From positions 6,510 to 70,509 of the forward strand of contig DATDXY010000001.1 in assembly GCA_036517155.1 (NCBI GenBank): DNA of 64,000 nt. The letters run 5' to 3'. The stretch is from Minisyncoccota bacterium (GTDB lineage Bacteria > Patescibacteriota > Minisyncoccia > UBA6257 > 02-FULL-45-10c). How positions within the stretch are numbered: the stretch's first letter is position 1; every line of letters begins with the position of its first letter. Position numbers and translations under genes: made by a program. A model generated the notes under the pieces. The model did no database searches, was not told the origin of the DNA, and was given only the letters and a program-made list of their open reading frames with translations. Of the stretch, positions 1 through 64,000 are shown one piece after another.

Positions 1-691
1 CTAATTCTTTTTTCCCGCCTAACGCCATTTGGACGTCTTTTAATGTAATCGCGCGGTTGTCTCGCAAGGCATCTTCCAACTTCGCGCCTTTTTTTAATTT
101 ATAAACGAAATCCGTCAGGGATTTTTTCGATCCCGCCGGCGCCGGACGGGCCACGATTTGTAACGCCGCCCCTTCGCCCTCTCGTTCTAATTTGGCAAAA
201 TTACTTAGGATGGAAGAAAAGGTATCAATACTAGTTTCCTCAAAAGTACGAATGGGCAAAACAAAATTAAATTTTTCTTTTAAAAATGCTCCATCACTGG
301 CGCCGTAAGGATTAAAAATCGTGTAATCTTCCACCAAATCCACCGAAGCATCGTTCCATAAACCCTGAATTTGGCGAATGGTAAAATCCACCGTATCTTC
401 CGGAACACTGGCATAAAAATGAATTTCCTCGCCGCTATTATGAACGGCAACTTCAAAAACAAACGGCGCGTTTAAACTTCCTAACGCGCTCAATAATTGC
501 GACGTATAATGAATTTCTTTCAGCCCTTCTTCCCGCGATGCCGGCGGCGGACGCTGGGGCAATTTGATTAACAGTACCCGCAATCGCAAGGTGCTTAATA
601 TATATTTCCGACGGATTTCCCAGACTACAAACACAGTGGCCACCGCCACTATAATTCCGAGAACAAAATAACCAACGACAAAAAAATCCAT
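1..691 (-). CDS. Membrane-anchored hypothetical protein, N-terminal ~230 aa only (C-terminus off the window edge). Not in the ORF track because it runs off the edge.
   Basis: Own translation from ATG at 689-691 (minus): MDFFVVGYFVLGIIVAVATVFVVWEIRRKYILSTLRLRVLLIKLPQ..., one N-terminal TM helix then a soluble region. Open to position 1 with no stop. Ends 7 nt downstream of the next gene's stop. Confidence 0.5.
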   Translation of the reverse strand, partial: MDFFVVGYFVLGIIVAVATVFVVWEIRRKYILSTLRLRVLLIKLPQRPPPASREEGLKEIHYTSQLLSALGSLNAPFVFEVAVHNSGEEIHFYASVPEDTVDFTIRQIQGLWNDASVDLVEDYTIFNPYGASDGAFLKEKFNFVLPIRTFEETSIDTFSSILSNFAKLEREGEGAALQIVARPAPAGSKKSLTDFVYKLKKGAKLEDALRDNRAITLKDVQMALGGKKEL

Positions 692-697
692 TTTTTG

Positions 698-1120
698 TTA
701 AATTAATTTCCGCGCTCGTAATTCCTGATAAATCTTGGTGGTTAGCGCATCGTGCAACGCGTCCACCATAAATGGACCTTGTTTTGCCGCTGCTTGAATG
801 GAAAGTAAGATGCCCTTATGCAATGCCAGATCTATCAATCCCGCCACTTTTTCTTGAACTGCCGGATCGGTTTTTTGCACATAGTCCGGCAAAATGCGAT
901 TAACTGGCGAAGATTGCGCTGGTTCGCTTGGAGTTACCTGTGTTACGGAAGGATGTTGGATATATCCTTTCAAAACTTCCCGAACGGAAGATTGATCGGT
1001 TTTTTCCACCCCCCTCTGAGTTTGATATTCTTTTATTTCCCGCGCCAAGTGCTCTAAATTTTTTTCAAAATTCATATACAAAACCCATTTGTATAAGTAT
1101 AACCTATGGATTAACGCCAT
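698..1120 (-). CDS. Hypothetical alpha-helical protein; alternative start MNFEKN at 1075.
   Basis: 140-aa ORF with no recognisable motifs, tightly linked to flanking minus-strand genes. Confidence 0.4.
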   Translation of the reverse strand: MALIHRLYLYKWVLYMNFEKNLEHLAREIKEYQTQRGVEKTDQSSVREVLKGYIQHPSVTQVTPSEPAQSSPVNRILPDYVQKTDPAVQEKVAGLIDLALHKGILLSIQAAAKQGPFMVDALHDALTTKIYQELRARKLI

Positions 1121-1177
1121 GCCACAAAAAGAAAGGCCCCCTTGTGCAGGAGGCCTATCAATAGAACTTGAGAACTT

Positions 1178-1591
1178 TTATTTTTTGCAGAGTTCAGCTT
1201 TGCAGAGGTCAGCGACGAATTGTTCAAAAGCTATATAACTTTTCTGAAAATTCGGAACGCTGTGTTTTTCGGCAAAAGCGATAGGATCAAAATTCAAATC
1301 GCCGCCGATGGAATTACACGCGATAGGTATAGCGGGATTCTGCTCCCGTACCCATTCCAACAGTCCGGATTCCAAAGCGCGCTCGGGTTTTTCACCGAGA
1401 ACCACCAGATTATTATCCAGGACAACCGCCGAGTATTCGGAACCGTTTTTTCCGAATCGCGTTTTGAACTCTCCGATTGATCTTACAAAAACCAGATCAA
1501 TCGCATTTCCATGCGCATCCCGAAGATCCCGAACGAAACGCTGAAAATGCTTGTATGAAGAAACCTCATCTTCCAACATGAGAATTTTCAT
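1178..1591 (-). CDS. Stand-alone response-regulator receiver (CheY-like REC) domain protein.
   Basis: MKILMLEDE N-terminus, acidic pocket and ...VVLDNNL phospho-acceptor Asp region. Strong SD AAGGAGGAG 5 nt upstream of the ATG. Confidence 0.6.
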   Translation of the reverse strand: MKILMLEDEVSSYKHFQRFVRDLRDAHGNAIDLVFVRSIGEFKTRFGKNGSEYSAVVLDNNLVVLGEKPERALESGLLEWVREQNPAIPIACNSIGGDLNFDPIAFAEKHSVPNFQKSYIAFEQFVADLCKAELCKK

Positions 1592-1619
1592 ATAACTCCT
1601 CCTTAATGTGAAATAACAA

Positions 1620-1648
1620 ACTTTACACTATTATATAATATAATTAAT
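1620..1648 (-). promoter_or_regulatory. Sigma-70-like promoter for the REC gene: TTGACT, 17-nt spacer, TATAAT.
   Basis: Reverse complement of 1620-1648 reads TTGACT-ttttattaattatatta-TATAAT, about 30 nt upstream of the SD and ATG. Confidence 0.45.
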
Positions 1649-1668
1649 AAAAAGTCAAATAAAGCACA

Positions 1669-2871
1669 TTACAAACGAACCAATTCCGGCAGCCAGATAT
1701 TTTTGACCGAATTAAACTGGGAACGATCCACTTCTGCCACCGCTTTGCCTTCTGGAATTTTTTCCGTAAATGGATTGATAAAACTGCCGAACTTATGCAT
1801 TTCGTAATGCAAATGCGGTCCGGTGGAAAGCCCGGTAGAACCTACGTAGCCCACTACTTGCCCCTGGGTTACTTTTGCTCCTCTTTTAATTCCTTTCGCC
1901 AAGCTGGAAAAATGACCATAGACCGTTGAGTAAGTTTCGTTATGGCGAACCGTTACGGAAAGGCCGTAATCGCCATTCCAACCCGCTTGCGATATCGTGC
2001 CATCACCCACACTCACGGCCGGCGTGCCCGTGTTGGCCGCATAATCAATCCCCCGATGCGCCGTATATTTATTTAAAATCGGATTAAATCGCCGCGTCGT
2101 ATAGCCGGAACTGATATATTTATATTGCAGCGGAGATTTTAAAAATACTTTTTGCAGAGACTTGCCGTTTTCATCATAATATCCGGCTTCGGTGGTTTCA
2201 CCCTGAAAATAAAATCCTTGATAAACTTCGCCATTATTAGTAAATGCGGCGGTGATTATTTTCCCGGGCATAGCGTATTCGCCGTCCCGATAGCGCTTTT
2301 CGTAAATCACTTTAAAACTGTCCCCTTTTTGAATTTCTCCGGCAAAATCAATCTGCCACGCAAACACTTCCGCCAGTTCAATCGCCAGTCGTTCGTCAAT
2401 TTGCTGGTCCACCATGGTTTGGTAAAGGGATTTTTCAATCACGCCGGTGACGCTGGACCGTTCCACTTTATATTCAATCGGAATTTTCTCCGCCAGCCAG
2501 GAAGATGAAGACGTTTCGGACGCAATTACTAGCTGCTCTTCGGTATTAATATCGTATCGCAAACCCTTGAAGTTTTGGCTAGTTGAGTCAAAAATCAAAT
2601 CCAAAGTTTTTCCGGCTTTAATAGTCGCTACGTCATACACTGGTAAAGCGGCGGCTAAAAGCGCTTCGGTAGTATTAGTCGCAATACCCGATGCCCGAAG
2701 CAATGCGCTGAAAGTTGCTCCAGACGGAATTTCTTTTTTTACAATAGTGTCCGAAGGAACGACCTTATTACCCCCAAAGGACAGTTTTGGTTCTGATTCT
2801 ATAAACAATAAAATCCCAATAATCGCAATTAAAGCTATGCCGCTTACAAGCCATTTAGTGCTATAGGCCAT
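1669..2871 (-). CDS. Peptidoglycan DD-metalloendopeptidase, M23 family (LytM domain), membrane anchored.
   Basis: N-terminal TM helix. C-terminal HRGIDYAANTGTPAVSVGDG ... GHLHYEM zinc-binding M23 signature. Confidence 0.8.
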   Translation of the reverse strand: MAYSTKWLVSGIALIAIIGILLFIESEPKLSFGGNKVVPSDTIVKKEIPSGATFSALLRASGIATNTTEALLAAALPVYDVATIKAGKTLDLIFDSTSQNFKGLRYDINTEEQLVIASETSSSSWLAEKIPIEYKVERSSVTGVIEKSLYQTMVDQQIDERLAIELAEVFAWQIDFAGEIQKGDSFKVIYEKRYRDGEYAMPGKIITAAFTNNGEVYQGFYFQGETTEAGYYDENGKSLQKVFLKSPLQYKYISSGYTTRRFNPILNKYTAHRGIDYAANTGTPAVSVGDGTISQAGWNGDYGLSVTVRHNETYSTVYGHFSSLAKGIKRGAKVTQGQVVGYVGSTGLSTGPHLHYEMHKFGSFINPFTEKIPEGKAVAEVDRSQFNSVKNIWLPELVRL

Positions 2872-2924
2872 AAAAAAATCCCTCTGTCGGGACTATTTTA
2901 GCAAGTATAGCATATAATAAAAGA

Positions 2925-4301
2925 ATGGTCTTTTGGTCGGAAAAGAAAATCCTTTGGGGAATAATCGGTCTGTATATCCTTATATTTGGAGTTACTACGG
3001 CAATCCGGCAGTATCATTTTCAAACTCAGGCGTGGGATATGGGTATCTTTACCCAAATTTTCTGGAACGCCGCTCATGGCAACGGTTTTACCGGCACTTT
3101 GGAAGAAATTCCAAACCATTTTGGTATTCACTTCAGCCCGTTTTTTTATATCTTGCTTCCCTTCTATGCGCTTTTCCCCAGAGCGTATACATTACTCTGG
3201 CTACAAACCATAGCGCTCGGCCTCGGCGCATGGCCGTTGTATGCATTGGCTAAAAAAATTCTCCAGGACCAGCGCTGGGCGATTATTATTACCGTTGGCT
3301 ATCTTTTATATCCCTCGCTGCATTGGATTAATTTTTTTGATTTTCACGAAATCGCTTTTTTTATTCCCCTTTTTATTACTGCTCTTTATTTTCTAGAAAC
3401 TGCCCAATGGCAATGGATGTCGCTTTTTTTACTCCTCGCCGCAATGACCCGGGAAGATGCGTCGGTGTTTATATTTTTTGCGGGAATATACGCTTTATTG
3501 AAACGCCAAAAAAAAGCCGGTATCGGTATTCTGATTTTTTCGGCCATTTATTTTCTCATATCCGCCAAAATGATTATGCCAGCATTAGGCGGCGGACTCT
3601 TGCGCTTGGACCGTTACGGCCAATTCGGCTCCACTGCGTCGGAAATTATTAAAAATATCCTTACTCGGCCAAGTTTATTATGGACAACTGTCGTGACTGC
3701 GGAAAAATTCCAATATCTGCTTTGGTCGTTTTTACCCGTTGCTTTTCTGCCGTTTTTTTCCCGATTCGCATTTCTCTTGCTTGCTCCCGGATTATTGGAA
3801 AATCTTCTGACTCGCTACGGATCCCAATTCAGCGGCTTATACCAATATGATGCAGTGCTGATCCCGGGAGTTTTTATCGGGGCCATGTATGGTATTTATT
3901 ATTTACAAAAATATCCGAAACAGTATCTGCAATATCTAATAATTGGAACAATAATCACGGGTTATTTATTGCGCTCTCCCCTGAATCCGATTTCTTTTCC
4001 GCTGGAAATTTTCCAATCCAATCCAAAATGGGACTCCTACCGGACTATACTGCAATTCATACCGGCTCAGGCGAGCGTTGCTGCGCATACCAATTTCGTT
4101 CCTCATCTGGCGCAGAGAAAAAATATTTTTATGCTTGGCCAGGAAACCCTAGAACCGGATTATCTCCTCATCGATGCCACGGATGCATTTGGGTTCAAAA
4201 ATGAAGTGGAGTTTAATGCGTATTTTGACCGTTACGCCGAATCCGGGCTGTATGAAATAAAAGTATTTGAAGGAAAATACCTCTTGCTTGGAAAAAAATA
4301 A
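2925..4301 (+). CDS. Polytopic membrane protein, DUF2079-like (GT-C-like fold family).
   Basis: 458 aa with more than 10 predicted TM helices. N-terminus HFQTQAWDMGIFTQIFWN resembles DUF2079 proteins. Confidence 0.5.
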   Translation: MVFWSEKKILWGIIGLYILIFGVTTAIRQYHFQTQAWDMGIFTQIFWNAAHGNGFTGTLEEIPNHFGIHFSPFFYILLPFYALFPRAYTLLWLQTIALGLGAWPLYALAKKILQDQRWAIIITVGYLLYPSLHWINFFDFHEIAFFIPLFITALYFLETAQWQWMSLFLLLAAMTREDASVFIFFAGIYALLKRQKKAGIGILIFSAIYFLISAKMIMPALGGGLLRLDRYGQFGSTASEIIKNILTRPSLLWTTVVTAEKFQYLLWSFLPVAFLPFFSRFAFLLLAPGLLENLLTRYGSQFSGLYQYDAVLIPGVFIGAMYGIYYLQKYPKQYLQYLIIGTIITGYLLRSPLNPISFPLEIFQSNPKWDSYRTILQFIPAQASVAAHTNFVPHLAQRKNIFMLGQETLEPDYLLIDATDAFGFKNEVEFNAYFDRYAESGLYEIKVFEGKYLLLGKK

Positions 4302-4317
4302 ATTCTTCCGTAATAAC

Positions 4318-4341
4318 AAAGCTCCCCATCTGGGGAGCTTT
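4318..4341. terminator. Bidirectional intrinsic terminator hairpin between convergent genes.
   Basis: aaaGCTCCCCAtcTGGGGAGCttt: perfect 8-bp GC-rich stem flanked by A/T runs on both strands. Confidence 0.6.
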
Positions 4342-4353
4342 GCGTTTATAGGC

Positions 4354-4569
4354 TTATCTGCCAAATCCTCCTCGGTTTCCACCGCTGCGGAAGCTTGGGC
4401 GACGCTTTTTATTGCAATCGTAGCAATACAAGCGACCATAAGTTCCGTCTTCCCGTTTTGTCGGTTCGAACGGCAACTCTTTGATGGCTGCGCCACATTC
4501 CGTGCAGGTTAAATTTAACGCTGACACATCATGCAATTGGCGCTGTCCGCCACCGAAATTTCTGTCCAT
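4354..4569 (-). CDS. Small C4 zinc-ribbon protein with a Gly/Arg-rich (RGG-like) C-terminal tail.
   Basis: CTECG...x19...CYDCNKK followed by RRPSFRSGGNRGGFGR. Confidence 0.45.
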   Translation of the reverse strand: MDRNFGGGQRQLHDVSALNLTCTECGAAIKELPFEPTKREDGTYGRLYCYDCNKKRRPSFRSGGNRGGFGR

Positions 4570-4765
4570 TTCGCCTTAACTCAATTATAAATATCGTGTT
4601 AGGCGAACGACATCTAATAGATTACTTAATTGAAACTCTACTTATCGCCTTTTTACGATAAAAACAGTATAGCAGATTACCCAGAAAAAGTCAAAGCGCT
4701 CAGAGAAATCAATTTCTCTTGGTTTTCTCTCCATAAGTTTTGTTCGAATTGGTATACTATATATA

Positions 4766-5989
4766 ATGCATTTATCTATGACTCGCGGCTTTACTCTTTT
4801 GGAACTTCTGATCGTTATTGGCATTATTGCAATTCTTGGCATTGCTTCAGTTTTACTTCTTAACCCGGCGGAGTTATTTTCCCAAAGCCGAGATTCGGTC
4901 CGTATTGCGGAAAACAAACAACTAGATTCTGCCGTTGCTTTGTACAGAACAAGCGCGCAAGCAAATCTTGGTAATTTAAATACAATTTATATTTCCCTAC
5001 CCGATACCTCATCTACTTGCGCCAATTTATTAAATACCCTACCCACATTACCTTCAGGCTGGTCTTATCATTGCGCTTCTTCGGAAAATTATCGAAGAAT
5101 TGATGGCACTGGTTGGTTACCATTAGATTTTACAGCTACGAGTCTTATTCCCTTTTCTACCCTGCCAATTGATTCAGTCAATACGACAACAAATAATTTA
5201 TATTACTCCTACATCAATAATGGAGAACATTGGGTTATTACTTCAAAATTGCAATCCGCAAAATATCTGAAAGAAAATGCTTGGCCAGACGGCGGCGATG
5301 ACTCCACTCGATTCGAAACTGGCACCGATGCCAATCTTTGGTCCCAAGCCAGCGGCCTAATCGGTTATTGGAAATATAACGCTAACGCGCTTGATGCGTC
5401 TGGAAATAATATTAACGGAACATTAGTGCCACCGTCTGGCGGTGTTTATTCCGATACTGGAAAATCCAATCAGGGTTATCATTTTGTCGGTACTGGCGGG
5501 CATATTAATTTTGGATCGCCAGCCATTGCCCAACTCACCGGACCAATAACAATCATGACTTGGGCGAATCTGGATGTCGACCCGCCGCTTGTGGAGCGAT
5601 ATATTTTCGATAAATCCAGCGTGACAAGCAAAGGATGGGGCCTTTCCATACAACCCGGTCCATTTGCCAGATTTCGCATTTCTTCCGATGGCACTAATAA
5701 CATTACCGCTACCACGGGCGCAATTCCGATTACTCAATGGATTCATATCGCCGGCGTATACGAACCAAACACCGCCATCCGCGTATACGTGAACGGGGTT
5801 TTGTCTGCGAATAATACTACTGCCATACCGGCAAGCCAATTTAATAACGTGGCTTCCAACCTTATCGCCGGTTACGAACCCGGATGCGGCAGTTGTTATT
5901 ATTACCGAGGTATTTCGGATGAAGTGCGTCTTTATAATCGCGCGGTCACTGCTACAGAAATCCAAGCCTTATACGAAGCAGAAAAATAA
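4766..5989 (+). CDS. Type IV pilin-like protein (prepilin N-terminal methylation motif) fused to a LamG/concanavalin-A-like lectin domain.
   Basis: MTRGFTLLELLIVIGIIAILG class III signal with Glu+5. C-terminal LamG hallmarks: GYWKYNANALDASGNN..., ...RVYVNGVL..., DEVRLYNRAVTATEIQALY. Confidence 0.8.
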   Translation: MHLSMTRGFTLLELLIVIGIIAILGIASVLLLNPAELFSQSRDSVRIAENKQLDSAVALYRTSAQANLGNLNTIYISLPDTSSTCANLLNTLPTLPSGWSYHCASSENYRRIDGTGWLPLDFTATSLIPFSTLPIDSVNTTTNNLYYSYINNGEHWVITSKLQSAKYLKENAWPDGGDDSTRFETGTDANLWSQASGLIGYWKYNANALDASGNNINGTLVPPSGGVYSDTGKSNQGYHFVGTGGHINFGSPAIAQLTGPITIMTWANLDVDPPLVERYIFDKSSVTSKGWGLSIQPGPFARFRISSDGTNNITATTGAIPITQWIHIAGVYEPNTAIRVYVNGVLSANNTTAIPASQFNNVASNLIAGYEPGCGSCYYYRGISDEVRLYNRAVTATEIQALYEAEK

Positions 5990-5993
5990 GTTC

Positions 5994-7625
5994 TTAAGAT
6001 TTTACTAAATGATCAAAAGAATATTGTAAGTTCCCATTCACTTTTTTACCTGGATTAAAAATATTTTGGGGATCAAAAATTTTTTTGGTTTCTTCAAACA
6101 TCAGGTAAATTTTTTCGCCATACATCTTTTCCAAATATGGCGTGCGAATCAAACCGTCATTGTGCTCGGCGGTAATGGAACCCTTATATTCCACCACGAG
6201 ATCATATACTTCATGGGAAAGCCGATCAATAATATCTCGCGTATCCGACTTACTCACATCCATCAGCGGAATAATATGGAAATTCGCATCTCCCACGTGG
6301 CCGGCAATGGTATAGATTAAATTGTATTTGTCCAAAATAGAATTTAACCGAGGCAGAAATTCCGGTAATTGTTCCACATGAACCGCAAAATCGTCAATAA
6401 ACGGCGCCGTTCTTTTCCCTTTAATGTGTTGACGTAACAAATTGAAGCTTTCCCGTCGAATAGTCCAATATTTTTTTGCCTCATCCGGATCCGCTACCAC
6501 CCGAAAGGGCACGTGTAATTGTTCCAACTTGGATTGCAACTTTTTCAGACGATGAGCAATTTCAAAATCTTCATCGCCGGTAAACTCCGCTAATAATACT
6601 AATTTCGGCAAACCGCCGGTTAATACCATTTTCATTTCCGGAATAAAATCCCACGCCATTTTCAAAAGATTTTTTGGCTTCAGCACTTTTAATAAACTAG
6701 GCAAGAACCGCAACGCCAATTTCAGGGTATGATCATCATACGATTCAAAACTTTCTGGTTTGAATTCCATCACCGCTTGGGCAACGGGCACCAACGGTTT
6801 CAAATCTTTCAAAAAAATTACCACCATTTGGGAATGCAATTTGGGCCGAATCAAATGGAATTTAATTTCCGTGACTAATCCCAGCGTTCCTTGGGATCCA
6901 ACTAACAATTTAGTGAGATCAAAACGTTCGCCATCCCACACGTTCCATAAATAATAACCGGCGGAATTTTTGGATACGTTGGGTTTAGCGCTCTTTAACA
7001 GGGCCTGATTTTTACTGATTAACTGATACAGTTTTTTATAAATCCCGCCTTCAAAACTTTTTTCTTTGATTTTTTTGTCTAATTCTTTTTTAGAAAGCGC
7101 CTTAATGCTATATTCATTGCCATCGCTCCAAACCATTTTTAATTCCTCAACATAATTTTCTGTTTTGCCGTAAGCCAACGTTTTTTCCCCACCAGAATTA
7201 TTGGAAACCATTCCACCGACCGTGCAAATTTCCCGCGAAGCCGGATAACTGGGCATCAATAATTTCCGCTTCAGTGATTCTTTTTCAAAATCCCGATAAA
7301 ACACCCCGGGTTGCGCTACTCCGTAATCCGTCCCAAATCCGCGGATTCGATTAAAATGCTTGGTAAAATCCACCACGATGGATTCCGTGAGCGGGCCGCC
7401 GGTCATATCCGTTCCTCCGGAACGCGCGGTGAGAGATAATTCCGGATGCTGTTTTTTCTGCGCGCTGACAAACTTAACCAACTGTTTTACGTCTTCAACG
7501 TCTCGCGGTGCCACTGCGGCGGACGGCATCACTTCAAATAAACTGGCATCGTGGCTATAAATTTTCAACGCTGTTGCGTCGGTAAGTATTTCTCCTCGAA
7601 AATTTTTTTTCAGTTCATCCAACAT
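5994..7625 (-). CDS. FAD-linked oxidoreductase, GlcD / D-lactate dehydrogenase family.
   Basis: N-terminal FAD_binding_4-like region (AVAPRDVEDVKQLVKFV...ARSGGTDMTGG) and FAD-oxidase C-terminal region. Confidence 0.7.
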   Translation of the reverse strand: MLDELKKNFRGEILTDATALKIYSHDASLFEVMPSAAVAPRDVEDVKQLVKFVSAQKKQHPELSLTARSGGTDMTGGPLTESIVVDFTKHFNRIRGFGTDYGVAQPGVFYRDFEKESLKRKLLMPSYPASREICTVGGMVSNNSGGEKTLAYGKTENYVEELKMVWSDGNEYSIKALSKKELDKKIKEKSFEGGIYKKLYQLISKNQALLKSAKPNVSKNSAGYYLWNVWDGERFDLTKLLVGSQGTLGLVTEIKFHLIRPKLHSQMVVIFLKDLKPLVPVAQAVMEFKPESFESYDDHTLKLALRFLPSLLKVLKPKNLLKMAWDFIPEMKMVLTGGLPKLVLLAEFTGDEDFEIAHRLKKLQSKLEQLHVPFRVVADPDEAKKYWTIRRESFNLLRQHIKGKRTAPFIDDFAVHVEQLPEFLPRLNSILDKYNLIYTIAGHVGDANFHIIPLMDVSKSDTRDIIDRLSHEVYDLVVEYKGSITAEHNDGLIRTPYLEKMYGEKIYLMFEETKKIFDPQNIFNPGKKVNGNLQYSFDHLVKS

Positions 7626-7687
7626 ATTGTTTAATTATAACAAGAAATAAAAAAGGCGGTAGTTGATACCGACTTTTTTATTTATTT

Positions 7688-9817
7688 TTATTCCACAACA
7701 ATTATTTTTCCGCTCACGCTAGGATTCAAGTGATCGTGATATGGCCATGTGCCAATTTTTTCAAACATAAAAGAGTAGCTTTCTCCGTTGCCAATGCCTT
7801 TGAAAGCGTCGAATCCGGAATACATCTGATGCGACGGATGATCATTAGATGCCGGCCAGACAAAAAGCTTTCCTTTATTTACCCAAGTTACTTTGCCGCC
7901 TTTTCGCACCTTGATTTCCGCCGGATCAAATTGGCCGTTTTCCGTGATGATTACAGATACGTGCAATAAAGGATCAATTGCGATAGCGGCGGTAGTAGTT
8001 GCTTCAACTTGACCAGATTCCATGCTTTCATCCAGCACCGATGCTCCGGTTTCTGCTGATTTTACTTCGCACATTCCTTCCCGCGCTACTTCTATTTTTG
8101 CCGCTTTGGCAAAACAACGGTTGGAATATGTATTGCCATCAGCGCCACAGACTGGATTATATTCTAATGTGCATAATTGCGGTGGTTCTGTAGGCTCCGA
8201 TGGTGGTTTTATTGCCGATTCACAAGTGCCTTCGTGAATGACAACAACTTTAGCAACGCGCGCCTGGCAAGCATTACCATAAGTCTTGCCGTTTGCGGCG
8301 CATACTGGTTTATATTCTTTCGTGCATATTACTGGCTCTGGATAAACTGGTGTCACCGATACTGGCAAAGGTTTTACGCCCCGAATTTCCATTTCTATTA
8401 ACCGGGAAAGGTTGTATAAATATTCCCGCACGTGGTTGGTATGCAATCGCGCGCTGGCGGCATCATTTTTTTCCAATGCTTCTCGCGCTAATTCCAAATG
8501 CTTTTTCGCATCTGCTAGTAAAGCAAATACTTTGGGATTTTTTTCTTCGGTATATCCTTTTTCCTGAACGAGTTGCGCATACTTTTCAATTTTTGAAGAT
8601 AATTCATTAAGAACTGTTTTAATATCTTCTACGGGATTTTCTAATTTACTAATGAAACGCAACGCACTGCGCGCCAATACTTCCGCCGAACGCGCATGAC
8701 CGAAGGCTTCTCCATATTTTCCAGAAGCAAATACCAGCTGCGCTTCTTTTACATTTTCTTGCGCTTCCAAAAGCAATTTCTTTGCGGTTTCCTCCGGATA
8801 ACTGCCTTCTATTAATTTCTTTTCTGTCTCGGAAATTACTTCCAGGGCGCGCTTAATTTGTTCTTTGGCTTTTTCGGCAATGTCTTTCTCTTGGATAGTT
8901 GATTTCTCCAATAGATCTGCCACTCGGCCTAACGTTTCTGCTACTCGAAATTCCGCCTTTGTCCGTATCTCGTCCAACAATATCAAACGCCGCGCATTAT
9001 CACCCGGCAATGCTTGTACGGCTGATTCAATGGATTGAGAATTCTCGGTTTTTAATAATTCTTGGATGTCCTGTTCCAAACGAATAGAAAATTCATTGCG
9101 CATTTTATTCAGCGCGTCCCGTAAATCATCCGGCGCTTTTTGCTCCAAACGATCTAAAATCTCTACGGAACGGATATGCTTCAATTCGCTGCCCTTGGAA
9201 GAAATCAGCGCTTTTTCTAATTTGGACGCAAACTCTACTGGATCGCCTTTGGCGGCCGCAGCAATTGTAGCATCATCAATTTTCCCCTGCGTTTCATTCA
9301 CAAGATCATGAATCTCGGATTCTTTTTCAAATTTTTGGGCAATTTCGTCAAATACTTTTTGATGCTGAACGCTCCGATCCGTAACTTTATTCAACAAATT
9401 GTCTATTTCTGGATTTTGAGATTTTTCTTCCAGCGCTTCTAAACGGTCCTTCAAACGCTCTTGCGCTTCTTGATAATTTTGCAACGCGCCCATAATCGCT
9501 TCCGTATCTTCTGGTTTTACTTCCTCAATTTTTTTTGCCTCGGCGGCTTTTTGATTGGCAATTCGCAATTCGTATTCTACTCTCGCAACTGGATCGAATG
9601 TGAACACCCGTCGCACTCCCCGGCTCCATTCTTTCAAGAAATAAAATGGGTTGCCAGGTAAAATACCCGGGTTATCCACGCCTAATTCTTGCGATGTAAT
9701 GGTTTCTAATTGCGCTAAATTGAGCGGCTTATAATCTTCCGCCGCCAACACGGTTAATGCCACAAAAAACAAAGCCCCTAAAACTGTAGTAATTTTTACT
9801 GTATTTCTCATATTCAT
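7688..9817 (-). CDS. Secreted or anchored multidomain protein: signal/TM, long coiled coil, two Kazal-type inhibitor domains, C-terminal cupredoxin-like domain.
   Basis: Two Kazal motifs: CTKEYKPVCAANGKTYGNACQARVA...C and CTLEYNPVCGADGNTYSNRCFAKAA...C. C-terminus KVTWVNKG...HPSH...GESYSFMFEKIGTWPYHDHLNPSVSGKIIVVE resembles plastocyanin/amicyanin, but with Asp in place of the Cu-ligand Cys. Confidence 0.7.
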   Translation of the reverse strand: MNMRNTVKITTVLGALFFVALTVLAAEDYKPLNLAQLETITSQELGVDNPGILPGNPFYFLKEWSRGVRRVFTFDPVARVEYELRIANQKAAEAKKIEEVKPEDTEAIMGALQNYQEAQERLKDRLEALEEKSQNPEIDNLLNKVTDRSVQHQKVFDEIAQKFEKESEIHDLVNETQGKIDDATIAAAAKGDPVEFASKLEKALISSKGSELKHIRSVEILDRLEQKAPDDLRDALNKMRNEFSIRLEQDIQELLKTENSQSIESAVQALPGDNARRLILLDEIRTKAEFRVAETLGRVADLLEKSTIQEKDIAEKAKEQIKRALEVISETEKKLIEGSYPEETAKKLLLEAQENVKEAQLVFASGKYGEAFGHARSAEVLARSALRFISKLENPVEDIKTVLNELSSKIEKYAQLVQEKGYTEEKNPKVFALLADAKKHLELAREALEKNDAASARLHTNHVREYLYNLSRLIEMEIRGVKPLPVSVTPVYPEPVICTKEYKPVCAANGKTYGNACQARVAKVVVIHEGTCESAIKPPSEPTEPPQLCTLEYNPVCGADGNTYSNRCFAKAAKIEVAREGMCEVKSAETGASVLDESMESGQVEATTTAAIAIDPLLHVSVIITENGQFDPAEIKVRKGGKVTWVNKGKLFVWPASNDHPSHQMYSGFDAFKGIGNGESYSFMFEKIGTWPYHDHLNPSVSGKIIVVE

Positions 9818-9888
9818 ATATCTACACTAAAAAAGATTGCCTGATGCAATCCCTTATATGACCTTTTGATTAGTATAGCATACCCTTG

Positions 9889-10926
9889 TCATACAATAAG
9901 CATCCCATCCCCAAATGAAAATAATCGGAATTTTCTTTTAATTGCTTCTTGGTACAACTCCATAATTTTCCCCCGACCCACTAAAGCAGCAGCAAGTATA
10001 AGCAAGCTTGATTGCGGTACGTGAAAGTTTGTCATCAAACCATCCACAAATTTGAAATAATATCCGGGTTGGATAAATAAATTTGTATCTCCTTGCCTTT
10101 TTTCCAACTTACCTGATGGATTGCTTGCAGATTCTAAAGTTCGCGTTACCGTTGTTCCCACGGCAATAATCGGTCTCTTCTCTTTTTTATAACTATTTAA
10201 TCTGACTAATGTACGCCTTGGGATTTCATACCATTCCGTATGCAATATCCCTTTTTTCAAATTCTCCTCCGTCACGGGAGCAAAGGTTCCCAGTCCCACA
10301 TGCAAAGTAATAAATTCGGTTTTGATTCCCGCGGCTTTTAGTTTTCTCAAAAGCCGCTTGGAAAAATGCAGAGAGGCAGTCGGGGCCGCTACGGATCCCT
10401 GTTGTTTCGCGAAAATCGTCTGGTACTCTTGTTTTAATTTAGATTGGGAAAGCGGCGAATGTTTGATGTAGGGCGGCAAAGGCGCCTCGCCATTTTTTTC
10501 TAGAAAGGAATATATTTTGGCTATCGGAAAAAGGCATTCCAGAAAATAATACTTGGTTTCTTGCCGCTGGACTCGGAATACGGCTTTATTTTTTATGAAA
10601 AGTTCCGAACCAATTTCTAATTTCCTATCCGCTAATATTTGAATGTAATTATCTGCCTTTCCCAAATACAAAATTTCCGCTTTCCCACCCGTAGCTTTCC
10701 GCACTCGCACCCGAGCCGGAACTACTTTAGTCTGATTGAAAACCAGCACTGCGTTTTCCGGAAGATATTCCGCAAGGTTAATAAATCGGTCGTATAGAAC
10801 CTTATTTTTCCTTCGATTATAGACTAACAATCGAGCGCTATCTCGAGGATGGGCGGGTTTTTGCGCAATCAACTCTTTGGGAAAGATGTAGTTGTAGTCT
10901 TGTAATTGAATTGAATGATTCTTCAT
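9889..10926 (-). CDS. queA: S-adenosylmethionine:tRNA ribosyltransferase-isomerase.
   Basis: Full-length match of the QueA N-terminal pattern ...LIAQKPAHPRDSARLLVY...VFNQTKVVPAR.... Confidence 0.85.
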   Translation of the reverse strand: MKNHSIQLQDYNYIFPKELIAQKPAHPRDSARLLVYNRRKNKVLYDRFINLAEYLPENAVLVFNQTKVVPARVRVRKATGGKAEILYLGKADNYIQILADRKLEIGSELFIKNKAVFRVQRQETKYYFLECLFPIAKIYSFLEKNGEAPLPPYIKHSPLSQSKLKQEYQTIFAKQQGSVAAPTASLHFSKRLLRKLKAAGIKTEFITLHVGLGTFAPVTEENLKKGILHTEWYEIPRRTLVRLNSYKKEKRPIIAVGTTVTRTLESASNPSGKLEKRQGDTNLFIQPGYYFKFVDGLMTNFHVPQSSLLILAAALVGRGKIMELYQEAIKRKFRLFSFGDGMLIV

Positions 10927-10984
10927 TTACCTATATATTTAAACTAATCTAGCGTAGTTCCTTGGAATATTCAAAGGAGGTATC

Positions 10985-11155
10985 ATGGCCGATCCATTGA
11001 GTTCAAAAAACTCTGACGCATCAAAATGCCGAGGCGGACTAATTATTGAAAAAAGTCGATGCTGTGGCGCGCCTCTCCGCTATACAACCGGCTTCATTGT
11101 GGAAATCTGCACCAAGTGCGATAATCCAAACCCGCCGCCAACACTCTATAAATGA
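10985..11155 (+). CDS. Small Cys-rich ORF (56 aa) with a strong SD, antisense to the queA-tgt intergenic region. Not in the ORF track because it is under 60 aa.
   Basis: caAAGGAGGtatcATG. MADPLSSKNSDASKCRGGLIIEKSRCCGAPLRYTTGFIVEICTKCDNPNPPPTLYK. Followed by a perfect hairpin terminator. Confidence 0.3.
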   Translation: MADPLSSKNSDASKCRGGLIIEKSRCCGAPLRYTTGFIVEICTKCDNPNPPPTLYK

Positions 11156-11163
11156 TGCAACAT

Positions 11164-11187
11164 AAAAGGACACAATTGTGTCCTTTT
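11164..11187. terminator. Bidirectional terminator hairpin.
   Basis: aaaAGGACACAatTGTGTCCTttt, perfect 8-bp stem. Lies at the 3' end of tgt (minus) and of the small + ORF. Confidence 0.55.
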
Positions 11188-12331
11188 ATATTTTTCCGTT
11201 TTTTATCGCATCTCTAATTTGCGCAATATACGCATTGAAATAATGCATATTGTGGAAAGTCAGCAATTCCAATGGAGTAATTTCCCACGCTTTTAGAAGA
11301 TGATGAATATAGCTTCGCGAATAACTTTGGCAGACATAGCAAGAACATTTTTTATCCAGCGGTTTTTTGTCTTGCGCAAATTTGGATTTGGAAATATCGA
11401 CTCTACCTTCCGAAGTAAACGCGACACCACGACGCGCGTAATGGGTCGGGGTGATGCAGTCAAAGGTATCAATCCCCGCTTCCGCTATGATTTTCATATC
11501 TTCCAAATAGCCGATACCTAACAAATGTTTTGGTTTGGCTTCCGGTAATTCCGCCATTACCCAGCCAAGCATTTTCCCCATTTCTTTTTTGTCATCGCCA
11601 AATTCGCCGCCAATACCAAAACCATCAAAGTCCATTTTCCCGATAAACCTCGCACTTTCTATCCGCAAATCCTGAAACTTACCGCCTTGCACGATGCCAT
11701 ACATTGCTTGCTTGGATTTTTTAATCTTCAAACACAGCTCCGCCCAATCATGGGTTTTCAAAAGAGATTTCTTCGTGTATTCGTGGCTGGCAATCGGTGA
11801 GGTGCATTCGTCAAACGCGAAGATAATATCCGCGCCCAGTGATTCCTGGATTTTAATAGATTCTTTGGGGCCAAGAAAAACTTCCCGGCCGTCTATGTAG
11901 GAACGGAATAAAACTCCCTCATCGTTAATTTTTAATAATTTTGGCTGTTGTCCGGTTTCTATCTGCCGTCGATCAGCTGCCGTTGGCCGTTTTAATATTT
12001 TCCCCTGGCCGAAATCTTTTCCGAAACCCAAGCTGAATACCTGAAAACCGCCGGAATCGGTCATCAGCGGTTTCGGCCAGTTCATGAACTTATGAATCCC
12101 GCCATGGGATTTAACAATTTTTTCTCCCGGCCGCAAATGCAGATGAAAAGTGTTGGCAATCAAAAGCTGGCTGCCGGTTTTTAAAACTTCTTCACTGGTC
12201 AGGGCTTTTACCGTGGCTTGGGTTGCCACCGGTACAAATGCTGGCGTTTCCACCACACCATGAGGAGTTTCTAAAAGACCGAGACGGGCCCGGCTTTTGG
12301 AAGATTTTTTGATAATTTTAAAACTAATCAT
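11186..12331 (-). CDS. tgt: Queuine tRNA-ribosyltransferase (tRNA-guanine transglycosylase).
   Basis: RLGLLETPHGVVETPAFVPVAT N-terminus. Zinc site CSCYVCQSY...HHL at the C-terminus. Confidence 0.85.
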   Translation of the reverse strand: MISFKIIKKSSKSRARLGLLETPHGVVETPAFVPVATQATVKALTSEEVLKTGSQLLIANTFHLHLRPGEKIVKSHGGIHKFMNWPKPLMTDSGGFQVFSLGFGKDFGQGKILKRPTAADRRQIETGQQPKLLKINDEGVLFRSYIDGREVFLGPKESIKIQESLGADIIFAFDECTSPIASHEYTKKSLLKTHDWAELCLKIKKSKQAMYGIVQGGKFQDLRIESARFIGKMDFDGFGIGGEFGDDKKEMGKMLGWVMAELPEAKPKHLLGIGYLEDMKIIAEAGIDTFDCITPTHYARRGVAFTSEGRVDISKSKFAQDKKPLDKKCSCYVCQSYSRSYIHHLLKAWEITPLELLTFHNMHYFNAYIAQIRDAIKNGKI

Positions 12332-12392
12332 AGGATGGGTTCTATGCAGATTTATAACACAAAAGCGATTAAAAGAAAAAACGGCCCGATAT

Positions 12393-12536
12393 TTATTTGT
12401 CGGACCGTTTTTGTTTTTCTAGAACTACTGGCCCTATTGCGGCAACCTGCTTCTGTAGCTTACAGCTAGTTTCGTGGTTCTTTAAGCCATTTTTAATCAA
12501 AGAGCCACAACATGGGCACGGATGAGGATTATCCAT
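12393..12536 (-). CDS. Small Cys-rich ORF (47 aa) with a strong SD, upstream of tgt. Not in the ORF track.
   Basis: gAAGGAGGtaaaaATG. MDNPHPCPCCGSLIKNGLKNHETSCKLQKQVAAIGPVVLEKQKRSDK. Confidence 0.3.
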   Translation of the reverse strand: MDNPHPCPCCGSLIKNGLKNHETSCKLQKQVAAIGPVVLEKQKRSDK

Positions 12537-12614
12537 TTTATTTTACCTCCTTCAAAATAATTCTCTATAACGATCAGAATAACATTCTATACATTTCTTG
12601 ATAATTTATGCAAA

Positions 12615-14288
12615 TTATAATTCTGAAAAATATATCTTAAATACTTCGTCTCCCCGTTGATTGGCAATCGTCGCAATCTCCCGCTGAGTCAATTGTTCCA
12701 TTCCGGGGAACGAGACGATATTAGTTTGGTTGATAAAGTATAGATACTGAAAACCAACGCGTTCATAATAATCAAAACCATTTTGTTGCAGGTATTCAAA
12801 ATAAGTCTTGACGCTGATGATTGGCCAACCGTGGTAAATGTGCAGCCTATCCAATATCCATAATTTTGGACCTTGATCAAAATTGCCATAGTAAACAAAA
12901 AGCGCGGGATAAGGTTGTCGAAATTGCTCGCGCGCTTTCTGGGTAGCCTGATCTCGGATGGCTTCCAGAAATTTATATTTGACGTTAAATACCACCGCCG
13001 GCATTTTTCCTTCCAATTCTTTTTCTAACCAAGCATTCAATTCGTTATAGCCCCAATTATAATTTTCATAACGGACTTTGGAACTAAACCAGGGTTGCGG
13101 GCCAATCGGGTAATAAGCAATTTGATTATTCCAGGTATACGCAATTTCAAAACTAAACACGAGCGTAAGAAAAATCACGAAAATGGTTGCGTAGCGGGCG
13201 CGAGTATTCAGCCACGCCAGAAAAATCCCAACTCCCAAAATCATAAAAGGTGTCAGCATGGTCAGAAAACGATATGATGGTCCGATTTTCAGAATCAGCG
13301 CAATCAGCCAAACAAATGAAATTAATAATAAAGCATATTTTCGTAAAACAATTTTCGCATCTTTAAAAAATCTAAAGATAAACGTTAAAACACTCGCAAA
13401 AAACAACGATAAAAATAACCAAGAATTAGTAGCAATGAGCCGAAATGGAAAATTCCTTATCCGATCCAGCGCACTGCCAATTTCTTTTCCCGGCGTCACT
13501 TGCCATACTTCCGGATGCTGGCCAAAAATAAAAGAGAATTGAAAATCAAAATACCCGACGGCTTTATACAACTGCCAGTTATAAATTAAAACCGGGCTGA
13601 AAAATAACACCGCAATCAAAGTGCCAAACCAAAACTTTTGATTCCGGAAACAATCCCGCCGGAAAAAAATAAGATACGTGCATAAAATCGGAACAATGAT
13701 AAAAGCTGTATATTTGGAAAGTATCCCCAGTCCGATGGCAACCCCGGTCCAGAAAAAATACTTGTCATTTTCCAAAGCTTTTAAGAACCAATATAAAGAA
13801 AGCAAGAAAAAGAAAATCACATAGGCTTCTTGCATCCCAGTACGCGATATATACACGCCATTCAAGGTAATTGCGTATAAAGCGGCAGCATACAGTCCGA
13901 CCCTTTCTGAAAAAAGTTTTCTTCCTATGACGTACAAAAGATAGACTGCGCCGATTCCCAACAGCACCGACGGCAAACGGAAACCAAAAACGCTTTCGCC
14001 GAATACTTTCATAAATCCATTTTGGATAAGAAAGAGCAGGGGCGGCTGATCATGGAAAGAAAGCCTGAGCCACCACGGCTGAACTTGCCCTGAGCTCGTC
14101 GAGGGGTCAAACCATTCCAAAGGCGTGGTCTGCACTGGCGATTCATCAAAATCCATCATTCCGACTGCTCGGAATGCCAGCGACGATTCATCGCTCATAG
14201 TATCTCCTCGCCCAAGACCAAAAAGCCGCAACAACGCTGCTATTACTAAAATACCGAGAAGCAGCCTGCGTTTTAATTGTTCGTTCAT
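12615..14288 (-). CDS. GT-C family glycosyltransferase (ArnT / PMT-like, family 39-like).
   Basis: 557 aa polytopic membrane protein. N-terminal region LLLGILVIAALLRLFGLG... with a loop-1 acidic motif region, typical of ArnT/PMT_2. Confidence 0.6.
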   Translation of the reverse strand: MNEQLKRRLLLGILVIAALLRLFGLGRGDTMSDESSLAFRAVGMMDFDESPVQTTPLEWFDPSTSSGQVQPWWLRLSFHDQPPLLFLIQNGFMKVFGESVFGFRLPSVLLGIGAVYLLYVIGRKLFSERVGLYAAALYAITLNGVYISRTGMQEAYVIFFFLLSLYWFLKALENDKYFFWTGVAIGLGILSKYTAFIIVPILCTYLIFFRRDCFRNQKFWFGTLIAVLFFSPVLIYNWQLYKAVGYFDFQFSFIFGQHPEVWQVTPGKEIGSALDRIRNFPFRLIATNSWLFLSLFFASVLTFIFRFFKDAKIVLRKYALLLISFVWLIALILKIGPSYRFLTMLTPFMILGVGIFLAWLNTRARYATIFVIFLTLVFSFEIAYTWNNQIAYYPIGPQPWFSSKVRYENYNWGYNELNAWLEKELEGKMPAVVFNVKYKFLEAIRDQATQKAREQFRQPYPALFVYYGNFDQGPKLWILDRLHIYHGWPIISVKTYFEYLQQNGFDYYERVGFQYLYFINQTNIVSFPGMEQLTQREIATIANQRGDEVFKIYFSEL

Positions 14289-14289
14289 A

Positions 14290-15075
14290 CTACAATTTAA
14301 TTGTTTCTATAGCCAAAAACAATGGAATTTCCTTTCGCGCTCGATCTTCGGCAATTGCCCGCGGGCCACGTTCGCTGGTTCTATGGGAAATCCATTCTTC
14401 CAATCGAGTTACGGCCAAACCGTTTTTATGGAATATTTTAAAATAAAATTGAAACGGCCGATGAAAAGATAATGTGATGTCTTTCGGATTATCGCCCGGG
14501 TGCATTTGAATTTTGACTTGGGCTTCAGAAATGTAACGATCAATGCGGCGATATTGGGCTTTCATTTTTTCATCCCATCCCCAACTACTTTCTTTTAAGA
14601 CTCGAAAAGCCGGGTGATTTAATACGATATACAAGGATCCTTTTGATTTAAGTATGCGATGAGCTTCTTTAATCACTCCGTTAACGTCTACCATATTTTG
14701 CAGCGCCAAAATAATCGCCACTTTGTCAAAGCTATTACTTGCTAAAAATGGCATGGATTCTGCGGACGCCACGTGATATTGAATCTTAGGCGAATGTTTA
14801 CTGGCTAACTGGATTAGTTTTGATGCGATATCAACACCGACTACGCTGCCGCTTTGTTTGTAAAATGCTTCAGTAAAATATCCCTGGCCACAGGCAATAT
14901 CTGCGATTTGCTCTCCCCTTTTAATATCCATCAACCGAAGAATATTCGGCAAAATAACCTTACACTGATAACTGTCCGGATCGGTTGCTAATAATTCATC
15001 ATACCAATCCGCCGCCTTATTCCAGGAAGTGTTTGGTTTTTTATTACTCTTTAGATTCATAACCACCAATGACAA
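14290..15075 (-). CDS. Class I SAM-dependent methyltransferase.
   Basis: Motif I VADIACGQGYFTEAF, motif II and post-II present. Confidence 0.7.
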   Translation of the reverse strand: MSLVVMNLKSNKKPNTSWNKAADWYDELLATDPDSYQCKVILPNILRLMDIKRGEQIADIACGQGYFTEAFYKQSGSVVGVDIASKLIQLASKHSPKIQYHVASAESMPFLASNSFDKVAIILALQNMVDVNGVIKEAHRILKSKGSLYIVLNHPAFRVLKESSWGWDEKMKAQYRRIDRYISEAQVKIQMHPGDNPKDITLSFHRPFQFYFKIFHKNGLAVTRLEEWISHRTSERGPRAIAEDRARKEIPLFLAIETIKL

Positions 15076-15478
15076 TCCCCGCTGAAACTAGTACAATGTT
15101 TTTAATTACAAACTCTCCTTCAGTAGTCAAGAAAAATAGATTGCCGTTAAAAAATATTTCCGGCGCGAGAAAAAAAGAAAGGAACGTGCCGGACATTTGG
15201 AGCAATAAAAGTCCAATGGTCGCGCGAATGGCAATTTTGAAAATCAAACCCAGACCAATAATCATTTCCCATATCCCCAAGACCAATAAAAATTCTCGAG
15301 CTGGAAAAAAATAATAGGTATTACTAACTAATTCTGCGACTGGGCTGACATCCATTATTTTCAAAAGCCCAAACCACAAAAACACTACGCCTAAAGAAAT
15401 GCGCAAAAGCCAAACGCCACTTTCTTTCATGGCAATTTTAATTATGTAATCTATAAACGAAGTGATATTTGATTTCAT
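15044..15478 (-). CDS. Small polytopic membrane protein (DoxX-like or DUF417-like).
   Basis: 144 aa with 4 predicted TM helices. Confidence 0.35.
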   Translation of the reverse strand: MKSNITSFIDYIIKIAMKESGVWLLRISLGVVFLWFGLLKIMDVSPVAELVSNTYYFFPAREFLLVLGIWEMIIGLGLIFKIAIRATIGLLLLQMSGTFLSFFLAPEIFFNGNLFFLTTEGEFVIKNIVLVSAGIVIGGYESKE

Positions 15479-16479
15479 GACACAAGATTAACTAAATGAT
15501 TCGTTTGAAAACCCTTAATATTTTCAAAAGTGGTAGTAAGAATCCTTCCCAACGCTTCTTGCGTATTAAACGCGTTGTGCGGCGTTATTAGCACATTCGG
15601 CATTTTCATCAGCACGTGGTTTTCCACAATCGTCCTGGATGCTTCCGGAGAAGGATACGCATCTGATAAAGAAATAAGTTCTTCTTTAATTTCTCCCTCT
15701 TCTTCCAAGACGTCTAATCCGGCGCCAGCGATTCTTCGGCCAGCAAGCGCTTTAATTAAGGCATCAGTTTCTATAATTCCGCCGCGAGCGGTATTAATCA
15801 AATACGCGCTGGCTTTCATCAACCCGATATTATCTTTGTTGATTAAATGGTGGGTTTGTTTATTGTATGGACAATGCAGGGTTACTATATCCGCTTGCCG
15901 CAATAGATCTTCCAAAGTAACATAGGAAAATCCGAATTCTTGAGCCAGTTGATTATTCGGGTACAAATCGAAAGCAATCACCCGCATTTGAAATCCTTTG
16001 GAAATTCGAATAATCTCTTTTCCGATACGGCCGGTTCCCACCACGCCCAATGTTCTACCCTTTAAATCTATGCCTCGCAATCCGCCCAACGCGAACGAAC
16101 CACGTTCTTTTATTTGATCAATCGCTTCATACATTTTCCGAGTCAAATTTACCATTAAGCCAAAAGTGAATTCTGCGACGGTATTTTCCCCATATCCAGG
16201 CACATAACTTACGGCAATGTTCCGCGTTTTACATGCCGCAACATCAATATGATCAAAACCCGTAGAACGAGTGGTAATAAATTTCAAGTCTGGTAAAGTT
16301 GCAATTAAATCCGCTGTTATCGGAGAATTAATAAAGACCGATATCGCTTCCAAACCCAGATGCCCCGCTGCTTGATTGGCGGTTAATTTTTCTTTCGTAA
16401 GAAATAATTCATCGTTTGGCAATGCCTCACGAATTATTGGTTCCTCCCAGCCTTCCAATTCAAAAAAACCGATTTTCAT
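15475..16479 (-). CDS. D-isomer-specific 2-hydroxyacid dehydrogenase (D-lactate or phosphoglycerate dehydrogenase family).
   Basis: NAD-binding GVVGTGRIGKEI, catalytic-domain layout, C-terminal ...TPHNAFNT. Confidence 0.8.
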   Translation of the reverse strand: MKIGFFELEGWEEPIIREALPNDELFLTKEKLTANQAAGHLGLEAISVFINSPITADLIATLPDLKFITTRSTGFDHIDVAACKTRNIAVSYVPGYGENTVAEFTFGLMVNLTRKMYEAIDQIKERGSFALGGLRGIDLKGRTLGVVGTGRIGKEIIRISKGFQMRVIAFDLYPNNQLAQEFGFSYVTLEDLLRQADIVTLHCPYNKQTHHLINKDNIGLMKASAYLINTARGGIIETDALIKALAGRRIAGAGLDVLEEEGEIKEELISLSDAYPSPEASRTIVENHVLMKMPNVLITPHNAFNTQEALGRILTTTFENIKGFQTNHLVNLVS

Positions 16480-16556
16480 GGATTAAATAATGTACTTGTA
16501 TTTTATAATACTCCGGGGAAAATTAAAACTCCTAACAAAAAACCGCTTTTTTATTC

Positions 16557-17570
16557 TTATAACAAATTTGGCTGATACAAATAAGACTGGTCTGCCTCGC
16601 GAACCACTTTTGCCATCATTTCTAATGATTCCACCGGATATTTTCCGGATGCGGTTTCGTCGGACAACATCACCGCGTCTGTCCCATCCCACACCGCATT
16701 GGCAATGTCGGATATTTCCGGACGAGTCGGGTGCGGATGATTCACCATTGTAATCAGCATTTGCGTAGCAACAATGGAGGGCTTGCCATACCAGGCTGCC
16801 TGCCGAATTAAATTCTTCTGGACAAATGGAACTTTTTCCGGTGCGATTTCCACTCCCAAATCGCCGCGCGCTACCATAATACCATCCGCCTCTTTAATGA
16901 TTTCATCTATATTCTTCAATGCCATCGCCATTTCAATTTTGGCGATAATTTTAACATCTTTCCCAACTAACACGCGCAAAGCTTGGACATCTTTTGCGGA
17001 TTGCACAAAAGACAAAGCAATATAATCCACTCCTTCCTCCAATGCGAAGGCCACGTCTTTTTTATCTTTATCGGTAAAACCGCTCGTAGTTAATTTCGTT
17101 TCCGGCACATTTACTGCTTTATAAGAAAATAAATGTCCGCCGCGAATTACTTTGGCGGTAAACTTATTGCCCGACACATTCGTAACTACCAGTTCAATCA
17201 AAGCGTTAGAGAGATAAATTGGATCGCCTTTTTTGATATTTAAATGCAAATAGGGATCGTCAATGTGAATCACGTTTTTTTCCGGCCCATTGGTGGAAAA
17301 AACTACGGTATCATTCTGGTGGATACGAATGCCCTCTTCCGGCAATTTACCCACGCGAATGCGCGGGCCGCGCAAGTCTTGCATAACGCTGATTTTTCTT
17401 TTGAATTTTTTGGAATATTTTTCCGCTAACTTTTTTCGAAGGCGATATTCGGGATACGTGCAATGAGAAAAATTAATTCGCGCGATATCAAAACCAATCT
17501 TCGCTAATTGAGAAAAGACTTGCTCGGATTCGGAACTCGGGCCAATGGTGGCAATGATTTTGGTACGCAT
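16557..17570 (-). CDS. pyk: Pyruvate kinase, short form (barrel and A domains, no C-terminal regulatory domain).
   Basis: MRTKIIATIGPSS...ARINFSHC...MQDLRGPRIRVG. Confidence 0.8.
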   Translation of the reverse strand: MRTKIIATIGPSSESEQVFSQLAKIGFDIARINFSHCTYPEYRLRKKLAEKYSKKFKRKISVMQDLRGPRIRVGKLPEEGIRIHQNDTVVFSTNGPEKNVIHIDDPYLHLNIKKGDPIYLSNALIELVVTNVSGNKFTAKVIRGGHLFSYKAVNVPETKLTTSGFTDKDKKDVAFALEEGVDYIALSFVQSAKDVQALRVLVGKDVKIIAKIEMAMALKNIDEIIKEADGIMVARGDLGVEIAPEKVPFVQKNLIRQAAWYGKPSIVATQMLITMVNHPHPTRPEISDIANAVWDGTDAVMLSDETASGKYPVESLEMMAKVVREADQSYLYQPNLL

Positions 17571-17648
17571 GCTGTTATGAATATTAAGTGTTTGATTATA
17601 TCAGAAAATATGCCAAAAGACAACTTTGGTTACTTAATGAGAGAATAA

Positions 17649-17876
17649 TTATTTAACTTTTTCTACGCCAAGGACATTCTTTTTATTTCGTTCACTGAAT
17701 ACAAAAATATATAAAATATCCAATATCGCGAGGGTTTGCAGCAGCAAAAGCGCGATAAACCACTTTTGTTGGCTTTTCCGCGCCGCTTTCCATAATGCCA
17801 TTCCTTTCCATGGCAATGTCCACAATAACAACGCGGCAAGCGCTAATTGTTCCCCGTTGGAAAGTGTTTCGTACAT
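17649..17876 (-). CDS. Small membrane protein.
   Basis: 75 aa, two hydrophobic helices. Confidence 0.3.
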   Translation of the reverse strand: MYETLSNGEQLALAALLLWTLPWKGMALWKAARKSQQKWFIALLLLQTLAILDILYIFVFSERNKKNVLGVEKVK

Positions 17877-17880
17877 ATCT

Positions 17881-18081
17881 TTATAATCCTAAATTACTGT
17901 AATTAATGGTTTTCATAAATTGCGGAATCGCGAACACCAAGCCGATGATCGGCAAAACAATCACCGCCAAACTGATGATTAAAGTCCATAAAAAATACTT
18001 ACGAGTTTTTTCTACCGAACGGTACACATAATCCACTTTTTGCTCCATAGCGGCCAATCGGTCAGACAGTTCTTTATCCAT
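17881..18081 (-). CDS. Small membrane protein.
   Basis: 66 aa, one TM helix. Confidence 0.3.
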   Translation of the reverse strand: MDKELSDRLAAMEQKVDYVYRSVEKTRKYFLWTLIISLAVIVLPIIGLVFAIPQFMKTINYSNLGL

Positions 18082-18089
18082 AGATCTTA

Positions 18090-18875
18090 TTGTATCATAA
18101 TACTATTATGACTTACACGCTGGTATCGTGGAATGTAAATGGCGTTCGCGCGGCAGAGAAAAAGGGCTTTCTAAAGTGGCTGCTCAAAACCAATTACGAC
18201 ATTGTGAATATTCAAGAGACGAAAGCGCACGTGGAACAACTGCCCAATACGCTGATTCATCCGGATGGTTATGAATCCTATTGGAATTCCGCCGAACGCA
18301 AGGGTTACAGCGGCGTCGCAACCTATACAAAGGCATCGCCGATTCTTTCCATATCCAATTTCGGCAATAAAATATTAGATGGCGAAGGCCGGATTTTACT
18401 TTCCGAATATGAAGAGTTTTATCTTTTCAATGTATATTTTCCCAATGGCGGTCAGGGGCCGGAACGATTGAAATTCAAATTGAAATTCTATGAGGCATTT
18501 CTCAAGTTAATAGAAAAGTTCCGAGAGAAAAAACCGGTGGTTTTTTGCGGTGATGTGAATACCGCCCATCAGCCGATTGATTTGGCGCGACCGAAAGAAA
18601 ATGAAAATAGTTCCGGTTTTCTCTCTATTGAGAGAAAATGGATTGATAAAGTGATTGCCACTGGATACATAGATACTTTTCGCTTATTGGAAAAAGGCGG
18701 TCAACACTATACTTGGTGGGATTACAAGACTTTTGCCCGCGATCGGAATATCGGCTGGCGGATTGATTATTTTTTTGTCAGCAAAGAATTACAGAAACGC
18801 GTGAAACGCGCGTGGATTGAGCCAAAAATCATTGGCTCGGATCACTGTCCAGTGGGATTAGAAATTAACTTTTAA
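18090..18875 (+). CDS. xth: Exodeoxyribonuclease III / AP endonuclease.
   Basis: LVSWNVNGVRA...DIVNIQETKA and C-terminal SDHCPV motif. Confidence 0.85.
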   Translation: MYHNTIMTYTLVSWNVNGVRAAEKKGFLKWLLKTNYDIVNIQETKAHVEQLPNTLIHPDGYESYWNSAERKGYSGVATYTKASPILSISNFGNKILDGEGRILLSEYEEFYLFNVYFPNGGQGPERLKFKLKFYEAFLKLIEKFREKKPVVFCGDVNTAHQPIDLARPKENENSSGFLSIERKWIDKVIATGYIDTFRLLEKGGQHYTWWDYKTFARDRNIGWRIDYFFVSKELQKRVKRAWIEPKIIGSDHCPVGLEINF

Positions 18876-18878
18876 CGC

Positions 18879-20114
18879 ATGCCATATAATAATCGCCAAT
18901 CGTTTACGTTGCTGGAGTTGCTGATTGTTATTGGAATTTTGGGTATTCTGGGAATTATTGTCGTTTTGGTGCTAAATCCGGCGGCCCTCTTTTCTCAAGC
19001 GAGAGACGCTAATCGGATATCGGAAATACTAAGTATCAATAAAGCGATTAAAATTTATCAAACCTTAGGCGGAACTACTGGTGGGGTATCAGATACCGTA
19101 TACATCTCTATTCCCAGTAATTCCGCGACGTGCGTCGGTTTGAATTTGCCTACTTTGCCTGCTGGTTGGTCATACCAATGCCAAACTCAAGATAATTTCC
19201 GAAAAATGAATGGTACGGGTTGGATTCCGATTAATTTCACTACTATCTCCGCTGGATCGCCTTTCGCTACTCTGCCGATTGATCCGATCAATGACGCAAC
19301 AAAAAATCTGTACTATGCCTATATAGACGGCGGTGGAGTCGTTCCAAGTTATGAAATTCTCGCTACCTTAGAATCGGAAAAATATCTTCAAGACAGCTCC
19401 TCCAAAGATGGCGGTACCGATCCAACGAAATATGAAGAAGGAACTAATTTAATTTTATGGGCCGAGGCCTCCGGTTTGCTTGGTTATTGGCCATTTGACG
19501 GCAATGCCCAAGACAGCTCCGGTAACGGATACCATGGTTCAATTATTGATGTTGGACCGCCATCGCCAACTTTTATAACCGGACAAATAAACCAAGGACT
19601 TAACTTACCAGGAATATTCTCCCGAGTCGATGCTGGACAGTCCTTGCCCATTCTTGGCCTAACAAAGGCCACGGCATCTTTCTGGATTAAATTTAATACT
19701 TTGCCAAGCATTGCCGGGAATCCTTTTGCTCTTATGGGGCGTTGGACTGGTAACGATGCAAGTCGAGTATTTGGGATTTTTATTCGAGATCCAAACACAA
19801 CAGCAATGGCAACCGATAATCCAACTCAAAAGATTTCTTATCTAGCCATTCCCACCCTCCAAACCGGACAATGGTACCATTTTGCTTATACTTATAATGC
19901 CGGTAATGGTAACTTTTATATTGATGGTGAAAATATCGGCGCTTTTTCCGGCCTAGACGCATCATTACGAATTTCTGCCCCTAGCAGTAGCTTCACTATT
20001 GGCGCTGATTCCGAGCCATATGGACCATCTAATGCGACTTTTGACGATGCAAGATTCTATAACCGATTGATGACTGACCAAGAAATTCAATCGATATATT
20101 TGTCCGGAAAATAG
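18879..20114 (+). CDS. Type IV pilin-like protein fused to a LamG-like lectin domain (paralog of 4766..5989).
   Basis: RQSFTLLELLIVIGILGILG. LamG region GYWPFDGNAQDSSGNGYHGSI ... DDARFYNRLMTDQEIQSIY. Same architecture and length as the 4766 gene. Confidence 0.8.
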   Translation: MPYNNRQSFTLLELLIVIGILGILGIIVVLVLNPAALFSQARDANRISEILSINKAIKIYQTLGGTTGGVSDTVYISIPSNSATCVGLNLPTLPAGWSYQCQTQDNFRKMNGTGWIPINFTTISAGSPFATLPIDPINDATKNLYYAYIDGGGVVPSYEILATLESEKYLQDSSSKDGGTDPTKYEEGTNLILWAEASGLLGYWPFDGNAQDSSGNGYHGSIIDVGPPSPTFITGQINQGLNLPGIFSRVDAGQSLPILGLTKATASFWIKFNTLPSIAGNPFALMGRWTGNDASRVFGIFIRDPNTTAMATDNPTQKISYLAIPTLQTGQWYHFAYTYNAGNGNFYIDGENIGAFSGLDASLRISAPSSSFTIGADSEPYGPSNATFDDARFYNRLMTDQEIQSIYLSGK

Positions 20115-20123
20115 TTTTACAAG

Positions 20124-20158
20124 AAAATGCCCCCGATAAATATCGGAGGCATTTTTTT
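20124..20158. terminator. Bidirectional terminator hairpin.
   Basis: aaaATGCCCCCGATaaatATCGGAGGCATttttttt between convergent genes. Confidence 0.5.
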
Positions 20159-20170
20159 ATTCTTTCCAAT

Positions 20171-20932
20171 TTACAAATTCTGGCCCTGATCAATTAGCAA
20201 AGTATCACCGCTGGTCATGGTATTCGTACACGCTCGCAATACCGACATTGTAAACTGCTGAACTGCTTCATCGTCAGTCATTGGCACTTTCAAGGGTGAT
20301 TCCTTCCTAACCTGTTGCCACTCCTCTTCTGGAATATGCGGCGGCCGCAAAATCGGACCGGGAGCAATAGAATGAGTATGAATCCCTCGCTCAGCTAACT
20401 CCACCGCAAGCACTTCAGTTAGATTCGCAGCCGCGCCTTTGGTGACCTGATATGGAATATATCCTTTATATTTCCGGCCAACATAGGTGCGGTCGGTAAT
20501 ATTCACGATATGCGAACCTTTCGGAAAATACGGCAATAATTGCTGCACCATCCAGAAAAAACCCAGAACGTGCACACCGAAATTTTCCAGCCATTCCGTT
20601 TCGTCAACCCGCTCAATGGCATTAGGTTTAAAAATTGACGCCATATTTACCAGAAAATTAATCTCCGGAAACTGCTTCGTAATTTCTGCCACCGCGCTTT
20701 GCACTGATTCTTGCTTACTAACATCCACCTGCACCGCCATCGCGCGTACACCTAATGATTTTGCCAAACTGACAATTGCTTCCGCCTCCGCCGCTGAACT
20801 GCGGTAGGTTGCGATAATATTCACTCCCTGTTCCGCTAACGCCCGCGCTACTGTTTGCCCGACTCGCTTGCCGCCGGTAATTACGGCAGTTTTATTTTTT
20901 AGCGTACTATAAACTTTTTCTAGAATTGTCAT
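20171..20932 (-). CDS. Short-chain dehydrogenase/reductase (SDR).
   Basis: TGGKRVGQTVA Rossmann motif and YQVTK catalytic YxxxK. Strong SD AGGAGGG. Confidence 0.8.
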   Translation of the reverse strand: MTILEKVYSTLKNKTAVITGGKRVGQTVARALAEQGVNIIATYRSSAAEAEAIVSLAKSLGVRAMAVQVDVSKQESVQSAVAEITKQFPEINFLVNMASIFKPNAIERVDETEWLENFGVHVLGFFWMVQQLLPYFPKGSHIVNITDRTYVGRKYKGYIPYQVTKGAAANLTEVLAVELAERGIHTHSIAPGPILRPPHIPEEEWQQVRKESPLKVPMTDDEAVQQFTMSVLRACTNTMTSGDTLLIDQGQNL

Positions 20933-21028
20933 AATTCCCTCCTGATTATTTAGAATCCATCTTAATCTGTTCCTAGCATATCATATCTTTTAAAAATAAA
21001 AAGCGGTCCAATATTCATCGGGCCGCTT

Positions 21029-21370
21029 TTAATTAAGATAGGTTCTAGATGGATTGAGAAAAGGAAGCAATTTCTCCACCGAATCCACCGTGTAATCAAA
21101 CTCTAATTGATGCAAGCATGCCGGGCATACAAATGCTCGGCGAAAGCCAGGCAATTCTCTGATTACACATTGTTGCGGACACAAAATCGTATCCAAACAA
21201 GACGGATCCAAACGAGTTACATCTAAACGGGAGATGTGGTAGATCGAAAATTGGCTTAAACTCATTTTGAACAATTCAATTTTGCTTTTGTTCCAAAACT
21301 GGTCCACTGCGTACAAAAGCCATGCGTCTTTCTGAGAAAGCAACATCAGGGCTTGGTTATCTAGATTCAT
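21029..21370 (-). CDS. Hypothetical Cys-cluster protein.
   Basis: CPQQC...CPAC motif. Strong SD AAGGAGGG. Confidence 0.35.
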   Translation of the reverse strand: MNLDNQALMLLSQKDAWLLYAVDQFWNKSKIELFKMSLSQFSIYHISRLDVTRLDPSCLDTILCPQQCVIRELPGFRRAFVCPACLHQLEFDYTVDSVEKLLPFLNPSRTYLN

Positions 21371-21443
21371 AATCCCTCCTTTAATTTAGAAGGCGTTATC
21401 AAGATGCTTTATTGAGCGTAGATAAAATTTTTCCAATAGTCAA

Positions 21444-22139
21444 TTATTTTATATATACCACGTCTTTCCTTTCTACTACGATTTCCCAACCGAATTTTTT
21501 CGCGCGCTGGTATAATTTTAAATTAGGATTGAAACAAATCGGCCGATCCACTAACTTTAAAAATGCAATGTCGCTTTCTGTATCGCCGACGCCAATGGAA
21601 TTTTTCAGCGTAAGATTTTCTTTTTCCAATGCCCGTTGTAAAATTTTTGCCTTATCGGAAATCATATCCAAATAAATAATTTCTCCGGTATAAGCGCCAT
21701 TCGGCCCGATTTCATACAATCGACCGTAAACTTTATCAAATCCATATCGCCGGCAGAATTCATCCAAAATTTCTTTAGGAGAATTAGAAATCGCCAGTAA
21801 AAAATAACCGCGTTGCTTCAAAGATCGGATTAAATCTCGCGTATAACGATAAACTCGATCTTGGTGAAAAGCGACAACTTTCTTTACTACTGCCGAAAAA
21901 TCTTTGTGCCGGATCCCCTTAAGGTACCGTAGAAAAACTTCAACTACCGCATCAATATACTTATCATAGCTATCTTTACGCTCCAACCAGGCCTGGTAAG
22001 CGTTCTGATACTGTTTTCTTGCCTTGGCTGGGAAAACCCCTTCTTGGATTAAACCGTCAGTAATTTCAATTAATAGGCTGGAGCGGAAGATGGTGCCGTC
22101 AATATCAAAAATGGCTACTTTTCGAGGTTTTTGAGGCAT
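21444..22139 (-). CDS. HAD-superfamily hydrolase (HAD-IB-like).
   Basis: Motif I IFDIDGTI. Cap and motif III/IV layout. Confidence 0.7.
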   Translation of the reverse strand: MPQKPRKVAIFDIDGTIFRSSLLIEITDGLIQEGVFPAKARKQYQNAYQAWLERKDSYDKYIDAVVEVFLRYLKGIRHKDFSAVVKKVVAFHQDRVYRYTRDLIRSLKQRGYFLLAISNSPKEILDEFCRRYGFDKVYGRLYEIGPNGAYTGEIIYLDMISDKAKILQRALEKENLTLKNSIGVGDTESDIAFLKLVDRPICFNPNLKLYQRAKKFGWEIVVERKDVVYIK

Positions 22140-22192
22140 ATTTCCCCATTATTTTAACCCCTCCCCGATAAAATAGCCATCATCTCTCGACC

Positions 22193-22222
22193 TATTGACA
22201 GATTATCTATTTTTGTGATATA
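22193..22222 (+). promoter_or_regulatory. Sigma-70-like promoter for the 3D-domain gene.
   Basis: TTGACA, 18-nt spacer, TATAAT. The ~70-nt leader holds two hairpins (CAUCCUC...GGGGGUG+U6, and CCCG-caga-CGGG). Confidence 0.4.
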
Positions 22223-22292
22223 ATATATGGTAAATAAGATACATCCTCGAAGGGGGTGTTTTTTATTAAATCCCGCAGACGGGGTAAATTAA

Positions 22293-22757
22293 ATGAAAAA
22301 ATATATGAATCAGAACAAATGGATCAAGGGCATTGCCAGCGGCGCCTTATCCTTAGTGCTTACTTTCAATACTCCGATTGCGGTAGCGAAAGATATCAGC
22401 GCTTTGGACAGTATCGAGTCGCTCATCGCGCAAACCTCAATTACTGCCGGAGCACCACTTCATAGCCGAGGCACAAAAATGACAGTCACTGTCACCGCCT
22501 ATTCTTCTACCGAAGACCAAACGGATGATTCTCCGTTTACCACTGCTTCTAATAAGCAAGTGACGGACGGCATCGTGGCGGCAAACTTTTTGCCTTTCGG
22601 CACTAAACTGCAAATTCCCAAGCTTTTCGGAGACAAGGTATTTGTTGTGGAAGATCGGATGCATAATCGTTTTGGCGATCGAGTGGATATCTGGTTCGCC
22701 GATCGAGATACTGCCACCAAATTTGGCAAACGCACCGCGGACATCGTAATCCTTTAA
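22293..22757 (+). CDS. Secreted 3D-domain protein (MltA/YocH-like cell-wall-binding or lytic domain).
   Basis: Signal peptide. VTVTAYSSTEDQTDDSPFTTAS...GIVAAN..LPFGTK....DRG..FGDRVDIW fits the 3D domain. Confidence 0.65.
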   Translation: MKKYMNQNKWIKGIASGALSLVLTFNTPIAVAKDISALDSIESLIAQTSITAGAPLHSRGTKMTVTVTAYSSTEDQTDDSPFTTASNKQVTDGIVAANFLPFGTKLQIPKLFGDKVFVVEDRMHNRFGDRVDIWFADRDTATKFGKRTADIVIL

Positions 22758-22763
22758 AATAAT

Positions 22764-22786
22764 AAAACCGCCCTAAAGGCGGTTTT
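22764..22786. terminator. Bidirectional terminator hairpin.
   Basis: AAAACCGCC-ctaaa-GGCGGTTTT flanked by A/T on both strands. Confidence 0.6.
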
Positions 22787-22791
22787 ATTAT

Positions 22792-23241
22792 TTATTCAAG
22801 AATTAATTCAATTTCATCTTTATCCCTCATTATATAATTTCCTAATGTGTCATTGGGAATACCATTGACTAACATCCTAATTTTTTCCCCCGATGCAATG
22901 CAAGTATCTACCAAACATTCCGATGTTAAAGATTTACCCCATACTTTGAAAAAATTTTCCAGGCGCAGATTACTTTCCCGTACAACACCGGAAAATTCCA
23001 AATGAATAATGTTGTCTAAATCATGGATATGGATTGCATTTTCCACTGGCTGTAATCCGACTCCTAATGGGATTATGACTTGTTGACCTCGAATTTTAAT
23101 AGATAGGTGCGGATGCCAATGGATACCAGTGCGAGAAATCATCCCAGGACCAATATCCGCAGAACGATTCCAGATCATTATGCCAACTAATAACGCTATA
23201 AATGCAATAGAAAGCGTCCAGCCATTTACTATTTTTGCCAT
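22792..23241 (-). CDS. Membrane-anchored hypothetical protein, His-rich (HWHPH...HIHD).
   Basis: N-terminal TM helix. No family recognised. Confidence 0.35.
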   Translation of the reverse strand: MAKIVNGWTLSIAFIALLVGIMIWNRSADIGPGMISRTGIHWHPHLSIKIRGQQVIIPLGVGLQPVENAIHIHDLDNIIHLEFSGVVRESNLRLENFFKVWGKSLTSECLVDTCIASGEKIRMLVNGIPNDTLGNYIMRDKDEIELILE

Positions 23242-23313
23242 ATTGAAATTGATTGTATCATATTTTTCCTAATTTTAAACTAAAAACCATCCTCGCGGAT
23301 GGTTTTAGTTGTC

Positions 23314-23538
23314 TTATCGAGGCATCATTGGGCCGCTCATGCTTCCCGCGCTGCATTCCTTGCAGTTATTCTTGTGGGTTGCGACCTCATAAATTGCCGC
23401 TAAACCAACCAAGATATAAATAATTTGAGAAATTGCCGGACTTAAAAACTCGCCAATTCCAAAATTAAATGCGGTTGCCAACCAATTCAAGCCACCAATC
23501 ACTAACAAAATAAAAGAAATTTGATGTACAATCTTCAT
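23314..23538 (-). CDS. DUF378-family small membrane protein.
   Basis: ILLVIGGLNWLATAFNFGIGEF pattern typical of DUF378. Start taken at MKIVHQ. Confidence 0.5.
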   Translation of the reverse strand: MKIVHQISFILLVIGGLNWLATAFNFGIGEFLSPAISQIIYILVGLAAIYEVATHKNNCKECSAGSMSGPMMPR

Positions 23539-23599
23539 AAGATTACGTTTATTACACAAAACTCGACCTTTATACAAAGCTTACCTATAGTATATCATA

Positions 23600-23986
23600 C
23601 TAACTAAACCATTCTCGGATGGATTTCGGCCAACCCCGAAGCAATAACAACGAAAGCGGCGCTCCCCAATTCGCCCAGCGTTCAATGAAATCCCATATTG
23701 GTTCCCCCACTAAAGGGCGAACCAGCGCTGTCCAGAATCCCCAAAAAGCTGCCCACAAAAGCACGGCCTGAATTGGTTTTATCAATACAATCAGCGCTAT
23801 CAAGATATCTACCAATCCCACCACAAATATAAATGTTGTGGCAAATGAAATATCCATTCCGGTCAGCTGGCTCACCCAGCCAATCCACTGTTTCTTTCCT
23901 TGCAATGCAAAAACGCCATGCCCGATAAACTCTCCAGCCACCGCAATCCGCAACACCCACTGAATAAGTTTTGAATTATCAATCAT
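23600..23986 (-). CDS. Polytopic membrane protein (DoxX-like).
   Basis: 128 aa, 4 TM helices. Confidence 0.35.
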   Translation of the reverse strand: MIDNSKLIQWVLRIAVAGEFIGHGVFALQGKKQWIGWVSQLTGMDISFATTFIFVVGLVDILIALIVLIKPIQAVLLWAAFWGFWTALVRPLVGEPIWDFIERWANWGAPLSLLLLRGWPKSIREWFS

Positions 23987-24013
23987 AAGATTTAATATTA
24001 ATTTTATCTTTAT

Positions 24014-24493
24014 TTAACCAAGCAATTTCCGCAGCACCGGAAAACGGGAACAAATTGGCAGATTACTGCACCAAGTTTCCAATCCCCAAACTCTACCGGC
24101 GGAAAATGCCGTCAAGATGAGCAATGCCATGATATACATAATGTGTTCATCCACAATATAGGCGTGCGCATTCGGATACGGAAAATCCAAGATCACCAGA
24201 TAATACATCGCCATCAAGAATATTCCGCCAACCGAACCGAGCCGCACGAATAGGCCCAGCACCAAAGCAATCCCTAACAAGGTCAATCCCCAGGCATTTA
24301 AGAAATTGATAATTGGCAATATATTCGGTTGCAGCAGCCAATTATAAAAATCAACGAAATTTTTTGCACCCCGAATATAACCGCCGGCCGACCAAGCCGG
24401 ATTCATTACTTTCGTGATGCCGGCATAGAAAAAAAGCGATCCCATAGCAATCCGAAGCAGAAATAACGAAATTTTTTGAAATTGAGTATACAT
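24014..24493 (-). CDS. DoxX-family membrane protein.
   Basis: LLRIAMGSLFFYAGITKV N-terminal DoxX motif, 4 TM helices. Confidence 0.5.
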   Translation of the reverse strand: MYTQFQKISLFLLRIAMGSLFFYAGITKVMNPAWSAGGYIRGAKNFVDFYNWLLQPNILPIINFLNAWGLTLLGIALVLGLFVRLGSVGGIFLMAMYYLVILDFPYPNAHAYIVDEHIMYIMALLILTAFSAGRVWGLETWCSNLPICSRFPVLRKLLG

Positions 24494-24520
24494 ATTTATT
24501 TTATTTTAATCGCGACCTTT

Positions 24521-25723
24521 TTATTCGGAATCATAAATTCTAATTAACTCATTAAATTTAATTAGTCGCTCCTTTATTGGCGCCCCTATTTTTACGCCAT
24601 GGGCTCCGCTAGCTTTCGCTAGTTGAATAATAAATGAATCTTCGGTCTCGCCAGAACGGTGGGATATGATTGTTTTTATATTATGGTTTTTTGCTTTCCG
24701 GATTGCATCGCAGGTTTCACTAACGGTTCCAATTTGATTCGGCTTAATAATCACGCCGTTGATTAACTGATCTTTCGCATATTGCTCAATTAAAGACCCA
24801 TTGGTAGTGGTTAAATCGTCCCCAACTATCAATTTATTTTTTACTTGGGACATCAGCAATCGGAAACCCTCATAGTCCTTTTCCGCAAATGGATCTTCCA
24901 GAGAAACCAATAAATTGGATTTCTTTGCATAACTTACATAGATTGCAACCAATTGATTGCTAGTCAATAATTTCCCGCCAAACTGATATTTTCCTTTTTT
25001 ATAAAAACTGGAAGCAGCACAATCTAAACCGATTGACCATTCTTGATTTAAGTTTTCTTTTTGAAGCAGTGTTTCTAAAATTTTAATTGGTTCAAAATTA
25101 TCGGTAAAATCCAGCGAGTAACCGCCTTCATCACCAATTGGTAAATTTTTTACTTTGTATCTCTTTTTTAATACTTCCCCTAGTTTTTTATAAAAAGCCG
25201 TGAGTTTTCCAACGGTTTCACTGAAAGAATGGGAAGATCTGGCCACTACCATATATTCTTGAATGGCCAAATTATTCTGAGCGTGTTCGCCACCGTTAAT
25301 TAAATTAGAAAAAATAATCGGTTTTCCCAAAAATGTTTGGCTGCCAAAAAACTCCCGATTCAAATACACCTCTACGCTTTGTCTTTTGAAATCTGCCATT
25401 GCTCGAGCAAAAGCAATAGAAATTCCCAATAACACGTTACCTCCTAATTTGGATTTATTATTCGTTCCGTCTAATTTTTTTAAGAAATCGTCTAACTCTT
25501 GGACAGAGGAAAAATTTCGATTCTGAATTTGTTTTTGAATGACAGCGACTACAGTTTCCGCTTGCGCATATTCCAATACTACCGCCTCATTACTGCCCCG
25601 GCTCTTTCCGGAGGGCACCGATCCCTGAAATATTCGTCCGGATTCACTGGTTAATTCCATTTCAATAGTTGCCTGGCCGCGGGAATCAAAAATTTTTCGG
25701 ATAGCAAGTTGTTGGATTTTCAT
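24521..25723 (-). CDS. eno: Enolase (phosphopyruvate hydratase).
   Basis: SHRSGETEDSFIIQLAKASG signature, IFDSRGQATIEMEL N-terminus. Confidence 0.9.
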   Translation of the reverse strand: MKIQQLAIRKIFDSRGQATIEMELTSESGRIFQGSVPSGKSRGSNEAVVLEYAQAETVVAVIQKQIQNRNFSSVQELDDFLKKLDGTNNKSKLGGNVLLGISIAFARAMADFKRQSVEVYLNREFFGSQTFLGKPIIFSNLINGGEHAQNNLAIQEYMVVARSSHSFSETVGKLTAFYKKLGEVLKKRYKVKNLPIGDEGGYSLDFTDNFEPIKILETLLQKENLNQEWSIGLDCAASSFYKKGKYQFGGKLLTSNQLVAIYVSYAKKSNLLVSLEDPFAEKDYEGFRLLMSQVKNKLIVGDDLTTTNGSLIEQYAKDQLINGVIIKPNQIGTVSETCDAIRKAKNHNIKTIISHRSGETEDSFIIQLAKASGAHGVKIGAPIKERLIKFNELIRIYDSE

Positions 25724-25731
25724 ATCATTAA

Positions 25732-28128
25732 TTATTTATTTTTTTCTTTTTCCGCGATGACCGATAAAGTTTTAATCACAGTGTCCGGATTCAAGGAAAT
25801 GCTCGTAATGCCCTCACTAACTAAAAATTCCGCAAAGTCCGGATAATCCGATGGCGCTTGACCGCAAATCCCAATATATTTCTTTCTCACCAGGCATTTT
25901 TGGATTACCGTTTTAATCAATTGCTTGACCGAGGCGTCTTTTTCGTTAGCAATATGAGTAACGATGCCTGAATCCCGATCCAATCCCAGCGTTAATTGCG
26001 TCAAATCATTGGAACCGATGGACATGCCGTCAAAGACATCCAAAAACTCGTCCACACGCAAAATATTGGAGGGAATCTCGCACATCACGTAAACGCGTAA
26101 AGTTTTATCCCGAGCCCGGTCCAAACCGTGCGTTTCCATAATTTTAATAACTTTTTGGCCTTCTTCCGGTGTGCGGCAAAATGGAATCATCGGAATCACG
26201 TTTTGCAGACCCATATCTTCCCGGACTTTTTTCATCGCGATGCATTCCAATCCAAACGCGTCTTTGAATTTCTCGTCATAATAACGGGAAGCGCCCCGCC
26301 AACCGAGCATCGGATTTTCTTCTATCGGCTCATAAGCGTCCCCACCCAACAATTTTCGGTATTCGTTGGTTTTAAAATCGGAAAAACGGATAATCACTTC
26401 GTTTGGCCAGAAAGCGGCGCCGATTTTGGCAATGCCTTCCGCCAATTCATCGATATAAAATTGTTTTTTGTCCGTATAGCCGGGAGTGAGCCGGTCAATC
26501 GCTTTTTTCAGCGCCGAAGATTTCAGCTTAGCGTATTGCAATAAGGCATTGGGATGGACTTTGATGTGCGAGGCGATAATAAATTCCAATCGGCCTAATC
26601 CCACTCCCTGCGCCGGCAGATAATAATTTTTGAAGGCTTCATCTGGAGCGCCGATATTCACCATTACCTTAGTCCGGGTTTTCGGCAATTTATCCAGATG
26701 ATGTTCTTTGATTTCAAATGGCAAATTTCCTTCGTAAACTTTTCCCACTTCACCCGAAGAACAATCCACGGTGATCATTTGTCCATCTTTTAGCGTCCTC
26801 GTTGCTCGCTCGGAACCAACAATACAGGGAATCCCCAACTCTCTAGATACAATCGCCGCGTGGCTGGTCCGTCCGCCTTCGTCGGTGACAATCGCAGAAG
26901 CGATTTTCATAATCGGCTCCCAATCCGGATCGGTAATTTTTGTCACTAAAATCTCTCCCTTCTGAAATCGGGATAATTCTTTCGGGCTTTTAATCAATCG
27001 CACTTTGCCGGACGCGATTTTCGTGCCGACCGCCGCGCCCATGACCAAAACGGTGCTAGTGCTGGACAAGCGATATTCTTTGTAAACTTTTTTGTCGGCG
27101 GCGGCGTGGATAGTTTCCGGACGCGCCTGCACGATAAATAATTCTTTGGTCTTGCCGTCTTTCGCCCATTCAATATCCATCGGTTGATAACGCTGATGTT
27201 TGGCGGAAAAATATTTTTCAATTTGCGCTCCCCATCGGGCCAACTCCAACACCTCATCCTCGGTTAAACAAAATCGCGCCTGATCGGCGGTCGGCACTTT
27301 TACCGCTTTAGTTTCTTTCTTCCCGTAAATTAATTTCACATCTTTTCGGCCGATATTTTGGGCAATGATTGCACGCTTGCCTTGTTCCAATGTCGGCTTG
27401 AAAACAATAAACTCATCCGGCGTCACTTGTCCCTTCACAATCATTTCTCCCAAGCCGTAAGAAGCATTAATTTCCACCACTTTATCAAAACCGGTTTCCG
27501 TATCCAGCGTGAACATCACGCCACTGGCCGCCAAATCGGAGCGGACCATTTTTTGTACCCCTACGGATAACGCTACGTCAAAATGGGAAAATCCTTTGTC
27601 GGTCCGGTAAGAAATCGCCCGATCGGTAAACAATGAGGCAATGCATTTTTTAGTCGCTTCCAAAATCTCGTCTACGCCGACAATATTTAAATAAGTTTCC
27701 TGCTGGCCGGCGAAAGACGATCCGGGCAAATCTTCCGCAGTGGCGGAAGAACGCACCGCCACATCCGCATTACCGCCATAGTTCGCGCTTAATTCGATAT
27801 ACGCTTCTTGGATAATTTTCCGCAAATCTTCCGGTAAAGTTTCTGCCAAAATCATGGCTCGGATGGTTTTCCCCCGCTTTTGCAGATCTTTGATATTGTG
27901 GGTATTCAAGCCGGTCAGCGTTTCTTTAATCCGATTTTTCAATCCAGCTTTATCAAAAAAATACCGGTAAGCAGCGGAAGTCACCGCGAAACCGTTGGGC
28001 ACCCGAACGCCGAGCGGCACCAGATTGGAATACATTTCCCCCAACGCCGCATTTTTGCCGCCCACCAACGGTATATCTTCAATCCCGACTTCTTTAAACC
28101 ACAAAATAAATTGCTGATCCCTATTCAT
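25732..28128 (-). CDS. ppsA: Phosphoenolpyruvate synthase.
   Basis: Collinear with E. coli PpsA: VGGKNAALGEM, VAVRSSATAEDLPGSSFAGQQETYLN, SVGVQKMVRSD. Start placed at the second Met to avoid a 50-nt overlap. Confidence 0.85.
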   Translation of the reverse strand: MNRDQQFILWFKEVGIEDIPLVGGKNAALGEMYSNLVPLGVRVPNGFAVTSAAYRYFFDKAGLKNRIKETLTGLNTHNIKDLQKRGKTIRAMILAETLPEDLRKIIQEAYIELSANYGGNADVAVRSSATAEDLPGSSFAGQQETYLNIVGVDEILEATKKCIASLFTDRAISYRTDKGFSHFDVALSVGVQKMVRSDLAASGVMFTLDTETGFDKVVEINASYGLGEMIVKGQVTPDEFIVFKPTLEQGKRAIIAQNIGRKDVKLIYGKKETKAVKVPTADQARFCLTEDEVLELARWGAQIEKYFSAKHQRYQPMDIEWAKDGKTKELFIVQARPETIHAAADKKVYKEYRLSSTSTVLVMGAAVGTKIASGKVRLIKSPKELSRFQKGEILVTKITDPDWEPIMKIASAIVTDEGGRTSHAAIVSRELGIPCIVGSERATRTLKDGQMITVDCSSGEVGKVYEGNLPFEIKEHHLDKLPKTRTKVMVNIGAPDEAFKNYYLPAQGVGLGRLEFIIASHIKVHPNALLQYAKLKSSALKKAIDRLTPGYTDKKQFYIDELAEGIAKIGAAFWPNEVIIRFSDFKTNEYRKLLGGDAYEPIEENPMLGWRGASRYYDEKFKDAFGLECIAMKKVREDMGLQNVIPMIPFCRTPEEGQKVIKIMETHGLDRARDKTLRVYVMCEIPSNILRVDEFLDVFDGMSIGSNDLTQLTLGLDRDSGIVTHIANEKDASVKQLIKTVIQKCLVRKKYIGICGQAPSDYPDFAEFLVSEGITSISLNPDTVIKTLSVIAEKEKNK

Positions 28129-29404
28129 AAATTGCCACAAAAAGATCGGAGACGTTGGAACCAGTGTCACCGGTCAGAAGATAATCGCCTACTTCCGAGA
28201 AAAATTCATACGACTTATTTTCCTCTAAAAAAATATCCAACTGCAAACCCAGCGCTTCCGCTTTTTCCTTTGTCATCATATCACAGATTACACCGGCAAA
28301 ATCCGTATTATCTCGGCCGTCCGAAGCAACAATAGCTACGCTTTGCCCGGGTTTTAAAAATCGAAGCGCTGACAAACCAACTTCTTGATTTCGTCCGCCC
28401 CTACCAGGCTTCTTCACAATAACAGTTGTTTCTCCGCCATACAAAAGAACAGATTTTGAAGCTGCTTTGTTTAAATCTTGAATTAAACGATATCCAACCT
28501 TACGAGCCTCGCCAACAAGCTTTCTGGTCACGATATGAGGTGAAAAACCCAACTCTACTGCCTTTTTCGCCATTGCGTCTAAGGCAGTGCCGTTAGACAC
28601 AATTAATATATTTTTCACTTTTTCAAAGTATTGGTCTTCTTTTGGCGTTTCCAGTAATCCTGTTAACGGAAAACCGCAACGGCTTTCAATTTTATATTTT
28701 TTGGCTATGGCGATGGCATCATTAATCGTCGTTGTGTCTTTTACGGTCGGTCCGGAAGAAATAAATTCCAGATTATCGCCCGGCACATCGGAAAAAATCA
28801 GCGATACAGCCGCAGCTGGATAAGCATATTTCGCTAAATAGCCGCCTCGGGCTAAAGAAAGGTGTTTTCGGATAGTATTTAATTCTTCTATATCTGCGCC
28901 AGCGCTAAATAAACATTCCACTAACTCTTTTTCTTGCACACAAGTAAAATTATTAGGTTGGCACAACAGAGTAGACCCACCTCCGGAAATCAAAAAGATT
29001 ACTAAATCTTTTTCGGTTAAACCAGTCAGTAAATTAATGATCGCTTTCGTCGCGTCCACATTCGCTTCGGTCGGAAAAGGATGCGTTCCTTGATAGGCCT
29101 TAATTTTTTTCAATGCGCCGCCATGGACATCTACTACCACTCCGTCAGTAAGATACTTACCTAAAATTGGTTCAATCGCCTGTCCGGCCTCAAACGCGCA
29201 TTTGCCTACGCCAACCACTAATAGCCGGCCAATTTCTGAAAGAACGAAGTGATCGTTTCCCACATATAACACCCCGTGCTCCAATCGAATATGCTTTTTA
29301 ATTACCAATTCGGTATCAATTGCCGCTAAACCAACCTCCACAATTTCTAAAGCTACTTTTCTAGTTTTAGTTTTGGCTAATGACGAGATGTTTTTAATTT
29401 TCAT
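28121..29404 (-). CDS. Glycerate 2-kinase, MOFRL family.
   Basis: 427 aa. LVIFLISGGGSTLL and the overall layout resemble MOFRL glycerate kinases. Operonic with ppsA and eno. Confidence 0.55.
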   Translation of the reverse strand: MKIKNISSLAKTKTRKVALEIVEVGLAAIDTELVIKKHIRLEHGVLYVGNDHFVLSEIGRLLVVGVGKCAFEAGQAIEPILGKYLTDGVVVDVHGGALKKIKAYQGTHPFPTEANVDATKAIINLLTGLTEKDLVIFLISGGGSTLLCQPNNFTCVQEKELVECLFSAGADIEELNTIRKHLSLARGGYLAKYAYPAAAVSLIFSDVPGDNLEFISSGPTVKDTTTINDAIAIAKKYKIESRCGFPLTGLLETPKEDQYFEKVKNILIVSNGTALDAMAKKAVELGFSPHIVTRKLVGEARKVGYRLIQDLNKAASKSVLLYGGETTVIVKKPGRGGRNQEVGLSALRFLKPGQSVAIVASDGRDNTDFAGVICDMMTKEKAEALGLQLDIFLEENKSYEFFSEVGDYLLTGDTGSNVSDLFVAIYE

Positions 29405-31584
29405 AATTTAGCTTTTCGCAATAACATGGCATTTACCGCGACAATCACGGTACTTAAAGACATAAACAGCGCCGCTACCGCCGGCTGGAGAAATATCCCT
29501 CTAAACGCCAGCACGCCCGCCGCCAATGGAATCGCTACTATATTATACCCTGCCGCCCAAAATAAGTTTTGAATCATTTTGGCATAAGTCATGCGGGAAA
29601 GTTTGATAATTTTGGGAATATCCTGCGGATCATTTTTAAAAAGCACAATGCCGGCTGATTCGATCGCCACATTCGTACCGGCACCGATAGCAATTCCCAA
29701 ATCTGCTTGCGTCAATGCCGGGGCATCATTCACACCATCTCCCACCATTGCCACTTTTTGTCCCTTCGCTTGCAGGGCCTTTATTTTTTCGGATTTGGTT
29801 TCCGGCAGCACTTTAGAAAAATATTCCTGGATTCCCAATTCTTGGGCCACCCAATGCGCGACATCTTCCGAATCGCCGGTAATCATGGCGGTTTTTATGC
29901 CCATTGCCTGCAGGGCTTTGATCGCCAGGCGAGATTCTTCCCGAATGATATCCGCCAGCGTAATTGCGCCCAATATTTTTTTTGCCGTTGCGATGAAAAT
30001 CACTGTTTTCCCCTGCCGGGACAAAAGATCAATTTTTTTCTGAAATTCCGGAGTGAACGTTAAACGCTGTTCCGCCAATAAAGTTTCGCTGCCCGCATAA
30101 AAAGTTTCGTTATTAATATCGGCGCGCGCGCCTTTGCCGGCAATTCTTTGAAAGTTTTTTATTTCCAATAAAATAATCTTCCGCTTCTTGGCTTCTCGAA
30201 CAATGGCCTGAGCAATCGGATGTTCGGAATGGTTATCCACGGAAGCGGCTAACTGCAATACTTCGGTTTCTTTTTCAGATTCCATTGAGATAATTTCTGC
30301 TATGCCAAATTCTCCTTTCGTTAAAGTTCCAGTTTTATCAAAGACCACAATATCAATATTCCGCGCCGCCTCCAGCGCCATCCGCTGTTTTACCAAAAAA
30401 CCGTTGCGGGCGGCTTTGGTGGTAGAAATGGAAGCGACTAAAGGAATCGCCAATCCCAGCGCATGCGGACAAGCGATAACCAACACCGCAACCATACGTT
30501 CTACCGCAAAAGCAGGGTCGGCAACCGCCAACCAACTAGCCAGAGTGATACCGCCGGTTACTACCGCAACAATCGTAAGATAATAGGCAGCCCGATCGGA
30601 TAAAAGCTGTAGCCGCGATTTGGACGCTTGCGCTTCCGCCACCAATCGCATCACGCCAGCTAAAAACGTATGTTCTCCAATTTTCGTCACTTGAACCGTC
30701 AGCGATCCGTCGCCGTTTACGGTTCCAGCAATTACTTCCTTGCCTTTTTGTTTGGCAACGGGCTTGGATTCTCCGGTAGCAACCGATTCATTTACTTCGG
30801 ACACGCCTTCTATTACAATTCCGTCCGCGGGAATCTTAGCGCCAGGCTTTACCAAGACCCGGTCGTTTTCTTTTAATTCCGCCAACGGGATTAGAATTGT
30901 TTTTCCGTTCCGGAATACTTCCGCTTGGTCCGGCAATAATTTAGATAATTCTTTCAAGGCGCCCCGGGCTCCAGTTACTGCCCGCATTTCCAGCCAATGG
31001 CCCAAAAGCATAATAGTAATCAAGGTCGCCAATTCCCAAAACAGAGTTTCTCCTCTGCTCTGGCCCACCGCCCATAAACTGTAGATATAGGCGGTGGAGA
31101 TGGCCAAGGCAATCAAAGTCATCATCCCGGGCTGTTTAGCCCGCAATTCCCGAAAAGCGGAAGCAATAAAAATTGATCCGCCATAAAAGAAAATAATAGA
31201 AGCCAGCGCCAATGGGACAAAACGCGAACCGAGGAATTCCGGCGCTTGATATTGCAGCAGTTTTTGCACCACATCGGAATAGGCCACCACTGGAATACTC
31301 AATACCAAACTAATCCAAAATTTTACTTTAAAGATATTAGTGGAATGGCCTTCGTGTTTATTTGATTCTTTGTGATCCGAGTGGCCGGATTTTTCCGGTA
31401 CCAGCCGCATGCCACATTCCGGGCACATTCCCCCATGATCTTGCCGTATGTCCGGGTGCATTGGGCAGGTATACATTTGCCTCATCTTGGCCGACACTAA
31501 TTTCATACCGCAATCTGGACATAATCCTGGATGATTACTTTTGACCCATGGGTGCATCGGACAAGTGTAAATTGTGTGTTCCAT
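29401..31584 (-). CDS. Heavy-metal (copper) translocating P1B-type ATPase with a duplicated N-terminal Cys-rich metal-binding motif.
   Basis: Two YTCPMHPxxxxxxPGxCPxCGM repeats. TM CPH motif (IACPHALGLA). DKTGTLT (VVFDKTGTLTKG). GDGVNDAP hinge. Confidence 0.85.
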   Translation of the reverse strand: MEHTIYTCPMHPWVKSNHPGLCPDCGMKLVSAKMRQMYTCPMHPDIRQDHGGMCPECGMRLVPEKSGHSDHKESNKHEGHSTNIFKVKFWISLVLSIPVVAYSDVVQKLLQYQAPEFLGSRFVPLALASIIFFYGGSIFIASAFRELRAKQPGMMTLIALAISTAYIYSLWAVGQSRGETLFWELATLITIMLLGHWLEMRAVTGARGALKELSKLLPDQAEVFRNGKTILIPLAELKENDRVLVKPGAKIPADGIVIEGVSEVNESVATGESKPVAKQKGKEVIAGTVNGDGSLTVQVTKIGEHTFLAGVMRLVAEAQASKSRLQLLSDRAAYYLTIVAVVTGGITLASWLAVADPAFAVERMVAVLVIACPHALGLAIPLVASISTTKAARNGFLVKQRMALEAARNIDIVVFDKTGTLTKGEFGIAEIISMESEKETEVLQLAASVDNHSEHPIAQAIVREAKKRKIILLEIKNFQRIAGKGARADINNETFYAGSETLLAEQRLTFTPEFQKKIDLLSRQGKTVIFIATAKKILGAITLADIIREESRLAIKALQAMGIKTAMITGDSEDVAHWVAQELGIQEYFSKVLPETKSEKIKALQAKGQKVAMVGDGVNDAPALTQADLGIAIGAGTNVAIESAGIVLFKNDPQDIPKIIKLSRMTYAKMIQNLFWAAGYNIVAIPLAAGVLAFRGIFLQPAVAALFMSLSTVIVAVNAMLLRKAKL

Positions 31585-31613
31585 AATTGTATATTCTTTA
31601 TTTTACATCTAAA

Positions 31614-32489
31614 TTATACCCCGCACGAACCGCCCTGCGGCCGAACCGGCGGAGTAGACAACAACTGGACGACTTTTTGATAGCCGGCAGAACTGGAATA
31701 CGCTGAACTCAAGACCTTTTCCGGAACCAAAGGCATTCCTTCCTGCTGAAAATACTTTTCAATCGTCAGATAATTATCCGGAAACCAGAATTTTTGGACT
31801 TGGTACGCCACTTTGTACATTTCTTGTTCCGACATTCCTTGCGCCGCCAGCAATTCCAACAATCCCAGCATTGCCATGCCATGATTGCAATCCGGAAAAT
31901 GCGTTGCATTGCCGCAACAGGGGCGATGAATGGAACGGCTCATTTTTTCCACTAAGGATTGCTGTTCCGAAGTAAGCGCAATCAATGGGTGCCGCGCGTA
32001 ATGATTCATTGCATCACCCCGCGCTAAGGTCCAGCCGCCGGTAGACGCGAATCCGCCCGCGCCGCCGTAGCGCGCATCCATCATCGGCCCTTGGGTCAAA
32101 ATTCGGTTTTCGTTTCCCAAACCCAACGCCCACAAAATATTCAGCAAAATGTCCGAATTATTTTCATTCATGCGGATTTCTTTTATATCCGAACGGGTCA
32201 ATAACACTTCCATATCCGCCGGCAAACCGCCCCGGGCTTCATACAGCGCCTCAAAACTCTGCAAATCAATCACGCCGTTTTTTACCAAATCAATCCCCAG
32301 GGAATCCCATTGCGCCGGTATAATGACTTCCCCATCGACCGTTTCTATATCCGAGGCGATGGCGGTTATTTTTTCGTTTTTTTTGAGCGAACGATCGCCA
32401 ATCACATACATCGTTCCTATTCCCAGCCCGATAAGCGTTAAGGACGAAAGCGCTCCAATCCAAAAATCGGAAAGTTTTTTATTGGACAT
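31614..32489 (-). CDS. Membrane-anchored hypothetical protein with a Cys/His cluster (possible metal handling).
   Basis: N-terminal TM helix. HRPCCGNATHFPDCNHG cluster. Directly downstream of the Cu-ATPase. Confidence 0.35.
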   Translation of the reverse strand: MSNKKLSDFWIGALSSLTLIGLGIGTMYVIGDRSLKKNEKITAIASDIETVDGEVIIPAQWDSLGIDLVKNGVIDLQSFEALYEARGGLPADMEVLLTRSDIKEIRMNENNSDILLNILWALGLGNENRILTQGPMMDARYGGAGGFASTGGWTLARGDAMNHYARHPLIALTSEQQSLVEKMSRSIHRPCCGNATHFPDCNHGMAMLGLLELLAAQGMSEQEMYKVAYQVQKFWFPDNYLTIEKYFQQEGMPLVPEKVLSSAYSSSAGYQKVVQLLSTPPVRPQGGSCGV

Positions 32490-32490
32490 A

Positions 32491-32841
32491 TTATAATGAA
32501 CAACCGCTTAAGCGGGCTAATTTTTCCAATCCCTGTTCGCCTTCCAAACGAGTGCCATCGGCAAAAATCCAAGTTGGATAGCCATTAATACCCAGCTTAA
32601 GGCAAGCATCAATATTTTTTGGACATTCCACGTAGGGCACATATTGGAACGAAGCGCCAAAGGCACGTTTTTCGTTTTGACAATGCGAACACCACTCCGC
32701 GCCGTACATCGTGATTTCTTTGGTCGCCAGACATTTCGCGAATTCGTCTAGTTGGCCCTGCGCCGCATCGCGCGGATACAAGGCCACTACCGAAGCTACT
32801 ACAGCGCTAGTTAAAATAAGCCAGAAAAAAATTTTATTCAT
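32491..32841 (-). CDS. Membrane-anchored thioredoxin-fold thiol-disulfide oxidoreductase.
   Basis: Signal/TM then WCSHC (CxxC) active site in a thioredoxin-like context. Confidence 0.6.
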   Translation of the reverse strand: MNKIFFWLILTSAVVASVVALYPRDAAQGQLDEFAKCLATKEITMYGAEWCSHCQNEKRAFGASFQYVPYVECPKNIDACLKLGINGYPTWIFADGTRLEGEQGLEKLARLSGCSL

Positions 32842-33328
32842 GACAACAATCTACTAATTTATCCACGATATCCTGATACGACCAGGGTTTTTCGTCAGCA
32901 GCCATTTTTTTGAAACCGGAGGCGTCAATGACTTTTAACCGCAGCGCCCAAAACATCGCATACACTTTGTACGCGTGTTCAAACATGGCAATCGCTTCCG
33001 CATTTTTATTATCGGCTTTCAATTTTGTTCCCACTTCAATCAAACGCATCGCGGCCGCCAGCAGATGTTTCGCGATACACCAGGTTTCTCCTTCGTGCCG
33101 GCTAATCAGCTTGCCCAGTAATTGTTTCCGCATCTCCCGGATTTCTTGCGCGAAATCAAAGTATTCATTTTTTTTCGTTTTTGCGCCGGTGAAAAAGTAA
33201 TGTTCTTCCAAACTCACTAAATTCATCACCGCAATACTCAAATCTTCTTCCAGAGAAAGATCAATTTGGCCGCTTTTTTTCAGTGCTTCAATTTTCTTTA
33301 CCAGATCTTCAAATTTTTGTTTGTCCAT
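32834..33328 (-). CDS. Hypothetical helical cytoplasmic protein ending in CCHE.
   Basis: 164-aa ORF, no family recognised. Confidence 0.3.
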   Translation of the reverse strand: MDKQKFEDLVKKIEALKKSGQIDLSLEEDLSIAVMNLVSLEEHYFFTGAKTKKNEYFDFAQEIREMRKQLLGKLISRHEGETWCIAKHLLAAAMRLIEVGTKLKADNKNAEAIAMFEHAYKVYAMFWALRLKVIDASGFKKMAADEKPWSYQDIVDKLVDCCHE

Positions 33329-33341
33329 AATGGTTATTGAA

Positions 33342-34124
33342 TTAAATTAGCAAGATCAGGATCGCGAGCGCGACCATCGCGATACCGCTCCAGAAACGCA
33401 TGGCGCCAGCTTCTTGCCGCTGCCAGGCTTGCACCCGTTCCAGTAAACTGCGTTCGCTCGCTAGCAACAAAATTAACACCAGCGGAAGCACAAATAAAAG
33501 ATTGTAGAAAATCAGATAACCGAGACCTTTCCAGTAAGTCGCCTGGTCATGCAACAAACCGAGCACCAATAAATACGGACCGCCAGTGCACGGAAATTCG
33601 CACAAAGCCACCAATGCTCCCAGAAAAAAAGCGGTTGGTAAAGACGCGCGTTCCATTAACTCTGCCATTTTCGGATGAGCAAAGCTGGGAATTTTCAACT
33701 TAATGGGAAAAGCCGGGAAATAATGATTAATGAGATTAATCGCTCCCAGCGCCAGTAACAACACCGCCGCGGCTTTCGCCATGAAATTCGGCGTGTTGAA
33801 GAAGTGTAAAGTCTGCAAAATCCCCAAACCAATCAGGATGTAGGCAACAAAAATTCCGGCAATATAGAAACTGCCGATTTTTAATATGCCGGACCGCAAT
33901 TTCCCGACACTCAAAAGAAACGCAATCGTGAGTAACAATACGGAGAAAGCGCAGGGATTAATGCTGTCAATCAAAGCGGAAATGCCCACTAAGGGCAAGA
34001 CCCATTTCCCCTCCTGGCTTAAATTCCACAAAGCAGTTGTCCCAATGTTCCCGAATTTGATTGCCGCAAGACTGCCAATCAACGCAACCGCTATGCCCAA
34101 TAATACGAATAATTTTTTATTCAT
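33342..34124 (-). CDS. ccdA: CcdA/DsbD-family transmembrane thiol-disulfide electron transporter.
   Basis: 6 TM helices with the two conserved TM cysteines (SINPCAFSVLL and LCEFPCTGGPYL). Confidence 0.7.
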   Translation of the reverse strand: MNKKLFVLLGIAVALIGSLAAIKFGNIGTTALWNLSQEGKWVLPLVGISALIDSINPCAFSVLLLTIAFLLSVGKLRSGILKIGSFYIAGIFVAYILIGLGILQTLHFFNTPNFMAKAAAVLLLALGAINLINHYFPAFPIKLKIPSFAHPKMAELMERASLPTAFFLGALVALCEFPCTGGPYLLVLGLLHDQATYWKGLGYLIFYNLLFVLPLVLILLLASERSLLERVQAWQRQEAGAMRFWSGIAMVALAILILLI

Positions 34125-34127
34125 AAG

Positions 34128-34634
34128 TTAAGGCGTAACGCGAGCCGAGATTCTTAATTCCAGAGGCGCGCCGTTGCTTTGTTCTAGATACACCGACCGC
34201 TCAATAGTTCCCACGCCAGCCGGCCCGTGCGCCGCCGGATCAAATTCTACTTCTACCGCCACTTTTTCTCCGGGTAAAATTTGTTGATTGATTTTCGGTA
34301 CTACGCCATGGCCCGGCATGCCAAACGGCCCCCGTTCCTTATTGCCGATAATCAGCTTTGCTTCGGTGCACATGCACGAAGTGTACATTTTCGCGACCGT
34401 AACCGTTTCCGCGGTCGGGTTAGTAACTGTAAATTGATGCCGCACTTTGCCCGCCGCCATGGAGATGGCGCCGAAATCAAATGCGCTTTCTGCCGATGCT
34501 AACAGGACCTCTCCTTCTCCTTGGGATACCGGCGTTCCGGCATTATTGGTGCCAAACCAGACAACTATTACTCCCAAAACAAGAATACTTAATCCAATGC
34601 CTAACCAGAGTTCTTTTTTTGTTTCCATAATCAA
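34128..34634 (-). CDS. DUF1573-domain protein, membrane anchored.
   Basis: TM helix then a beta-sandwich-like region with SCMCTEA (DUF1573 SCGCT-like motif). Confidence 0.45.
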   Translation of the reverse strand: MIMETKKELWLGIGLSILVLGVIVVWFGTNNAGTPVSQGEGEVLLASAESAFDFGAISMAAGKVRHQFTVTNPTAETVTVAKMYTSCMCTEAKLIIGNKERGPFGMPGHGVVPKINQQILPGEKVAVEVEFDPAAHGPAGVGTIERSVYLEQSNGAPLELRISARVTP

Positions 34635-34719
34635 TAATTTTTAAAAATAAAAAAACCGTTTCCCTGAAAGAAGTTTTCCACAACTCTAATTGACGCTGTT
34701 CGAAGGCGTTTGTGAAAAA

Positions 34720-35130
34720 CTAAAAGGAAACGGCTGGGTCGCGTTTTTCCAGCAAGGCCTGCCAATGCCGTAGCGGTTGATTGGCCATTGCGAACTGAGT
34801 AACTTGAGAGTGGAACGAAATTCCGCCCATTACGTTATTCTCGCTTTGTGTAACTAAAAGATTGATGCCAACTAATAAAAGAAGAACGGAAAGCAATGAA
34901 GCCATTATGCTCCAGTCAAAAATCAGCGCGGAAGAAAGCCCTTGAAATACTTGAAAATGAAAGTTGAGTATCGCCGAAGCAAAACCGCTTTCTGGGCAAA
35001 CTGCCGACTGGCCCAGAGCCGCAAAACACATTTGGTGCGCTTGCAAGGCTTGGTGATCCATAACCAAAAATCCCGCTAAGAGCACAGTGAGAAAGGCTGA
35101 GATAATCAATAAAGTTCCTGCTATTTTCAT
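34720..35130 (-). CDS. Hypothetical membrane protein.
   Basis: 136 aa, hydrophobic. Confidence 0.3.
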   Translation of the reverse strand: MKIAGTLLIISAFLTVLLAGFLVMDHQALQAHQMCFAALGQSAVCPESGFASAILNFHFQVFQGLSSALIFDWSIMASLLSVLLLLVGINLLVTQSENNVMGGISFHSQVTQFAMANQPLRHWQALLEKRDPAVSF

Positions 35131-35154
35131 TGTTTTGATCTTACCATTTTTCTC

Positions 35155-35862
35155 TTAAAATTTCAAATATTGTTCCCAATATTCGTATAACGATTTCGTA
35201 GCCCGCAAATCTCCGACATTATACCGGGCGATTTCCTGGTATTTTTTCTCCCGAAACAAACGACCTACGTCGTCGCCAGTCACACCGGACTTCGGGCTTT
35301 GAATGCCGAATGCCCGGCAGTATAAATGCAATCCGCCGCGGCGGCGCACTGCTCCATAAAAGGAAAGTAAGTCAAATAAATCAATATTTTTCGCTCCGTC
35401 CCGCTGGCTATTTAAATAACGATTGGACATTAAATCCTTGGTCGGCCGGATTTTATGGATAGCGGAACGAATCATTAGAAAAGGAATATCAAAACTCCGG
35501 CCGTTGAAACTTACAAATTCTTGATATTTCTCCGCACCCTTCCAAAACGCTTCCAGCATTTCTTTTTCTGGCATCGGTTTGAAAGTAATACCGTCTTCTT
35601 CAAAAGTTTCATTTTTCTGGCCGGGCGCTTGAAAATACACGACGCCTTTGTCTTTTTCGCAATCTAAAACACCGATGGCGACAATTTCCCCGGTCAAGGG
35701 CGAAAATCCCATGCCATTTTTTAAATCTCCCAGCGCTAATTTATAATCTCCTTCACTGAAAGTTTCCTTTTTAATCCAATGCGTGAGCACTTCTTGCGTA
35801 GTTTTATCTAACGCTTCAAAATCCTCGCCTACGGTCTCAATATCAAAAATAAGCTTGGCCAT
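35155..35862 (-). CDS. Predicted 3'-5' exonuclease, RNase H-like / PolB-exonuclease-like fold (COG3298-like).
   Basis: LIFDIETVG exo-I-like motif with Asp and Glu, later acidic motifs. Immediately downstream of lexA on the same strand. Confidence 0.5.
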   Translation of the reverse strand: MAKLIFDIETVGEDFEALDKTTQEVLTHWIKKETFSEGDYKLALGDLKNGMGFSPLTGEIVAIGVLDCEKDKGVVYFQAPGQKNETFEEDGITFKPMPEKEMLEAFWKGAEKYQEFVSFNGRSFDIPFLMIRSAIHKIRPTKDLMSNRYLNSQRDGAKNIDLFDLLSFYGAVRRRGGLHLYCRAFGIQSPKSGVTGDDVGRLFREKKYQEIARYNVGDLRATKSLYEYWEQYLKF

Positions 35863-35877
35863 GTTTTAGAATATAAT

Positions 35878-36573
35878 CTAGACCACTGGATACAACGGCA
35901 CAATTTCTAATTCTCCTTTTGCTGGCATACGAATCACGTCAATCACTCGGCCAAAAATCCGGTAATCTCGGCGAAGAATAATTGGTTTGTAACTCGGGTC
36001 CGAGGATACGGGATTTAAAATAATCGCATTATTGGCGTATTCTATCTTTTTAATCACCGCAAATCCATCCACGACCGCCACGACTAAATCGTTATCGGAC
36101 ACTCCGTCAGTCAACTCCACCAAAACATAGTCTCCTTCGTTAATGCCTGCTTCATTCATGGAATTACCGACGGCTTTAATGCTAATAATTTTGTCTTTCT
36201 TTTTTCCTTGCAATAATTCACTTGAAATACAAATAAAATCCGAAAAAGATTTTTCCGCAAAAATATTTAAATTGTCGCAACCCGCGGACGCAATGACTGG
36301 AATCGCAATTGTATTTGCGCTCATTACGGCGCCTGGCTCAATCATGGTAATGCCACGTTTTTGATAACGGCTACGTTTTACCAAACCCTTCCGTTCCAGT
36401 GCCATCAGGTGTTGGGTAACTGCCCGCGGCGAAGAAAAATTCATAATCTTCACCATCTCCGCGACTGTTGGCGCCGTACCATTCTTTTTAATGAATGATT
36501 TTAACGTTTCATAAAAACTTTTCTGCTTTTGAGTTAAAAGAGAAATAATTTTTTCCATACCTAAATTATACAT
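35878..36573 (-). CDS. lexA: LexA-like repressor (winged-HTH plus S24 peptidase).
   Basis: N-terminal wHTH (TVAEMVKIMNFSSPRAVTQHLMALERKGLV). S24 Ser nucleophile in AVGNSM and Lys in FAVIKKIE. Confidence 0.75.
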   Translation of the reverse strand: MYNLGMEKIISLLTQKQKSFYETLKSFIKKNGTAPTVAEMVKIMNFSSPRAVTQHLMALERKGLVKRSRYQKRGITMIEPGAVMSANTIAIPVIASAGCDNLNIFAEKSFSDFICISSELLQGKKKDKIISIKAVGNSMNEAGINEGDYVLVELTDGVSDNDLVVAVVDGFAVIKKIEYANNAIILNPVSSDPSYKPIILRRDYRIFGRVIDVIRMPAKGELEIVPLYPVV

Positions 36574-36593
36574 ATATACATTCTACTAAGTAA

Positions 36594-36621
36594 ATATATA
36601 CTGTATATATACTGTGGATAA
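36594..36621 (-). promoter_or_regulatory. Candidate operator upstream of lexA: tandem 11-mer ATATATACTGT x2 fused to TGTGGATAA (TTATCCACA on the coding strand).
   Basis: + strand 36594-36621 reads atatatactgt atatatactgt ggataa, abutting a -35/-10 (TTACTT/TATAAT) on the minus strand. Confidence 0.4.
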
Positions 36622-36623
36622 CT

Positions 36624-37307
36624 TTAAGAGAGGTAATATTTCTGAATCGGACAAAATTTACTGTCCAACTCATACAGTAACGGTTTACCGGTTGGTATTT
36701 CCACGTCCATAATCTCTCGATCGGAAATAGATTCTAAGGATTTCATAAGCCCACGCAAGCTATTGCCATGGGCAGCCACTAATACATTTTTGTTTTCCCG
36801 TAATGCCGGCGCAATCGCCTCTTGCCAATAGGGCAATAAACGTTCCACCGCGTCTTTCAAAGATTCCGCTACCGGCAAATATTTTTCTTCCACGCTGCGG
36901 TACTTCGGATCGTTGCCGGGATAATACGGATGATTTTTATCCAGAGCCGGCGGACGCGCGTCGTAACTACGCCGCCACGCCAAGACTTGTTCCACCCCAT
37001 ACTGCTTGGCAATATCTGATTTATTCAAACCCTGCAATTTACCGTAATGCCGTTCATTGAGACGCCAAGTGGATTTAATTGGAATTTCTAATTTCATTTC
37101 CGAAAGCGCCAATTGCAATGTTTTTTGCGCTCGAGTTAAAAATGAAGTAAACGCGCAATCAAAATTAATATTGTTGCGTTTGCATAATACTCCCGCCTCT
37201 CTCGCTTCTTCCATGCCTTTCGTTGATAAATCCACATCTACCCATCCAGTAAATCGATTTTCCTGATTCCACACGCTTTCGCCGTGGCGAAGCAAAATTA
37301 AATACAT
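36624..37307 (-). CDS. gpmA: 2,3-bisphosphoglycerate-dependent phosphoglycerate mutase.
   Basis: LILLRHGESVWNQENRFTGWVDVDLS phosphohistidine signature. Confidence 0.85.
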   Translation of the reverse strand: MYLILLRHGESVWNQENRFTGWVDVDLSTKGMEEAREAGVLCKRNNINFDCAFTSFLTRAQKTLQLALSEMKLEIPIKSTWRLNERHYGKLQGLNKSDIAKQYGVEQVLAWRRSYDARPPALDKNHPYYPGNDPKYRSVEEKYLPVAESLKDAVERLLPYWQEAIAPALRENKNVLVAAHGNSLRGLMKSLESISDREIMDVEIPTGKPLLYELDSKFCPIQKYYLS

Positions 37308-37357
37308 AGTATAAAATACTAGAGAAAAAACTTTTAAATTTCAATGCCGAGATTTCT

Positions 37358-37549
37358 TTATTTCTTGATATTTTGCCAAAGCCAGACGATGAGTAAAACT
37401 CCCGCCACCAACCAGACTAGCCAAGTAAAGATTGCGGTAGTACCTAACCATCCGCCACCCATCATCTGGTCCGATCCATAACCATAATTCATCATGGTAT
37501 AAGTATAGCAAAAAAATCGCCTAAAGAGGTAATGTAGATTACAATACAA
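37358..37549 (-). CDS. Small membrane peptide.
   Basis: Gly-rich then a single TM helix. Confidence 0.25.
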   Translation of the reverse strand: MYCNLHYLFRRFFCYTYTMMNYGYGSDQMMGGGWLGTTAIFTWLVWLVAGVLLIVWLWQNIKK

Positions 37550-37554
37550 ATACT

Positions 37555-38526
37555 ATGCTTATTGACGACGTAACTATCTCTGTTGCCGCAGGAGACGGCG
37601 GTAAAGGAGCGGTAGCTTTCAACAAAAACAAAATGAGTCTCGGACCGGCCGGCGGAAGCGGCGGCAATGGCGGCAACGTATTTTGCGAAGGCATCGTGGA
37701 CATTTCCGCATTACGACAATTTCGCTTTAAGAAAAAACTAGCTGCGGCCAACGGAGAAAATGGCCGGGGCCAATTTAATGACGGTCAAACTGGAAAAGAC
37801 TTGATTCTGAAAGTTCCGGTCGGCACGGTTATCCACAATATAGAAAATGGAACTCAACAGGAAATTACTAAAATCGGCGAACGCGCCCGCATTGCCGAAG
37901 GCGGTCACGGCGGCAAAGGTAATTTTTTATTCCGATCGCCTCACAACACCAGTCCGAAACAATTTCAACTGGGATTGCCCGGAGAAAAATTCACGTTCCG
38001 ATTGGAATTGAAATTAATCGCGGATGTCGGGCTGATCGGTTTTCCCAATGCTGGCAAATCCAGCCTGCTCAATGAACTGACCAACGCCAAAAGCAAAGTA
38101 GCAAACTATCCCTTTACTACTTTGGAACCGCATTTGGGCGCTTACTATGAATTAATCATTGCTGATATTCCCGGATTGATTGCCGATGCTTCTAAAGGCA
38201 AGGGATTGGGAATTAAATTTCTCAAACACATTGAACGAACTTCGACATTATTTCACTTGGTATCCGCTGAATCGAATGCGCCGGAAACAGAATACCAAAT
38301 TCTTCGTCAAGAACTTGGAATTCATAATCCTGCTTTACTAAAAAAGAAAGAATATCTCTTTCTCTCTAAAAGCGATATTTTATCTCCCGGGGAATTGAAA
38401 AAGAAATTATCAGTTCTGAAAAAATGCAATGCTTCCGTTGCGCCGATTTCCATCCACGATTCCGAAAGCTTGGAACGAGTTAAAACTATTCTCAATAAAA
38501 TTATTCAAAGCAAAAAAGTCAGCTAA
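37555..38526 (+). CDS. obg: GTPase Obg.
   Basis: Gly-rich Obg fold N-terminus (AGDGGKGAVAFNKNK...GPAGGSGGNGG), G1 GFPNAGKSS, G3 DIPGLI. Confidence 0.85.
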   Translation: MLIDDVTISVAAGDGGKGAVAFNKNKMSLGPAGGSGGNGGNVFCEGIVDISALRQFRFKKKLAAANGENGRGQFNDGQTGKDLILKVPVGTVIHNIENGTQQEITKIGERARIAEGGHGGKGNFLFRSPHNTSPKQFQLGLPGEKFTFRLELKLIADVGLIGFPNAGKSSLLNELTNAKSKVANYPFTTLEPHLGAYYELIIADIPGLIADASKGKGLGIKFLKHIERTSTLFHLVSAESNAPETEYQILRQELGIHNPALLKKKEYLFLSKSDILSPGELKKKLSVLKKCNASVAPISIHDSESLERVKTILNKIIQSKKVS

Positions 38527-39022
38527 TCTCTATAATCCGATATTCCCGAGAGCCGTTTGCCGTTGGCACCGTCACGACATCCCCATTTTTATGCCTCATT
38601 AGCGCGGCGCCTAACGGCGACTGAAAAGAAATCCGCCCTTGGCCGGGATCGGTTTCTTGGGCGCCGAGAATTTGATAGGTCTTTTGCTTGCCCCCCACTG
38701 CCAATACCACCACGGAACCAATCTGCACTGTCCCGGAAGAATTCCGACCGGGCTGGATAATGACCACTCGCTTCATTTGTTCCTGAATTTCCAAAATTTG
38801 ATAATGCGTCCGCCGCAGAATTGCTTTGGCGGCTTTATATTCCGCATTATCCGATCGGTCGCCGAATGCCGCGGTCCGCGCGGTTTCCGCAATCCGTTCC
38901 GGCAAGGCTTTTTTTAATCGTTCTAACTTTTCTTTCAGCGATTGCAAGCCATTTTCCGTAAGATGAATCGGGCCGTCCTCCCGCCGCCTTAATTCGTCCG
39001 ATTTTCTTCTAGGTATTTGCAT
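38519..39022 (-). CDS. greA: Transcription elongation factor GreA.
   Basis: Coiled-coil N-terminus with an acidic tip (FGDRSDNAEY) and C-terminal FKBP-like domain. Confidence 0.8.
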   Translation of the reverse strand: MQIPRRKSDELRRREDGPIHLTENGLQSLKEKLERLKKALPERIAETARTAAFGDRSDNAEYKAAKAILRRTHYQILEIQEQMKRVVIIQPGRNSSGTVQIGSVVVLAVGGKQKTYQILGAQETDPGQGRISFQSPLGAALMRHKNGDVVTVPTANGSREYRIIEIS

Positions 39023-39082
39023 GCTTTGTATTTTACTCTAAAGATGGAAAAATTGCTGAAATTAGCGTAAACTATACATTCC

Positions 39083-40552
39083 ATGTCGAATAATGAAGTA
39101 ATACTGAGATTTAATAAAGTCTCATTTGAATACGGGCACAATAAACCGATTTTACAGGAAGCGGATTTTTCCATTCGCCGCGGCGCGAAAATTACTTTGA
39201 TGGGCCAAAATGGTTCCGGCAAAAGTACCATTTTTCAACTATTAACCAAGACCCTACACCCAGAATCCGGAGCAATTAATATCGCCGAAGATCTGACCGT
39301 GGCCACCGCCCGACAAGTCATCCCCCGCGATCAGATGGAATTAACGGTACGGGAATTTTTTGAAAAATGTTTTTCTAAAAAAATATATAATATTGATCCA
39401 CGCATTGATGAAGTATTTGAAGTGATCAATCTTCACGCCCCCCACGACCGGATTATTAAATCTTTTTCCGGCGGCCAGCAAGCGCGACTTCTACTCGCTT
39501 CCGCCCTGATTCAAGATCCCGATTTACTCCTATTGGATGAGCCAACCAATAATCTAGACAAAGCGGGCATTGAACATTTAACCAAATTTCTTTTGGATTA
39601 TAAAAAAACCTGCGTGGTCATTTCCCACGACGCGGATTTCTTGAATACTTTCACTCAAGGCGTGCTCTATTTGGATATTTTTACCCGGAAAGTGGAACAA
39701 TACGTAGGCAATTATTTTGACGTAGTGAAAGAAATCAAAGTTCGCTTGGAACGGGAACAAAGAAAAAATGCGCGGTTGGAGAGCGATATCATGCATCGGA
39801 AAGAACAAGCTGGTTTTTTTGGTCAGAAAGGCGGTCATATGCGAGACGTCGCTCGGAAAATGCGAGAAAAAATTGCCGAACTAGAAGAAGAAGTGGTGGA
39901 TGTCCGTCAAGAAGATAAAACTATCCGGAATTTCTTTATTCCCTGTCAGGAAGAAATTACCGGCCAAATCCTGAAATTGGATTCCGTGGCCATTATCAAA
40001 AATCACAAATCGGTCAATAAAAAAGTAAATGTTCTGCTTAAGAAAAATGAGCGTTTGCTTCTGACGGGACCAAACGGAATTGGCAAAACTACTTTATTGG
40101 AAAAATTGGCCCATGGACACATGAAAGGAGAGCATATTATGAAAGGCACGCGCGTCGGTTATTACCGCCAAGATTTTTCCACGCTGAATTTTGAGGATAC
40201 AGTATATGATTCGCTAAAATCGGCGCTGCCCGACGATTTTGATATGGAGATGACCCAGCAAAAACTTCGTGCGCTTGCCGCCGGATTTTTAATTAACGAA
40301 CATATTTTACGGACGAAAATCGGTAGTTTGTCGGAAGGCCAAAAGGGATTAGTGGCCTTTGCCCGCCTCGTTTTGCAAAAACCCGGGTTGCTGATTCTAG
40401 ATGAGCCAACCAATCACATCAATTTCCGGCACATTCCGGTAATTGCTGCCGCCCTGGATAAATATACCGGCGCGATGATTCTCGTTAGCCACGTGCCGGA
40501 ATTCGTAAAGCAGATTCGGATTGACCAAGTTTTGGATTTGGAAAAGATATAA
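39083..40552 (+). CDS. ABC-F family ATPase (tandem ABC domains, no TMD; translation-associated EttA/Uup type).
   Basis: Two Walker A sites (GQNGSGKST, GPNGIGKTT), two signature and Walker B motifs (LLLDEPTN, LILDEPTN), helical linker. Confidence 0.8.
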   Translation: MSNNEVILRFNKVSFEYGHNKPILQEADFSIRRGAKITLMGQNGSGKSTIFQLLTKTLHPESGAINIAEDLTVATARQVIPRDQMELTVREFFEKCFSKKIYNIDPRIDEVFEVINLHAPHDRIIKSFSGGQQARLLLASALIQDPDLLLLDEPTNNLDKAGIEHLTKFLLDYKKTCVVISHDADFLNTFTQGVLYLDIFTRKVEQYVGNYFDVVKEIKVRLEREQRKNARLESDIMHRKEQAGFFGQKGGHMRDVARKMREKIAELEEEVVDVRQEDKTIRNFFIPCQEEITGQILKLDSVAIIKNHKSVNKKVNVLLKKNERLLLTGPNGIGKTTLLEKLAHGHMKGEHIMKGTRVGYYRQDFSTLNFEDTVYDSLKSALPDDFDMEMTQQKLRALAAGFLINEHILRTKIGSLSEGQKGLVAFARLVLQKPGLLILDEPTNHINFRHIPVIAAALDKYTGAMILVSHVPEFVKQIRIDQVLDLEKI

Positions 40553-40589
40553 ACAAAAACATCCGCCAGTTGGCGGATGTTTTTTTCTC

Positions 40590-40790
40590 TTAAACTCGGT
40601 TCACGTTGACCGCGTTCGGTCCTTTCGGACTGTCGGCGATATCAAACGTTACTTTGTCACCTTGCTTAAGGTCTTTGAATTCAACATTCTTTAGCTCATT
40701 AGAGTGAAAAAAGAGATCTTTTTCCTGGCCTCCGCGAGCGATGAATCCAAATCCTCGGTCAGTGACGCGAGCGATTGTTCCTTCGTTCAT
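40590..40790 (-). CDS. cspA: Cold-shock protein.
   Basis: GTIARVTDRGFGFI RNP1 and FFH RNP2 motifs. Confidence 0.85.
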   Translation of the reverse strand: MNEGTIARVTDRGFGFIARGGQEKDLFFHSNELKNVEFKDLKQGDKVTFDIADSPKGPNAVNVNRV

Positions 40791-40922
40791 AGTAAACGTA
40801 TTAATTTCAATGAAAGCTCAAATCTAAATACTGAAAAGTGAAACTCGACGATGATCGCTATACAGCCCCGATTTGATTAATCTAACTATATCATACATTT
40901 TCTAATCTGTCAAACTCAAATC

Positions 40923-41522
40923 CTATCTGGATTCGCCTTCAAAATTTTTCGCCACTTCGCCGAACTGCATGGTAATTGGATCCAGTTTGAGCCATAAACT
41001 CTTACCCACCGAAGGCGAAGCGGTCATCGGCTCGCCCGGCAAACGAACGGCATAATTTACGACAATAACATTCTGTCTTTTGCTTCCCATCGCTGTCGTT
41101 CCCTCTTCCATTCCAGTAGTTTGCGGAGCAATTCGGTCGCCCAAAAAAACCGCCTGGGAACCGACATAGCCAGTTGGTGTATTTAGGGCGGCGACAAAAT
41201 AGAAAAAGGCGCCGCTGCCGCCGGTTTCTTGAGTCAAAATAAAAGCCACGTCTTCCAGGCCGTCGTCATTCAGATCGTGTTTAACTTCGTTGCCGAAATA
41301 ACGGGTTGTGACTTTGGCGGCTGATTCCGGAGCGGCTTCGGTTTCCGCAATGCCATTAACCAAAGTAACCGCCTTGCCTTCAATGTAATACGTTGCGTTT
41401 TTCGGGCTAAATTCCGCTTCTTTCGGAGAAACCGCCGGGGCTTTTCCGGATTTACCAATAAAGAAAAAAATTCCCGCAGCTACCAATAGAACAACAATGC
41501 TGATAAGTTTTATTCTATTCAT
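40923..41522 (-). CDS. Secreted or lipoprotein-like hypothetical protein.
   Basis: N-terminal TM/signal peptide. No family recognised. Confidence 0.35.
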   Translation of the reverse strand: MNRIKLISIVVLLVAAGIFFFIGKSGKAPAVSPKEAEFSPKNATYYIEGKAVTLVNGIAETEAAPESAAKVTTRYFGNEVKHDLNDDGLEDVAFILTQETGGSGAFFYFVAALNTPTGYVGSQAVFLGDRIAPQTTGMEEGTTAMGSKRQNVIVVNYAVRLPGEPMTASPSVGKSLWLKLDPITMQFGEVAKNFEGESR

Positions 41523-41537
41523 AGAATAACCTTCATC

Positions 41538-41774
41538 CTACACATTCTTCTCGGAATACGAAGGGAGCCAATCCATTACCTTTTTGCGATGTTTATCAAT
41601 GGACCACTCGTTACTGCCCTTGAAAAGGACCGGATACGATTCTTGAAACTGTTTTAATACTTTCACCGACGCGTGCGGGAAACCGATGGGAATGCTTTTG
41701 TTGTAAGATTCCATAAAAGCGACGAGAGTCGTTTTTACCAAATTAACATCCAGAGGATTATACTTTGGTTTCAT
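41538..41774 (-). CDS. Hypothetical small protein.
   Basis: 78-aa ORF in an operonic position. Confidence 0.3.
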   Translation of the reverse strand: MKPKYNPLDVNLVKTTLVAFMESYNKSIPIGFPHASVKVLKQFQESYPVLFKGSNEWSIDKHRKKVMDWLPSYSEKNV

Positions 41775-41837
41775 AATGTATTGATAATACCACGAATAAA
41801 GAAAAAATCCAATTTTTCTGATTCGAATATACTTATT

Positions 41838-42089
41838 TCAACGATGAGGGCAACCGGCCCAACAACAAGGCCGGCGCATCCCGCCCTTAAGTTTAGAAAG
41901 CGCCTTCTCGATACGAATATTCCTTGTTTCCGCTTTTTTTCCAGACGTAACCCAACAAATCCACTCGTTGCGCGCGATCGGCGTAATGTCTTCCCACACC
42001 GATCGCACGACCGGAACAGAAATAATAGCTTTTTGTAAATCCGCTGGCGCTTTGTGCACTACGCCGTTGGAAATTGCTTTCTTGGTCAT
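41838..42089 (-). CDS. YdeI/OmpD-associated-family-like small protein.
   Basis: C-terminal RPCCWAGCPHR and the length fit the family. Confidence 0.4.
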   Translation of the reverse strand: MTKKAISNGVVHKAPADLQKAIISVPVVRSVWEDITPIARNEWICWVTSGKKAETRNIRIEKALSKLKGGMRRPCCWAGCPHR

Positions 42090-42101
42090 AATACCATGAC
42101 A

Positions 42102-43427
42102 TTATCGAATATAGACGGTTGGATTTTTGAATTTCCATTCGGTTCCTTGGCAAAGTTCGTTTTGGTATTCAATCATCAGTTCCGTATTACTCGTAAGTTT
42201 GAGAATAAATCTTCCGCTTATAATCCCCTTCCCATAATTTCTTAAAGGAGAACTTCCGTTATTATCGTAGCAATATACGACGTCAGGAGTAACATCCTTG
42301 AATTTTCTATTGATAGTTCCTGATGACAGTGGCTCAAAAACCCATTTTGTCGGTTGTGAGACAATGATTCCGCTTACGGAGATCACTGACTGTTCTAGAT
42401 CGCGGTTGTTTGGTCCAAAATATAAGAGCTTGCTCCAATCGGCATGGCGCGTTGGGGAAGCATCCCCAATAAACCAGTCTCCCATAAGTGTACCGGGGAC
42501 ATCATACTCCACGGAACCGCACGAACCCCCTATTTTAGAATCAAGTTTTCCGATAAGCGTTTCTTTAAGCGGAGAGGAAAAATAATCAAACGGACAAGTA
42601 GAATGCTTCGTCAAGTGTCCATGCCGCGACGCATTCGCAAATGTATGCGTTACGCGCAAATCCCAAGTCCCAAAATTAAAGTTGCCTTGTAAGCGCCCCA
42701 CTGTACCCAGTGGCGTTCCTGCCTTAATAGGCTCCATGAGAAGAATGGGGCACGTATTGTCTTTTATTGAACCTCCCGGATATGCGCATCCACGAGAATC
42801 AACGAGTGCCTGCATTTCTGGCGATAAACTTTTCACATGATCAACAACCCCATATACATCTTTGCAGAAGGCATATTTAATAACATGATCTTCGGGGTCC
42901 TGCGTTATGCCATAACGAGGATTAATAAGAATAATCCACATATCTCCAGGCGCAACCAAAGGAGTGGTTTTCGTTGTTCCCTGTCCGGTGACTCCGATAT
43001 ACGTATCACTGCTGATACTCGCCAGCGTATGTTCTGGCGGGTTGGAAGAGCCGATAGGCTCAATGCCAGTAATTGAATCTATGGGAACCGGCGATACAGT
43101 CATTAAAGTTTTGCCGCACTCCGGAAGTTCTGCCCGCTCTTTTTCGGAAAGAATTTCCCATCCGGGACGCTCGGAGCTTGAAGCAATTGATTGCTTTTCG
43201 GGTTTAGGCGATAGAGTTTGTTTCGGTGGATCTATTTTTGGGGGAATACTTGAAGACTGAGATGATTTCGGAGACTCAGAAATCACGTTGTTTGAAGACA
43301 CTTGGTCCTCTCTTGGTTTCTCTTCTGATATTTTTGTACGATATTGAATCAACCCAACAAAAAGAAGAACAGTGACAACACCGACCGCGATAATGGATGC
43401 GAATCCTTTTTGAATTACCTTAACCAT
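42102..43427 (-). CDS. Secreted or anchored hypothetical protein with a Ser/Pro-rich linker.
   Basis: N-terminal TM helix, low-complexity S/P/K linker, ~300-aa Cys-containing globular region. Confidence 0.4.
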   Translation of the reverse strand: MVKVIQKGFASIIAVGVVTVLLFVGLIQYRTKISEEKPREDQVSSNNVISESPKSSQSSSIPPKIDPPKQTLSPKPEKQSIASSSERPGWEILSEKERAELPECGKTLMTVSPVPIDSITGIEPIGSSNPPEHTLASISSDTYIGVTGQGTTKTTPLVAPGDMWIILINPRYGITQDPEDHVIKYAFCKDVYGVVDHVKSLSPEMQALVDSRGCAYPGGSIKDNTCPILLMEPIKAGTPLGTVGRLQGNFNFGTWDLRVTHTFANASRHGHLTKHSTCPFDYFSSPLKETLIGKLDSKIGGSCGSVEYDVPGTLMGDWFIGDASPTRHADWSKLLYFGPNNRDLEQSVISVSGIIVSQPTKWVFEPLSSGTINRKFKDVTPDVVYCYDNNGSSPLRNYGKGIISGRFILKLTSNTELMIEYQNELCQGTEWKFKNPTVYIR

Positions 43428-43472
43428 ACAATGCCGAGAATAATTGCTAGAAGTCCGAGCAATATGTCTATT

Positions 43473-44138
43473 TTATTTCGATCGTGACTCAAATTCAAAT
43501 GCCCGGTTCCAATCGATCTTTCGCGTAATCATCATGATAGTAGCCAGTAATGCGAAGAGCAGTAACGCGCCAGTAAGCAGCGCATACGTCTCAAGATGAA
43601 GTACGATTAATAAATACGTGTAGACAAGCGTAAGCATTGCCGCGATACCCATTGCTCCCCTGACTGTTCGCAAAACGAAATAACTATACAGCGTAATCAA
43701 CGCAATCGTCATTGCGGCCGCGACAATATATGCCGTAATAAATCCAATATGTTCCGTTAAGGCAAGAAGTAGAAGATAAAATTCTGCGAGCCCAAGCCCG
43801 ACTAACAAATATTGTACGGGATGTAATTGCAAATGCCACATTACATCCATTAGAAAAAAGACGCCAAACGTCAGCAAGATAAATAAGATTGCATATTTGA
43901 GTACCCGTTCAACTTTTCGGTAAACGCTAACGCCAGTTTTTTCATCAAAGCCCGACAATTTATTAAATATGCGTACCTGCGAAGCGTCCCCGCCATGCGT
44001 TTCCAACGCTTGTTGCTGATACGAAATACGATCGTTTACTACGGCATAGACGAACATACTCGCGGCGAAACTCACTGCTATTACGATACCTATCGAAATC
44101 ACTTTAATGGTAAAAGCTAAGCTTGGCATGATGTACAT
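43473..44138 (-). CDS. Polytopic membrane protein.
   Basis: 221 aa, 5-6 TM helices. Confidence 0.35.
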   Translation of the reverse strand: MYIMPSLAFTIKVISIGIVIAVSFAASMFVYAVVNDRISYQQQALETHGGDASQVRIFNKLSGFDEKTGVSVYRKVERVLKYAILFILLTFGVFFLMDVMWHLQLHPVQYLLVGLGLAEFYLLLLALTEHIGFITAYIVAAAMTIALITLYSYFVLRTVRGAMGIAAMLTLVYTYLLIVLHLETYALLTGALLLFALLATIMMITRKIDWNRAFEFESRSK

Positions 44139-44176
44139 TCTAACTAGAATTGGCCAGCTAAAGTAACAAAGTTTAA

Positions 44177-45004
44177 CTAATGTAGATTTAGAAAAATATA
44201 CTCGCCAGCCCCTGCTTCCGGCGGAAAGTAGATGGTGTCAGGGTCTTGGCCAGGGACATTTTGTTTCCGAGGCAATAGCGGACAGTCATGTAGATCGCGA
44301 TACGCTTCCGCAATAATCAATTTATCGGGCGTAATCCCGTATCGTTTATATTCCGTCACAACATCTGGCGTCATATGACTAAAAACCTCGTCTACTGCGG
44401 GCTGGTGCATTGGCCGGGTAAATTTAACGGCAAAATCAAAATTATCGGATGCGTACTCTGGGCCACGCGCTAAATTAGCGGTGCCGATCTTTTGGCCGGC
44501 AGTTACGCGCATCCCTTCACGCAATGAAGGATTAAGATTGATATGAAAAAACACGAACTGCCAGTGACGCGGGCTAGCAGGATGGTGCGTATCGGGAGTC
44601 AACCAAATTTGCTGGTCGCCCGGACCACCTAAATCGTTATCGATGAGAAAAATCTCGCCATCGAACGGGGCAAAAACAGAAACCCGGTCTTGCGTACCTC
44701 GGTATTCCGGTTTTGCTTTTATATAATGTTTCATAGAGCGCGGCGTTTTTTCTAATTCTCCGGTAGTTACAGTCGGAGGCCGATAGTCGTGCCCAGCGCA
44801 GCTTCGATATTGCGAAAAGGCGGCAATTTGCTCCAGATCTACTGGGTTGGCAGTAATAAACTGTTGATTGATCTCTGTTGACGTTGGCAGGTACGAGAAC
44901 CCAACTGCCATTCCTATAAACCCAAAGAAAACAACTGCCACTATGAACAATAGTACTTTTACTAATCGACTCATGAGAGATATTGTACCATAATTAGTCC
45001 GCAT
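44177..45004 (-). CDS. Membrane-anchored hypothetical protein.
   Basis: N-terminal TM helix. No family recognised. Confidence 0.35.
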   Translation of the reverse strand: MRTNYGTISLMSRLVKVLLFIVAVVFFGFIGMAVGFSYLPTSTEINQQFITANPVDLEQIAAFSQYRSCAGHDYRPPTVTTGELEKTPRSMKHYIKAKPEYRGTQDRVSVFAPFDGEIFLIDNDLGGPGDQQIWLTPDTHHPASPRHWQFVFFHINLNPSLREGMRVTAGQKIGTANLARGPEYASDNFDFAVKFTRPMHQPAVDEVFSHMTPDVVTEYKRYGITPDKLIIAEAYRDLHDCPLLPRKQNVPGQDPDTIYFPPEAGAGEYIFLNLH

Positions 45005-45076
45005 TTTAGCGGAAGAATTGATTAAAATATTGAAAACGAACCAAAAAACTGCTCACGCAAGATAATCTTTTTTTCT

Positions 45077-45151
45077 TGGCTCCCCCGGTAGGGATCGAAC
45101 CTACGACCGTCGCCTTAACAGGGCGCCGCTCTACCGCTGAGCTACAGGGGA
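45077..45151 (-). tRNA. tRNA-Asn (anticodon GTT), CCA encoded.
   Basis: Reverse complement folds as a cloverleaf: acceptor TCCCCTG/CGGGGGA, D-arm GCTC-AGCGGTA-GAGC, anticodon loop CTGTTAA, T-arm GTAGG-TTCGATC-CCTAC, discriminator G, CCA. Confidence 0.8.
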
Positions 45152-45266
45152 ATATCTGTTGGATAATATAACAGAATTTTCCAAAATATAAAAGAGGCTA
45201 ATTATTAAATCAAATATGCTATACTTAAAAGTTAAAGGACGGAAAAATTAAAGGGTAGCTTATAAT

Positions 45267-45350
45267 ATGGATCAAAAAACGCCGCCCCAAAATCCGGACG
45301 AAGAAAAATGCCCTCACTGCGGCAGGCCGATTGGGGAATGTAATTGTTAA
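45267..45350 (+). CDS. Tiny Cys-rich ORF (27 aa), speculative.
   Basis: MDQKTPPQNPDEEKCPHCGRPIGECNC. Followed directly by a strong terminator hairpin. Confidence 0.15.
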   Translation: MDQKTPPQNPDEEKCPHCGRPIGECNC

Positions 45351-45360
45351 TATCTAATTA

Positions 45361-45388
45361 AAAATCCCCGCTTTTCGCGGGGATTTTT
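45361..45388. terminator. Bidirectional terminator hairpin.
   Basis: aaaATCCCCGCttttcGCGGGGATtttt. Confidence 0.6.
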
Positions 45389-45391
45389 ATT

Positions 45392-47674
45392 TTATTGGAT
45401 TTCGCAAACTCCGCTGACACAGGCCAATTCTTTGGAGCCTTGAGTTTCATCTTCCCGTTCGTACAGCAAAATCTGGGAGAAATCTATTTCCGGAAAATCT
45501 TTTGCCAGTTCCAGATATTTTTCTTCAGTCATTTCTTCATATGGAGCAAGAGTATAGGCGTGCTCATCCCGCGGCAAGAAAGAAAGTCCGCCGATAATGT
45601 CCCAGTTTTCATATACCCAGTTGGAAACTCCCAACCATTCTCCGTCTGCCACGGAAATAGTGACCGAAGGATTGTGTTCGGTGAAATTAGTTTTTACTTT
45701 TTTCCAATATTCTAATTGCTGAATCGCAGTCAGATCCCGACGAACCGCCGCTCCCTTTGGCGCTGCGACCGGAAATTCAATCACATAGGTATTCGCCATA
45801 CCCTCAGATTGGCCGACTTCCGGATGATACGGAACTTTCTGGTCTTTCAGCATCTGGAATAAACTGTCTGATGCAGCGATACGAATCCGGCGGATATAAT
45901 ACTTTGCATGCCGAGCGTGCAAGCCAGAAGAAGCGTCTACCAATTGTGATACCGTGCCGGATGGTTTTACACAGGTTACGCAAGTAGAAGCGTTCACACC
46001 AAATCGAGTCGCGTATTTTTTATTAGTTGCCACCGCCTCTTCCCGCAATTTACGGAGTACTTTATCTTCCCGCGCTGCTGCCGAATCCCATTGGCCAGTC
46101 ACTGATACTCCCAACAAACGTTCTTCTTCACAGTGTTGTTTCCATTCTTTGGAAAGATATGGGAAATCCGTAAGTGTAGATTGATACGTTCCCAAAATTG
46201 CCGCGAGCCGAGCTTTGCGAAGTAATGTTTTTTCCGTATCTTCGTGGCGCGCAATGACTTCGGAAAGATTGCAGAATTGTTTTGATTTCAATACAATTTC
46301 TCCGCACGGATTAGTACCGGAAGTGCCGGCATCTTTTTTGAAAACTTTCCAGCGCCGTTCCGGCAACTGCCTTTGCAAACTGCCGCGATTGAAAATCCCC
46401 CGTTCGCCGGTGCCACTTTTGGCCAGCGCCAGCCATTCTTCCATAAAATCTGTCGCTGAAGGCCTTTCGTTATACACTGCCGAGTTATTCGCCATAGTCC
46501 GCTCCGGATGCACAGAATAAAACTGTCCTTGTTTAGCAGTCCGCAATTCCTGATCATCCAAATCAGAAAGGGAAATCAGTGCTGAACGACGAACGCCGCC
46601 CATAACTACAATCTCGCCAATTTTACAGATAATATCGTGCGCGTCCAAACTACTTAATCGCTGGCCCTGCCGACTTAATACTTTTGCCTTAGTAAATTCC
46701 ATTAAATTGATCAAAGGTTGGGGGCCGGAAGACTTGCCGCCCATCGTAATAAGACGCGCTCCGGCTGGCCGAAGATGACTATAGTCAAAAATTACATTTT
46801 TTCCATCAAACCAGGTTTTCATTCCAAGATAGAACGCATCTGCCCAACCTTCTTTACTGTCTTCTACAATATGCGTCGGAACTTTTTTCATCGGCATCTG
46901 CCGTTTGATTTGCGGCAACGCATGGATATTTTGACGCTCCACGGAAAAACCGACTCCAGTGCCGCACATCGCCAGATACATAATTTCCGAAAAATCTTTT
47001 AATTTTCGCGGCGCGATAAAGGAACAGTTATACGCAATCACATTACTCTTCTCTACTGCTGGTCCAGCGCCCCACATTAGCCGCATCGATGGCATCACTT
47101 CTTGTTTCAAAATCGCTTCGCGCAATTCCGCATACTCCTCGTCATGTAATTTATTACCAAGACGCTTTTTCATAAAAGCCATAAAACGATCTACAGTTTC
47201 AATCCAAGTTTCCCGCCGTCCTTCGGTTTCAATCCATCGCGAATAAGAACGATAATAAACAAATTCGGAAAGAGAATTTCGAAAATATTTTTTGCTTTCT
47301 TCCGAAAGTTTTTTTACATGTTCCGGAATTTCCCGCCGCTTCTCGCGAAGTTTTGACCGCTCATTGCGATACAGAATATACGCTTTAGCAGTTTTTGGAA
47401 AATCTCCCAAAATTAAATTCGTTTCCACAATATCTTGAATTTCTTCAATATGCGGAGAAGATTCTTTTTCTAATACTCCATTTTTCGTATGTTTTTTTAC
47501 TAAATCGCGAAGCACCGCGTCCGAAATATGTAACGCTGCTTCTAAGCCGCCTTCGCCAGTTTCTTTCATAGCTTTTAACACGGCATTGGTAATACGTTCT
47601 TGATCAAAAGGAACTAATCGACCGTCTCGCTTCCGGGTGTATTGAAACCCAACTTTCATTTTGGCTGGCGACAT
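45392..47674 (-). CDS. Ribonucleotide reductase large subunit with N-terminal ATP-cone; class II (B12-dependent, monomeric)-like.
   Basis: ATP-cone (VPFDQERITNAVLKAM). Thiyl-radical loop NPCGEIVL. C-terminal CVSGVC redox pair. No adjacent small-subunit gene. Confidence 0.6.
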   Translation of the reverse strand: MSPAKMKVGFQYTRKRDGRLVPFDQERITNAVLKAMKETGEGGLEAALHISDAVLRDLVKKHTKNGVLEKESSPHIEEIQDIVETNLILGDFPKTAKAYILYRNERSKLREKRREIPEHVKKLSEESKKYFRNSLSEFVYYRSYSRWIETEGRRETWIETVDRFMAFMKKRLGNKLHDEEYAELREAILKQEVMPSMRLMWGAGPAVEKSNVIAYNCSFIAPRKLKDFSEIMYLAMCGTGVGFSVERQNIHALPQIKRQMPMKKVPTHIVEDSKEGWADAFYLGMKTWFDGKNVIFDYSHLRPAGARLITMGGKSSGPQPLINLMEFTKAKVLSRQGQRLSSLDAHDIICKIGEIVVMGGVRRSALISLSDLDDQELRTAKQGQFYSVHPERTMANNSAVYNERPSATDFMEEWLALAKSGTGERGIFNRGSLQRQLPERRWKVFKKDAGTSGTNPCGEIVLKSKQFCNLSEVIARHEDTEKTLLRKARLAAILGTYQSTLTDFPYLSKEWKQHCEEERLLGVSVTGQWDSAAAREDKVLRKLREEAVATNKKYATRFGVNASTCVTCVKPSGTVSQLVDASSGLHARHAKYYIRRIRIAASDSLFQMLKDQKVPYHPEVGQSEGMANTYVIEFPVAAPKGAAVRRDLTAIQQLEYWKKVKTNFTEHNPSVTISVADGEWLGVSNWVYENWDIIGGLSFLPRDEHAYTLAPYEEMTEEKYLELAKDFPEIDFSQILLYEREDETQGSKELACVSGVCEIQ

Positions 47675-47727
47675 GGAGTAAAATTTTGGTTAATTATTTT
47701 GTATATTCATTATATTGAGTTTGGGAA

Positions 47728-47736
47728 CTAATGGGG
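47728..47736 (-). promoter_or_regulatory. Perfect DnaA-box-like 9-mer TTATCCACA about 55 nt upstream of the RNR start.
   Basis: + strand ttgTGGATAAct. Same motif and orientation upstream of lexA and the major pilin. Confidence 0.35.
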
Positions 47737-47844
47737 TTGTGGATAACTCCAATTTTTCAATAATTTTTCTCCCCCAAAATAAACCAGCGAAGTTTTTGAG
47801 TAAATTTAACGCTTGGAAACGATTTTTCATACGAAAAAGCTTTC

Positions 47845-47868
47845 TAGAAACAAAAAATACGCCTTCAA
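47845..47868 (-). terminator. Intrinsic terminator downstream of ftsZ.
   Basis: Minus strand reads GAAATACGCC-ccttgaa-GGCGTATTTTTTGTTTCT. Confidence 0.5.
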
Positions 47869-47896
47869 GGGGCGTATTTCCTCAAATCCAGCCTTC

Positions 47897-49069
47897 TTAC
47901 TTTTTCCGCCGTAAAAAGGTTGGGATGTCCCAGATGTCATTGGACTTTTTACCGGCAGACGGCTTTTCTTTTGCAGTTTTTTCGGCGTGATGCATTTCTT
48001 TCTTTTCTGGCGTAGTCGGGAGATCCAACTTCTTATCCATCACTGGAGCACTGAATAAACTCGGCGAAGCAAGCGTACTCTTCACCATTCCGGAATCGCT
48101 GAATCCAGTCGCAATCAACGTCACTTTGATTTGTCCCTGCTTCATTTTACGATCGTGGTAAGCGCCAAAAATCACTCGCGCCGTTGGATCAATGGAACCA
48201 GAGATGGTTTTAGCGATTTCATTGATTTCGCTCATCTTCAAATCTCGGCTACCGAAAACTCCGAACAAGACTCCCTTCGCTCCTTCGATAGAAATTTCTA
48301 ATAGCGGAGAATTAATCGCTTGGTTGACTGCGTTTTGCGCACGTTCTGGTCCGCTAGCAGTACCGATGCCGACAATTGCAGTCCCCGCTTCCTGCATAAT
48401 CGCTTTTACGTCCGCAAAATCTACATTGATGATTCCCGGCATTGCAATCAAATCAGCGATGCCCAGCACTGCTTCTCGCAATACATCATCCACTACTTCA
48501 AACGCTTTCATCAGGGGCGTGTCTTTATCAATAACATTAAAAATTCGATCGTTGGGTACCACAATTAACGTATCTACTTTATCTTTCAGTTTTATAAATG
48601 CGTCTTGCGCAATTCTGGCTCTTTGCGCGCCCTCAAAAGAAAATGGCTTAGTAACCACTGCCACCGTCAACACACCCAATTCTTTTGCGACTTCCGCGAC
48701 AATCGGCGCTGCGCCGGAACCGGTGCCGCCGCCCAAGCCCGCGGTAATAAAAATCAAATCCGCTCCTTTGAGATTTTCAATAATTTCGGAACGGGTTTCT
48801 TCCGCGGCTTGCCGTCCTAATTCCGGATTCATCCCCGTCCCCAATCCCTTAGTCAAATTTTTCCCGATATGAATCTTTTTCTTGGCATTGCAATATTCCA
48901 AATCCTGCGCATCCGTGTTAATCGCGATAAAATCCACGCCACGGAAAAAATCGTCTTTCATTCTGGAAATAACGTTCCCGCCTCCGCCGCCGACTCCAAC
49001 AACCTTAATCTTCGCCAAACCGTGCGAAATGGCTGATTCTCCTTCTTTTTTAGTAACTTTTGCGCTCAT
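47897..49069 (-). CDS. ftsZ: Cell division GTPase FtsZ.
   Basis: GVGGGGGN and tubulin signature GGGTGSGAAP. Confidence 0.9.
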   Translation of the reverse strand: MSAKVTKKEGESAISHGLAKIKVVGVGGGGGNVISRMKDDFFRGVDFIAINTDAQDLEYCNAKKKIHIGKNLTKGLGTGMNPELGRQAAEETRSEIIENLKGADLIFITAGLGGGTGSGAAPIVAEVAKELGVLTVAVVTKPFSFEGAQRARIAQDAFIKLKDKVDTLIVVPNDRIFNVIDKDTPLMKAFEVVDDVLREAVLGIADLIAMPGIINVDFADVKAIMQEAGTAIVGIGTASGPERAQNAVNQAINSPLLEISIEGAKGVLFGVFGSRDLKMSEINEIAKTISGSIDPTARVIFGAYHDRKMKQGQIKVTLIATGFSDSGMVKSTLASPSLFSAPVMDKKLDLPTTPEKKEMHHAEKTAKEKPSAGKKSNDIWDIPTFLRRKK

Positions 49070-50295
49070 GGTAAAAATTGGCCGATAATCTTCTTCCACA
49101 TACCAGTCATATCGGCAACACTGGTTTTATTCTCCAACCTATCGTGGCCTGCCATTACCAACCCCATCGCGCAGGCAAATTCCGGATCTTCCAATTGTAA
49201 ATTCAATTCGCCATTTAATACTTCCAAAGCCGTGGTGTCTGGAATGCCGATTTGGGCTGGCAATTGCAATTCTTCTCTGGCTAAATCAACAATTCCGGGC
49301 AATTTAGATCCTCCGCCCACCAACACTACCCCCGCTGGAAGCCGACCGGCCCTGCTGATTGTTTTAAGTTCATTATCAACAAATTCAAAGATCTCGGCAA
49401 GTCGGGACTGAATGACCTCAGCGATAAATTTTCGGCTTGGATTTACCCGGATATTCGCATCCACTTTTCGTAAATCAATATTTTCCCGAACCGAAATTCC
49501 TTTGGCGATGGCCGTGCCGAAAGATAATTTTACTGTTTCCGCTACATCAATGTTTGTTCTTAAGCCAATCGCCAAATCATTAGTAATATTCCCAGAACCA
49601 ACTGGCAAAATAGCTGTGTGCAATAATTTATTTTCTTCGTACATGCATATGCCAGTCGTTCCAAAACCAATGTCCACCACTGCTACGCCAAGTTCTTTTT
49701 GATTTCGGGAAAGAACGGAACGCGATGCCGCCAACGGCGCCAAAATCAAGGCGTTCATTCCTCCGCCGGCCATTTCTACACATTTCGTTAAATTTTTAAC
49801 TCGAGGAGTAAATGCGTCAATCATTATACTATTCACTTCCAATCGATTCCCAATCATGCCAATCGGATCTTGAATATCGCCCACTCCATCCACTAAATAT
49901 TCCCGAATCATTGAGTGGATAATCATTCGGTTCGGCGGTAAGTTAATCGCTTGCGATGCTTGCACCACGCGATCGATATCGTCCTGATAGATTTCAAAAT
50001 CAGCCCGGGACACAGCTACAATTCCTTTAGAGGTTTGCAACTTTACATCCGGACCGCCAATATTCAATATTATATTTTTCAGCGCATCTTTGGAGACATT
50101 CCGAATTTCCAAAAAAAGCTGGTTTAAAGAACGAGTCATTTCCGCTAAGTCTTCCACCGAACCCCGACGCATGCCGGCGGATGGAGAGCGAAACGCTCGC
50201 ACCAACGTTAATTGACCATTCTTTTTGAATTCACCAATGACCGCTTTAATACTCGCGGACCCTATATCAAGGCCGGTCAAATACCTAGGAAACAT
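49066..50295 (-). CDS. ftsA: Cell division protein FtsA (actin-like ATPase).
   Basis: LDIGSASIKAVIGE phosphate-1, VVDIGFGTT, VLVGGGSKLPG adenosine motif. Directly upstream of ftsZ. Confidence 0.85.
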   Translation of the reverse strand: MFPRYLTGLDIGSASIKAVIGEFKKNGQLTLVRAFRSPSAGMRRGSVEDLAEMTRSLNQLFLEIRNVSKDALKNIILNIGGPDVKLQTSKGIVAVSRADFEIYQDDIDRVVQASQAINLPPNRMIIHSMIREYLVDGVGDIQDPIGMIGNRLEVNSIMIDAFTPRVKNLTKCVEMAGGGMNALILAPLAASRSVLSRNQKELGVAVVDIGFGTTGICMYEENKLLHTAILPVGSGNITNDLAIGLRTNIDVAETVKLSFGTAIAKGISVRENIDLRKVDANIRVNPSRKFIAEVIQSRLAEIFEFVDNELKTISRAGRLPAGVVLVGGGSKLPGIVDLAREELQLPAQIGIPDTTALEVLNGELNLQLEDPEFACAMGLVMAGHDRLENKTSVADMTGMWKKIIGQFLP

Positions 50296-50698
50296 GCTTT
50301 AAACCTTTAAGTAACGACTGTTCTCGTTTTTCCATCTTAATTCTATCACGCTTTGTTTTATGATCATACCCTAACACGTGCAGGATCCCATGAACAAGCA
50401 TTAGCGACAAATCCTCTTGATGGCGTTGGATATATACGGGATCTAAAAATATTTCTCCCCATTTTGGCCCGGGAAAATCCTTCGGCTTGGGAAATGATAA
50501 AACATTAGTGGAACGATTTTTGCCCAAGAATTGTTTGTTCAGACGATGCATCCGATGGCTGGAAATCACAAAAATTTCAATGTCCCCTTTGGGTTTGAGT
50601 ATGGTTTCTAACCACCGAATTTGCTGGTTCAATATCTTTCGAAAACGATGCGCAGTGTTATCCAAATAAATGACTTCAAGTTTCATATGTAATTGCAA
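50285..50698 (-). CDS. ybeY: rRNA maturation endoribonuclease YbeY.
   Basis: HGILHVLGYDH zinc-binding motif. Confidence 0.8.
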   Translation of the reverse strand: MQLHMKLEVIYLDNTAHRFRKILNQQIRWLETILKPKGDIEIFVISSHRMHRLNKQFLGKNRSTNVLSFPKPKDFPGPKWGEIFLDPVYIQRHQEDLSLMLVHGILHVLGYDHKTKRDRIKMEKREQSLLKGLKHVS

Positions 50699-50767
50699 TA
50701 TTTAAATAGTATAAACAAAACAACTACCTTAGGGTAGTTGTGTATAACTTAAATTCGCCATGAGTGT

Positions 50768-51226
50768 TTAGCTTACTTTTTCTTTTATGATTTCACTCAC
50801 CATTTTCGCATCTGCCTTGCCTTTCAACTCCGCCATTACCGTTTTCATTACCAAGCCAAAATTACTAGTGTCCGAAAGTCCGGAAATAATTTTCTCTACT
50901 GCCGCCCGCACTTCTTCCGCATTCATTTGTTTTGGCAGATACGCTTCAACAATCGCCAGTTCTTTTTTTTCTTTTTCCGCCAAGTCGGTCCGGCCGCCAT
51001 TAATAAACGCTTCTGCGGATTCTTTCCGTTTCTTTGCTTCTTTCCCCAACACTTCAATTACATCTTCATCGGTTAATTCTTCCGATTGCCCCTTACCCTT
51101 CTTATCAATGCTTTTATTTTTTAACGATGCGTGCAACATGCGAAGCACGCCTAAAAGTTCGGCATTGCCGGCTTTCATTGCTGACTTCAAATCTTCCATA
51201 ATTCTTTGACTAAGCGCCATAGACAA
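50768..51226 (-). CDS. GatB/YqeY-domain protein.
   Basis: IMEDLKSAMKAG...LGVLRML and EAYLP motif. Confidence 0.7.
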   Translation of the reverse strand: MSMALSQRIMEDLKSAMKAGNAELLGVLRMLHASLKNKSIDKKGKGQSEELTDEDVIEVLGKEAKKRKESAEAFINGGRTDLAEKEKKELAIVEAYLPKQMNAEEVRAAVEKIISGLSDTSNFGLVMKTVMAELKGKADAKMVSEIIKEKVS

Positions 51227-51436
51227 TTACACCAATCCCATTTTCTTCAAATGTTCGCGTTCTTTTTTCTGAACATCGCGATGAATTGCCGAAAGCCGCC
51301 GCTTCATATGATTAACCGGTCGAGAATGAAATCGGCGTTTTTTTGCTTCCTTTAAAATACCGCTCTGTTGAACCCGTTTAGAAAAACGGTACAAAAGACC
51401 ACTGGTCGTTTCTCCTTCTTTTTTTCTAACAAACAT
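51227..51436 (-). CDS. rpsU: 30S ribosomal protein S21.
   Basis: MFVRKKEGE...LLYRFSKRVQQSGIL...KRRFHSRP, basic, ~70 aa. Confidence 0.75.
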   Translation of the reverse strand: MFVRKKEGETTSGLLYRFSKRVQQSGILKEAKKRRFHSRPVNHMKRRLSAIHRDVQKKEREHLKKMGLV

Positions 51437-51464
51437 AGTGCTTTTGATAGTACACAATTATGCC

Positions 51465-51827
51465 TTATTTATCAAGACTGGGATGGGGCATCGCCTCAAT
51501 TTCCGCCTTTCGCGTCCATCCTCCCAAAAGATGCAAATGGAGATGATCAATGACCTGTCCGCCCTCTCGGCCAACATTAAAAACTAATTTATAACCCTTG
51601 AGATTTTGCCGCTCCGCCACCAATTTTGCCGAATAAATCAATTCCGAAATAATTTCTTTATGGTTACCCTGAAGGTGGCTAATAGATTGGATATGTTCTT
51701 TTGGCACCACCAATAAATGCACTGGCGCGGATGGATGAATATCTTTAAAGACAACAATCTGTTCATTTTCGAATAAAAATTCCGCTGGAATTTCTTTTGC
51801 GCTGATTTTGCAAAAAATGCAATCCAT
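51465..51827 (-). CDS. HIT-family hydrolase.
   Basis: CIFCKI N-terminus and HLHLHLLGG histidine triad. Confidence 0.8.
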   Translation of the reverse strand: MDCIFCKISAKEIPAEFLFENEQIVVFKDIHPSAPVHLLVVPKEHIQSISHLQGNHKEIISELIYSAKLVAERQNLKGYKLVFNVGREGGQVIDHLHLHLLGGWTRKAEIEAMPHPSLDK

Positions 51828-53105
51828 TTAAATTCGTTTTTTTATTTCTACCACTATTTTTTTCAACGGCACGGTTTCTTGCACGCCAGTTTTTAGATCG
51901 CGGATAATTACTGATCCCTCAAACGCTTCTTTCTGGCCAAGGATCAATGCCAAGGCTGCGCCATCTTTATTTGCAGACCGCAATTGGGCGTTTAGGGAAT
52001 TCTTGCCAAAAGATTCCGATACGTGGATATTGGATTTTCGGAATTCTTCCAGCAATGAAAGCATTCTTTTTTTTGCTAACGCGCCAATATAGATTAAGAA
52101 TATTTTTGCCCGATTTTTCACTGTGGGTTGCATGCCGCTGGCTTTCATTGCTTCCAGCACCCGTTCTATGCCAATCGCTCCACCAACCGCCGGCGTAGAT
52201 CGGCCGCCAAGAATTTCTGCCAAATAATCGTATCGGCCGCCGCTTGCCAGCGCTGCATCCGATCCTTCGATAAAAACCTCAAAAACCGTCCGATTATAAT
52301 AATCCAATCCCCGAACCAAAGTAACATCTAATTGGTATGGCAATCCTAATTCTTCAACGTATTCCAAAAAACTCTTGAAATGTTTATTACAAAAACTGCA
52401 AATCGAGTCCAGAATGCTCGGCGCGCCTTGCTTAATTTTTTGGCAATCCGGTTCCTTGCAATCCAATAATCGCAACGGATTAGTATGTAGGCGACGATTA
52501 CAGTCTTTGCAAATTTGTTTTGTAAAACCCTTGTAATAATCTTGTAATTTCTTGATATACACCGGTCGGCACGTTTTACAGCCAATCGTGTTGACTTTTA
52601 CCACCATTTTTTTTAATTTCAAACTTTCTAAAATCCGAAGAATCGGCACAATCACTTGCACTTCATAAATCGGGTCATCGTCGCCGCCAAGGATTTCCAA
52701 ACCAAACTGATGAAATTGGCGGTATCGGCCAGCCTGCGGCCGTTCATAACGGAATAACGGTCCTTCGTAAAATAATTTCAGCGGTTGCCCCATATGACTC
52801 AAACCGTGCTGAATATAGGCCCGCATCACCGATGCAGTTCCTTCCGGTCGAAGCACTAAACGATCATCTCCCTTGGTCCGAAAGACGAACATTTGTTTTT
52901 CCACAATATCCGTTGCTTCTCCTACTGATCGCTCAAATAACGCCGCATCTTCTAAAATTGGTGTATCAATCCGCGCAAAGTTATAAAATTCTACTACTTC
53001 TTTCACCTCTTTTCGGAATTTGTCCCACCAAACTTGATCCTGTGGCAACAAATCGTGCATGCCCTTGGGCGCTTGAAACGAAGTTAGTTTTTTTACTTTG
53101 GCCAT
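51828..53105 (-). CDS. hisS: Histidyl-tRNA synthetase.
   Basis: GMHDLLP, class II motifs, HisA region, C-terminal anticodon-binding domain. Confidence 0.85.
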   Translation of the reverse strand: MAKVKKLTSFQAPKGMHDLLPQDQVWWDKFRKEVKEVVEFYNFARIDTPILEDAALFERSVGEATDIVEKQMFVFRTKGDDRLVLRPEGTASVMRAYIQHGLSHMGQPLKLFYEGPLFRYERPQAGRYRQFHQFGLEILGGDDDPIYEVQVIVPILRILESLKLKKMVVKVNTIGCKTCRPVYIKKLQDYYKGFTKQICKDCNRRLHTNPLRLLDCKEPDCQKIKQGAPSILDSICSFCNKHFKSFLEYVEELGLPYQLDVTLVRGLDYYNRTVFEVFIEGSDAALASGGRYDYLAEILGGRSTPAVGGAIGIERVLEAMKASGMQPTVKNRAKIFLIYIGALAKKRMLSLLEEFRKSNIHVSESFGKNSLNAQLRSANKDGAALALILGQKEAFEGSVIIRDLKTGVQETVPLKKIVVEIKKRI

Positions 53106-53108
53106 AAT

Positions 53109-53651
53109 TTAATAAGTAAATGCTTCGGCTTCAGTAAATGGAAAAAGTCGGACCCGAACTAAACCGACAACATTTTCCCGAGGCAATATTCCCCAACTCC
53201 TAGAATCATAACTATAATTGCGATTATCACCCAACACAAAATATTCTCCGGGCGCAAGCGCTTGGTCAGTATTGCCGATTGTTCGGATACCAGGAGTTAA
53301 ATAAGATTCGTTCAATTGAAAACCCTCGGGGGAGACATCATTATAAATAGTCACAAACCCATCTCGAACAATTACTCGTTCTCCCGGCAAACCAATGACC
53401 CGTTTGATATAATATATTTTTGGATCTTCTGGATAACGAAAAACCACAATTTCCCCTCGTTGCGGTTCTCGAAAACGGTAGGAAATTTCATCAATTAATA
53501 AATAATCGCCAGTGGAAAAACCAGGCTCCATGCTGGCACCGCTTACTAAAAATGGTTGGACTAAATAGGTCCTAATAACAAATACCGTCACCACAGCTAC
53601 TGCCACCACCTCAATCACTTCCCACACCGATAAGAGAAATTGCTTCATCAT
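53109..53651 (-). CDS. lepB: Signal peptidase I.
   Basis: VSGASMEPGF (catalytic Ser box) and downstream Lys box. Start placed at MMKQF to avoid overlapping the divergent pth start. Confidence 0.8.
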   Translation of the reverse strand: MMKQFLLSVWEVIEVVAVAVVTVFVIRTYLVQPFLVSGASMEPGFSTGDYLLIDEISYRFREPQRGEIVVFRYPEDPKIYYIKRVIGLPGERVIVRDGFVTIYNDVSPEGFQLNESYLTPGIRTIGNTDQALAPGEYFVLGDNRNYSYDSRSWGILPRENVVGLVRVRLFPFTEAEAFTY

Positions 53652-53687
53652 ATACACAATATTCTTACATTTTAGTACAATCAGTGT

Positions 53688-54167
53688 ATGCTCGCAAGCC
53701 AACTAGATATTCGTTTAATTTTCGGCATCGGGAATGCCGATGCCGCTTATCATCGAACCTATCACAATGTGGGGATTTTAATGGCGGAATACTTGAAAAA
53801 ATCGATACCGGAACGAGCAAATCAAACCCATATAAACAAGGGTTTTATGAATGTTGTAGGAAAAGAAGTCGCTCGCGCATTGAAGAAAAATCACATAGCA
53901 CCGACGCACCTGCTTGTCATCCATGATGATTCAGATATCCCATTGGGCCGCTTTAAATTGTCTTTTGACCGGAATTCCGCTGGCCATAAAGGAATAGAAA
54001 GCATTATTCAATCTCTAAAAACCAAAGCTTTTTGGCGATTACGGATAGGAATCCGAGCGCTTCGCAATACTCGGCCAGCAGAACAGTTCGTGCTGAAACG
54101 CATTACTGCCGCTCATCTTAAACAATTAGAAACTGTATTTGCGTCCGCGCTCCGACCGTTACAGTAA
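53688..54167 (+). CDS. pth: Peptidyl-tRNA hydrolase.
   Basis: LIFGIGNADAAYHRTYHNVG (catalytic His region) and D in VIHDDSD. Confidence 0.8.
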   Translation: MLASQLDIRLIFGIGNADAAYHRTYHNVGILMAEYLKKSIPERANQTHINKGFMNVVGKEVARALKKNHIAPTHLLVIHDDSDIPLGRFKLSFDRNSAGHKGIESIIQSLKTKAFWRLRIGIRALRNTRPAEQFVLKRITAAHLKQLETVFASALRPLQ

Positions 54168-55664
54168 TTGAAAACTGATCACAAAAGAAACTGTGCCTTC
54201 CGAATTATCCAGTACGTCGGCTGGCTTTAAGTCCGTTGATTTTATCCCATTCGCTTCGGCAAGTTTGTTTTTAAAATTTACAATAGTTGTCCGGCTTGTA
54301 GCTTTGCCATTTAACACGCCAGTCGTATGGTCGCTATTAACTATGATGGCAGTGACAGTAATAGAGGAATTTTGCGCAATTTCAAGAATGGAGTGAAAGA
54401 CCGGTAAAAAATCGTTGGATTCAATTTTTGCGGCCAACGCTCGTTGGGCCAGCGTATTAAATTCAACCGCTTTTTGCACCAATTCATTCATTTCTCTAAC
54501 AGCTGGATTAGCATCTAAAGCTTGCAAGTCATTTTCAATGACTTGTTCCGTTTTCCATAAAAAACCGTCACTTACTACAAACACCAATACCAAAAAACCT
54601 AGCGTGGTAATCGTAATGCTTTCCCATAATTTTACAAAGGATTTAATTTCATTGTGGGAAAATTGTTCTTCCGTATCTACCGGAGAAAGGCTGATAAAAT
54701 TATCCTCCGATCTTGGAATCAATCCCCGTAACGCGCTGCCACAGGCAACATACCAAGAAGCCGGTAAATCGGAAAAATCGCGCAGTTGCAACGATTTTAC
54801 TTCTATTGATGGAAAGGCTTCTTTAATGATTTTTTCAATTTCTTGATAAAGACCGTGCGTCATCAGCGTTAATTGTGTCGCTTGACCGCCCCAGTGGCTG
54901 CTGTAAAAAGTGAATATTTTTTTCATTTCTTGAATTAAAATCTGATTAAAAACATTCAATAGAATTTCCCGGGAATCCTGACTGACGCCGCCCTTGATAG
55001 ATGACCAAGAAACAAAATAACTGAAATATACATTACCATCCTTTACAATCAGAAAATCTAATCCGTCTCCGGAAACCGAAAGGGTAACTTGGGGCTTCTT
55101 TAAATCAATGCCTACGGATTGCATTTTAATTACTCGGCTTATGGCCAAAGAAGGGAACTCTACCGCCGCGGCTATAAAACCCGCTTGTTCCAGTGCTGTC
55201 AAGAATTCGTCCACTACCGGTTTAGCAACGAATGCTCCCAAAAGCTCAATTTTATTTCCTTCCTGACCATCACTCAAACGTTCCCAATCCGCATAGGATG
55301 TTTGCGCATCAACCGGTGATAACATTTGCAGATTCAATGCAGCGGCTTCTTTGATATTAGCTTCGTTTAAAATCGGCAAAGAAAATGCTTGGGTATATAT
55401 ATGATTCGGCGGCAAAGATAAAATCACGGAAATCGTATCTCGAGAACGCCCTAATTGTTCTTTCAAAGACACCAATGCCTGCAAAAATTGCTCAACATTT
55501 TTTAATTGGCCATCCTCAATTACTCCGGCATCCAAACTTACACCTATTTTTTTCAATTCTTTTCCCTGTAATTCTACAAAACGAATCGCTGCGTCGCTAA
55601 TTTCCAAACCGCCTATGGAAAGTTGCGGTTTTAACAATGCGCCAAGATTTTTTAAAAACGGCAT
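54159..55664 (-). CDS. pilM: Type IV pilus assembly protein PilM (actin-like) fused to a PilN-like TM/periplasmic segment.
   Basis: N-terminal ~330 aa actin-like fold (LSIGGLEISDAAIRFVEL...), then a TM helix (LGFLVLVFVVSDGFLW), then a ~130-aa coiled/alpha-beta tail. Last gene of the pilus operon. Confidence 0.6.
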   Translation of the reverse strand: MPFLKNLGALLKPQLSIGGLEISDAAIRFVELQGKELKKIGVSLDAGVIEDGQLKNVEQFLQALVSLKEQLGRSRDTISVILSLPPNHIYTQAFSLPILNEANIKEAAALNLQMLSPVDAQTSYADWERLSDGQEGNKIELLGAFVAKPVVDEFLTALEQAGFIAAAVEFPSLAISRVIKMQSVGIDLKKPQVTLSVSGDGLDFLIVKDGNVYFSYFVSWSSIKGGVSQDSREILLNVFNQILIQEMKKIFTFYSSHWGGQATQLTLMTHGLYQEIEKIIKEAFPSIEVKSLQLRDFSDLPASWYVACGSALRGLIPRSEDNFISLSPVDTEEQFSHNEIKSFVKLWESITITTLGFLVLVFVVSDGFLWKTEQVIENDLQALDANPAVREMNELVQKAVEFNTLAQRALAAKIESNDFLPVFHSILEIAQNSSITVTAIIVNSDHTTGVLNGKATSRTTIVNFKNKLAEANGIKSTDLKPADVLDNSEGTVSFVISFQLL

Positions 55665-55673
55665 ATTGATGAT

Positions 55674-56090
55674 TTACAAAGGTAACTCTTTAATAGATTC
55701 CAAACTTACTTCGCCAAAAGCTGATACGGACACAATCGCTTCCACTTTCCGGCTTCGAGTTAATGCCGTTCCCGTTGAAGAAATTTTGCGATTACCCACA
55801 CCGCCGCACTCCGGTAATGTGGTGCAAATTTCTACAGTGACATTTGCCGTATTGACGGAAAATTGATAACTGGTGGGGAAATTATTATTATCTCGAGCCA
55901 GGCGAATTAATCCGTCCTGAACGCCAGCATACGCCGCAGCCAGAGCTTCCGAAGAAAGCCTGGATCCTAATCCAGAAGTACTCAATAAATACACCCCAAC
56001 AGTAAGCACGATCATAATATTCACCACTACACCGCCAAGCACTAATAATGTTGGCAACGCTGCAATACCCCGATAAGATGTAAATTTCAT
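55674..56090 (-). CDS. PilX/GspK-like minor pilin-type protein.
   Basis: Start taken at MKFTSY. One TM helix then SSEALAAAYAGVQDGLIRL, resembling the conserved post-TM motif of PilX/GspK-like proteins. Confidence 0.4.
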   Translation of the reverse strand: MKFTSYRGIAALPTLLVLGGVVVNIMIVLTVGVYLLSTSGLGSRLSSEALAAAYAGVQDGLIRLARDNNNFPTSYQFSVNTANVTVEICTTLPECGGVGNRKISSTGTALTRSRKVEAIVSVSAFGEVSLESIKELPL

Positions 56091-56098
56091 AGTGTAAT

Positions 56099-56986
56099 TT
56101 ATTGACCCCAAGTCACAATTATGTCCGTTACTTCCGGCGCTAAATCGACACCCCAAGTGGCCGATTCTAAAATCGCCTTATAACGAAAATACCGGTGATT
56201 GCTATGGTAAACGAACGACAATTGCACCGGATCATCCGGTCCAGTCGGCACATAATAATCATCCGATAAACCATTAGGACCAATAAAACTCCACGGGCCA
56301 TTTTCATTATTAGAAGAAGCAAACTGAAATTTAACGTTAGTACCAATCGGTTTCTGTCCTCGATACATCAAGCTGTAAAATGCCACTGGCGATCCCGCAT
56401 CATAAGTACTGGATTCAACTGTTGCGGCAGTGGACGAAATAGTAGCGGTAGTTTTGACTTTATAATTCGAGGTGGCGCAAGTTCCAGTATTGGTACAATT
56501 AAAACTAATCCAGCCAATAATATCATTCCAAGCAAAACCGCTAAAATTTCCGCTGCCATCAACCGTTACCTGATAATTTGAGGTAGCGCAGGTATTAGTA
56601 TTGTCTGGCGACGGGGTCCCATCACTAGTATGATCGCAATTAAAACTCACCCAGCCAATCGCGTCGTTCCATCCCCAACCAGACAAATTACCATCACCGT
56701 CATTAACCACTTTATACGGTATTGTGCAATTGCTGCCTGGCGGGCCAAAAGCGCAATTTAGAGAAATAAATCCTACTGAAGAATTCGCATAACCGCGCAA
56801 TTCATTAGCCAGAACTTCAACATTAGGATTACTAGAATATTGAAAATCAATCCAACTAACAATGTCATTCCATGCCCATTTATCGGTCGCGTCAATATTG
56901 GGAGCGGCATATACCACCACACCCACACCAAGCAACATGATCGCGCTTATTATCCATACTATTTTATTATTTATTTTGTTCTTCAT
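56099..56986 (-). CDS. Signal-peptide protein with three W-N-D-x-I-G/S-W-x-S/D-F-N-C repeats; pilus-associated, function unknown.
   Basis: Start taken at MKNKINNK. Repeats WNDIVSWIDFQ...NC, GWGWNDAIGWVSFNCDHT, GFAWNDIIGWISFNCTNT. Embedded in the pilus operon. Confidence 0.45.
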   Translation of the reverse strand: MKNKINNKIVWIISAIMLLGVGVVVYAAPNIDATDKWAWNDIVSWIDFQYSSNPNVEVLANELRGYANSSVGFISLNCAFGPPGSNCTIPYKVVNDGDGNLSGWGWNDAIGWVSFNCDHTSDGTPSPDNTNTCATSNYQVTVDGSGNFSGFAWNDIIGWISFNCTNTGTCATSNYKVKTTATISSTAATVESSTYDAGSPVAFYSLMYRGQKPIGTNVKFQFASSNNENGPWSFIGPNGLSDDYYVPTGPDDPVQLSFVYHSNHRYFRYKAILESATWGVDLAPEVTDIIVTWGQ

Positions 56987-56987
56987 T

Positions 56988-57650
56988 TTAAGGATAAGTG
57001 TAACCGGAAATTCTGATTGCTCCGGGGCTTGTTGTAATATCAACGTTCCCGGATCCGATAAAATAACGACTTCCAAAATCCAACACCGGTCCGGCCGTAG
57101 CGCCGCCGGCTGACCAATCAGTTTGTTTGGCAATTTTCGGTCCCCAACGAGTAAGATAACTAGAAATTTCTAAATGACCAGGCTGGCTCGGCACATCCCA
57201 ATCAACGCCAACAACAATTTTTTGGGTGGAAGGGTCTTCCCGAGACGGCGTGAAGGTTGATTCGATATCGCCATTCCCATCTCGAGAAACATTTTCTAAA
57301 TAGAAATAACGTCGATACGTAATGCCATTGACCACCAATGATTCTTCCGCGCCTTGATTAACAATAAATTGACCGCCCGAAACAGTAAGATAGTTTTTTT
57401 TTGCCAAATCCAGTGGAGGTGCTTTGGGCAATGCATAAACCACCGACCATTGGGCTTCAGAAAATGCGCGCGCATTATCCAACAAGCCATTAGCAAATGA
57501 ACCAGCGGCTTGGTTTTGTTCATTAGAATTTCCAGATCGCAACACCAAAAAAAGCGAACCGGTTGCGGCACTGATCATTATAATGCTGATCCCCAAACCA
57601 ATCACTGCTTCAATTAACGATTGGCCTCGATTATAATACTGCTTAATCAC
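56988..57650 (-). CDS. Pseudopilin / minor pilin (prepilin-type N-terminus).
   Basis: NRGQSLIEAVIGLGISIIMI: G|QSLIE class III signal with Glu+5. Confidence 0.6.
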   Translation of the reverse strand: MIKQYYNRGQSLIEAVIGLGISIIMISAATGSLFLVLRSGNSNEQNQAAGSFANGLLDNARAFSEAQWSVVYALPKAPPLDLAKKNYLTVSGGQFIVNQGAEESLVVNGITYRRYFYLENVSRDGNGDIESTFTPSREDPSTQKIVVGVDWDVPSQPGHLEISSYLTRWGPKIAKQTDWSAGGATAGPVLDFGSRYFIGSGNVDITTSPGAIRISGYTYP

Positions 57651-57665
57651 TACCTATAGTATACC

Positions 57666-58160
57666 CTAGGAATCCACAACCTCAATCAATCCATTGTTAG
57701 AAATGTTAATAGTTTTGGAATCTCCGCCACCAATTTGGGTAATAGTGATGGTTTGATTGCCACCTTCTGGGGCCCCGTACAACTTAGAAAAAATAATATC
57801 CAAAGCGGCTCCTCCTTGAGCTGGGACCGTGAATTCCACTGAATTCGGTAATACAATCCGGTTGACCGAATTGATTGTTGTGCATACATTGCAATAAAAA
57901 ATCGTATAAGAATCATCACCGCCACTTTGGGCTTCTATCCGAACTCCCCACTTCGCGGATACCCCCAATGCCGGACCAATTTCTTGAGTAATCGATTTTT
58001 GCTGGGTGTCCCGAATATAATTCGCTAAAGATGTTGCTGTACTTTTTAAATCTTGCGCTCTTTTAAAACCGCCGAAGTTAGTCACTCCTATGCCGCCCAG
58101 TATTACGATAATTCCAATCACTACCATCAGCTCGGAAACGGTAAAACCTCTTTTTTGCAT
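57666..58160 (-). CDS. Pseudopilin / minor pilin.
   Basis: MQKRGFTVSELMVVIGIIVILG: G|FTVSE with Glu+5. Confidence 0.65.
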   Translation of the reverse strand: MQKRGFTVSELMVVIGIIVILGGIGVTNFGGFKRAQDLKSTATSLANYIRDTQQKSITQEIGPALGVSAKWGVRIEAQSGGDDSYTIFYCNVCTTINSVNRIVLPNSVEFTVPAQGGAALDIIFSKLYGAPEGGNQTITITQIGGGDSKTINISNNGLIEVVDS

Positions 58161-58173
58161 ATGTTTTTTTTAT

Positions 58174-59385
58174 TTAGACACTACCTACTAATTGATAAAT
58201 CGGGACAACAATCGCCAATGCAATGCCGCCAATCATAATACCGATAAAAAGCAAAAGAATCGGTTCGATAAACGTCACCAAGCTTTTGACCGAGGTATCG
58301 ATTTCAGATTCATAAAAATCCGCCAGCGTTCGCAAAATATCTTCCGTATGACCGGCTTTTTCGGAAATCGAAATAAGATTGACGATCACTAACGGAAAAG
58401 ACGGTTCTCGGCGAAACGCCTCTCCTACCGTTAAACCCTTGGCAATTCCTTCCCGCGCAATGCGTTGTAAACTTTCTTTATATTCATCTGAGCCAACCGC
58501 ATCCGCGGTAATTTCCAAGGAATCTAAAATCGGCATGCCGGCCTTAATCAAGGAAGAAAGCGTGCTGGCGAATCGCTGCAGCGCCATTTCTTTTAAAACT
58601 TTGTTGATTATCGGCAATCTATAAAAAATTCTTAACACTACTTGCCGATTGACGGGTATCTTCATTAAGAAAAACCAAAGCGTAACTCCTCCGATTGCAA
58701 TACCGGGTAAAATGAAAAAGATATATTGATTCAAAAATAAACCGACACCAAACACAATTCTGGAAAAAAGCGGCGGTTCAAATCCGGTGCCGGTAAATAC
58801 ATTGGCAATTTTTGGCAACGCAAAACTAACTAAAAGGATAAGAATTAAAACTGATAAGCCAAGAAGGATAATTGGGTACACCAGCGCAGCTCTTACTTTA
58901 TTCCGTAATTCCTGCTCTTTTCCCAGGGTGGCGCTGAGATTTAAAAAAACCGTCTCTAAATTACCCGAAGCTTCTCCGGATTTAACCAAATTAACAAATA
59001 CGGAAGAAAAATATTGAGGGTATTTCGCAAATGTAGAATAAAATGGTTGCCCCTTTTCTAATGTTGATCGAATTTCAATAAGAAATGCTTTTAAGATTGG
59101 CTTATCAAAATCTTTAATTAATACGTCAATGGCTCGAAATAAATCGGTGCCGGCCTTTAACATTAGGGATAGGTATTTGGTTAAAAAAATCTTATCCGCA
59201 ATGGTAATCTTTTGTCCGAACAATGCCTTGGATTTAATTACTTCCGCCTCTTTATAAACTTTTAAAGAAATTGGCCGCAATCCCTGGCCCGCAAGAAAAC
59301 TTAGAACTTCGTCAGAATTCTGAGCTTCTACATCACCCTGTAACATTCTGCCGCTGGAATCAGAGGCGGTATAAGTAAATTTCAT
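58174..59385 (-). CDS. pilC: Type IV pilus platform protein PilC (GspF family).
   Basis: Two T2SS_F repeats, 3 TM segments. Typical 403-aa layout. Confidence 0.85.
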   Translation of the reverse strand: MKFTYTASDSSGRMLQGDVEAQNSDEVLSFLAGQGLRPISLKVYKEAEVIKSKALFGQKITIADKIFLTKYLSLMLKAGTDLFRAIDVLIKDFDKPILKAFLIEIRSTLEKGQPFYSTFAKYPQYFSSVFVNLVKSGEASGNLETVFLNLSATLGKEQELRNKVRAALVYPIILLGLSVLILILLVSFALPKIANVFTGTGFEPPLFSRIVFGVGLFLNQYIFFILPGIAIGGVTLWFFLMKIPVNRQVVLRIFYRLPIINKVLKEMALQRFASTLSSLIKAGMPILDSLEITADAVGSDEYKESLQRIAREGIAKGLTVGEAFRREPSFPLVIVNLISISEKAGHTEDILRTLADFYESEIDTSVKSLVTFIEPILLLFIGIMIGGIALAIVVPIYQLVGSV

Positions 59386-59397
59386 AAAAAATTGCTA

Positions 59398-61131
59398 TTA
59401 CTCTCGAATTACCCGTAATACTTCGTCAATTGAAGTCATACCTCGCTCGGCTTTAATCAGACCATCTTCAAACATTGTCCGCATCCCCTGTTGCCGAGCT
59501 AGAACCCGCAAACCGTCTAAATCAAATGTTGGACTAACAATCAATTGGCGAATTTCATCATTAAACTCTAATGCTTCAAAAATTCCCATTCGACCTTTCA
59601 AGCCGCTATGCCCGCAAGACTTGCAACCCTTGCCTCGATATAAAAGTTTTGGTACTTTTACATTTTTTTCAATCCCCAATTCCTTTAGCTGCTTCTCAAT
59701 AATATCCGTGGTAGCTTGATCTGCTTTATACGATTCTATGCAGTCCAAACAAATTCGCCCCACCAAACGCTGGGCAACAATTACATTTAATACCGCGGAA
59801 ACCAAAAAGGCCGGGATTTTCATATCTAAAAGCCTGGGCACTGCCGTCGATGCGTCATTAGTGTGGATGGTGGACAGCACTAAGTGGCCAGTTAATGCCG
59901 CATTCACGGCAATATCCGCCGTTTCTAGATCTCGAATTTCTCCGACCATAATAATATTTGGATCTTGGCGAAGGAGCGAACGCAAACCGCTGGCAAAAGT
60001 AATGCCAGCTTGAGCATTGACTTGAATTTGATTTACATACTTCACGCTATATTCAATTGGATCTTCAATGGTGGAAATATTGACTTCCGGTCGATTCAAA
60101 ATATTCAGAACCGAGTATAAAGTAGTGGTTTTACCCGATCCAGTCGGACCACATACCAGCACCATGCCGTAGCTTTTTTTGATATTTTCCCTGACTATTT
60201 TTGCCGTGTCTTCCAACATTCCATCTTCTTCTAGGGAAACCGGCTTTTGGGTCGCAGCGAGCAAACGCATTTCAATTTTCTCTCCGAAGTAAGTCGGGAT
60301 GATAGATACCCGCAAGTCCACTATTTCCGAACCGAGTTGCTGACGAAAACGACCATCTTGCGGCTTAGAGTGTTCATCCAGCTTTAATCCAGCCAATAAT
60401 TTAATCCGCGCGACAATCGATGGGTGCACTTCTTTCGCAATTCGAATGAACTCGTGCAAAATACCGTCAATTCGATAGCGAACTAAAACGCCATCTTCTA
60501 ATACTTCTAGATGAATATCTGAAGCCCGGCTGGAAACGCCATATCCAATCAAAGTATCCACAATAGCGACAATCGGTAATTCCACCGCGGCTTCTTCCGC
60601 GCCAGATGCCCGCGAACGAAATGAAGCGGCAATATTTTCTTCAATAACGCGTTTGAATTCTTCCGTTGAGCCTCGGCTATATAAAGTGAGACCCTGATTA
60701 AGATCCGTTTGAGATGCTAAAAAGATTTTTAAATCTGCTTTTAAATAACGTTTTAAAAACTCAATAGTTTCTAAATCACTCGGATCTTCAATGGCAATTT
60801 TTAGAGCGCCGTCTGAGTCTTGACCAAATACGATTACTCGTTTTTGCCGCGACAAATCTTCCGGCAATAACCGTAGGGACTGTTCATCAATGCTTTTTTC
60901 ATCTAAATGCGCTTTGGGAACGCCAAAATATTCCGCCAGTAAATCCGAAAAATAATTCTCAGAAATAGTCCCTCGAGAAATTAAAATATCAGAAATATTT
61001 TGCCCCATTCGCTTGGATTCCTGGGTAATCGCATCAAAATCCACCTCGGTGATTAAACCTTCTTTGATCAGCGCTTCTTTTAATTTTTGATCTGGAATTT
61101 GCATTACTAATTTTTTACGTATGGAAAACAA
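59398..61131 (-). CDS. pilB: Type IV pilus assembly ATPase PilB (GspE family).
   Basis: Walker A GPTGSGKTT, Asp box, His box, Walker B. C-terminal tetracysteine (CLDC...CKSCGHSG). Confidence 0.9.
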   Translation of the reverse strand: MFSIRKKLVMQIPDQKLKEALIKEGLITEVDFDAITQESKRMGQNISDILISRGTISENYFSDLLAEYFGVPKAHLDEKSIDEQSLRLLPEDLSRQKRVIVFGQDSDGALKIAIEDPSDLETIEFLKRYLKADLKIFLASQTDLNQGLTLYSRGSTEEFKRVIEENIAASFRSRASGAEEAAVELPIVAIVDTLIGYGVSSRASDIHLEVLEDGVLVRYRIDGILHEFIRIAKEVHPSIVARIKLLAGLKLDEHSKPQDGRFRQQLGSEIVDLRVSIIPTYFGEKIEMRLLAATQKPVSLEEDGMLEDTAKIVRENIKKSYGMVLVCGPTGSGKTTTLYSVLNILNRPEVNISTIEDPIEYSVKYVNQIQVNAQAGITFASGLRSLLRQDPNIIMVGEIRDLETADIAVNAALTGHLVLSTIHTNDASTAVPRLLDMKIPAFLVSAVLNVIVAQRLVGRICLDCIESYKADQATTDIIEKQLKELGIEKNVKVPKLLYRGKGCKSCGHSGLKGRMGIFEALEFNDEIRQLIVSPTFDLDGLRVLARQQGMRTMFEDGLIKAERGMTSIDEVLRVIRE

Positions 61132-61708
61132 GATCCTTGACCCAAGGAATTTTGCTAATCAATATTTGAATCGTTATCAATGTCAGCGCACTCGCGGGCA
61201 ACCATAAATAGTAAAAGGAAACCCGTTGATTTTTTAAAATCACCAAAACCAGTAAGGCAATCAACATAAAAATGCCAAATACTAACCAACCCGGATGTCC
61301 AGCGTATAAGACACTTAACAATAAAAGCCAAAATTCTGATGGATAAAAAAATCTTTCCTGAAAACGCTTATTCAACCAATGCATTTTCCAGAAACCAAGA
61401 CCCGCAATAGCGAATGCTACCGCATATTCTACCGCAAACTGGATAAACCAATAGGACAGGAAATCCCACCAGGTTATGTGAGGAGGCAATAAAAACCTAC
61501 CCAATGGATCTAAGCTTCTAGTAAGATATAAAAGATAACCGGAGTATCCAAGCAAAGCGATTAATAAACCGATACCAACCCACACAGCTTTACGGATGAT
61601 TAGATAAAATCTTTCTTGGGGAACTAAAAGTTGATAGATCCAAAGCCCTAATAAATACAAATACAACAATTCATTGAATGGCAAAGACATATTATAATTA
61701 TATAACAA
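61115..61708 (-). CDS. Polytopic membrane protein in the position usually held by prepilin peptidase, but lacking A24 catalytic motifs.
   Basis: 197 aa, 5-6 TM helices. No GGD-x-K-type A24 motif found. Confidence 0.35.
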   Translation of the reverse strand: MLYNYNMSLPFNELLYLYLLGLWIYQLLVPQERFYLIIRKAVWVGIGLLIALLGYSGYLLYLTRSLDPLGRFLLPPHITWWDFLSYWFIQFAVEYAVAFAIAGLGFWKMHWLNKRFQERFFYPSEFWLLLLSVLYAGHPGWLVFGIFMLIALLVLVILKNQRVSFYYLWLPASALTLITIQILISKIPWVKDLVFHT

Positions 61709-61752
61709 AACTCCCCGAAGGGGGAGTTTTGTGCACTACAACCGAAAGCTGA

Positions 61753-62355
61753 TTACAGATTTAAACCTGGATCAGTTCCAATTTCATAGATTGACTCAAG
61801 ATCACCGCCATCTTTTGCATTCGATTCTACATCATCACCGCCAGTGGTAGAGTATCGAGTACTTTCCATGTTTGCGTTCAACTCAAACGTTTTGTTTGTG
61901 TTGTCACAGGCATAGCTGAAGTAATAGGTAGTATCGTTAATCGGATCAACTGGCAAGGATGCAAGAGGCGCGCCTCCTGGAATCGCTGCTAAGTTTACCG
62001 GAATCCAACCATTACCATCGCTTTCTCGGGTAGTATCAATAGTTGTGGTTTTCGTTGATGTTGCGTGACGAAGCTGTCCACAGTTTGCGCCAACCCCAGA
62101 TGCTCCAGTGAAACACATCGTTGAACAACTTAACGCACCAGTAAAATCTAAGTCCGGATTAGAAACGGTCGCTGTATATAAACCGATTGCGCTACGCATA
62201 GAGCTCATATTCTCAACTCGTTGGGAATCTCGAGCTTGCCGGAATAATTCTGCCGGGTTTAATACTAATACCGTTACTGTTCCTAAAATCGCTAAAATAC
62301 CGATAACGATTAAGAGTTCCAATAATGTGAAACCTCTTTTTTCTGTGTTAATCAT
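61753..62355 (-). CDS. Type IV major pilin candidate.
   Basis: KRGFTLLELLIVIGILAILG with Glu+5. 200 aa with a C-terminal Cys pair. First gene of the operon, behind a sigma-70-like promoter. Confidence 0.75.
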   Translation of the reverse strand: MINTEKRGFTLLELLIVIGILAILGTVTVLVLNPAELFRQARDSQRVENMSSMRSAIGLYTATVSNPDLDFTGALSCSTMCFTGASGVGANCGQLRHATSTKTTTIDTTRESDGNGWIPVNLAAIPGGAPLASLPVDPINDTTYYFSYACDNTNKTFELNANMESTRYSTTGGDDVESNAKDGGDLESIYEIGTDPGLNL

Positions 62356-62426
62356 AAAATTAATAATTTATTGGGACCTTTTTAATGTAAGTCTATTATA
62401 TCAAACGCTGCGGTATTCACAATTTC

Positions 62427-62440
62427 TATACTGTGGATAA
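62427..62440 (-). promoter_or_regulatory. TTATCCACAGTATA motif immediately upstream of the -35 of the pilin promoter.
   Basis: + strand tatactgtggataa. The identical 14-mer sits upstream of lexA. -35 TTGTGA and -10 TATAAT follow on the minus strand. Confidence 0.35.
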
Positions 62441-62461
62441 GTATTTCAATTTGGCTTGTCG

Positions 62462-62833
62462 TTAATTGAGGATTTCTTTTACTTTCCCGATTAAAAAATC
62501 AATGGAAATATTCGCTTTCACAAGATAATCCGTTGCTCCCAATTCTTTGCCGCGGGCAATATCACTGTCTTGTCCTAAATTAGAAATAATAATAATCGGA
62601 GTTTTGGGTATTTGCGGATCCGCTTTAATATCTTCCATTACTTCAAATCCGGATTTACCCGGTAAAATCAAATCCAATAAAATTAAATCCGGCTGGCTTT
62701 TTTTTAGAGCTGCTAATGCGGCGCCGCCATCTTTTACTAGCTCCACTTCAAAACCTTCTTTCTGGATTCGGTTATGAAGCAAAGATGATAAAAATTGGTC
62801 ATCTTCAATAAGTAAAATCTTGCGCATAGACAA
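62462..62833 (-). CDS. Single-domain response regulator (CheY-like).
   Basis: KILLIEDD, phospho-acceptor in LILLDLILPG, T/S and K (IISNLG..., YLVK) conserved. Confidence 0.75.
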   Translation of the reverse strand: MSMRKILLIEDDQFLSSLLHNRIQKEGFEVELVKDGGAALAALKKSQPDLILLDLILPGKSGFEVMEDIKADPQIPKTPIIIISNLGQDSDIARGKELGATDYLVKANISIDFLIGKVKEILN

Positions 62834-62868
62834 TTGTGTATTTTAATAATACCAAATTTTCCGCCATA

Positions 62869-62896
62869 AAAAAAGCCGACCTCTGCCGGCTTTTTC
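62869..62896. terminator. Terminator hairpin between the 16S 3' end and the response-regulator gene.
   Basis: aaaaAGCCGaCctctGcCGGCTttttc, A/T runs on both sides. Confidence 0.5.
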
Positions 62897-63036
62897 TTGA
62901 AAATTTTCTAGTTGCCCCAACCGCGATTCGCCGAATGGCGAAAAGAATCGAAACTCGAAGGCTCCTCGATCAATGCCTTATTTTGTAAATATCGACACGA
63001 ATCTTTTCAATGAAGAAAAGATTTGTAGTTTAAATG

Positions 63037-64000
<964 letters not shown>

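Follow-up and report, generated by a model that had tools for sequence, protein, structure and literature searches.

Two dispersed genes in the genome of an ultra-small groundwater bacterium of Candidatus Paceibacterota probably encode modular type IV pilins that display exchangeable LamG binding heads on the pilus. Over evolutionary time, the LamG head has been exchanged as a block while the pilin stalk has stayed at its locus. Both genes were found in a 64-kb stretch of a metagenome-assembled genome, here called the window. The genome is a clean example, as it holds two dispersed LamG pilins, a homologous pilin without a head and an assembly operon. The two genes and their parts are as follows.

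4766..5989, + strand: copy 1, probable modular type IV pilin of 407 aa (HEY4499514.1)
4766-4789: copy 1 leader, MHLSMTRG
4790-5353: copy 1 mature pilin module, beginning FTLLELL
5354-5986: copy 1 LamG module
18879..20114, + strand: copy 2, probable modular type IV pilin of 411 aa (HEY4499527.1)
18879-18902: copy 2 leader, MPYNNRQS, with Ser at position -1
18903-19472: copy 2 pilin module
19473-20111: copy 2 LamG module

The initial annotation had described two paralogous genes for proteins of about 410 aa, each with a prepilin N-terminus and a LamG domain, and the coordinates proved exact. The two proteins align end to end with 38% identity (E 2e-68), which confirms their paralogy. Both domains score above the Pfam gathering cutoffs in both proteins. 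N_methyl (PF07963) covers residues ~4-28 with 23.5 bits in copy 1 and 26.9 bits in copy 2 (cutoff 21.2), and Laminin_G_3 covers residues ~242-404 with 80.5 and 71.9 bits, respectively (cutoff 27.6). The prepilin model TIGR02532 (cutoff 16.3) recognizes copy 1 with 23.2 bits and leaves copy 2 slightly under the cutoff at 15.2 bits. The N-termini read MHLSMTRG followed by FTLLELLIVIGIIAILG in copy 1 and MPYNNRQS followed by FTLLELLIVIGILGILG in copy 2, both with Phe at +1 and Glu at +5. The stretch beginning FTLLELLIVIGI provides these two residues and a hydrophobic alpha1N segment of ~20 residues in both copies, as in pilins. Residues F9, T10, L11 and E13 (F+1, T+2, L+3 and E+5) are at least 90% conserved among 80 homologs. 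The LamG motifs quoted in the initial annotation are present in copy 1; copy 2 carries only the looser forms DSSGN, YIDGE and DDARFYNRLMTDQEIQSIY. Both proteins combine an IPR012902 module with a C-terminal domain that is not specific to type IV pili, which is how Raynaud et al. 2021 define a modular pilin.

Structure prediction agrees with the domain matches in both copies. AlphaFold2 models based on an alignment of 80 sequences reached a pLDDT of 92.3 for copy 1 and 90.6 for copy 2, with a pTM of 0.88 for both. The models consist of an N-terminal helix of ~50 residues, a small beta-sheet head and a C-terminal LamG/ConA-like beta-sandwich. With the helix at residues 11-62, strands within residues 73-186 and a pLDDT >90, the N-terminal part has the "lollipop" fold of pilins. 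The pilin head comprises ~130 residues with a conserved Cys85-Cys103 pair. The LamG part is a ~210-residue sandwich of two curved sheets (jelly-roll), as in the Laminin_G_3/concanavalin A-like superfamily, and it is packed onto the pilin head in an apparently rigid manner (pTM 0.88). In a PDB profile search, the LamG part matched a LamG-type S-layer domain protein (4qvs, E 4e-29) and the N-terminal helix matched geopilin and PilA. A LamG fold is thus predicted for the C-terminal regions and the prepilin N-terminus is conserved in homologs, so neither of the grounds that the initial annotation gave for dismissing a pilin-LamG fusion applies.

Both genes are located 34-48 kb from a type IV pilus operon on the opposite strand (about 54159..62355, - strand), which bears out the earlier statement that they are encoded away from it. 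The operon supplies assembly machinery for type IV pilins (PilB, PilC, PilM/N and further pilins) and includes a third paralog of the pilin module that the initial annotation did not contain.

61753..62355, - strand: third pilin-module paralog of 200 aa without LamG (HEY4499579.1; N_methyl; tblastn E 1.6e-28 with copy 1 and 4.5e-33 with copy 2)
59398..61131, - strand: PilB-type assembly ATPase (Pfam T2SSE 1.4e-115, MshEN)
58174..59385, - strand: PilC-type platform protein (Pfam T2SSF 5.7e-52)
55674..58160, - strand: putative minor pilins and accessory proteins (from their sequences, N_methyl and GspH-like matches), namely the next four
57666..58160, - strand: GspH-like minor pilin, MQKRG/FTVSEL
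56988..57650, - strand: pilin-like protein, NRG/QSLIEAV
56099..57133, - strand: repeat protein of 344 aa
55674..56156, - strand: further small protein
54159..55664, - strand: PilM-PilN fusion, assembly sub-complex (weak Pfam PilM_2 and PilN matches)

The operon runs from a response regulator through the 200-aa pilin, a 197-aa membrane protein, PilB and PilC to the GspH-like minor pilin, followed by two more pilin-like proteins, the 344-aa repeat protein and the PilM-PilN fusion. The 200-aa pilin heads the pilus genes, is preceded by an extended -10 element (TGaTATAAT) and is the candidate major pilin. It shares 43-45% identity with the pilin modules (first ~190 residues) of copies 1 and 2. The first 17 mature residues (FTLLELLIVIGILxILG) are near-identical between the LamG pilins and the operon pilin, with one substitution in addition to the x position. 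In the related genome L062, the operon is arranged in the same way, and the LamG pilin gene lies between the genes for fructose-bisphosphate aldolase and ribosomal protein L25. Neither a prepilin peptidase (PilD) nor PilT was found among the ORFs scanned in the 64-kb window. The 197-aa membrane protein between the pilin and PilB was considered as PilD. It has no match in Pfam, NCBIfam or the PDB and no GxGD motif, and was therefore not named as such.

We suggest that the leader is cleaved off by a prepilin peptidase whose gene lies beyond the window, a step that is uncertain for the Ser at -1 of copy 2. The PilB/PilC/PilMN machinery at 54-62 kb would then incorporate the LamG pilins into a pilus built mainly from the 61753..62355 pilin. 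Entry into the pilus would occur through the alpha1N helix, which is almost exactly shared with the operon pilin. The LamG pilins would most likely be low-abundance subunits at or near the tip, and the LamG domain would consequently be displayed as a ligand-binding head. The head probably binds a glycan, which could mediate attachment to a host cell or a surface.

The residue preceding the mature N-terminus bears on the first step of this mechanism. Canonical prepilin leaders end in Gly (PMC8179133). Copy 1 has Gly at this position (MHLSMTRG/F; the slash marks the end of the leader), while copy 2 has Ser (MPYNNRQS/F). Across the family, the -1 residue is Gly in 49, Ser in 38 and Ala in 25 of 112 sequences, and Ser dominates among the closer relatives (Ser 49, Gly 21 and Ala 4; n=74). 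Given the Ser in copy 2 and the relaxed -1 residue across the family, canonical PilD cleavage is not guaranteed. The two proteins might instead be membrane-anchored surface proteins, in which the class III signal and the helix serve only to anchor LamG at the cell surface or on a short pseudopilus. The frequent Ser or Ala at -1 would be in line with this, as would the fact that neither gene belongs to the pilus operon and both have housekeeping genes as neighbors (DUF2079 and FAD oxidase next to copy 1, exonuclease III and SDR next to copy 2). PibD-type peptidases are also known to process non-pilin substrates, and the LamG pilins would then resemble the PibD-processed sugar-binding proteins with class III signals of Sulfolobus (PMC4307647). 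PilX1 and PilX2 of the Saccharibacteria strain TM7x likewise lack a predicted canonical PilD signal (PMC11623550). However, conservation extends beyond the helix to the whole globular pilin module of ~190 residues, which is homologous to the operon pilin. Glu5 and an alpha1N helix near-identical to that of the operon pilin suggest co-assembly, and in Streptococcus sanguinis a protein of this architecture is an established component of the pilus (PMC9934059). We consider a mere membrane anchor unlikely and favor incorporation into the pilus.

The transcription context of the two genes differs from what had been proposed. The initial annotation assigned each gene its own promoter and terminator, of which only a terminator-like structure at copy 2 is retained (20128..20158, + strand: hairpin with a T-run, 3' of copy 2 and between convergent genes). 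The start codon of copy 2 lies 3 nt past the stop of the co-oriented exonuclease III gene (xth, 18090..18875), a spacing that makes co-transcription with xth the simpler reading. The lone promoter-like match near copy 2 overlaps its start codon. The 196-nt AT-rich spacer ahead of copy 1 contains -10-like hexamers. At the 3' end of copy 1, 4 nt separate the stop codon from that of the convergent FAD-oxidase gene, and no hairpin was found. Promoter-like matches were not above the expectation from shuffled sequences (6 vs 4.6 +/- 1.8 and 7 vs 6.0 +/- 2.7). The claim of own promoters is therefore rejected on the basis of gene spacing and a promoter scan that performed no better than shuffles.

The pilin part is a large and widely used carrier module of Patescibacteria. 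A profile built from the ~195-aa pilin modules of copy 1, copy 2 and the operon pilin was searched against 1.84 billion cluster representatives and retrieved 1514 of them at E <= 1e-30. Among the 115 top representatives, a Pfam scan identified N_methyl in 106 and Laminin_G_3 in 83. Other domains fused to the module among the top representatives were Fib_succ_major, Fibrinogen_C, FG-GAP, FGE-sulfatase (C-type-lectin fold) and CBM_4_9, and a few representatives consisted of the module only (~195-225 aa). Source names, where given, were all from Patescibacteria (Parcubacteria, Wolfebacteria and "Patescibacteria group"). A contig profile search with the family alignment was also tried for copy-number statistics. 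This search settled on a generic pattern, FTL[LIV]E[LI]L[IV]V[IL], and yielded mostly unrelated pilins of Planctomycetota, Verrucomicrobiota and other phyla, so it was useless for this purpose.

The kinship of the carrier module with the candidate major pilin raises another scenario. LamG pilins might act as alternative major pilins, each polymerizing along the fiber through the single machinery into separate, thick, LamG-decorated filaments. Membership in the same family as the candidate major pilin points in this direction, as does a LamG domain predicted to be rigidly packed rather than tethered (pTM 0.88), and Patescibacteria are able to build two types of pili (PMC11623550). Across genomes, however, operon-type pilins and LamG carriers form separate subfamilies. 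The operon pilin of the window shares 45-48% identity with L062 operon pilins but only about 30% with the module of the L062 LamG pilin. Copy 2 also lacks a strong promoter signal and abuts a DNA-repair gene. Such filaments appear quite improbable, and the placement of LamG pilins as low-abundance subunits at or near the tip remains our preferred reading.

The best structural matches of the LamG part are non-catalytic modules, namely domain 4 of AbnA, the toxin HcN, CBM40, pentraxins and LG domains. The clostridial toxin HcN among these neighbors carries a LamG domain without a known ligand. No conserved sugar- or Ca-binding site was found in the LamG part of the family; the conserved residues constitute the fold signature, and the variable core differs between all copies. 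The head could also be an enzyme, such as a concanavalin-A-like glucanase or lyase that is delivered by the pilus and degrades host or environmental polysaccharides. One relative of the carrier module is indeed fused to a Polysacc_lyase domain. Yet the structural matches are non-catalytic, the Pfam match is Laminin_G_3 and not a GH family, and conservation at >=90% concerns Trp, Gly, Tyr and the DEVRxYNR signature; the variable core lacks a conserved acid pair. An enzymatic head is thus very improbable, and a binding head is the more plausible function of the LamG module.

The two halves of the pilins differ in their evolutionary history. Copies 1 and 2 are old paralogs, with 51% identity in the pilin module and 34% in LamG. 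No gene conversion was detected between them and they share no 12-mer. In each of four independent comparisons, sharp breakpoints separate a pilin half and a LamG half with different histories. The following tracts in the window were delimited from the first two comparisons.

5390..6110: tract recently shared with L001, comprising the LamG module and ~40 codons at the end of the convergent FAD-oxidase gene
19530..20060: LamG core of copy 2 replaced relative to L068 (residues ~217-394)

The first comparison involves copy 1 and its syntenic ortholog P0002 in genome L001. Both loci share the order zinc-ribbon gene, LamG pilin, FAD oxidase and Kazal protein, with DUF2079 upstream and QueA downstream. 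The proteins are 53% identical in the pilin module and 94.8% identical in LamG. At the DNA level, identity rises from 45-62% in the pilin module to 84-92% from window position ~5370-5395 onwards, and stays high up to ~6110 inside the FAD-oxidase gene, the rest of which is about 70% identical. The pilin module, QueA, DUF2079 and the remainder of FAD oxidase form the background, where pS is saturated at 0.72-0.77; within the tract, LamG has a pS of 0.45 and the final 40 FAD-oxidase codons one of 0.40. Low pS inside the ~720-bp tract against a saturated background indicates a more recent common ancestor of the tract, beyond better conservation. The second comparison is that of copy 2 and its syntenic ortholog P0003 in L068 (order xth, LamG pilin, SDR). 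At the DNA level, the xth genes are 75-83% identical, the pilin modules 68-81% and the SDR genes 67-83%. Only in the LamG core does identity fall to 29-48%, and it is regained in the last ~17 codons.

The remaining two comparisons concern sequences outside the window. The close relatives L062 and L067 are 88-92% identical in the flanks and the pilin module, ~40% in LamG and 91-97% right after the gene. The paralogs P0041 and P0043 of a single assembly (GCA_026004475.1) have 100% DNA identity from -26 to +690, then ~40% in the LamG core and ~80% in the last ~90 nt. An assembly artefact could account for part of the block of 100% identity. Across the family, two members share on average 44% identity in the pilin module and 31% in LamG, and many pairs are at least 93% identical in the pilin module yet at most 35% identical in LamG. 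As a consequence of block exchange, the heads found at one and the same locus differ between related genomes, and a head can be common to distant genomes. The earlier suggestion that the duplication reflects diversification was right in spirit and under-described the process. The two window copies are old, and the actual signal is the replacement of LamG blocks at fixed loci in related genomes.

Breakpoints are located at or just after the module junction (GLxGYW..D.SGN) on one side, and in DEVRxYNRxLxxxEI or beyond the gene on the other. The motifs at the breakpoints are those that the initial annotation had picked out as LamG signatures. We infer that GLxGYW..D.SGN and DEVRxYNRxLxxxEI may serve as homology anchors for recombination. 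Well-known systems pair an invariant N-terminal part for assembly with C-terminal binding parts that can be exchanged, namely the R64 shufflon PilV, Neisseria pilE/pilS and the swapping of phage receptor-binding proteins. Unlike these systems, the window contains no silent cassettes, invertible repeats, recombinase or DGR elements. Within the 64 kb, tblastn found no extra LamG copies or fragments, direct or inverted repeats of at least 30 nt involving either gene did not exceed chance-level matches, and no reverse transcriptase or recombinase was found among the ORFs scanned. The window thus shows no sign of programmed variation through a DGR, a shufflon or pilS-type silent cassettes. In contrast to the R64 shufflon and pilE/pilS, exchange in this family has taken place over evolutionary time, among genomes or paralogs, and is not a demonstrably programmed process.

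Our more tentative proposal, which we regard as possible rather than probable, is that LamG heads form a repertoire of exchangeable cassettes. Recombination at conserved motifs or in flanking genes would move heads between paralogs and between lineages of Paceibacterota, retargeting adhesion and changing host range or attachment specificity. Of this scenario, the block replacements have been observed; their adaptive value and the tie to host specificity belong to the proposal. If true, the cassettes would be a counterpart, in episymbiotic ultra-small bacteria, of the swapping of receptor-binding domains in phage tail fibers.

Modular pilins as such are already known, for example PilC of S. sanguinis and PilX1 of Saccharibacteria. 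The combination of N_methyl with PF13385 is among the commonest modular pilin architectures, and Patescibacteria are among the representative proteins (PMC8179133). The "IPR012902 + PF13385" architecture of Raynaud et al. 2021 (PMC8179133) is identical to that of the window proteins. The window alone adds little new, because the architecture has been catalogued, and the added value is the replacement of LamG blocks. That survey operated at the level of domain architectures and does not include the present carrier family, its relation to an operon pilin or the LamG block replacement. The combination of a stable locus, a stable stalk and a replaceable head was not found described in the literature searched.

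The closest functional precedent is PilC of S. sanguinis, a minor pilin modelled at the pilus tip, with a ConA-like module that binds sialylated glycans and heparin-type GAGs (PMC9934059). PilC (PDB 7oa7) resembles the window proteins in its modular design, a type IV pilin joined to a ConA-like lectin module. The likeness is at the level of the fold only, as 7oa7 is not among the best 60 of 119 PDB profile matches, and orthology was rejected. PilC has an unusually short and distorted pilin moiety and an Ig-like module before the lectin, whereas the LamG pilins have a full ~190-residue pilin module and no Ig-like module, with LamG joined directly and apparently rigidly. PilB and PilC of S. sanguinis have flexible linkers, in contrast to the rigid packing predicted here. 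The PilC gene is part of the pil locus, while the LamG pilin genes are dispersed.

Within Patescibacteria, lectin-like minor pilins have been proposed for the Saccharibacteria strain TM7x, together with reports of host binding that can be inhibited by sugars (PMC11623550). PilX1 and PilX2 of TM7x are type IV pilins with a C-terminal beta-jelly-roll or propeller resembling carbohydrate binders, and they are implicated in host binding (PMC11623550). TM7x belongs to another phylum-level lineage, and its PilX genes are part of pilus loci. Domain databases do not recognize the PilX1 domain, whereas the window heads are clear members of Laminin_G_3. The earlier idea that a pilin-LamG fusion would put a binding module on the pilus is consistent with the HMM matches, the predicted structures, the genomic context, the PilC precedent (PMC9934059) and the PilX1 proposal (PMC11623550). 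Patescibacteria presumably live in attachment to other microbes, and their recognition of partners is poorly understood. Lectin-like heads displayed on pili are prime candidates for partner recognition, and a head that is an exchangeable part at stable loci offers a testable handle on attachment specificity.

Two minor observations concern the assignment of the proteins and the origin of the genome. A match to TafC of haloarchaeal Tat-fimbriae (NF052521) was rejected, as the scores of 35.7 and 15.4 bits compare with an equivalog cutoff of 410 bits and are confined to the LamG region; Taf subunits are Tat-secreted (PMC11821415). The genome has been recovered almost clonally (99.9-100% DNA identity) from several metagenomes, and scaffold names of these recoveries point to data sets from the Rifle aquifer.

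The carrier module, the pilin module of about 195 aa shared by the LamG pilins and their homologues, departs from canonical prepilins at the residue preceding the cleavage site. Canonical prepilins carry Gly at -1, whereas carrier-module pilins use Gly, Ser or Ala at roughly comparable frequencies (49, 38 and 25 of 112, respectively). Among the closest relatives, Ser is dominant (49/74), and the second LamG pilin gene of the window (copy 2) also encodes Ser at this position (codon 18900-18902). The pilus operon includes the following genes.

61115..61708, minus strand: polytopic membrane protein (counterpart in the related genome L062 at 18281..18844)
56099..57133, minus strand: repeat protein of 344 aa with one transmembrane segment
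54159..55664, minus strand: fused PilM-like and PilN-like regions, 501 aa, weak Pfam matches

In both the window and L062, the polytopic membrane protein (187-197 aa) is encoded at a conserved position, with pilB on one side and the major pilin gene(s) on the other. No Pfam, NCBIfam or PDB match was found for the protein encoded at 61115..61708, nor a GxGD motif. Since Ser or Ala often occupies -1 in carrier-module pilins, this protein is a possible candidate for a divergent prepilin peptidase or an assembly factor. The repeat protein, for which Pfam and NCBIfam returned no match, contains the motif W-x-W-N-D-x-[IV]-x-W-[IV]-x-F three times (KWAWNDIVSWIDFQY, GWGWNDAIGWVSFNC and GFAWNDIIGWISFNC) and may be a surface protein associated with the pilus.

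Elsewhere in Patescibacteria, the carrier module is joined to FGE-sulfatase/C-type-lectin-fold domains. The C-type-lectin fold is typical of the targets of diversity-generating retroelements. In L062, a reverse-transcriptase gene is located about 6.5 kb away from the LamG pilin. The Parcubacteria assembly GCA_026004475.1 encodes at least three LamG pilins, two of them in tandem. Two LamG pilins on separate contigs are 100% identical over their 5' ~715 bp, the result of gene conversion or else an artefact of assembly.

L062 2479..3519; P0068, P0070, P0089, P0094, P0100, P0102: FGE-sulfatase fusions and reverse-transcriptase observation
L066 2537..3769, L066 4001..5182 and L065 2715..3908: LamG pilins of GCA_026004475.1

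Upstream of the first LamG pilin gene (copy 1; region 4748..4768), an extended -10-like element (TGgTATACT) ends only ~8 nt 5' of the ATG, and an obvious Shine-Dalgarno sequence is absent. We infer that the copy 1 mRNA may be leaderless. The genes around copy 1 include the following.

2925..4301, plus strand: DUF2079 membrane protein, upstream of copy 1
7688..9817, minus strand: 709-aa protein with DUF5667, a pair of serine-protease-inhibitor domains of the Kazal type and a C-terminus resembling cupredoxins
12615..14288, minus strand: PMT_2-family glycosyltransferase, between copies 1 and 2

The DUF2079 gene is present in two copies in the relative L001 (5742..8571), and the DUF2079 and PMT_2 genes are possibly linked to glycosylation of the pilin or envelope. 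Kazal domains are unusual among bacteria; the syntenic counterpart of the 709-aa Kazal protein in L001 is shorter, at 470 aa. Beside queA, L001 carries cas1-cas2 (16854..18157) whereas the window carries a tRNA-guanine transglycosylase gene (~10927..12331), a local difference in gene content between otherwise syntenic regions. On another Patescibacteria contig (L064), the gene immediately 3' of a LamG pilin encodes an FtsH-like protease (AAA and Peptidase_M41; 3006..6212) split by an intein that contains a LAGLIDADG endonuclease.

Follow-up and report, generated by a model that had tools for sequence, protein, structure and literature searches.

A four-repeat protein of the Paceibacteria type IV pilus operon as the probable detached head of a split modular minor pilin

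That minor pilins carry an associated head domain is an already established concept. PilY1/PilC proteins of Pseudomonas, Neisseria and Myxococcus are tip-associated, and their presumed place is on top of the minor-pilin complex, with a role in priming assembly and in adhesion; in Myxococcus, PilY1 primes assembly together with minor pilins. The ultra-small Paceibacteria and other CPR bacteria account for much of bacterial diversity. They presumably live fixed to host cells, and type IV pili are the best candidates for their attachment and uptake organelles. To our knowledge, almost nothing is known of the cargo of CPR pili outside the Saccharibacteria. In the modular pilins of Streptococcus sanguinis, the pilus displays a functional extracellular module that is grafted onto the C-terminal end of a minor pilin, namely a vWA module in PilB and a lectin module in PilC (PMC8179133). 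In Saccharibacteria TM7x, the minor pilins PilX1 and PilX2 have extra C-terminal lectin-like domains and no predicted PilD signal, and were proposed to be glycan-binding tip adhesins (PMC11623550).

In this report, we analyzed a protein of 295 residues (hereafter, the target) encoded in the type IV pilus operon of a 64-kb window, the window being the whole stretch of DNA under study. By analogy, the target would work like the three systems above, yet it belongs to none of these families; it has no prepilin leader of its own, no PilY1 propeller and no sequence relation to the known modules. Like PilY1/PilC, it is a non-pilin with an ordinary signal peptide, encoded among minor pilin genes, but it lacks both the C-terminal beta-propeller of PilY1-type proteins and a match to the Pfam model Neisseria_PilC. 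The S. sanguinis architecture (PMC8179133) recurs in fused orthologs of the target (P0061, P0066, P0121-P0214), whereas the window encodes the module as a polypeptide of its own, predicted to be exported by Sec, and its repeats and beta-sandwich are unrelated in sequence to the vWA and lectin modules. As for PilX1 and PilX2, they too are CPR type IV pilus proteins of the proposed tip-adhesin kind, but their descriptions set them apart: they belong to the class Saccharimonadia, PilX2 has a beta-propeller, and repeats of the kind found here are not described (PMC11623550). The CPR 'Pam pilus', known from a preprint, was also considered and set aside; it is a different pilus, of the donor-strand-exchange type, found in Saccharimonadia and Microgenomatia, and is unrelated to the target.

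Our main finding is that the target is very probably a pilus-borne head domain. From its fixed place in the operon and from its fusions to a minor pilin, we consider it probable that a modular minor pilin of the Paceibacteria type IV pilus is here split over two genes, the target being its detached head. The domain family, the coexistence of split and fused forms, and the docking mode that we propose are undescribed.

The type IV pilus locus and its conservation

The genes of the pilus cluster around the target are all co-directional. From upstream to downstream, the locus contains:

62395-62422, directly upstream of the probable major pilin gene: promoter-like site, the best of the region (10/12 matches with extended TG; a consensus match only)
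61753..62355, minus strand: probable major pilin, 200 aa, leader MINTEKRG↓FTLLE (N_methyl E 1e-6, TIGR02532)
61115-61708, co-directional with the target: conserved membrane protein of no family
59398..61131, minus strand: PilB-type assembly ATPase, 577 aa (T2SSE E 1e-115, MshEN)
58174..59385, minus strand: PilC-type platform protein, 403 aa (T2SSF E 6e-52)
57666..58160, minus strand: pilin-like protein, 164 aa, leader MQKRG↓FTVSE (N_methyl, TIGR02532; GspH and PpdA-type models align to its N-terminal 60 aa only)
56988..57650, minus strand: upstream minor pilin, 220 aa, prepilin-type N-terminus MIKQYYNRG↓QSLIE
56099..56986, minus strand: target gene, 295 aa
55674..56090, minus strand: small protein, 138 aa, pilin-like hydrophobic N-terminus MKFTSYRG↓IAALP, no Glu5
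54159..55664, minus strand: PilM-PilN fusion protein, 501 aa (PilM_2 at residues 19-181, E 7e-5; PilN at residues 449-500, E 0.009; TIGR01175)

This order, that is, PilB-PilC-pilin-minor pilin-target-small pilin-like protein-PilM/N, is close to invariant. Relatives of the target were found in 358 genomes, all labelled Patescibacteria or Paceibacteria-type (Wolfe-, Lipton-, Harrison- and Colwellbacteria, Minisyncoccia, Parcubacteria). The genome scan used one genome per species, and synteny was counted on the 80 best, species-level loci. Among these 80, the minor pilin adjoins the target in 58 and is fused to it in 7. Of the 54 loci whose flank is long enough, 51 have PilC upstream on the strand of the target; 53 of 67 have PilM/N downstream, and 45 of 67 keep the small 138-aa protein directly downstream. 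The identical gene order is found on independent contigs, and the target is nearly always single-copy beside the machinery genes. The size of the neighboring pilins, by comparison, ranges from about 150 to 1248 aa, and LamG and fn3 modules occur in them.

The initial annotation had placed the target between pseudopilins and a PilX-like gene. Pilin-like genes do flank it on both sides, but the 'PilX-like' label comes from the look of the N-terminus of the 138-aa protein, which matches no Pfam or NCBIfam profile. The repeats on which that annotation was built are present in the orthologous pilus loci.

The target protein: gene, repeats and beta-sandwich

The target gene is an intact open reading frame running from an ATG at 56986 to a TAA at 56099-56101, at the place and on the strand previously assigned to it. 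A hypothetical protein deposited for a Candidatus Paceibacterota MAG is identical to the target along 279 residues and has its NCBI start at Met17 (M17); this start is less likely, as it would drop the charged n-region seen in homologs. We prefer the ATG at 56986 because it results in a normal Sec-type signal peptide, because the length and the AxA↓(A/S)TNI consensus then agree with 100 homologs, and because just 1 nt separates it from the end of the minor pilin gene upstream, an ORF that is read in another frame. A long, TTG-started ORF (56099-57133) was rejected as the target gene, since part of it lies, in a different frame, over the pilin gene upstream; as the frames of both genes differ, read-through or an in-frame fusion with the upstream pilin is ruled out in the window.

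The protein consists of a signal peptide, a module of four repeats that we call the WND-repeat module, and a C-terminal beta-sandwich (AF2 model, pLDDT 90.4, pTM 0.75):

56906..56986, minus strand: Sec-type signal peptide, residues 1-27, MKNKINNKIVWIISAIMLLGVGVVVYA↓AP, judged by eye
56822..56905, minus strand: repeat 1, residues 28-55, motif WAWNDIVSWIDF at 37-48, no Cys
56717..56821, minus strand: repeat 2, degenerate, residues 56-90, motif GYANSSVGFISLNC at 65-78, Cys78-Cys87
56576..56716, minus strand: repeat 3, residues 91-137, motif WGWNDAIGWVSFNC at 104-117, Cys117-Cys133
56444..56575, minus strand: repeat 4, residues 138-181, motif FAWNDIIGWISFNC at 151-164, Cys164-Cys170
56102..56443, minus strand: C-terminal beta-sandwich, residues 182-295, of jelly-roll, galactose-binding-domain-like fold

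By eye, the signal peptide has a Lys-rich n-region, a hydrophobic core and the cleavage motif VYA, and in the alignment of homologs a hydrophobic segment is followed by the AxA↓(A/S)TNI consensus. This is consistent with the signal peptide claimed at the outset, which would be cleaved ahead of the mature protein. Neither N_methyl nor TIGR02532 matches the target in the Pfam and NCBIfam scans, and the class III (prepilin) signal peptide of type IV pilins and pseudopilins, in which a short charged leader with Gly at -1 precedes a hydrophobic alpha-1 helix and usually Glu5, is absent. The proteins encoded at 57666-58160, 56988-57650 and 61753-62355 do have this motif. The mature protein is Trp-rich and strongly acidic, with a pI of 4.26 (family median 4.47) and 11 K+R versus 25 D+E.

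The initial annotation had described three copies of a motif of about 20 residues, each ending in a cysteine. The three motifs exist, far above chance, but the count and the size have to be revised. A fourth, degenerate unit lies between the first and second copies, so that the target contains four units, of which three are canonical (WAWNDxIGWISF) and one is degenerate (GYAxSSvGxISLxC), and the unit is about 40 residues long (~38-47 aa). The copies at 104-117 and 151-164 do end in a cysteine, whereas the first copy has none: the 'NC' ascribed to it is C78 of the degenerate repeat 2. The units were compared by slicing a family alignment of 101 sequences (A1) and aligning profile against profile with hhalign. 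Repeats 3 and 4 matched at E=9e-25, repeats 1 and 3 at E=4e-12, and repeats 1 and 4 at E=8e-14; the degenerate unit matched repeats 3 and 4 at E about 1e-9. In the AF2 model, units 2 to 4 are three-strand beta meanders (in unit 3, YKVV / NLSGWGWN / IGWV) and unit 1 has two strands (31-40, 44-47). The three canonical motifs are close to invariant across 100 homologs.

Each of units 2 to 4 contains a pair of cysteines. Both members of the 78/87 pair are present in 98 of the 101 sequences and the remaining 3 are otherwise, C78 being invariant and C87 present in 98. For the 117/133 pair, both cysteines are present in 77 sequences, both are absent in 21 and 3 are mixed; for the 164/170 pair, the numbers are 92 with both, 2 with neither and 7 other. 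Because the presence of the two cysteines co-varies across the family, the three intra-unit pairs fit disulfide-closed loops. These putative loops range from 4 to 17 residues across the family, and the pair of repeat 3 surrounds a loop of just this variable length (4-17 aa).

We define the WND-repeat module, an uncurated family, by four tandem units, of which unit 2 is degenerate and units 2 to 4 have a Cys pair, and by the core pattern [WYF]-[AG]-W-[NS]-[DE]-x-[IVY]-G-W-[IVL]-[SD]-F. The target satisfies this definition: the module profile (A2) matches its ORF at E 2e-66, and within the window it matches nothing else. All 339 homologs of the target are named hypothetical. Pfam and NCBIfam gave nothing for the repeat or for the sandwich, whether with the target, the 101 family members, multi-repeat relatives or a tail+sandwich chimera. 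PDB sequence and profile searches with the target returned nothing beyond a chance lipocalin match (E 0.46), and a full-text literature search for the repeat motif GWISF gave nothing relevant. The repeat family, which the initial annotation had not recognized, thus has no curated counterpart in these collections, and a match to a known non-pilus domain family, looked for in the same places, was not found either. CW_binding_1 repeats are aromatic-rich, Gly-Trp-containing beta-hairpins found in secreted proteins of monoderm-type bacteria, and the WND repeats resemble them in being of the same aromatic-rich, Gly-Trp hairpin type. However, their unit is 20 aa long as against about 40 aa, with a putative disulfide loop, in the WND repeat, and none of the 101 family members matches the ~20-aa CW_binding_1 profile at E<=0.1.

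The sandwich is modeled with very high confidence, with a pLDDT of 93-98 over residues 191-270 and 86-96 in the final 25 residues. Foldseek of the target model against the PDB gave no match at E<1e-3; the C-terminal domain itself does superpose on members of the galactose-binding-domain-like and CBM groups. The likeness to these jelly rolls (CBM6/32/36/61, discoidin/F5-8C, the ephrin-receptor ligand-binding domain) is accompanied by 4-18% identity, and no CBM, discoidin or other Pfam profile matches the query, the 101 family members or the tail+sandwich chimera. A likeness to the podovirus tail nozzle, or tail tubular protein B (Pa223 9nwi_Y, GP4 8jov_A, T7 gp12), is at fold level only: it spans about 140 of about 500 residues at 15-16% identity, and a functional or genomic link to phages is absent. 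Conservation is even along the target family, with a mean column entropy of 1.2-1.5 bits in each domain.

Fusions to minor pilins and other contexts of the module

Two of the first 120 homologs (P0061 and P0066, 480-486 aa) begin as a pilin, G↓QSLIE, and run into ...TNID..WAWND. A search with P0061 found at least 53 clusters (90% identity, 460-540 aa) that cover at least 93% of this fusion, in which the mature target, minus its signal peptide, is joined to the C-terminus of a prepilin-type minor pilin. The module is thus covalently attached to a pilin C-terminus in these clusters, as in modular pilins, and detached from it in the window. The junction coincides exactly with the predicted signal-peptide cleavage site, at TNI. 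Some of the clusters are annotated as prepilin-type N-terminal cleavage/methylation domain-containing protein, PulJ or PulG. Artefacts of assembly or gene calling are unlikely, because the 53 clusters come from several sources (NCBI, JGI, ENA, Logan). A rough neighbor joining tree, built from the region common to both forms, intersperses fused with split proteins and implies about 7 changes of state; fusion or fission therefore seems to have occurred repeatedly, the tree being only indicative.

In the AF2 model of the P0061 fusion (pLDDT 87.5), a classic pilin lollipop comes first, and the module and sandwich come after it. The order is a long alpha-1 helix (25-79), a pilin beta-sheet (96-182), the strands of a tail (204-218), a disordered linker (223-227), and then the repeat module and sandwich. 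The tail itself, two short strands, is confident (pLDDT 90-95). Its equivalent in the window is as follows:

56991..57125, minus strand: C-terminal tail of the minor pilin, residues 176-220, QTDWSAGGATAGPVLDFGSRYFIGSGNVDITTSPGAIRISGYTYP, the proposed docking element

A strict motif search recovered a conserved tail of this kind (QTDWSGG...STNI...GxIxI, ~40 aa) from 39 of 60 split minor pilins; the distance to the C-terminus is 37-44 aa in every case. In three other pilins (P0236, P0283, P0302), the tail QTDWSGG...STNI...L.L passes directly into the N-terminal part of the sandwich, and the sole repeat module is nested in the sandwich loop after FQFASSN. The same loop (about residue 225-234 of the query) is the site where long stand-alone homologs, of 430-470 aa, contain a second complete four-repeat module. 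In L028 and L076, pilins whose C-terminus bears the repeat module alone are followed by a separate target gene, and in L004 (4225-5613) a pilin carries the module after two Ig-like (Big-type) repeats, recognized by eye only. From the three tail-bearing pilins and from these nested and grafted arrangements, the pilin tail and the sandwich appear to belong together. The four-repeat module, for its part, behaves as an insertable unit, and its termini are therefore probably close together.

One idea considered was that repeat number varies among orthologs, as in an adhesin stalk. Variation is by complete four-repeat modules, of which a protein has one or two; single-repeat variation was rejected, as regular-expression counts of 2-4 reflect motif degeneracy. 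Beyond the orthologs, module profile A2 matched 7,530 clusters (50% identity) at E<=1e-3, and 3,750 at E<=1e-10, in a library of 1.84 billion representatives. Among the matches are proteins of 174 to 3,269 aa. Some of them reach nine single-unit repeats (P0217, with 'GYAWNENLGWIDF', is an example), and PKD, LamG, IPT/TIG, DUF2341 and Lcl-C domains accompany the repeat. The module itself is therefore not specific to pili, since diverse large surface proteins, in about 7,500 clusters, contain it. One of the matching proteins is assigned to a Desulfobacterales MAG.

Proposed role and alternative explanations

The target was initially put forward as a possible pilus-tip adhesin. Its association with the pilus is strongly supported, as judged from 80 species-level loci and at least 53 fusion clusters, whereas tip location and adhesin function are what we infer beyond it. 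In the model that we propose, the target would be exported by the Sec pathway and its signal peptide removed ahead of (A/S/T)NI. It would then fold into a compact, disulfide-braced protein made of the four WND beta-meander repeats and the jelly-roll-like sandwich. The mature protein would bind the minor pilin encoded directly upstream (56988-57650), most likely via the 40-residue QTDWSGG...STNI...GxIxI tail, which is contiguous with the same sandwich in single-chain relatives. This low-abundance, pseudopilin-like subunit would display the head on the pilus, probably at its distal end, where the head may serve as a conserved contact or priming module, most plausibly by binding a surface glycan or another conserved ligand. 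Such a glycan- or surface-binding role fits the jelly-roll fold, the putative disulfide loops and the Trp-rich, acidic surface, features that speak against the binding of DNA.

Several features favor a tip adhesin, namely the minor-pseudopilin-like character of the partner pilin, the C-terminal jelly roll of a carbohydrate- or ligand-binding type, and the acidic, Trp-rich composition. It is weakened by the even and strong conservation of the target and by the variability of the LamG- and fn3-bearing neighbor pilins. Even conservation is less what one expects of a host-range adhesin than of a conserved head with a role in structure or priming. A serious rival is therefore that the target is not an adhesin but a conserved priming or capping factor, which nucleates or caps the minor-pilin complex for pilus assembly and leaves recognition of the host or ligand to the variable neighbors. 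The near-constant single copy beside the machinery genes and the lectin-type domains of the neighbor pilins speak for it, as does the Sec-type signal peptide, a feature discussed for PilY1-like priming of polymerization in TM7x (PMC11623550). Against it are the C-terminal fold, which is of a ligand-binding jelly-roll type, and the reuse of the repeat module in many non-pilus surface proteins with adhesin-type domains. We judge priming or capping in place of adhesion to be somewhat unlikely, and the two roles are not mutually exclusive: priming may coexist with binding.

Other explanations survive less well. The target could be a component of the assembly machinery or envelope outside the filament, such as a wall-spanning conduit or an alignment protein replacing PilO, PilP or the secretin. 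Its gene is indeed directly upstream of pilM/N and of the gene for a small membrane-anchored protein, and aromatic-rich hairpin repeats bring cell-wall-binding repeats to mind, a likeness that the Pfam scan did not bear out. No Pfam match to the PilO, PilP, secretin or CW_binding families was found, and a machinery or envelope role is unlikely above all because the target is repeatedly fused to a bona fide prepilin-type subunit, its module being grafted on other pilins as well. Another explanation is a pilus-borne DNA receptor for natural transformation, like ComZ/PilA2 in Thermus or ComP in Neisseria. Two articles describe CPR bacteria as naturally competent and discuss type IV pili for DNA uptake (PMC10187176, PMC11623550), and a conserved target is what a generic ligand would lead one to expect; however, the strong acidity of the mature protein makes this role very unlikely by charge, and no DNA-binding family matches in Pfam or NCBIfam. 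Least probable of all is that a generic secreted surface protein resides in the pilus operon by chance, a reading which the thousands of other extracellular proteins with the repeat module would allow but which is disfavored by synteny across Wolfe-, Lipton-, Harrison- and Colwellbacteria and Minisyncoccia, by the 1-nt gap to the upstream pilin gene and by the fusion clusters.

More tentative than the reading that we prefer, a detached head carried by a minor pilin, is docking by a split beta-sandwich: the pilin tail would supply the first strands of the jelly roll, and the remainder would reside in the separately secreted target. Such complementation in trans is not required by the model, because the stand-alone sandwich without the tail is predicted at very high confidence. 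We know of no description of cargo loading on type IV pili by strand complementation in trans. If the split-sandwich reading is true, this is how a head that is exported by Sec and is no pilin itself would be fastened to a type IV pilin, and the WND module would be an insertion into the sandwich. The module, which about 7,500 clusters contain and no curated family covers, would then be an extracellular binding fold that is new and spread throughout the Patescibacteria, and it may be the conserved host-contact element of Paceibacteria pili.

One uncharacterized family emerges from this study as present in nearly every Paceibacteria pilus operon, in a single copy, and dozens of natural fusions tie it physically to a specific minor pilin. 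Its repeat module, for which there is no curated family, recurs in thousands of CPR surface proteins, and the family alignment is a ready seed for a new domain family. The target family is, moreover, a concrete candidate that is testable in cultured relatives such as Minisyncoccus.

Nesting and spread of the WND module

The four-repeat WND module of the secreted pilus-cluster protein (window 56099-56986, minus strand; hereafter the WND protein) occurs twice in the long-form homologs P0004-P0019, where a second complete copy of four repeats is nested in a loop of the C-terminal beta-sandwich, at a site corresponding to residues 225-234 of the WND protein (window about 56285-56314). This nested copy is a domain-in-domain insertion, so the two ends of the module probably lie close together. 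The module is also matched (E 2e-43) by P0284 (MBI9085453.1), a giant protein of 3269 aa with a DUF1566 domain that is assigned to a Desulfobacterales MAG; the module may thus extend beyond Patescibacteria, or else the P0284 contig may be mis-binned. Two further homologs of about 439 aa, P0074 and P0189, carry PF13366 at the N-terminus followed by the sequence of the WND protein, signal peptide included, which looks like a merged gene call and not a real fusion.

Start codon and signal peptide processing

In public annotation, the identical protein starts at Met17 (window 56938) and is 279 aa long, as opposed to a start at the ATG at 56986. A Met17 start would deprive the signal peptide of its Lys-rich n-region; the ATG at 56986, which lies 1 nt past the stop codon of the preceding gene, agrees better with the family. 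Signal peptidase I, which would be expected to cleave the predicted signal peptide, is encoded nearby, on the far side of pilM/N:

53109-53702, minus strand: gene for signal peptidase I (Peptidase_S26, E 8e-46)
54159-55664, minus strand: PilM-PilN single-chain fusion, 501 aa (PilM_2 at residues 19-181, PilN at residues 449-500)

The signal peptidase I gene, probably the housekeeping copy, is found about 0.5 kb past pilM/N, with a peptidyl-tRNA hydrolase gene on the opposite strand between them, and is syntenic in the orthologous loci L001 and L002. Counterparts of the PilM-PilN protein in orthologous loci are of similar size (about 490-530 aa).

Candidate accessory and regulatory genes

61115-61708, minus strand: polytopic membrane protein, 197 aa, its gene flanked by pilB and the gene for the major pilin
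62462-62833, minus strand: single-domain response-regulator receiver gene, immediately 5' of the pilin genes and recognized by visual inspection of the sequence

The membrane protein has no Pfam match, and its position is conserved across many orthologous loci. Since no prepilin peptidase is recognizable in the window's pilus cluster, the 197-aa protein may be a highly diverged prepilin peptidase or, alternatively, a novel accessory factor. A receiver gene (Pfam Response_reg) likewise resides just upstream of the pilin genes in the orthologous locus L003 (936-1340), and these receivers may serve to regulate the pilus genes.

Variable pilins upstream of the WND protein

The products of the two pilin genes 5' of the WND protein gene differ very widely in length from one species to another, spanning about 150 to 1248 aa (orthologous loci L001, 1240-6984; L004, 4225-6999; L013; L040; L083), and have gained fn3, DUF1554 and Laminin_G_3 modules, while the WND protein keeps a steady size of about 290 aa. 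The upstream pilins look like the variable adhesins of the system, and are possibly host-specific.
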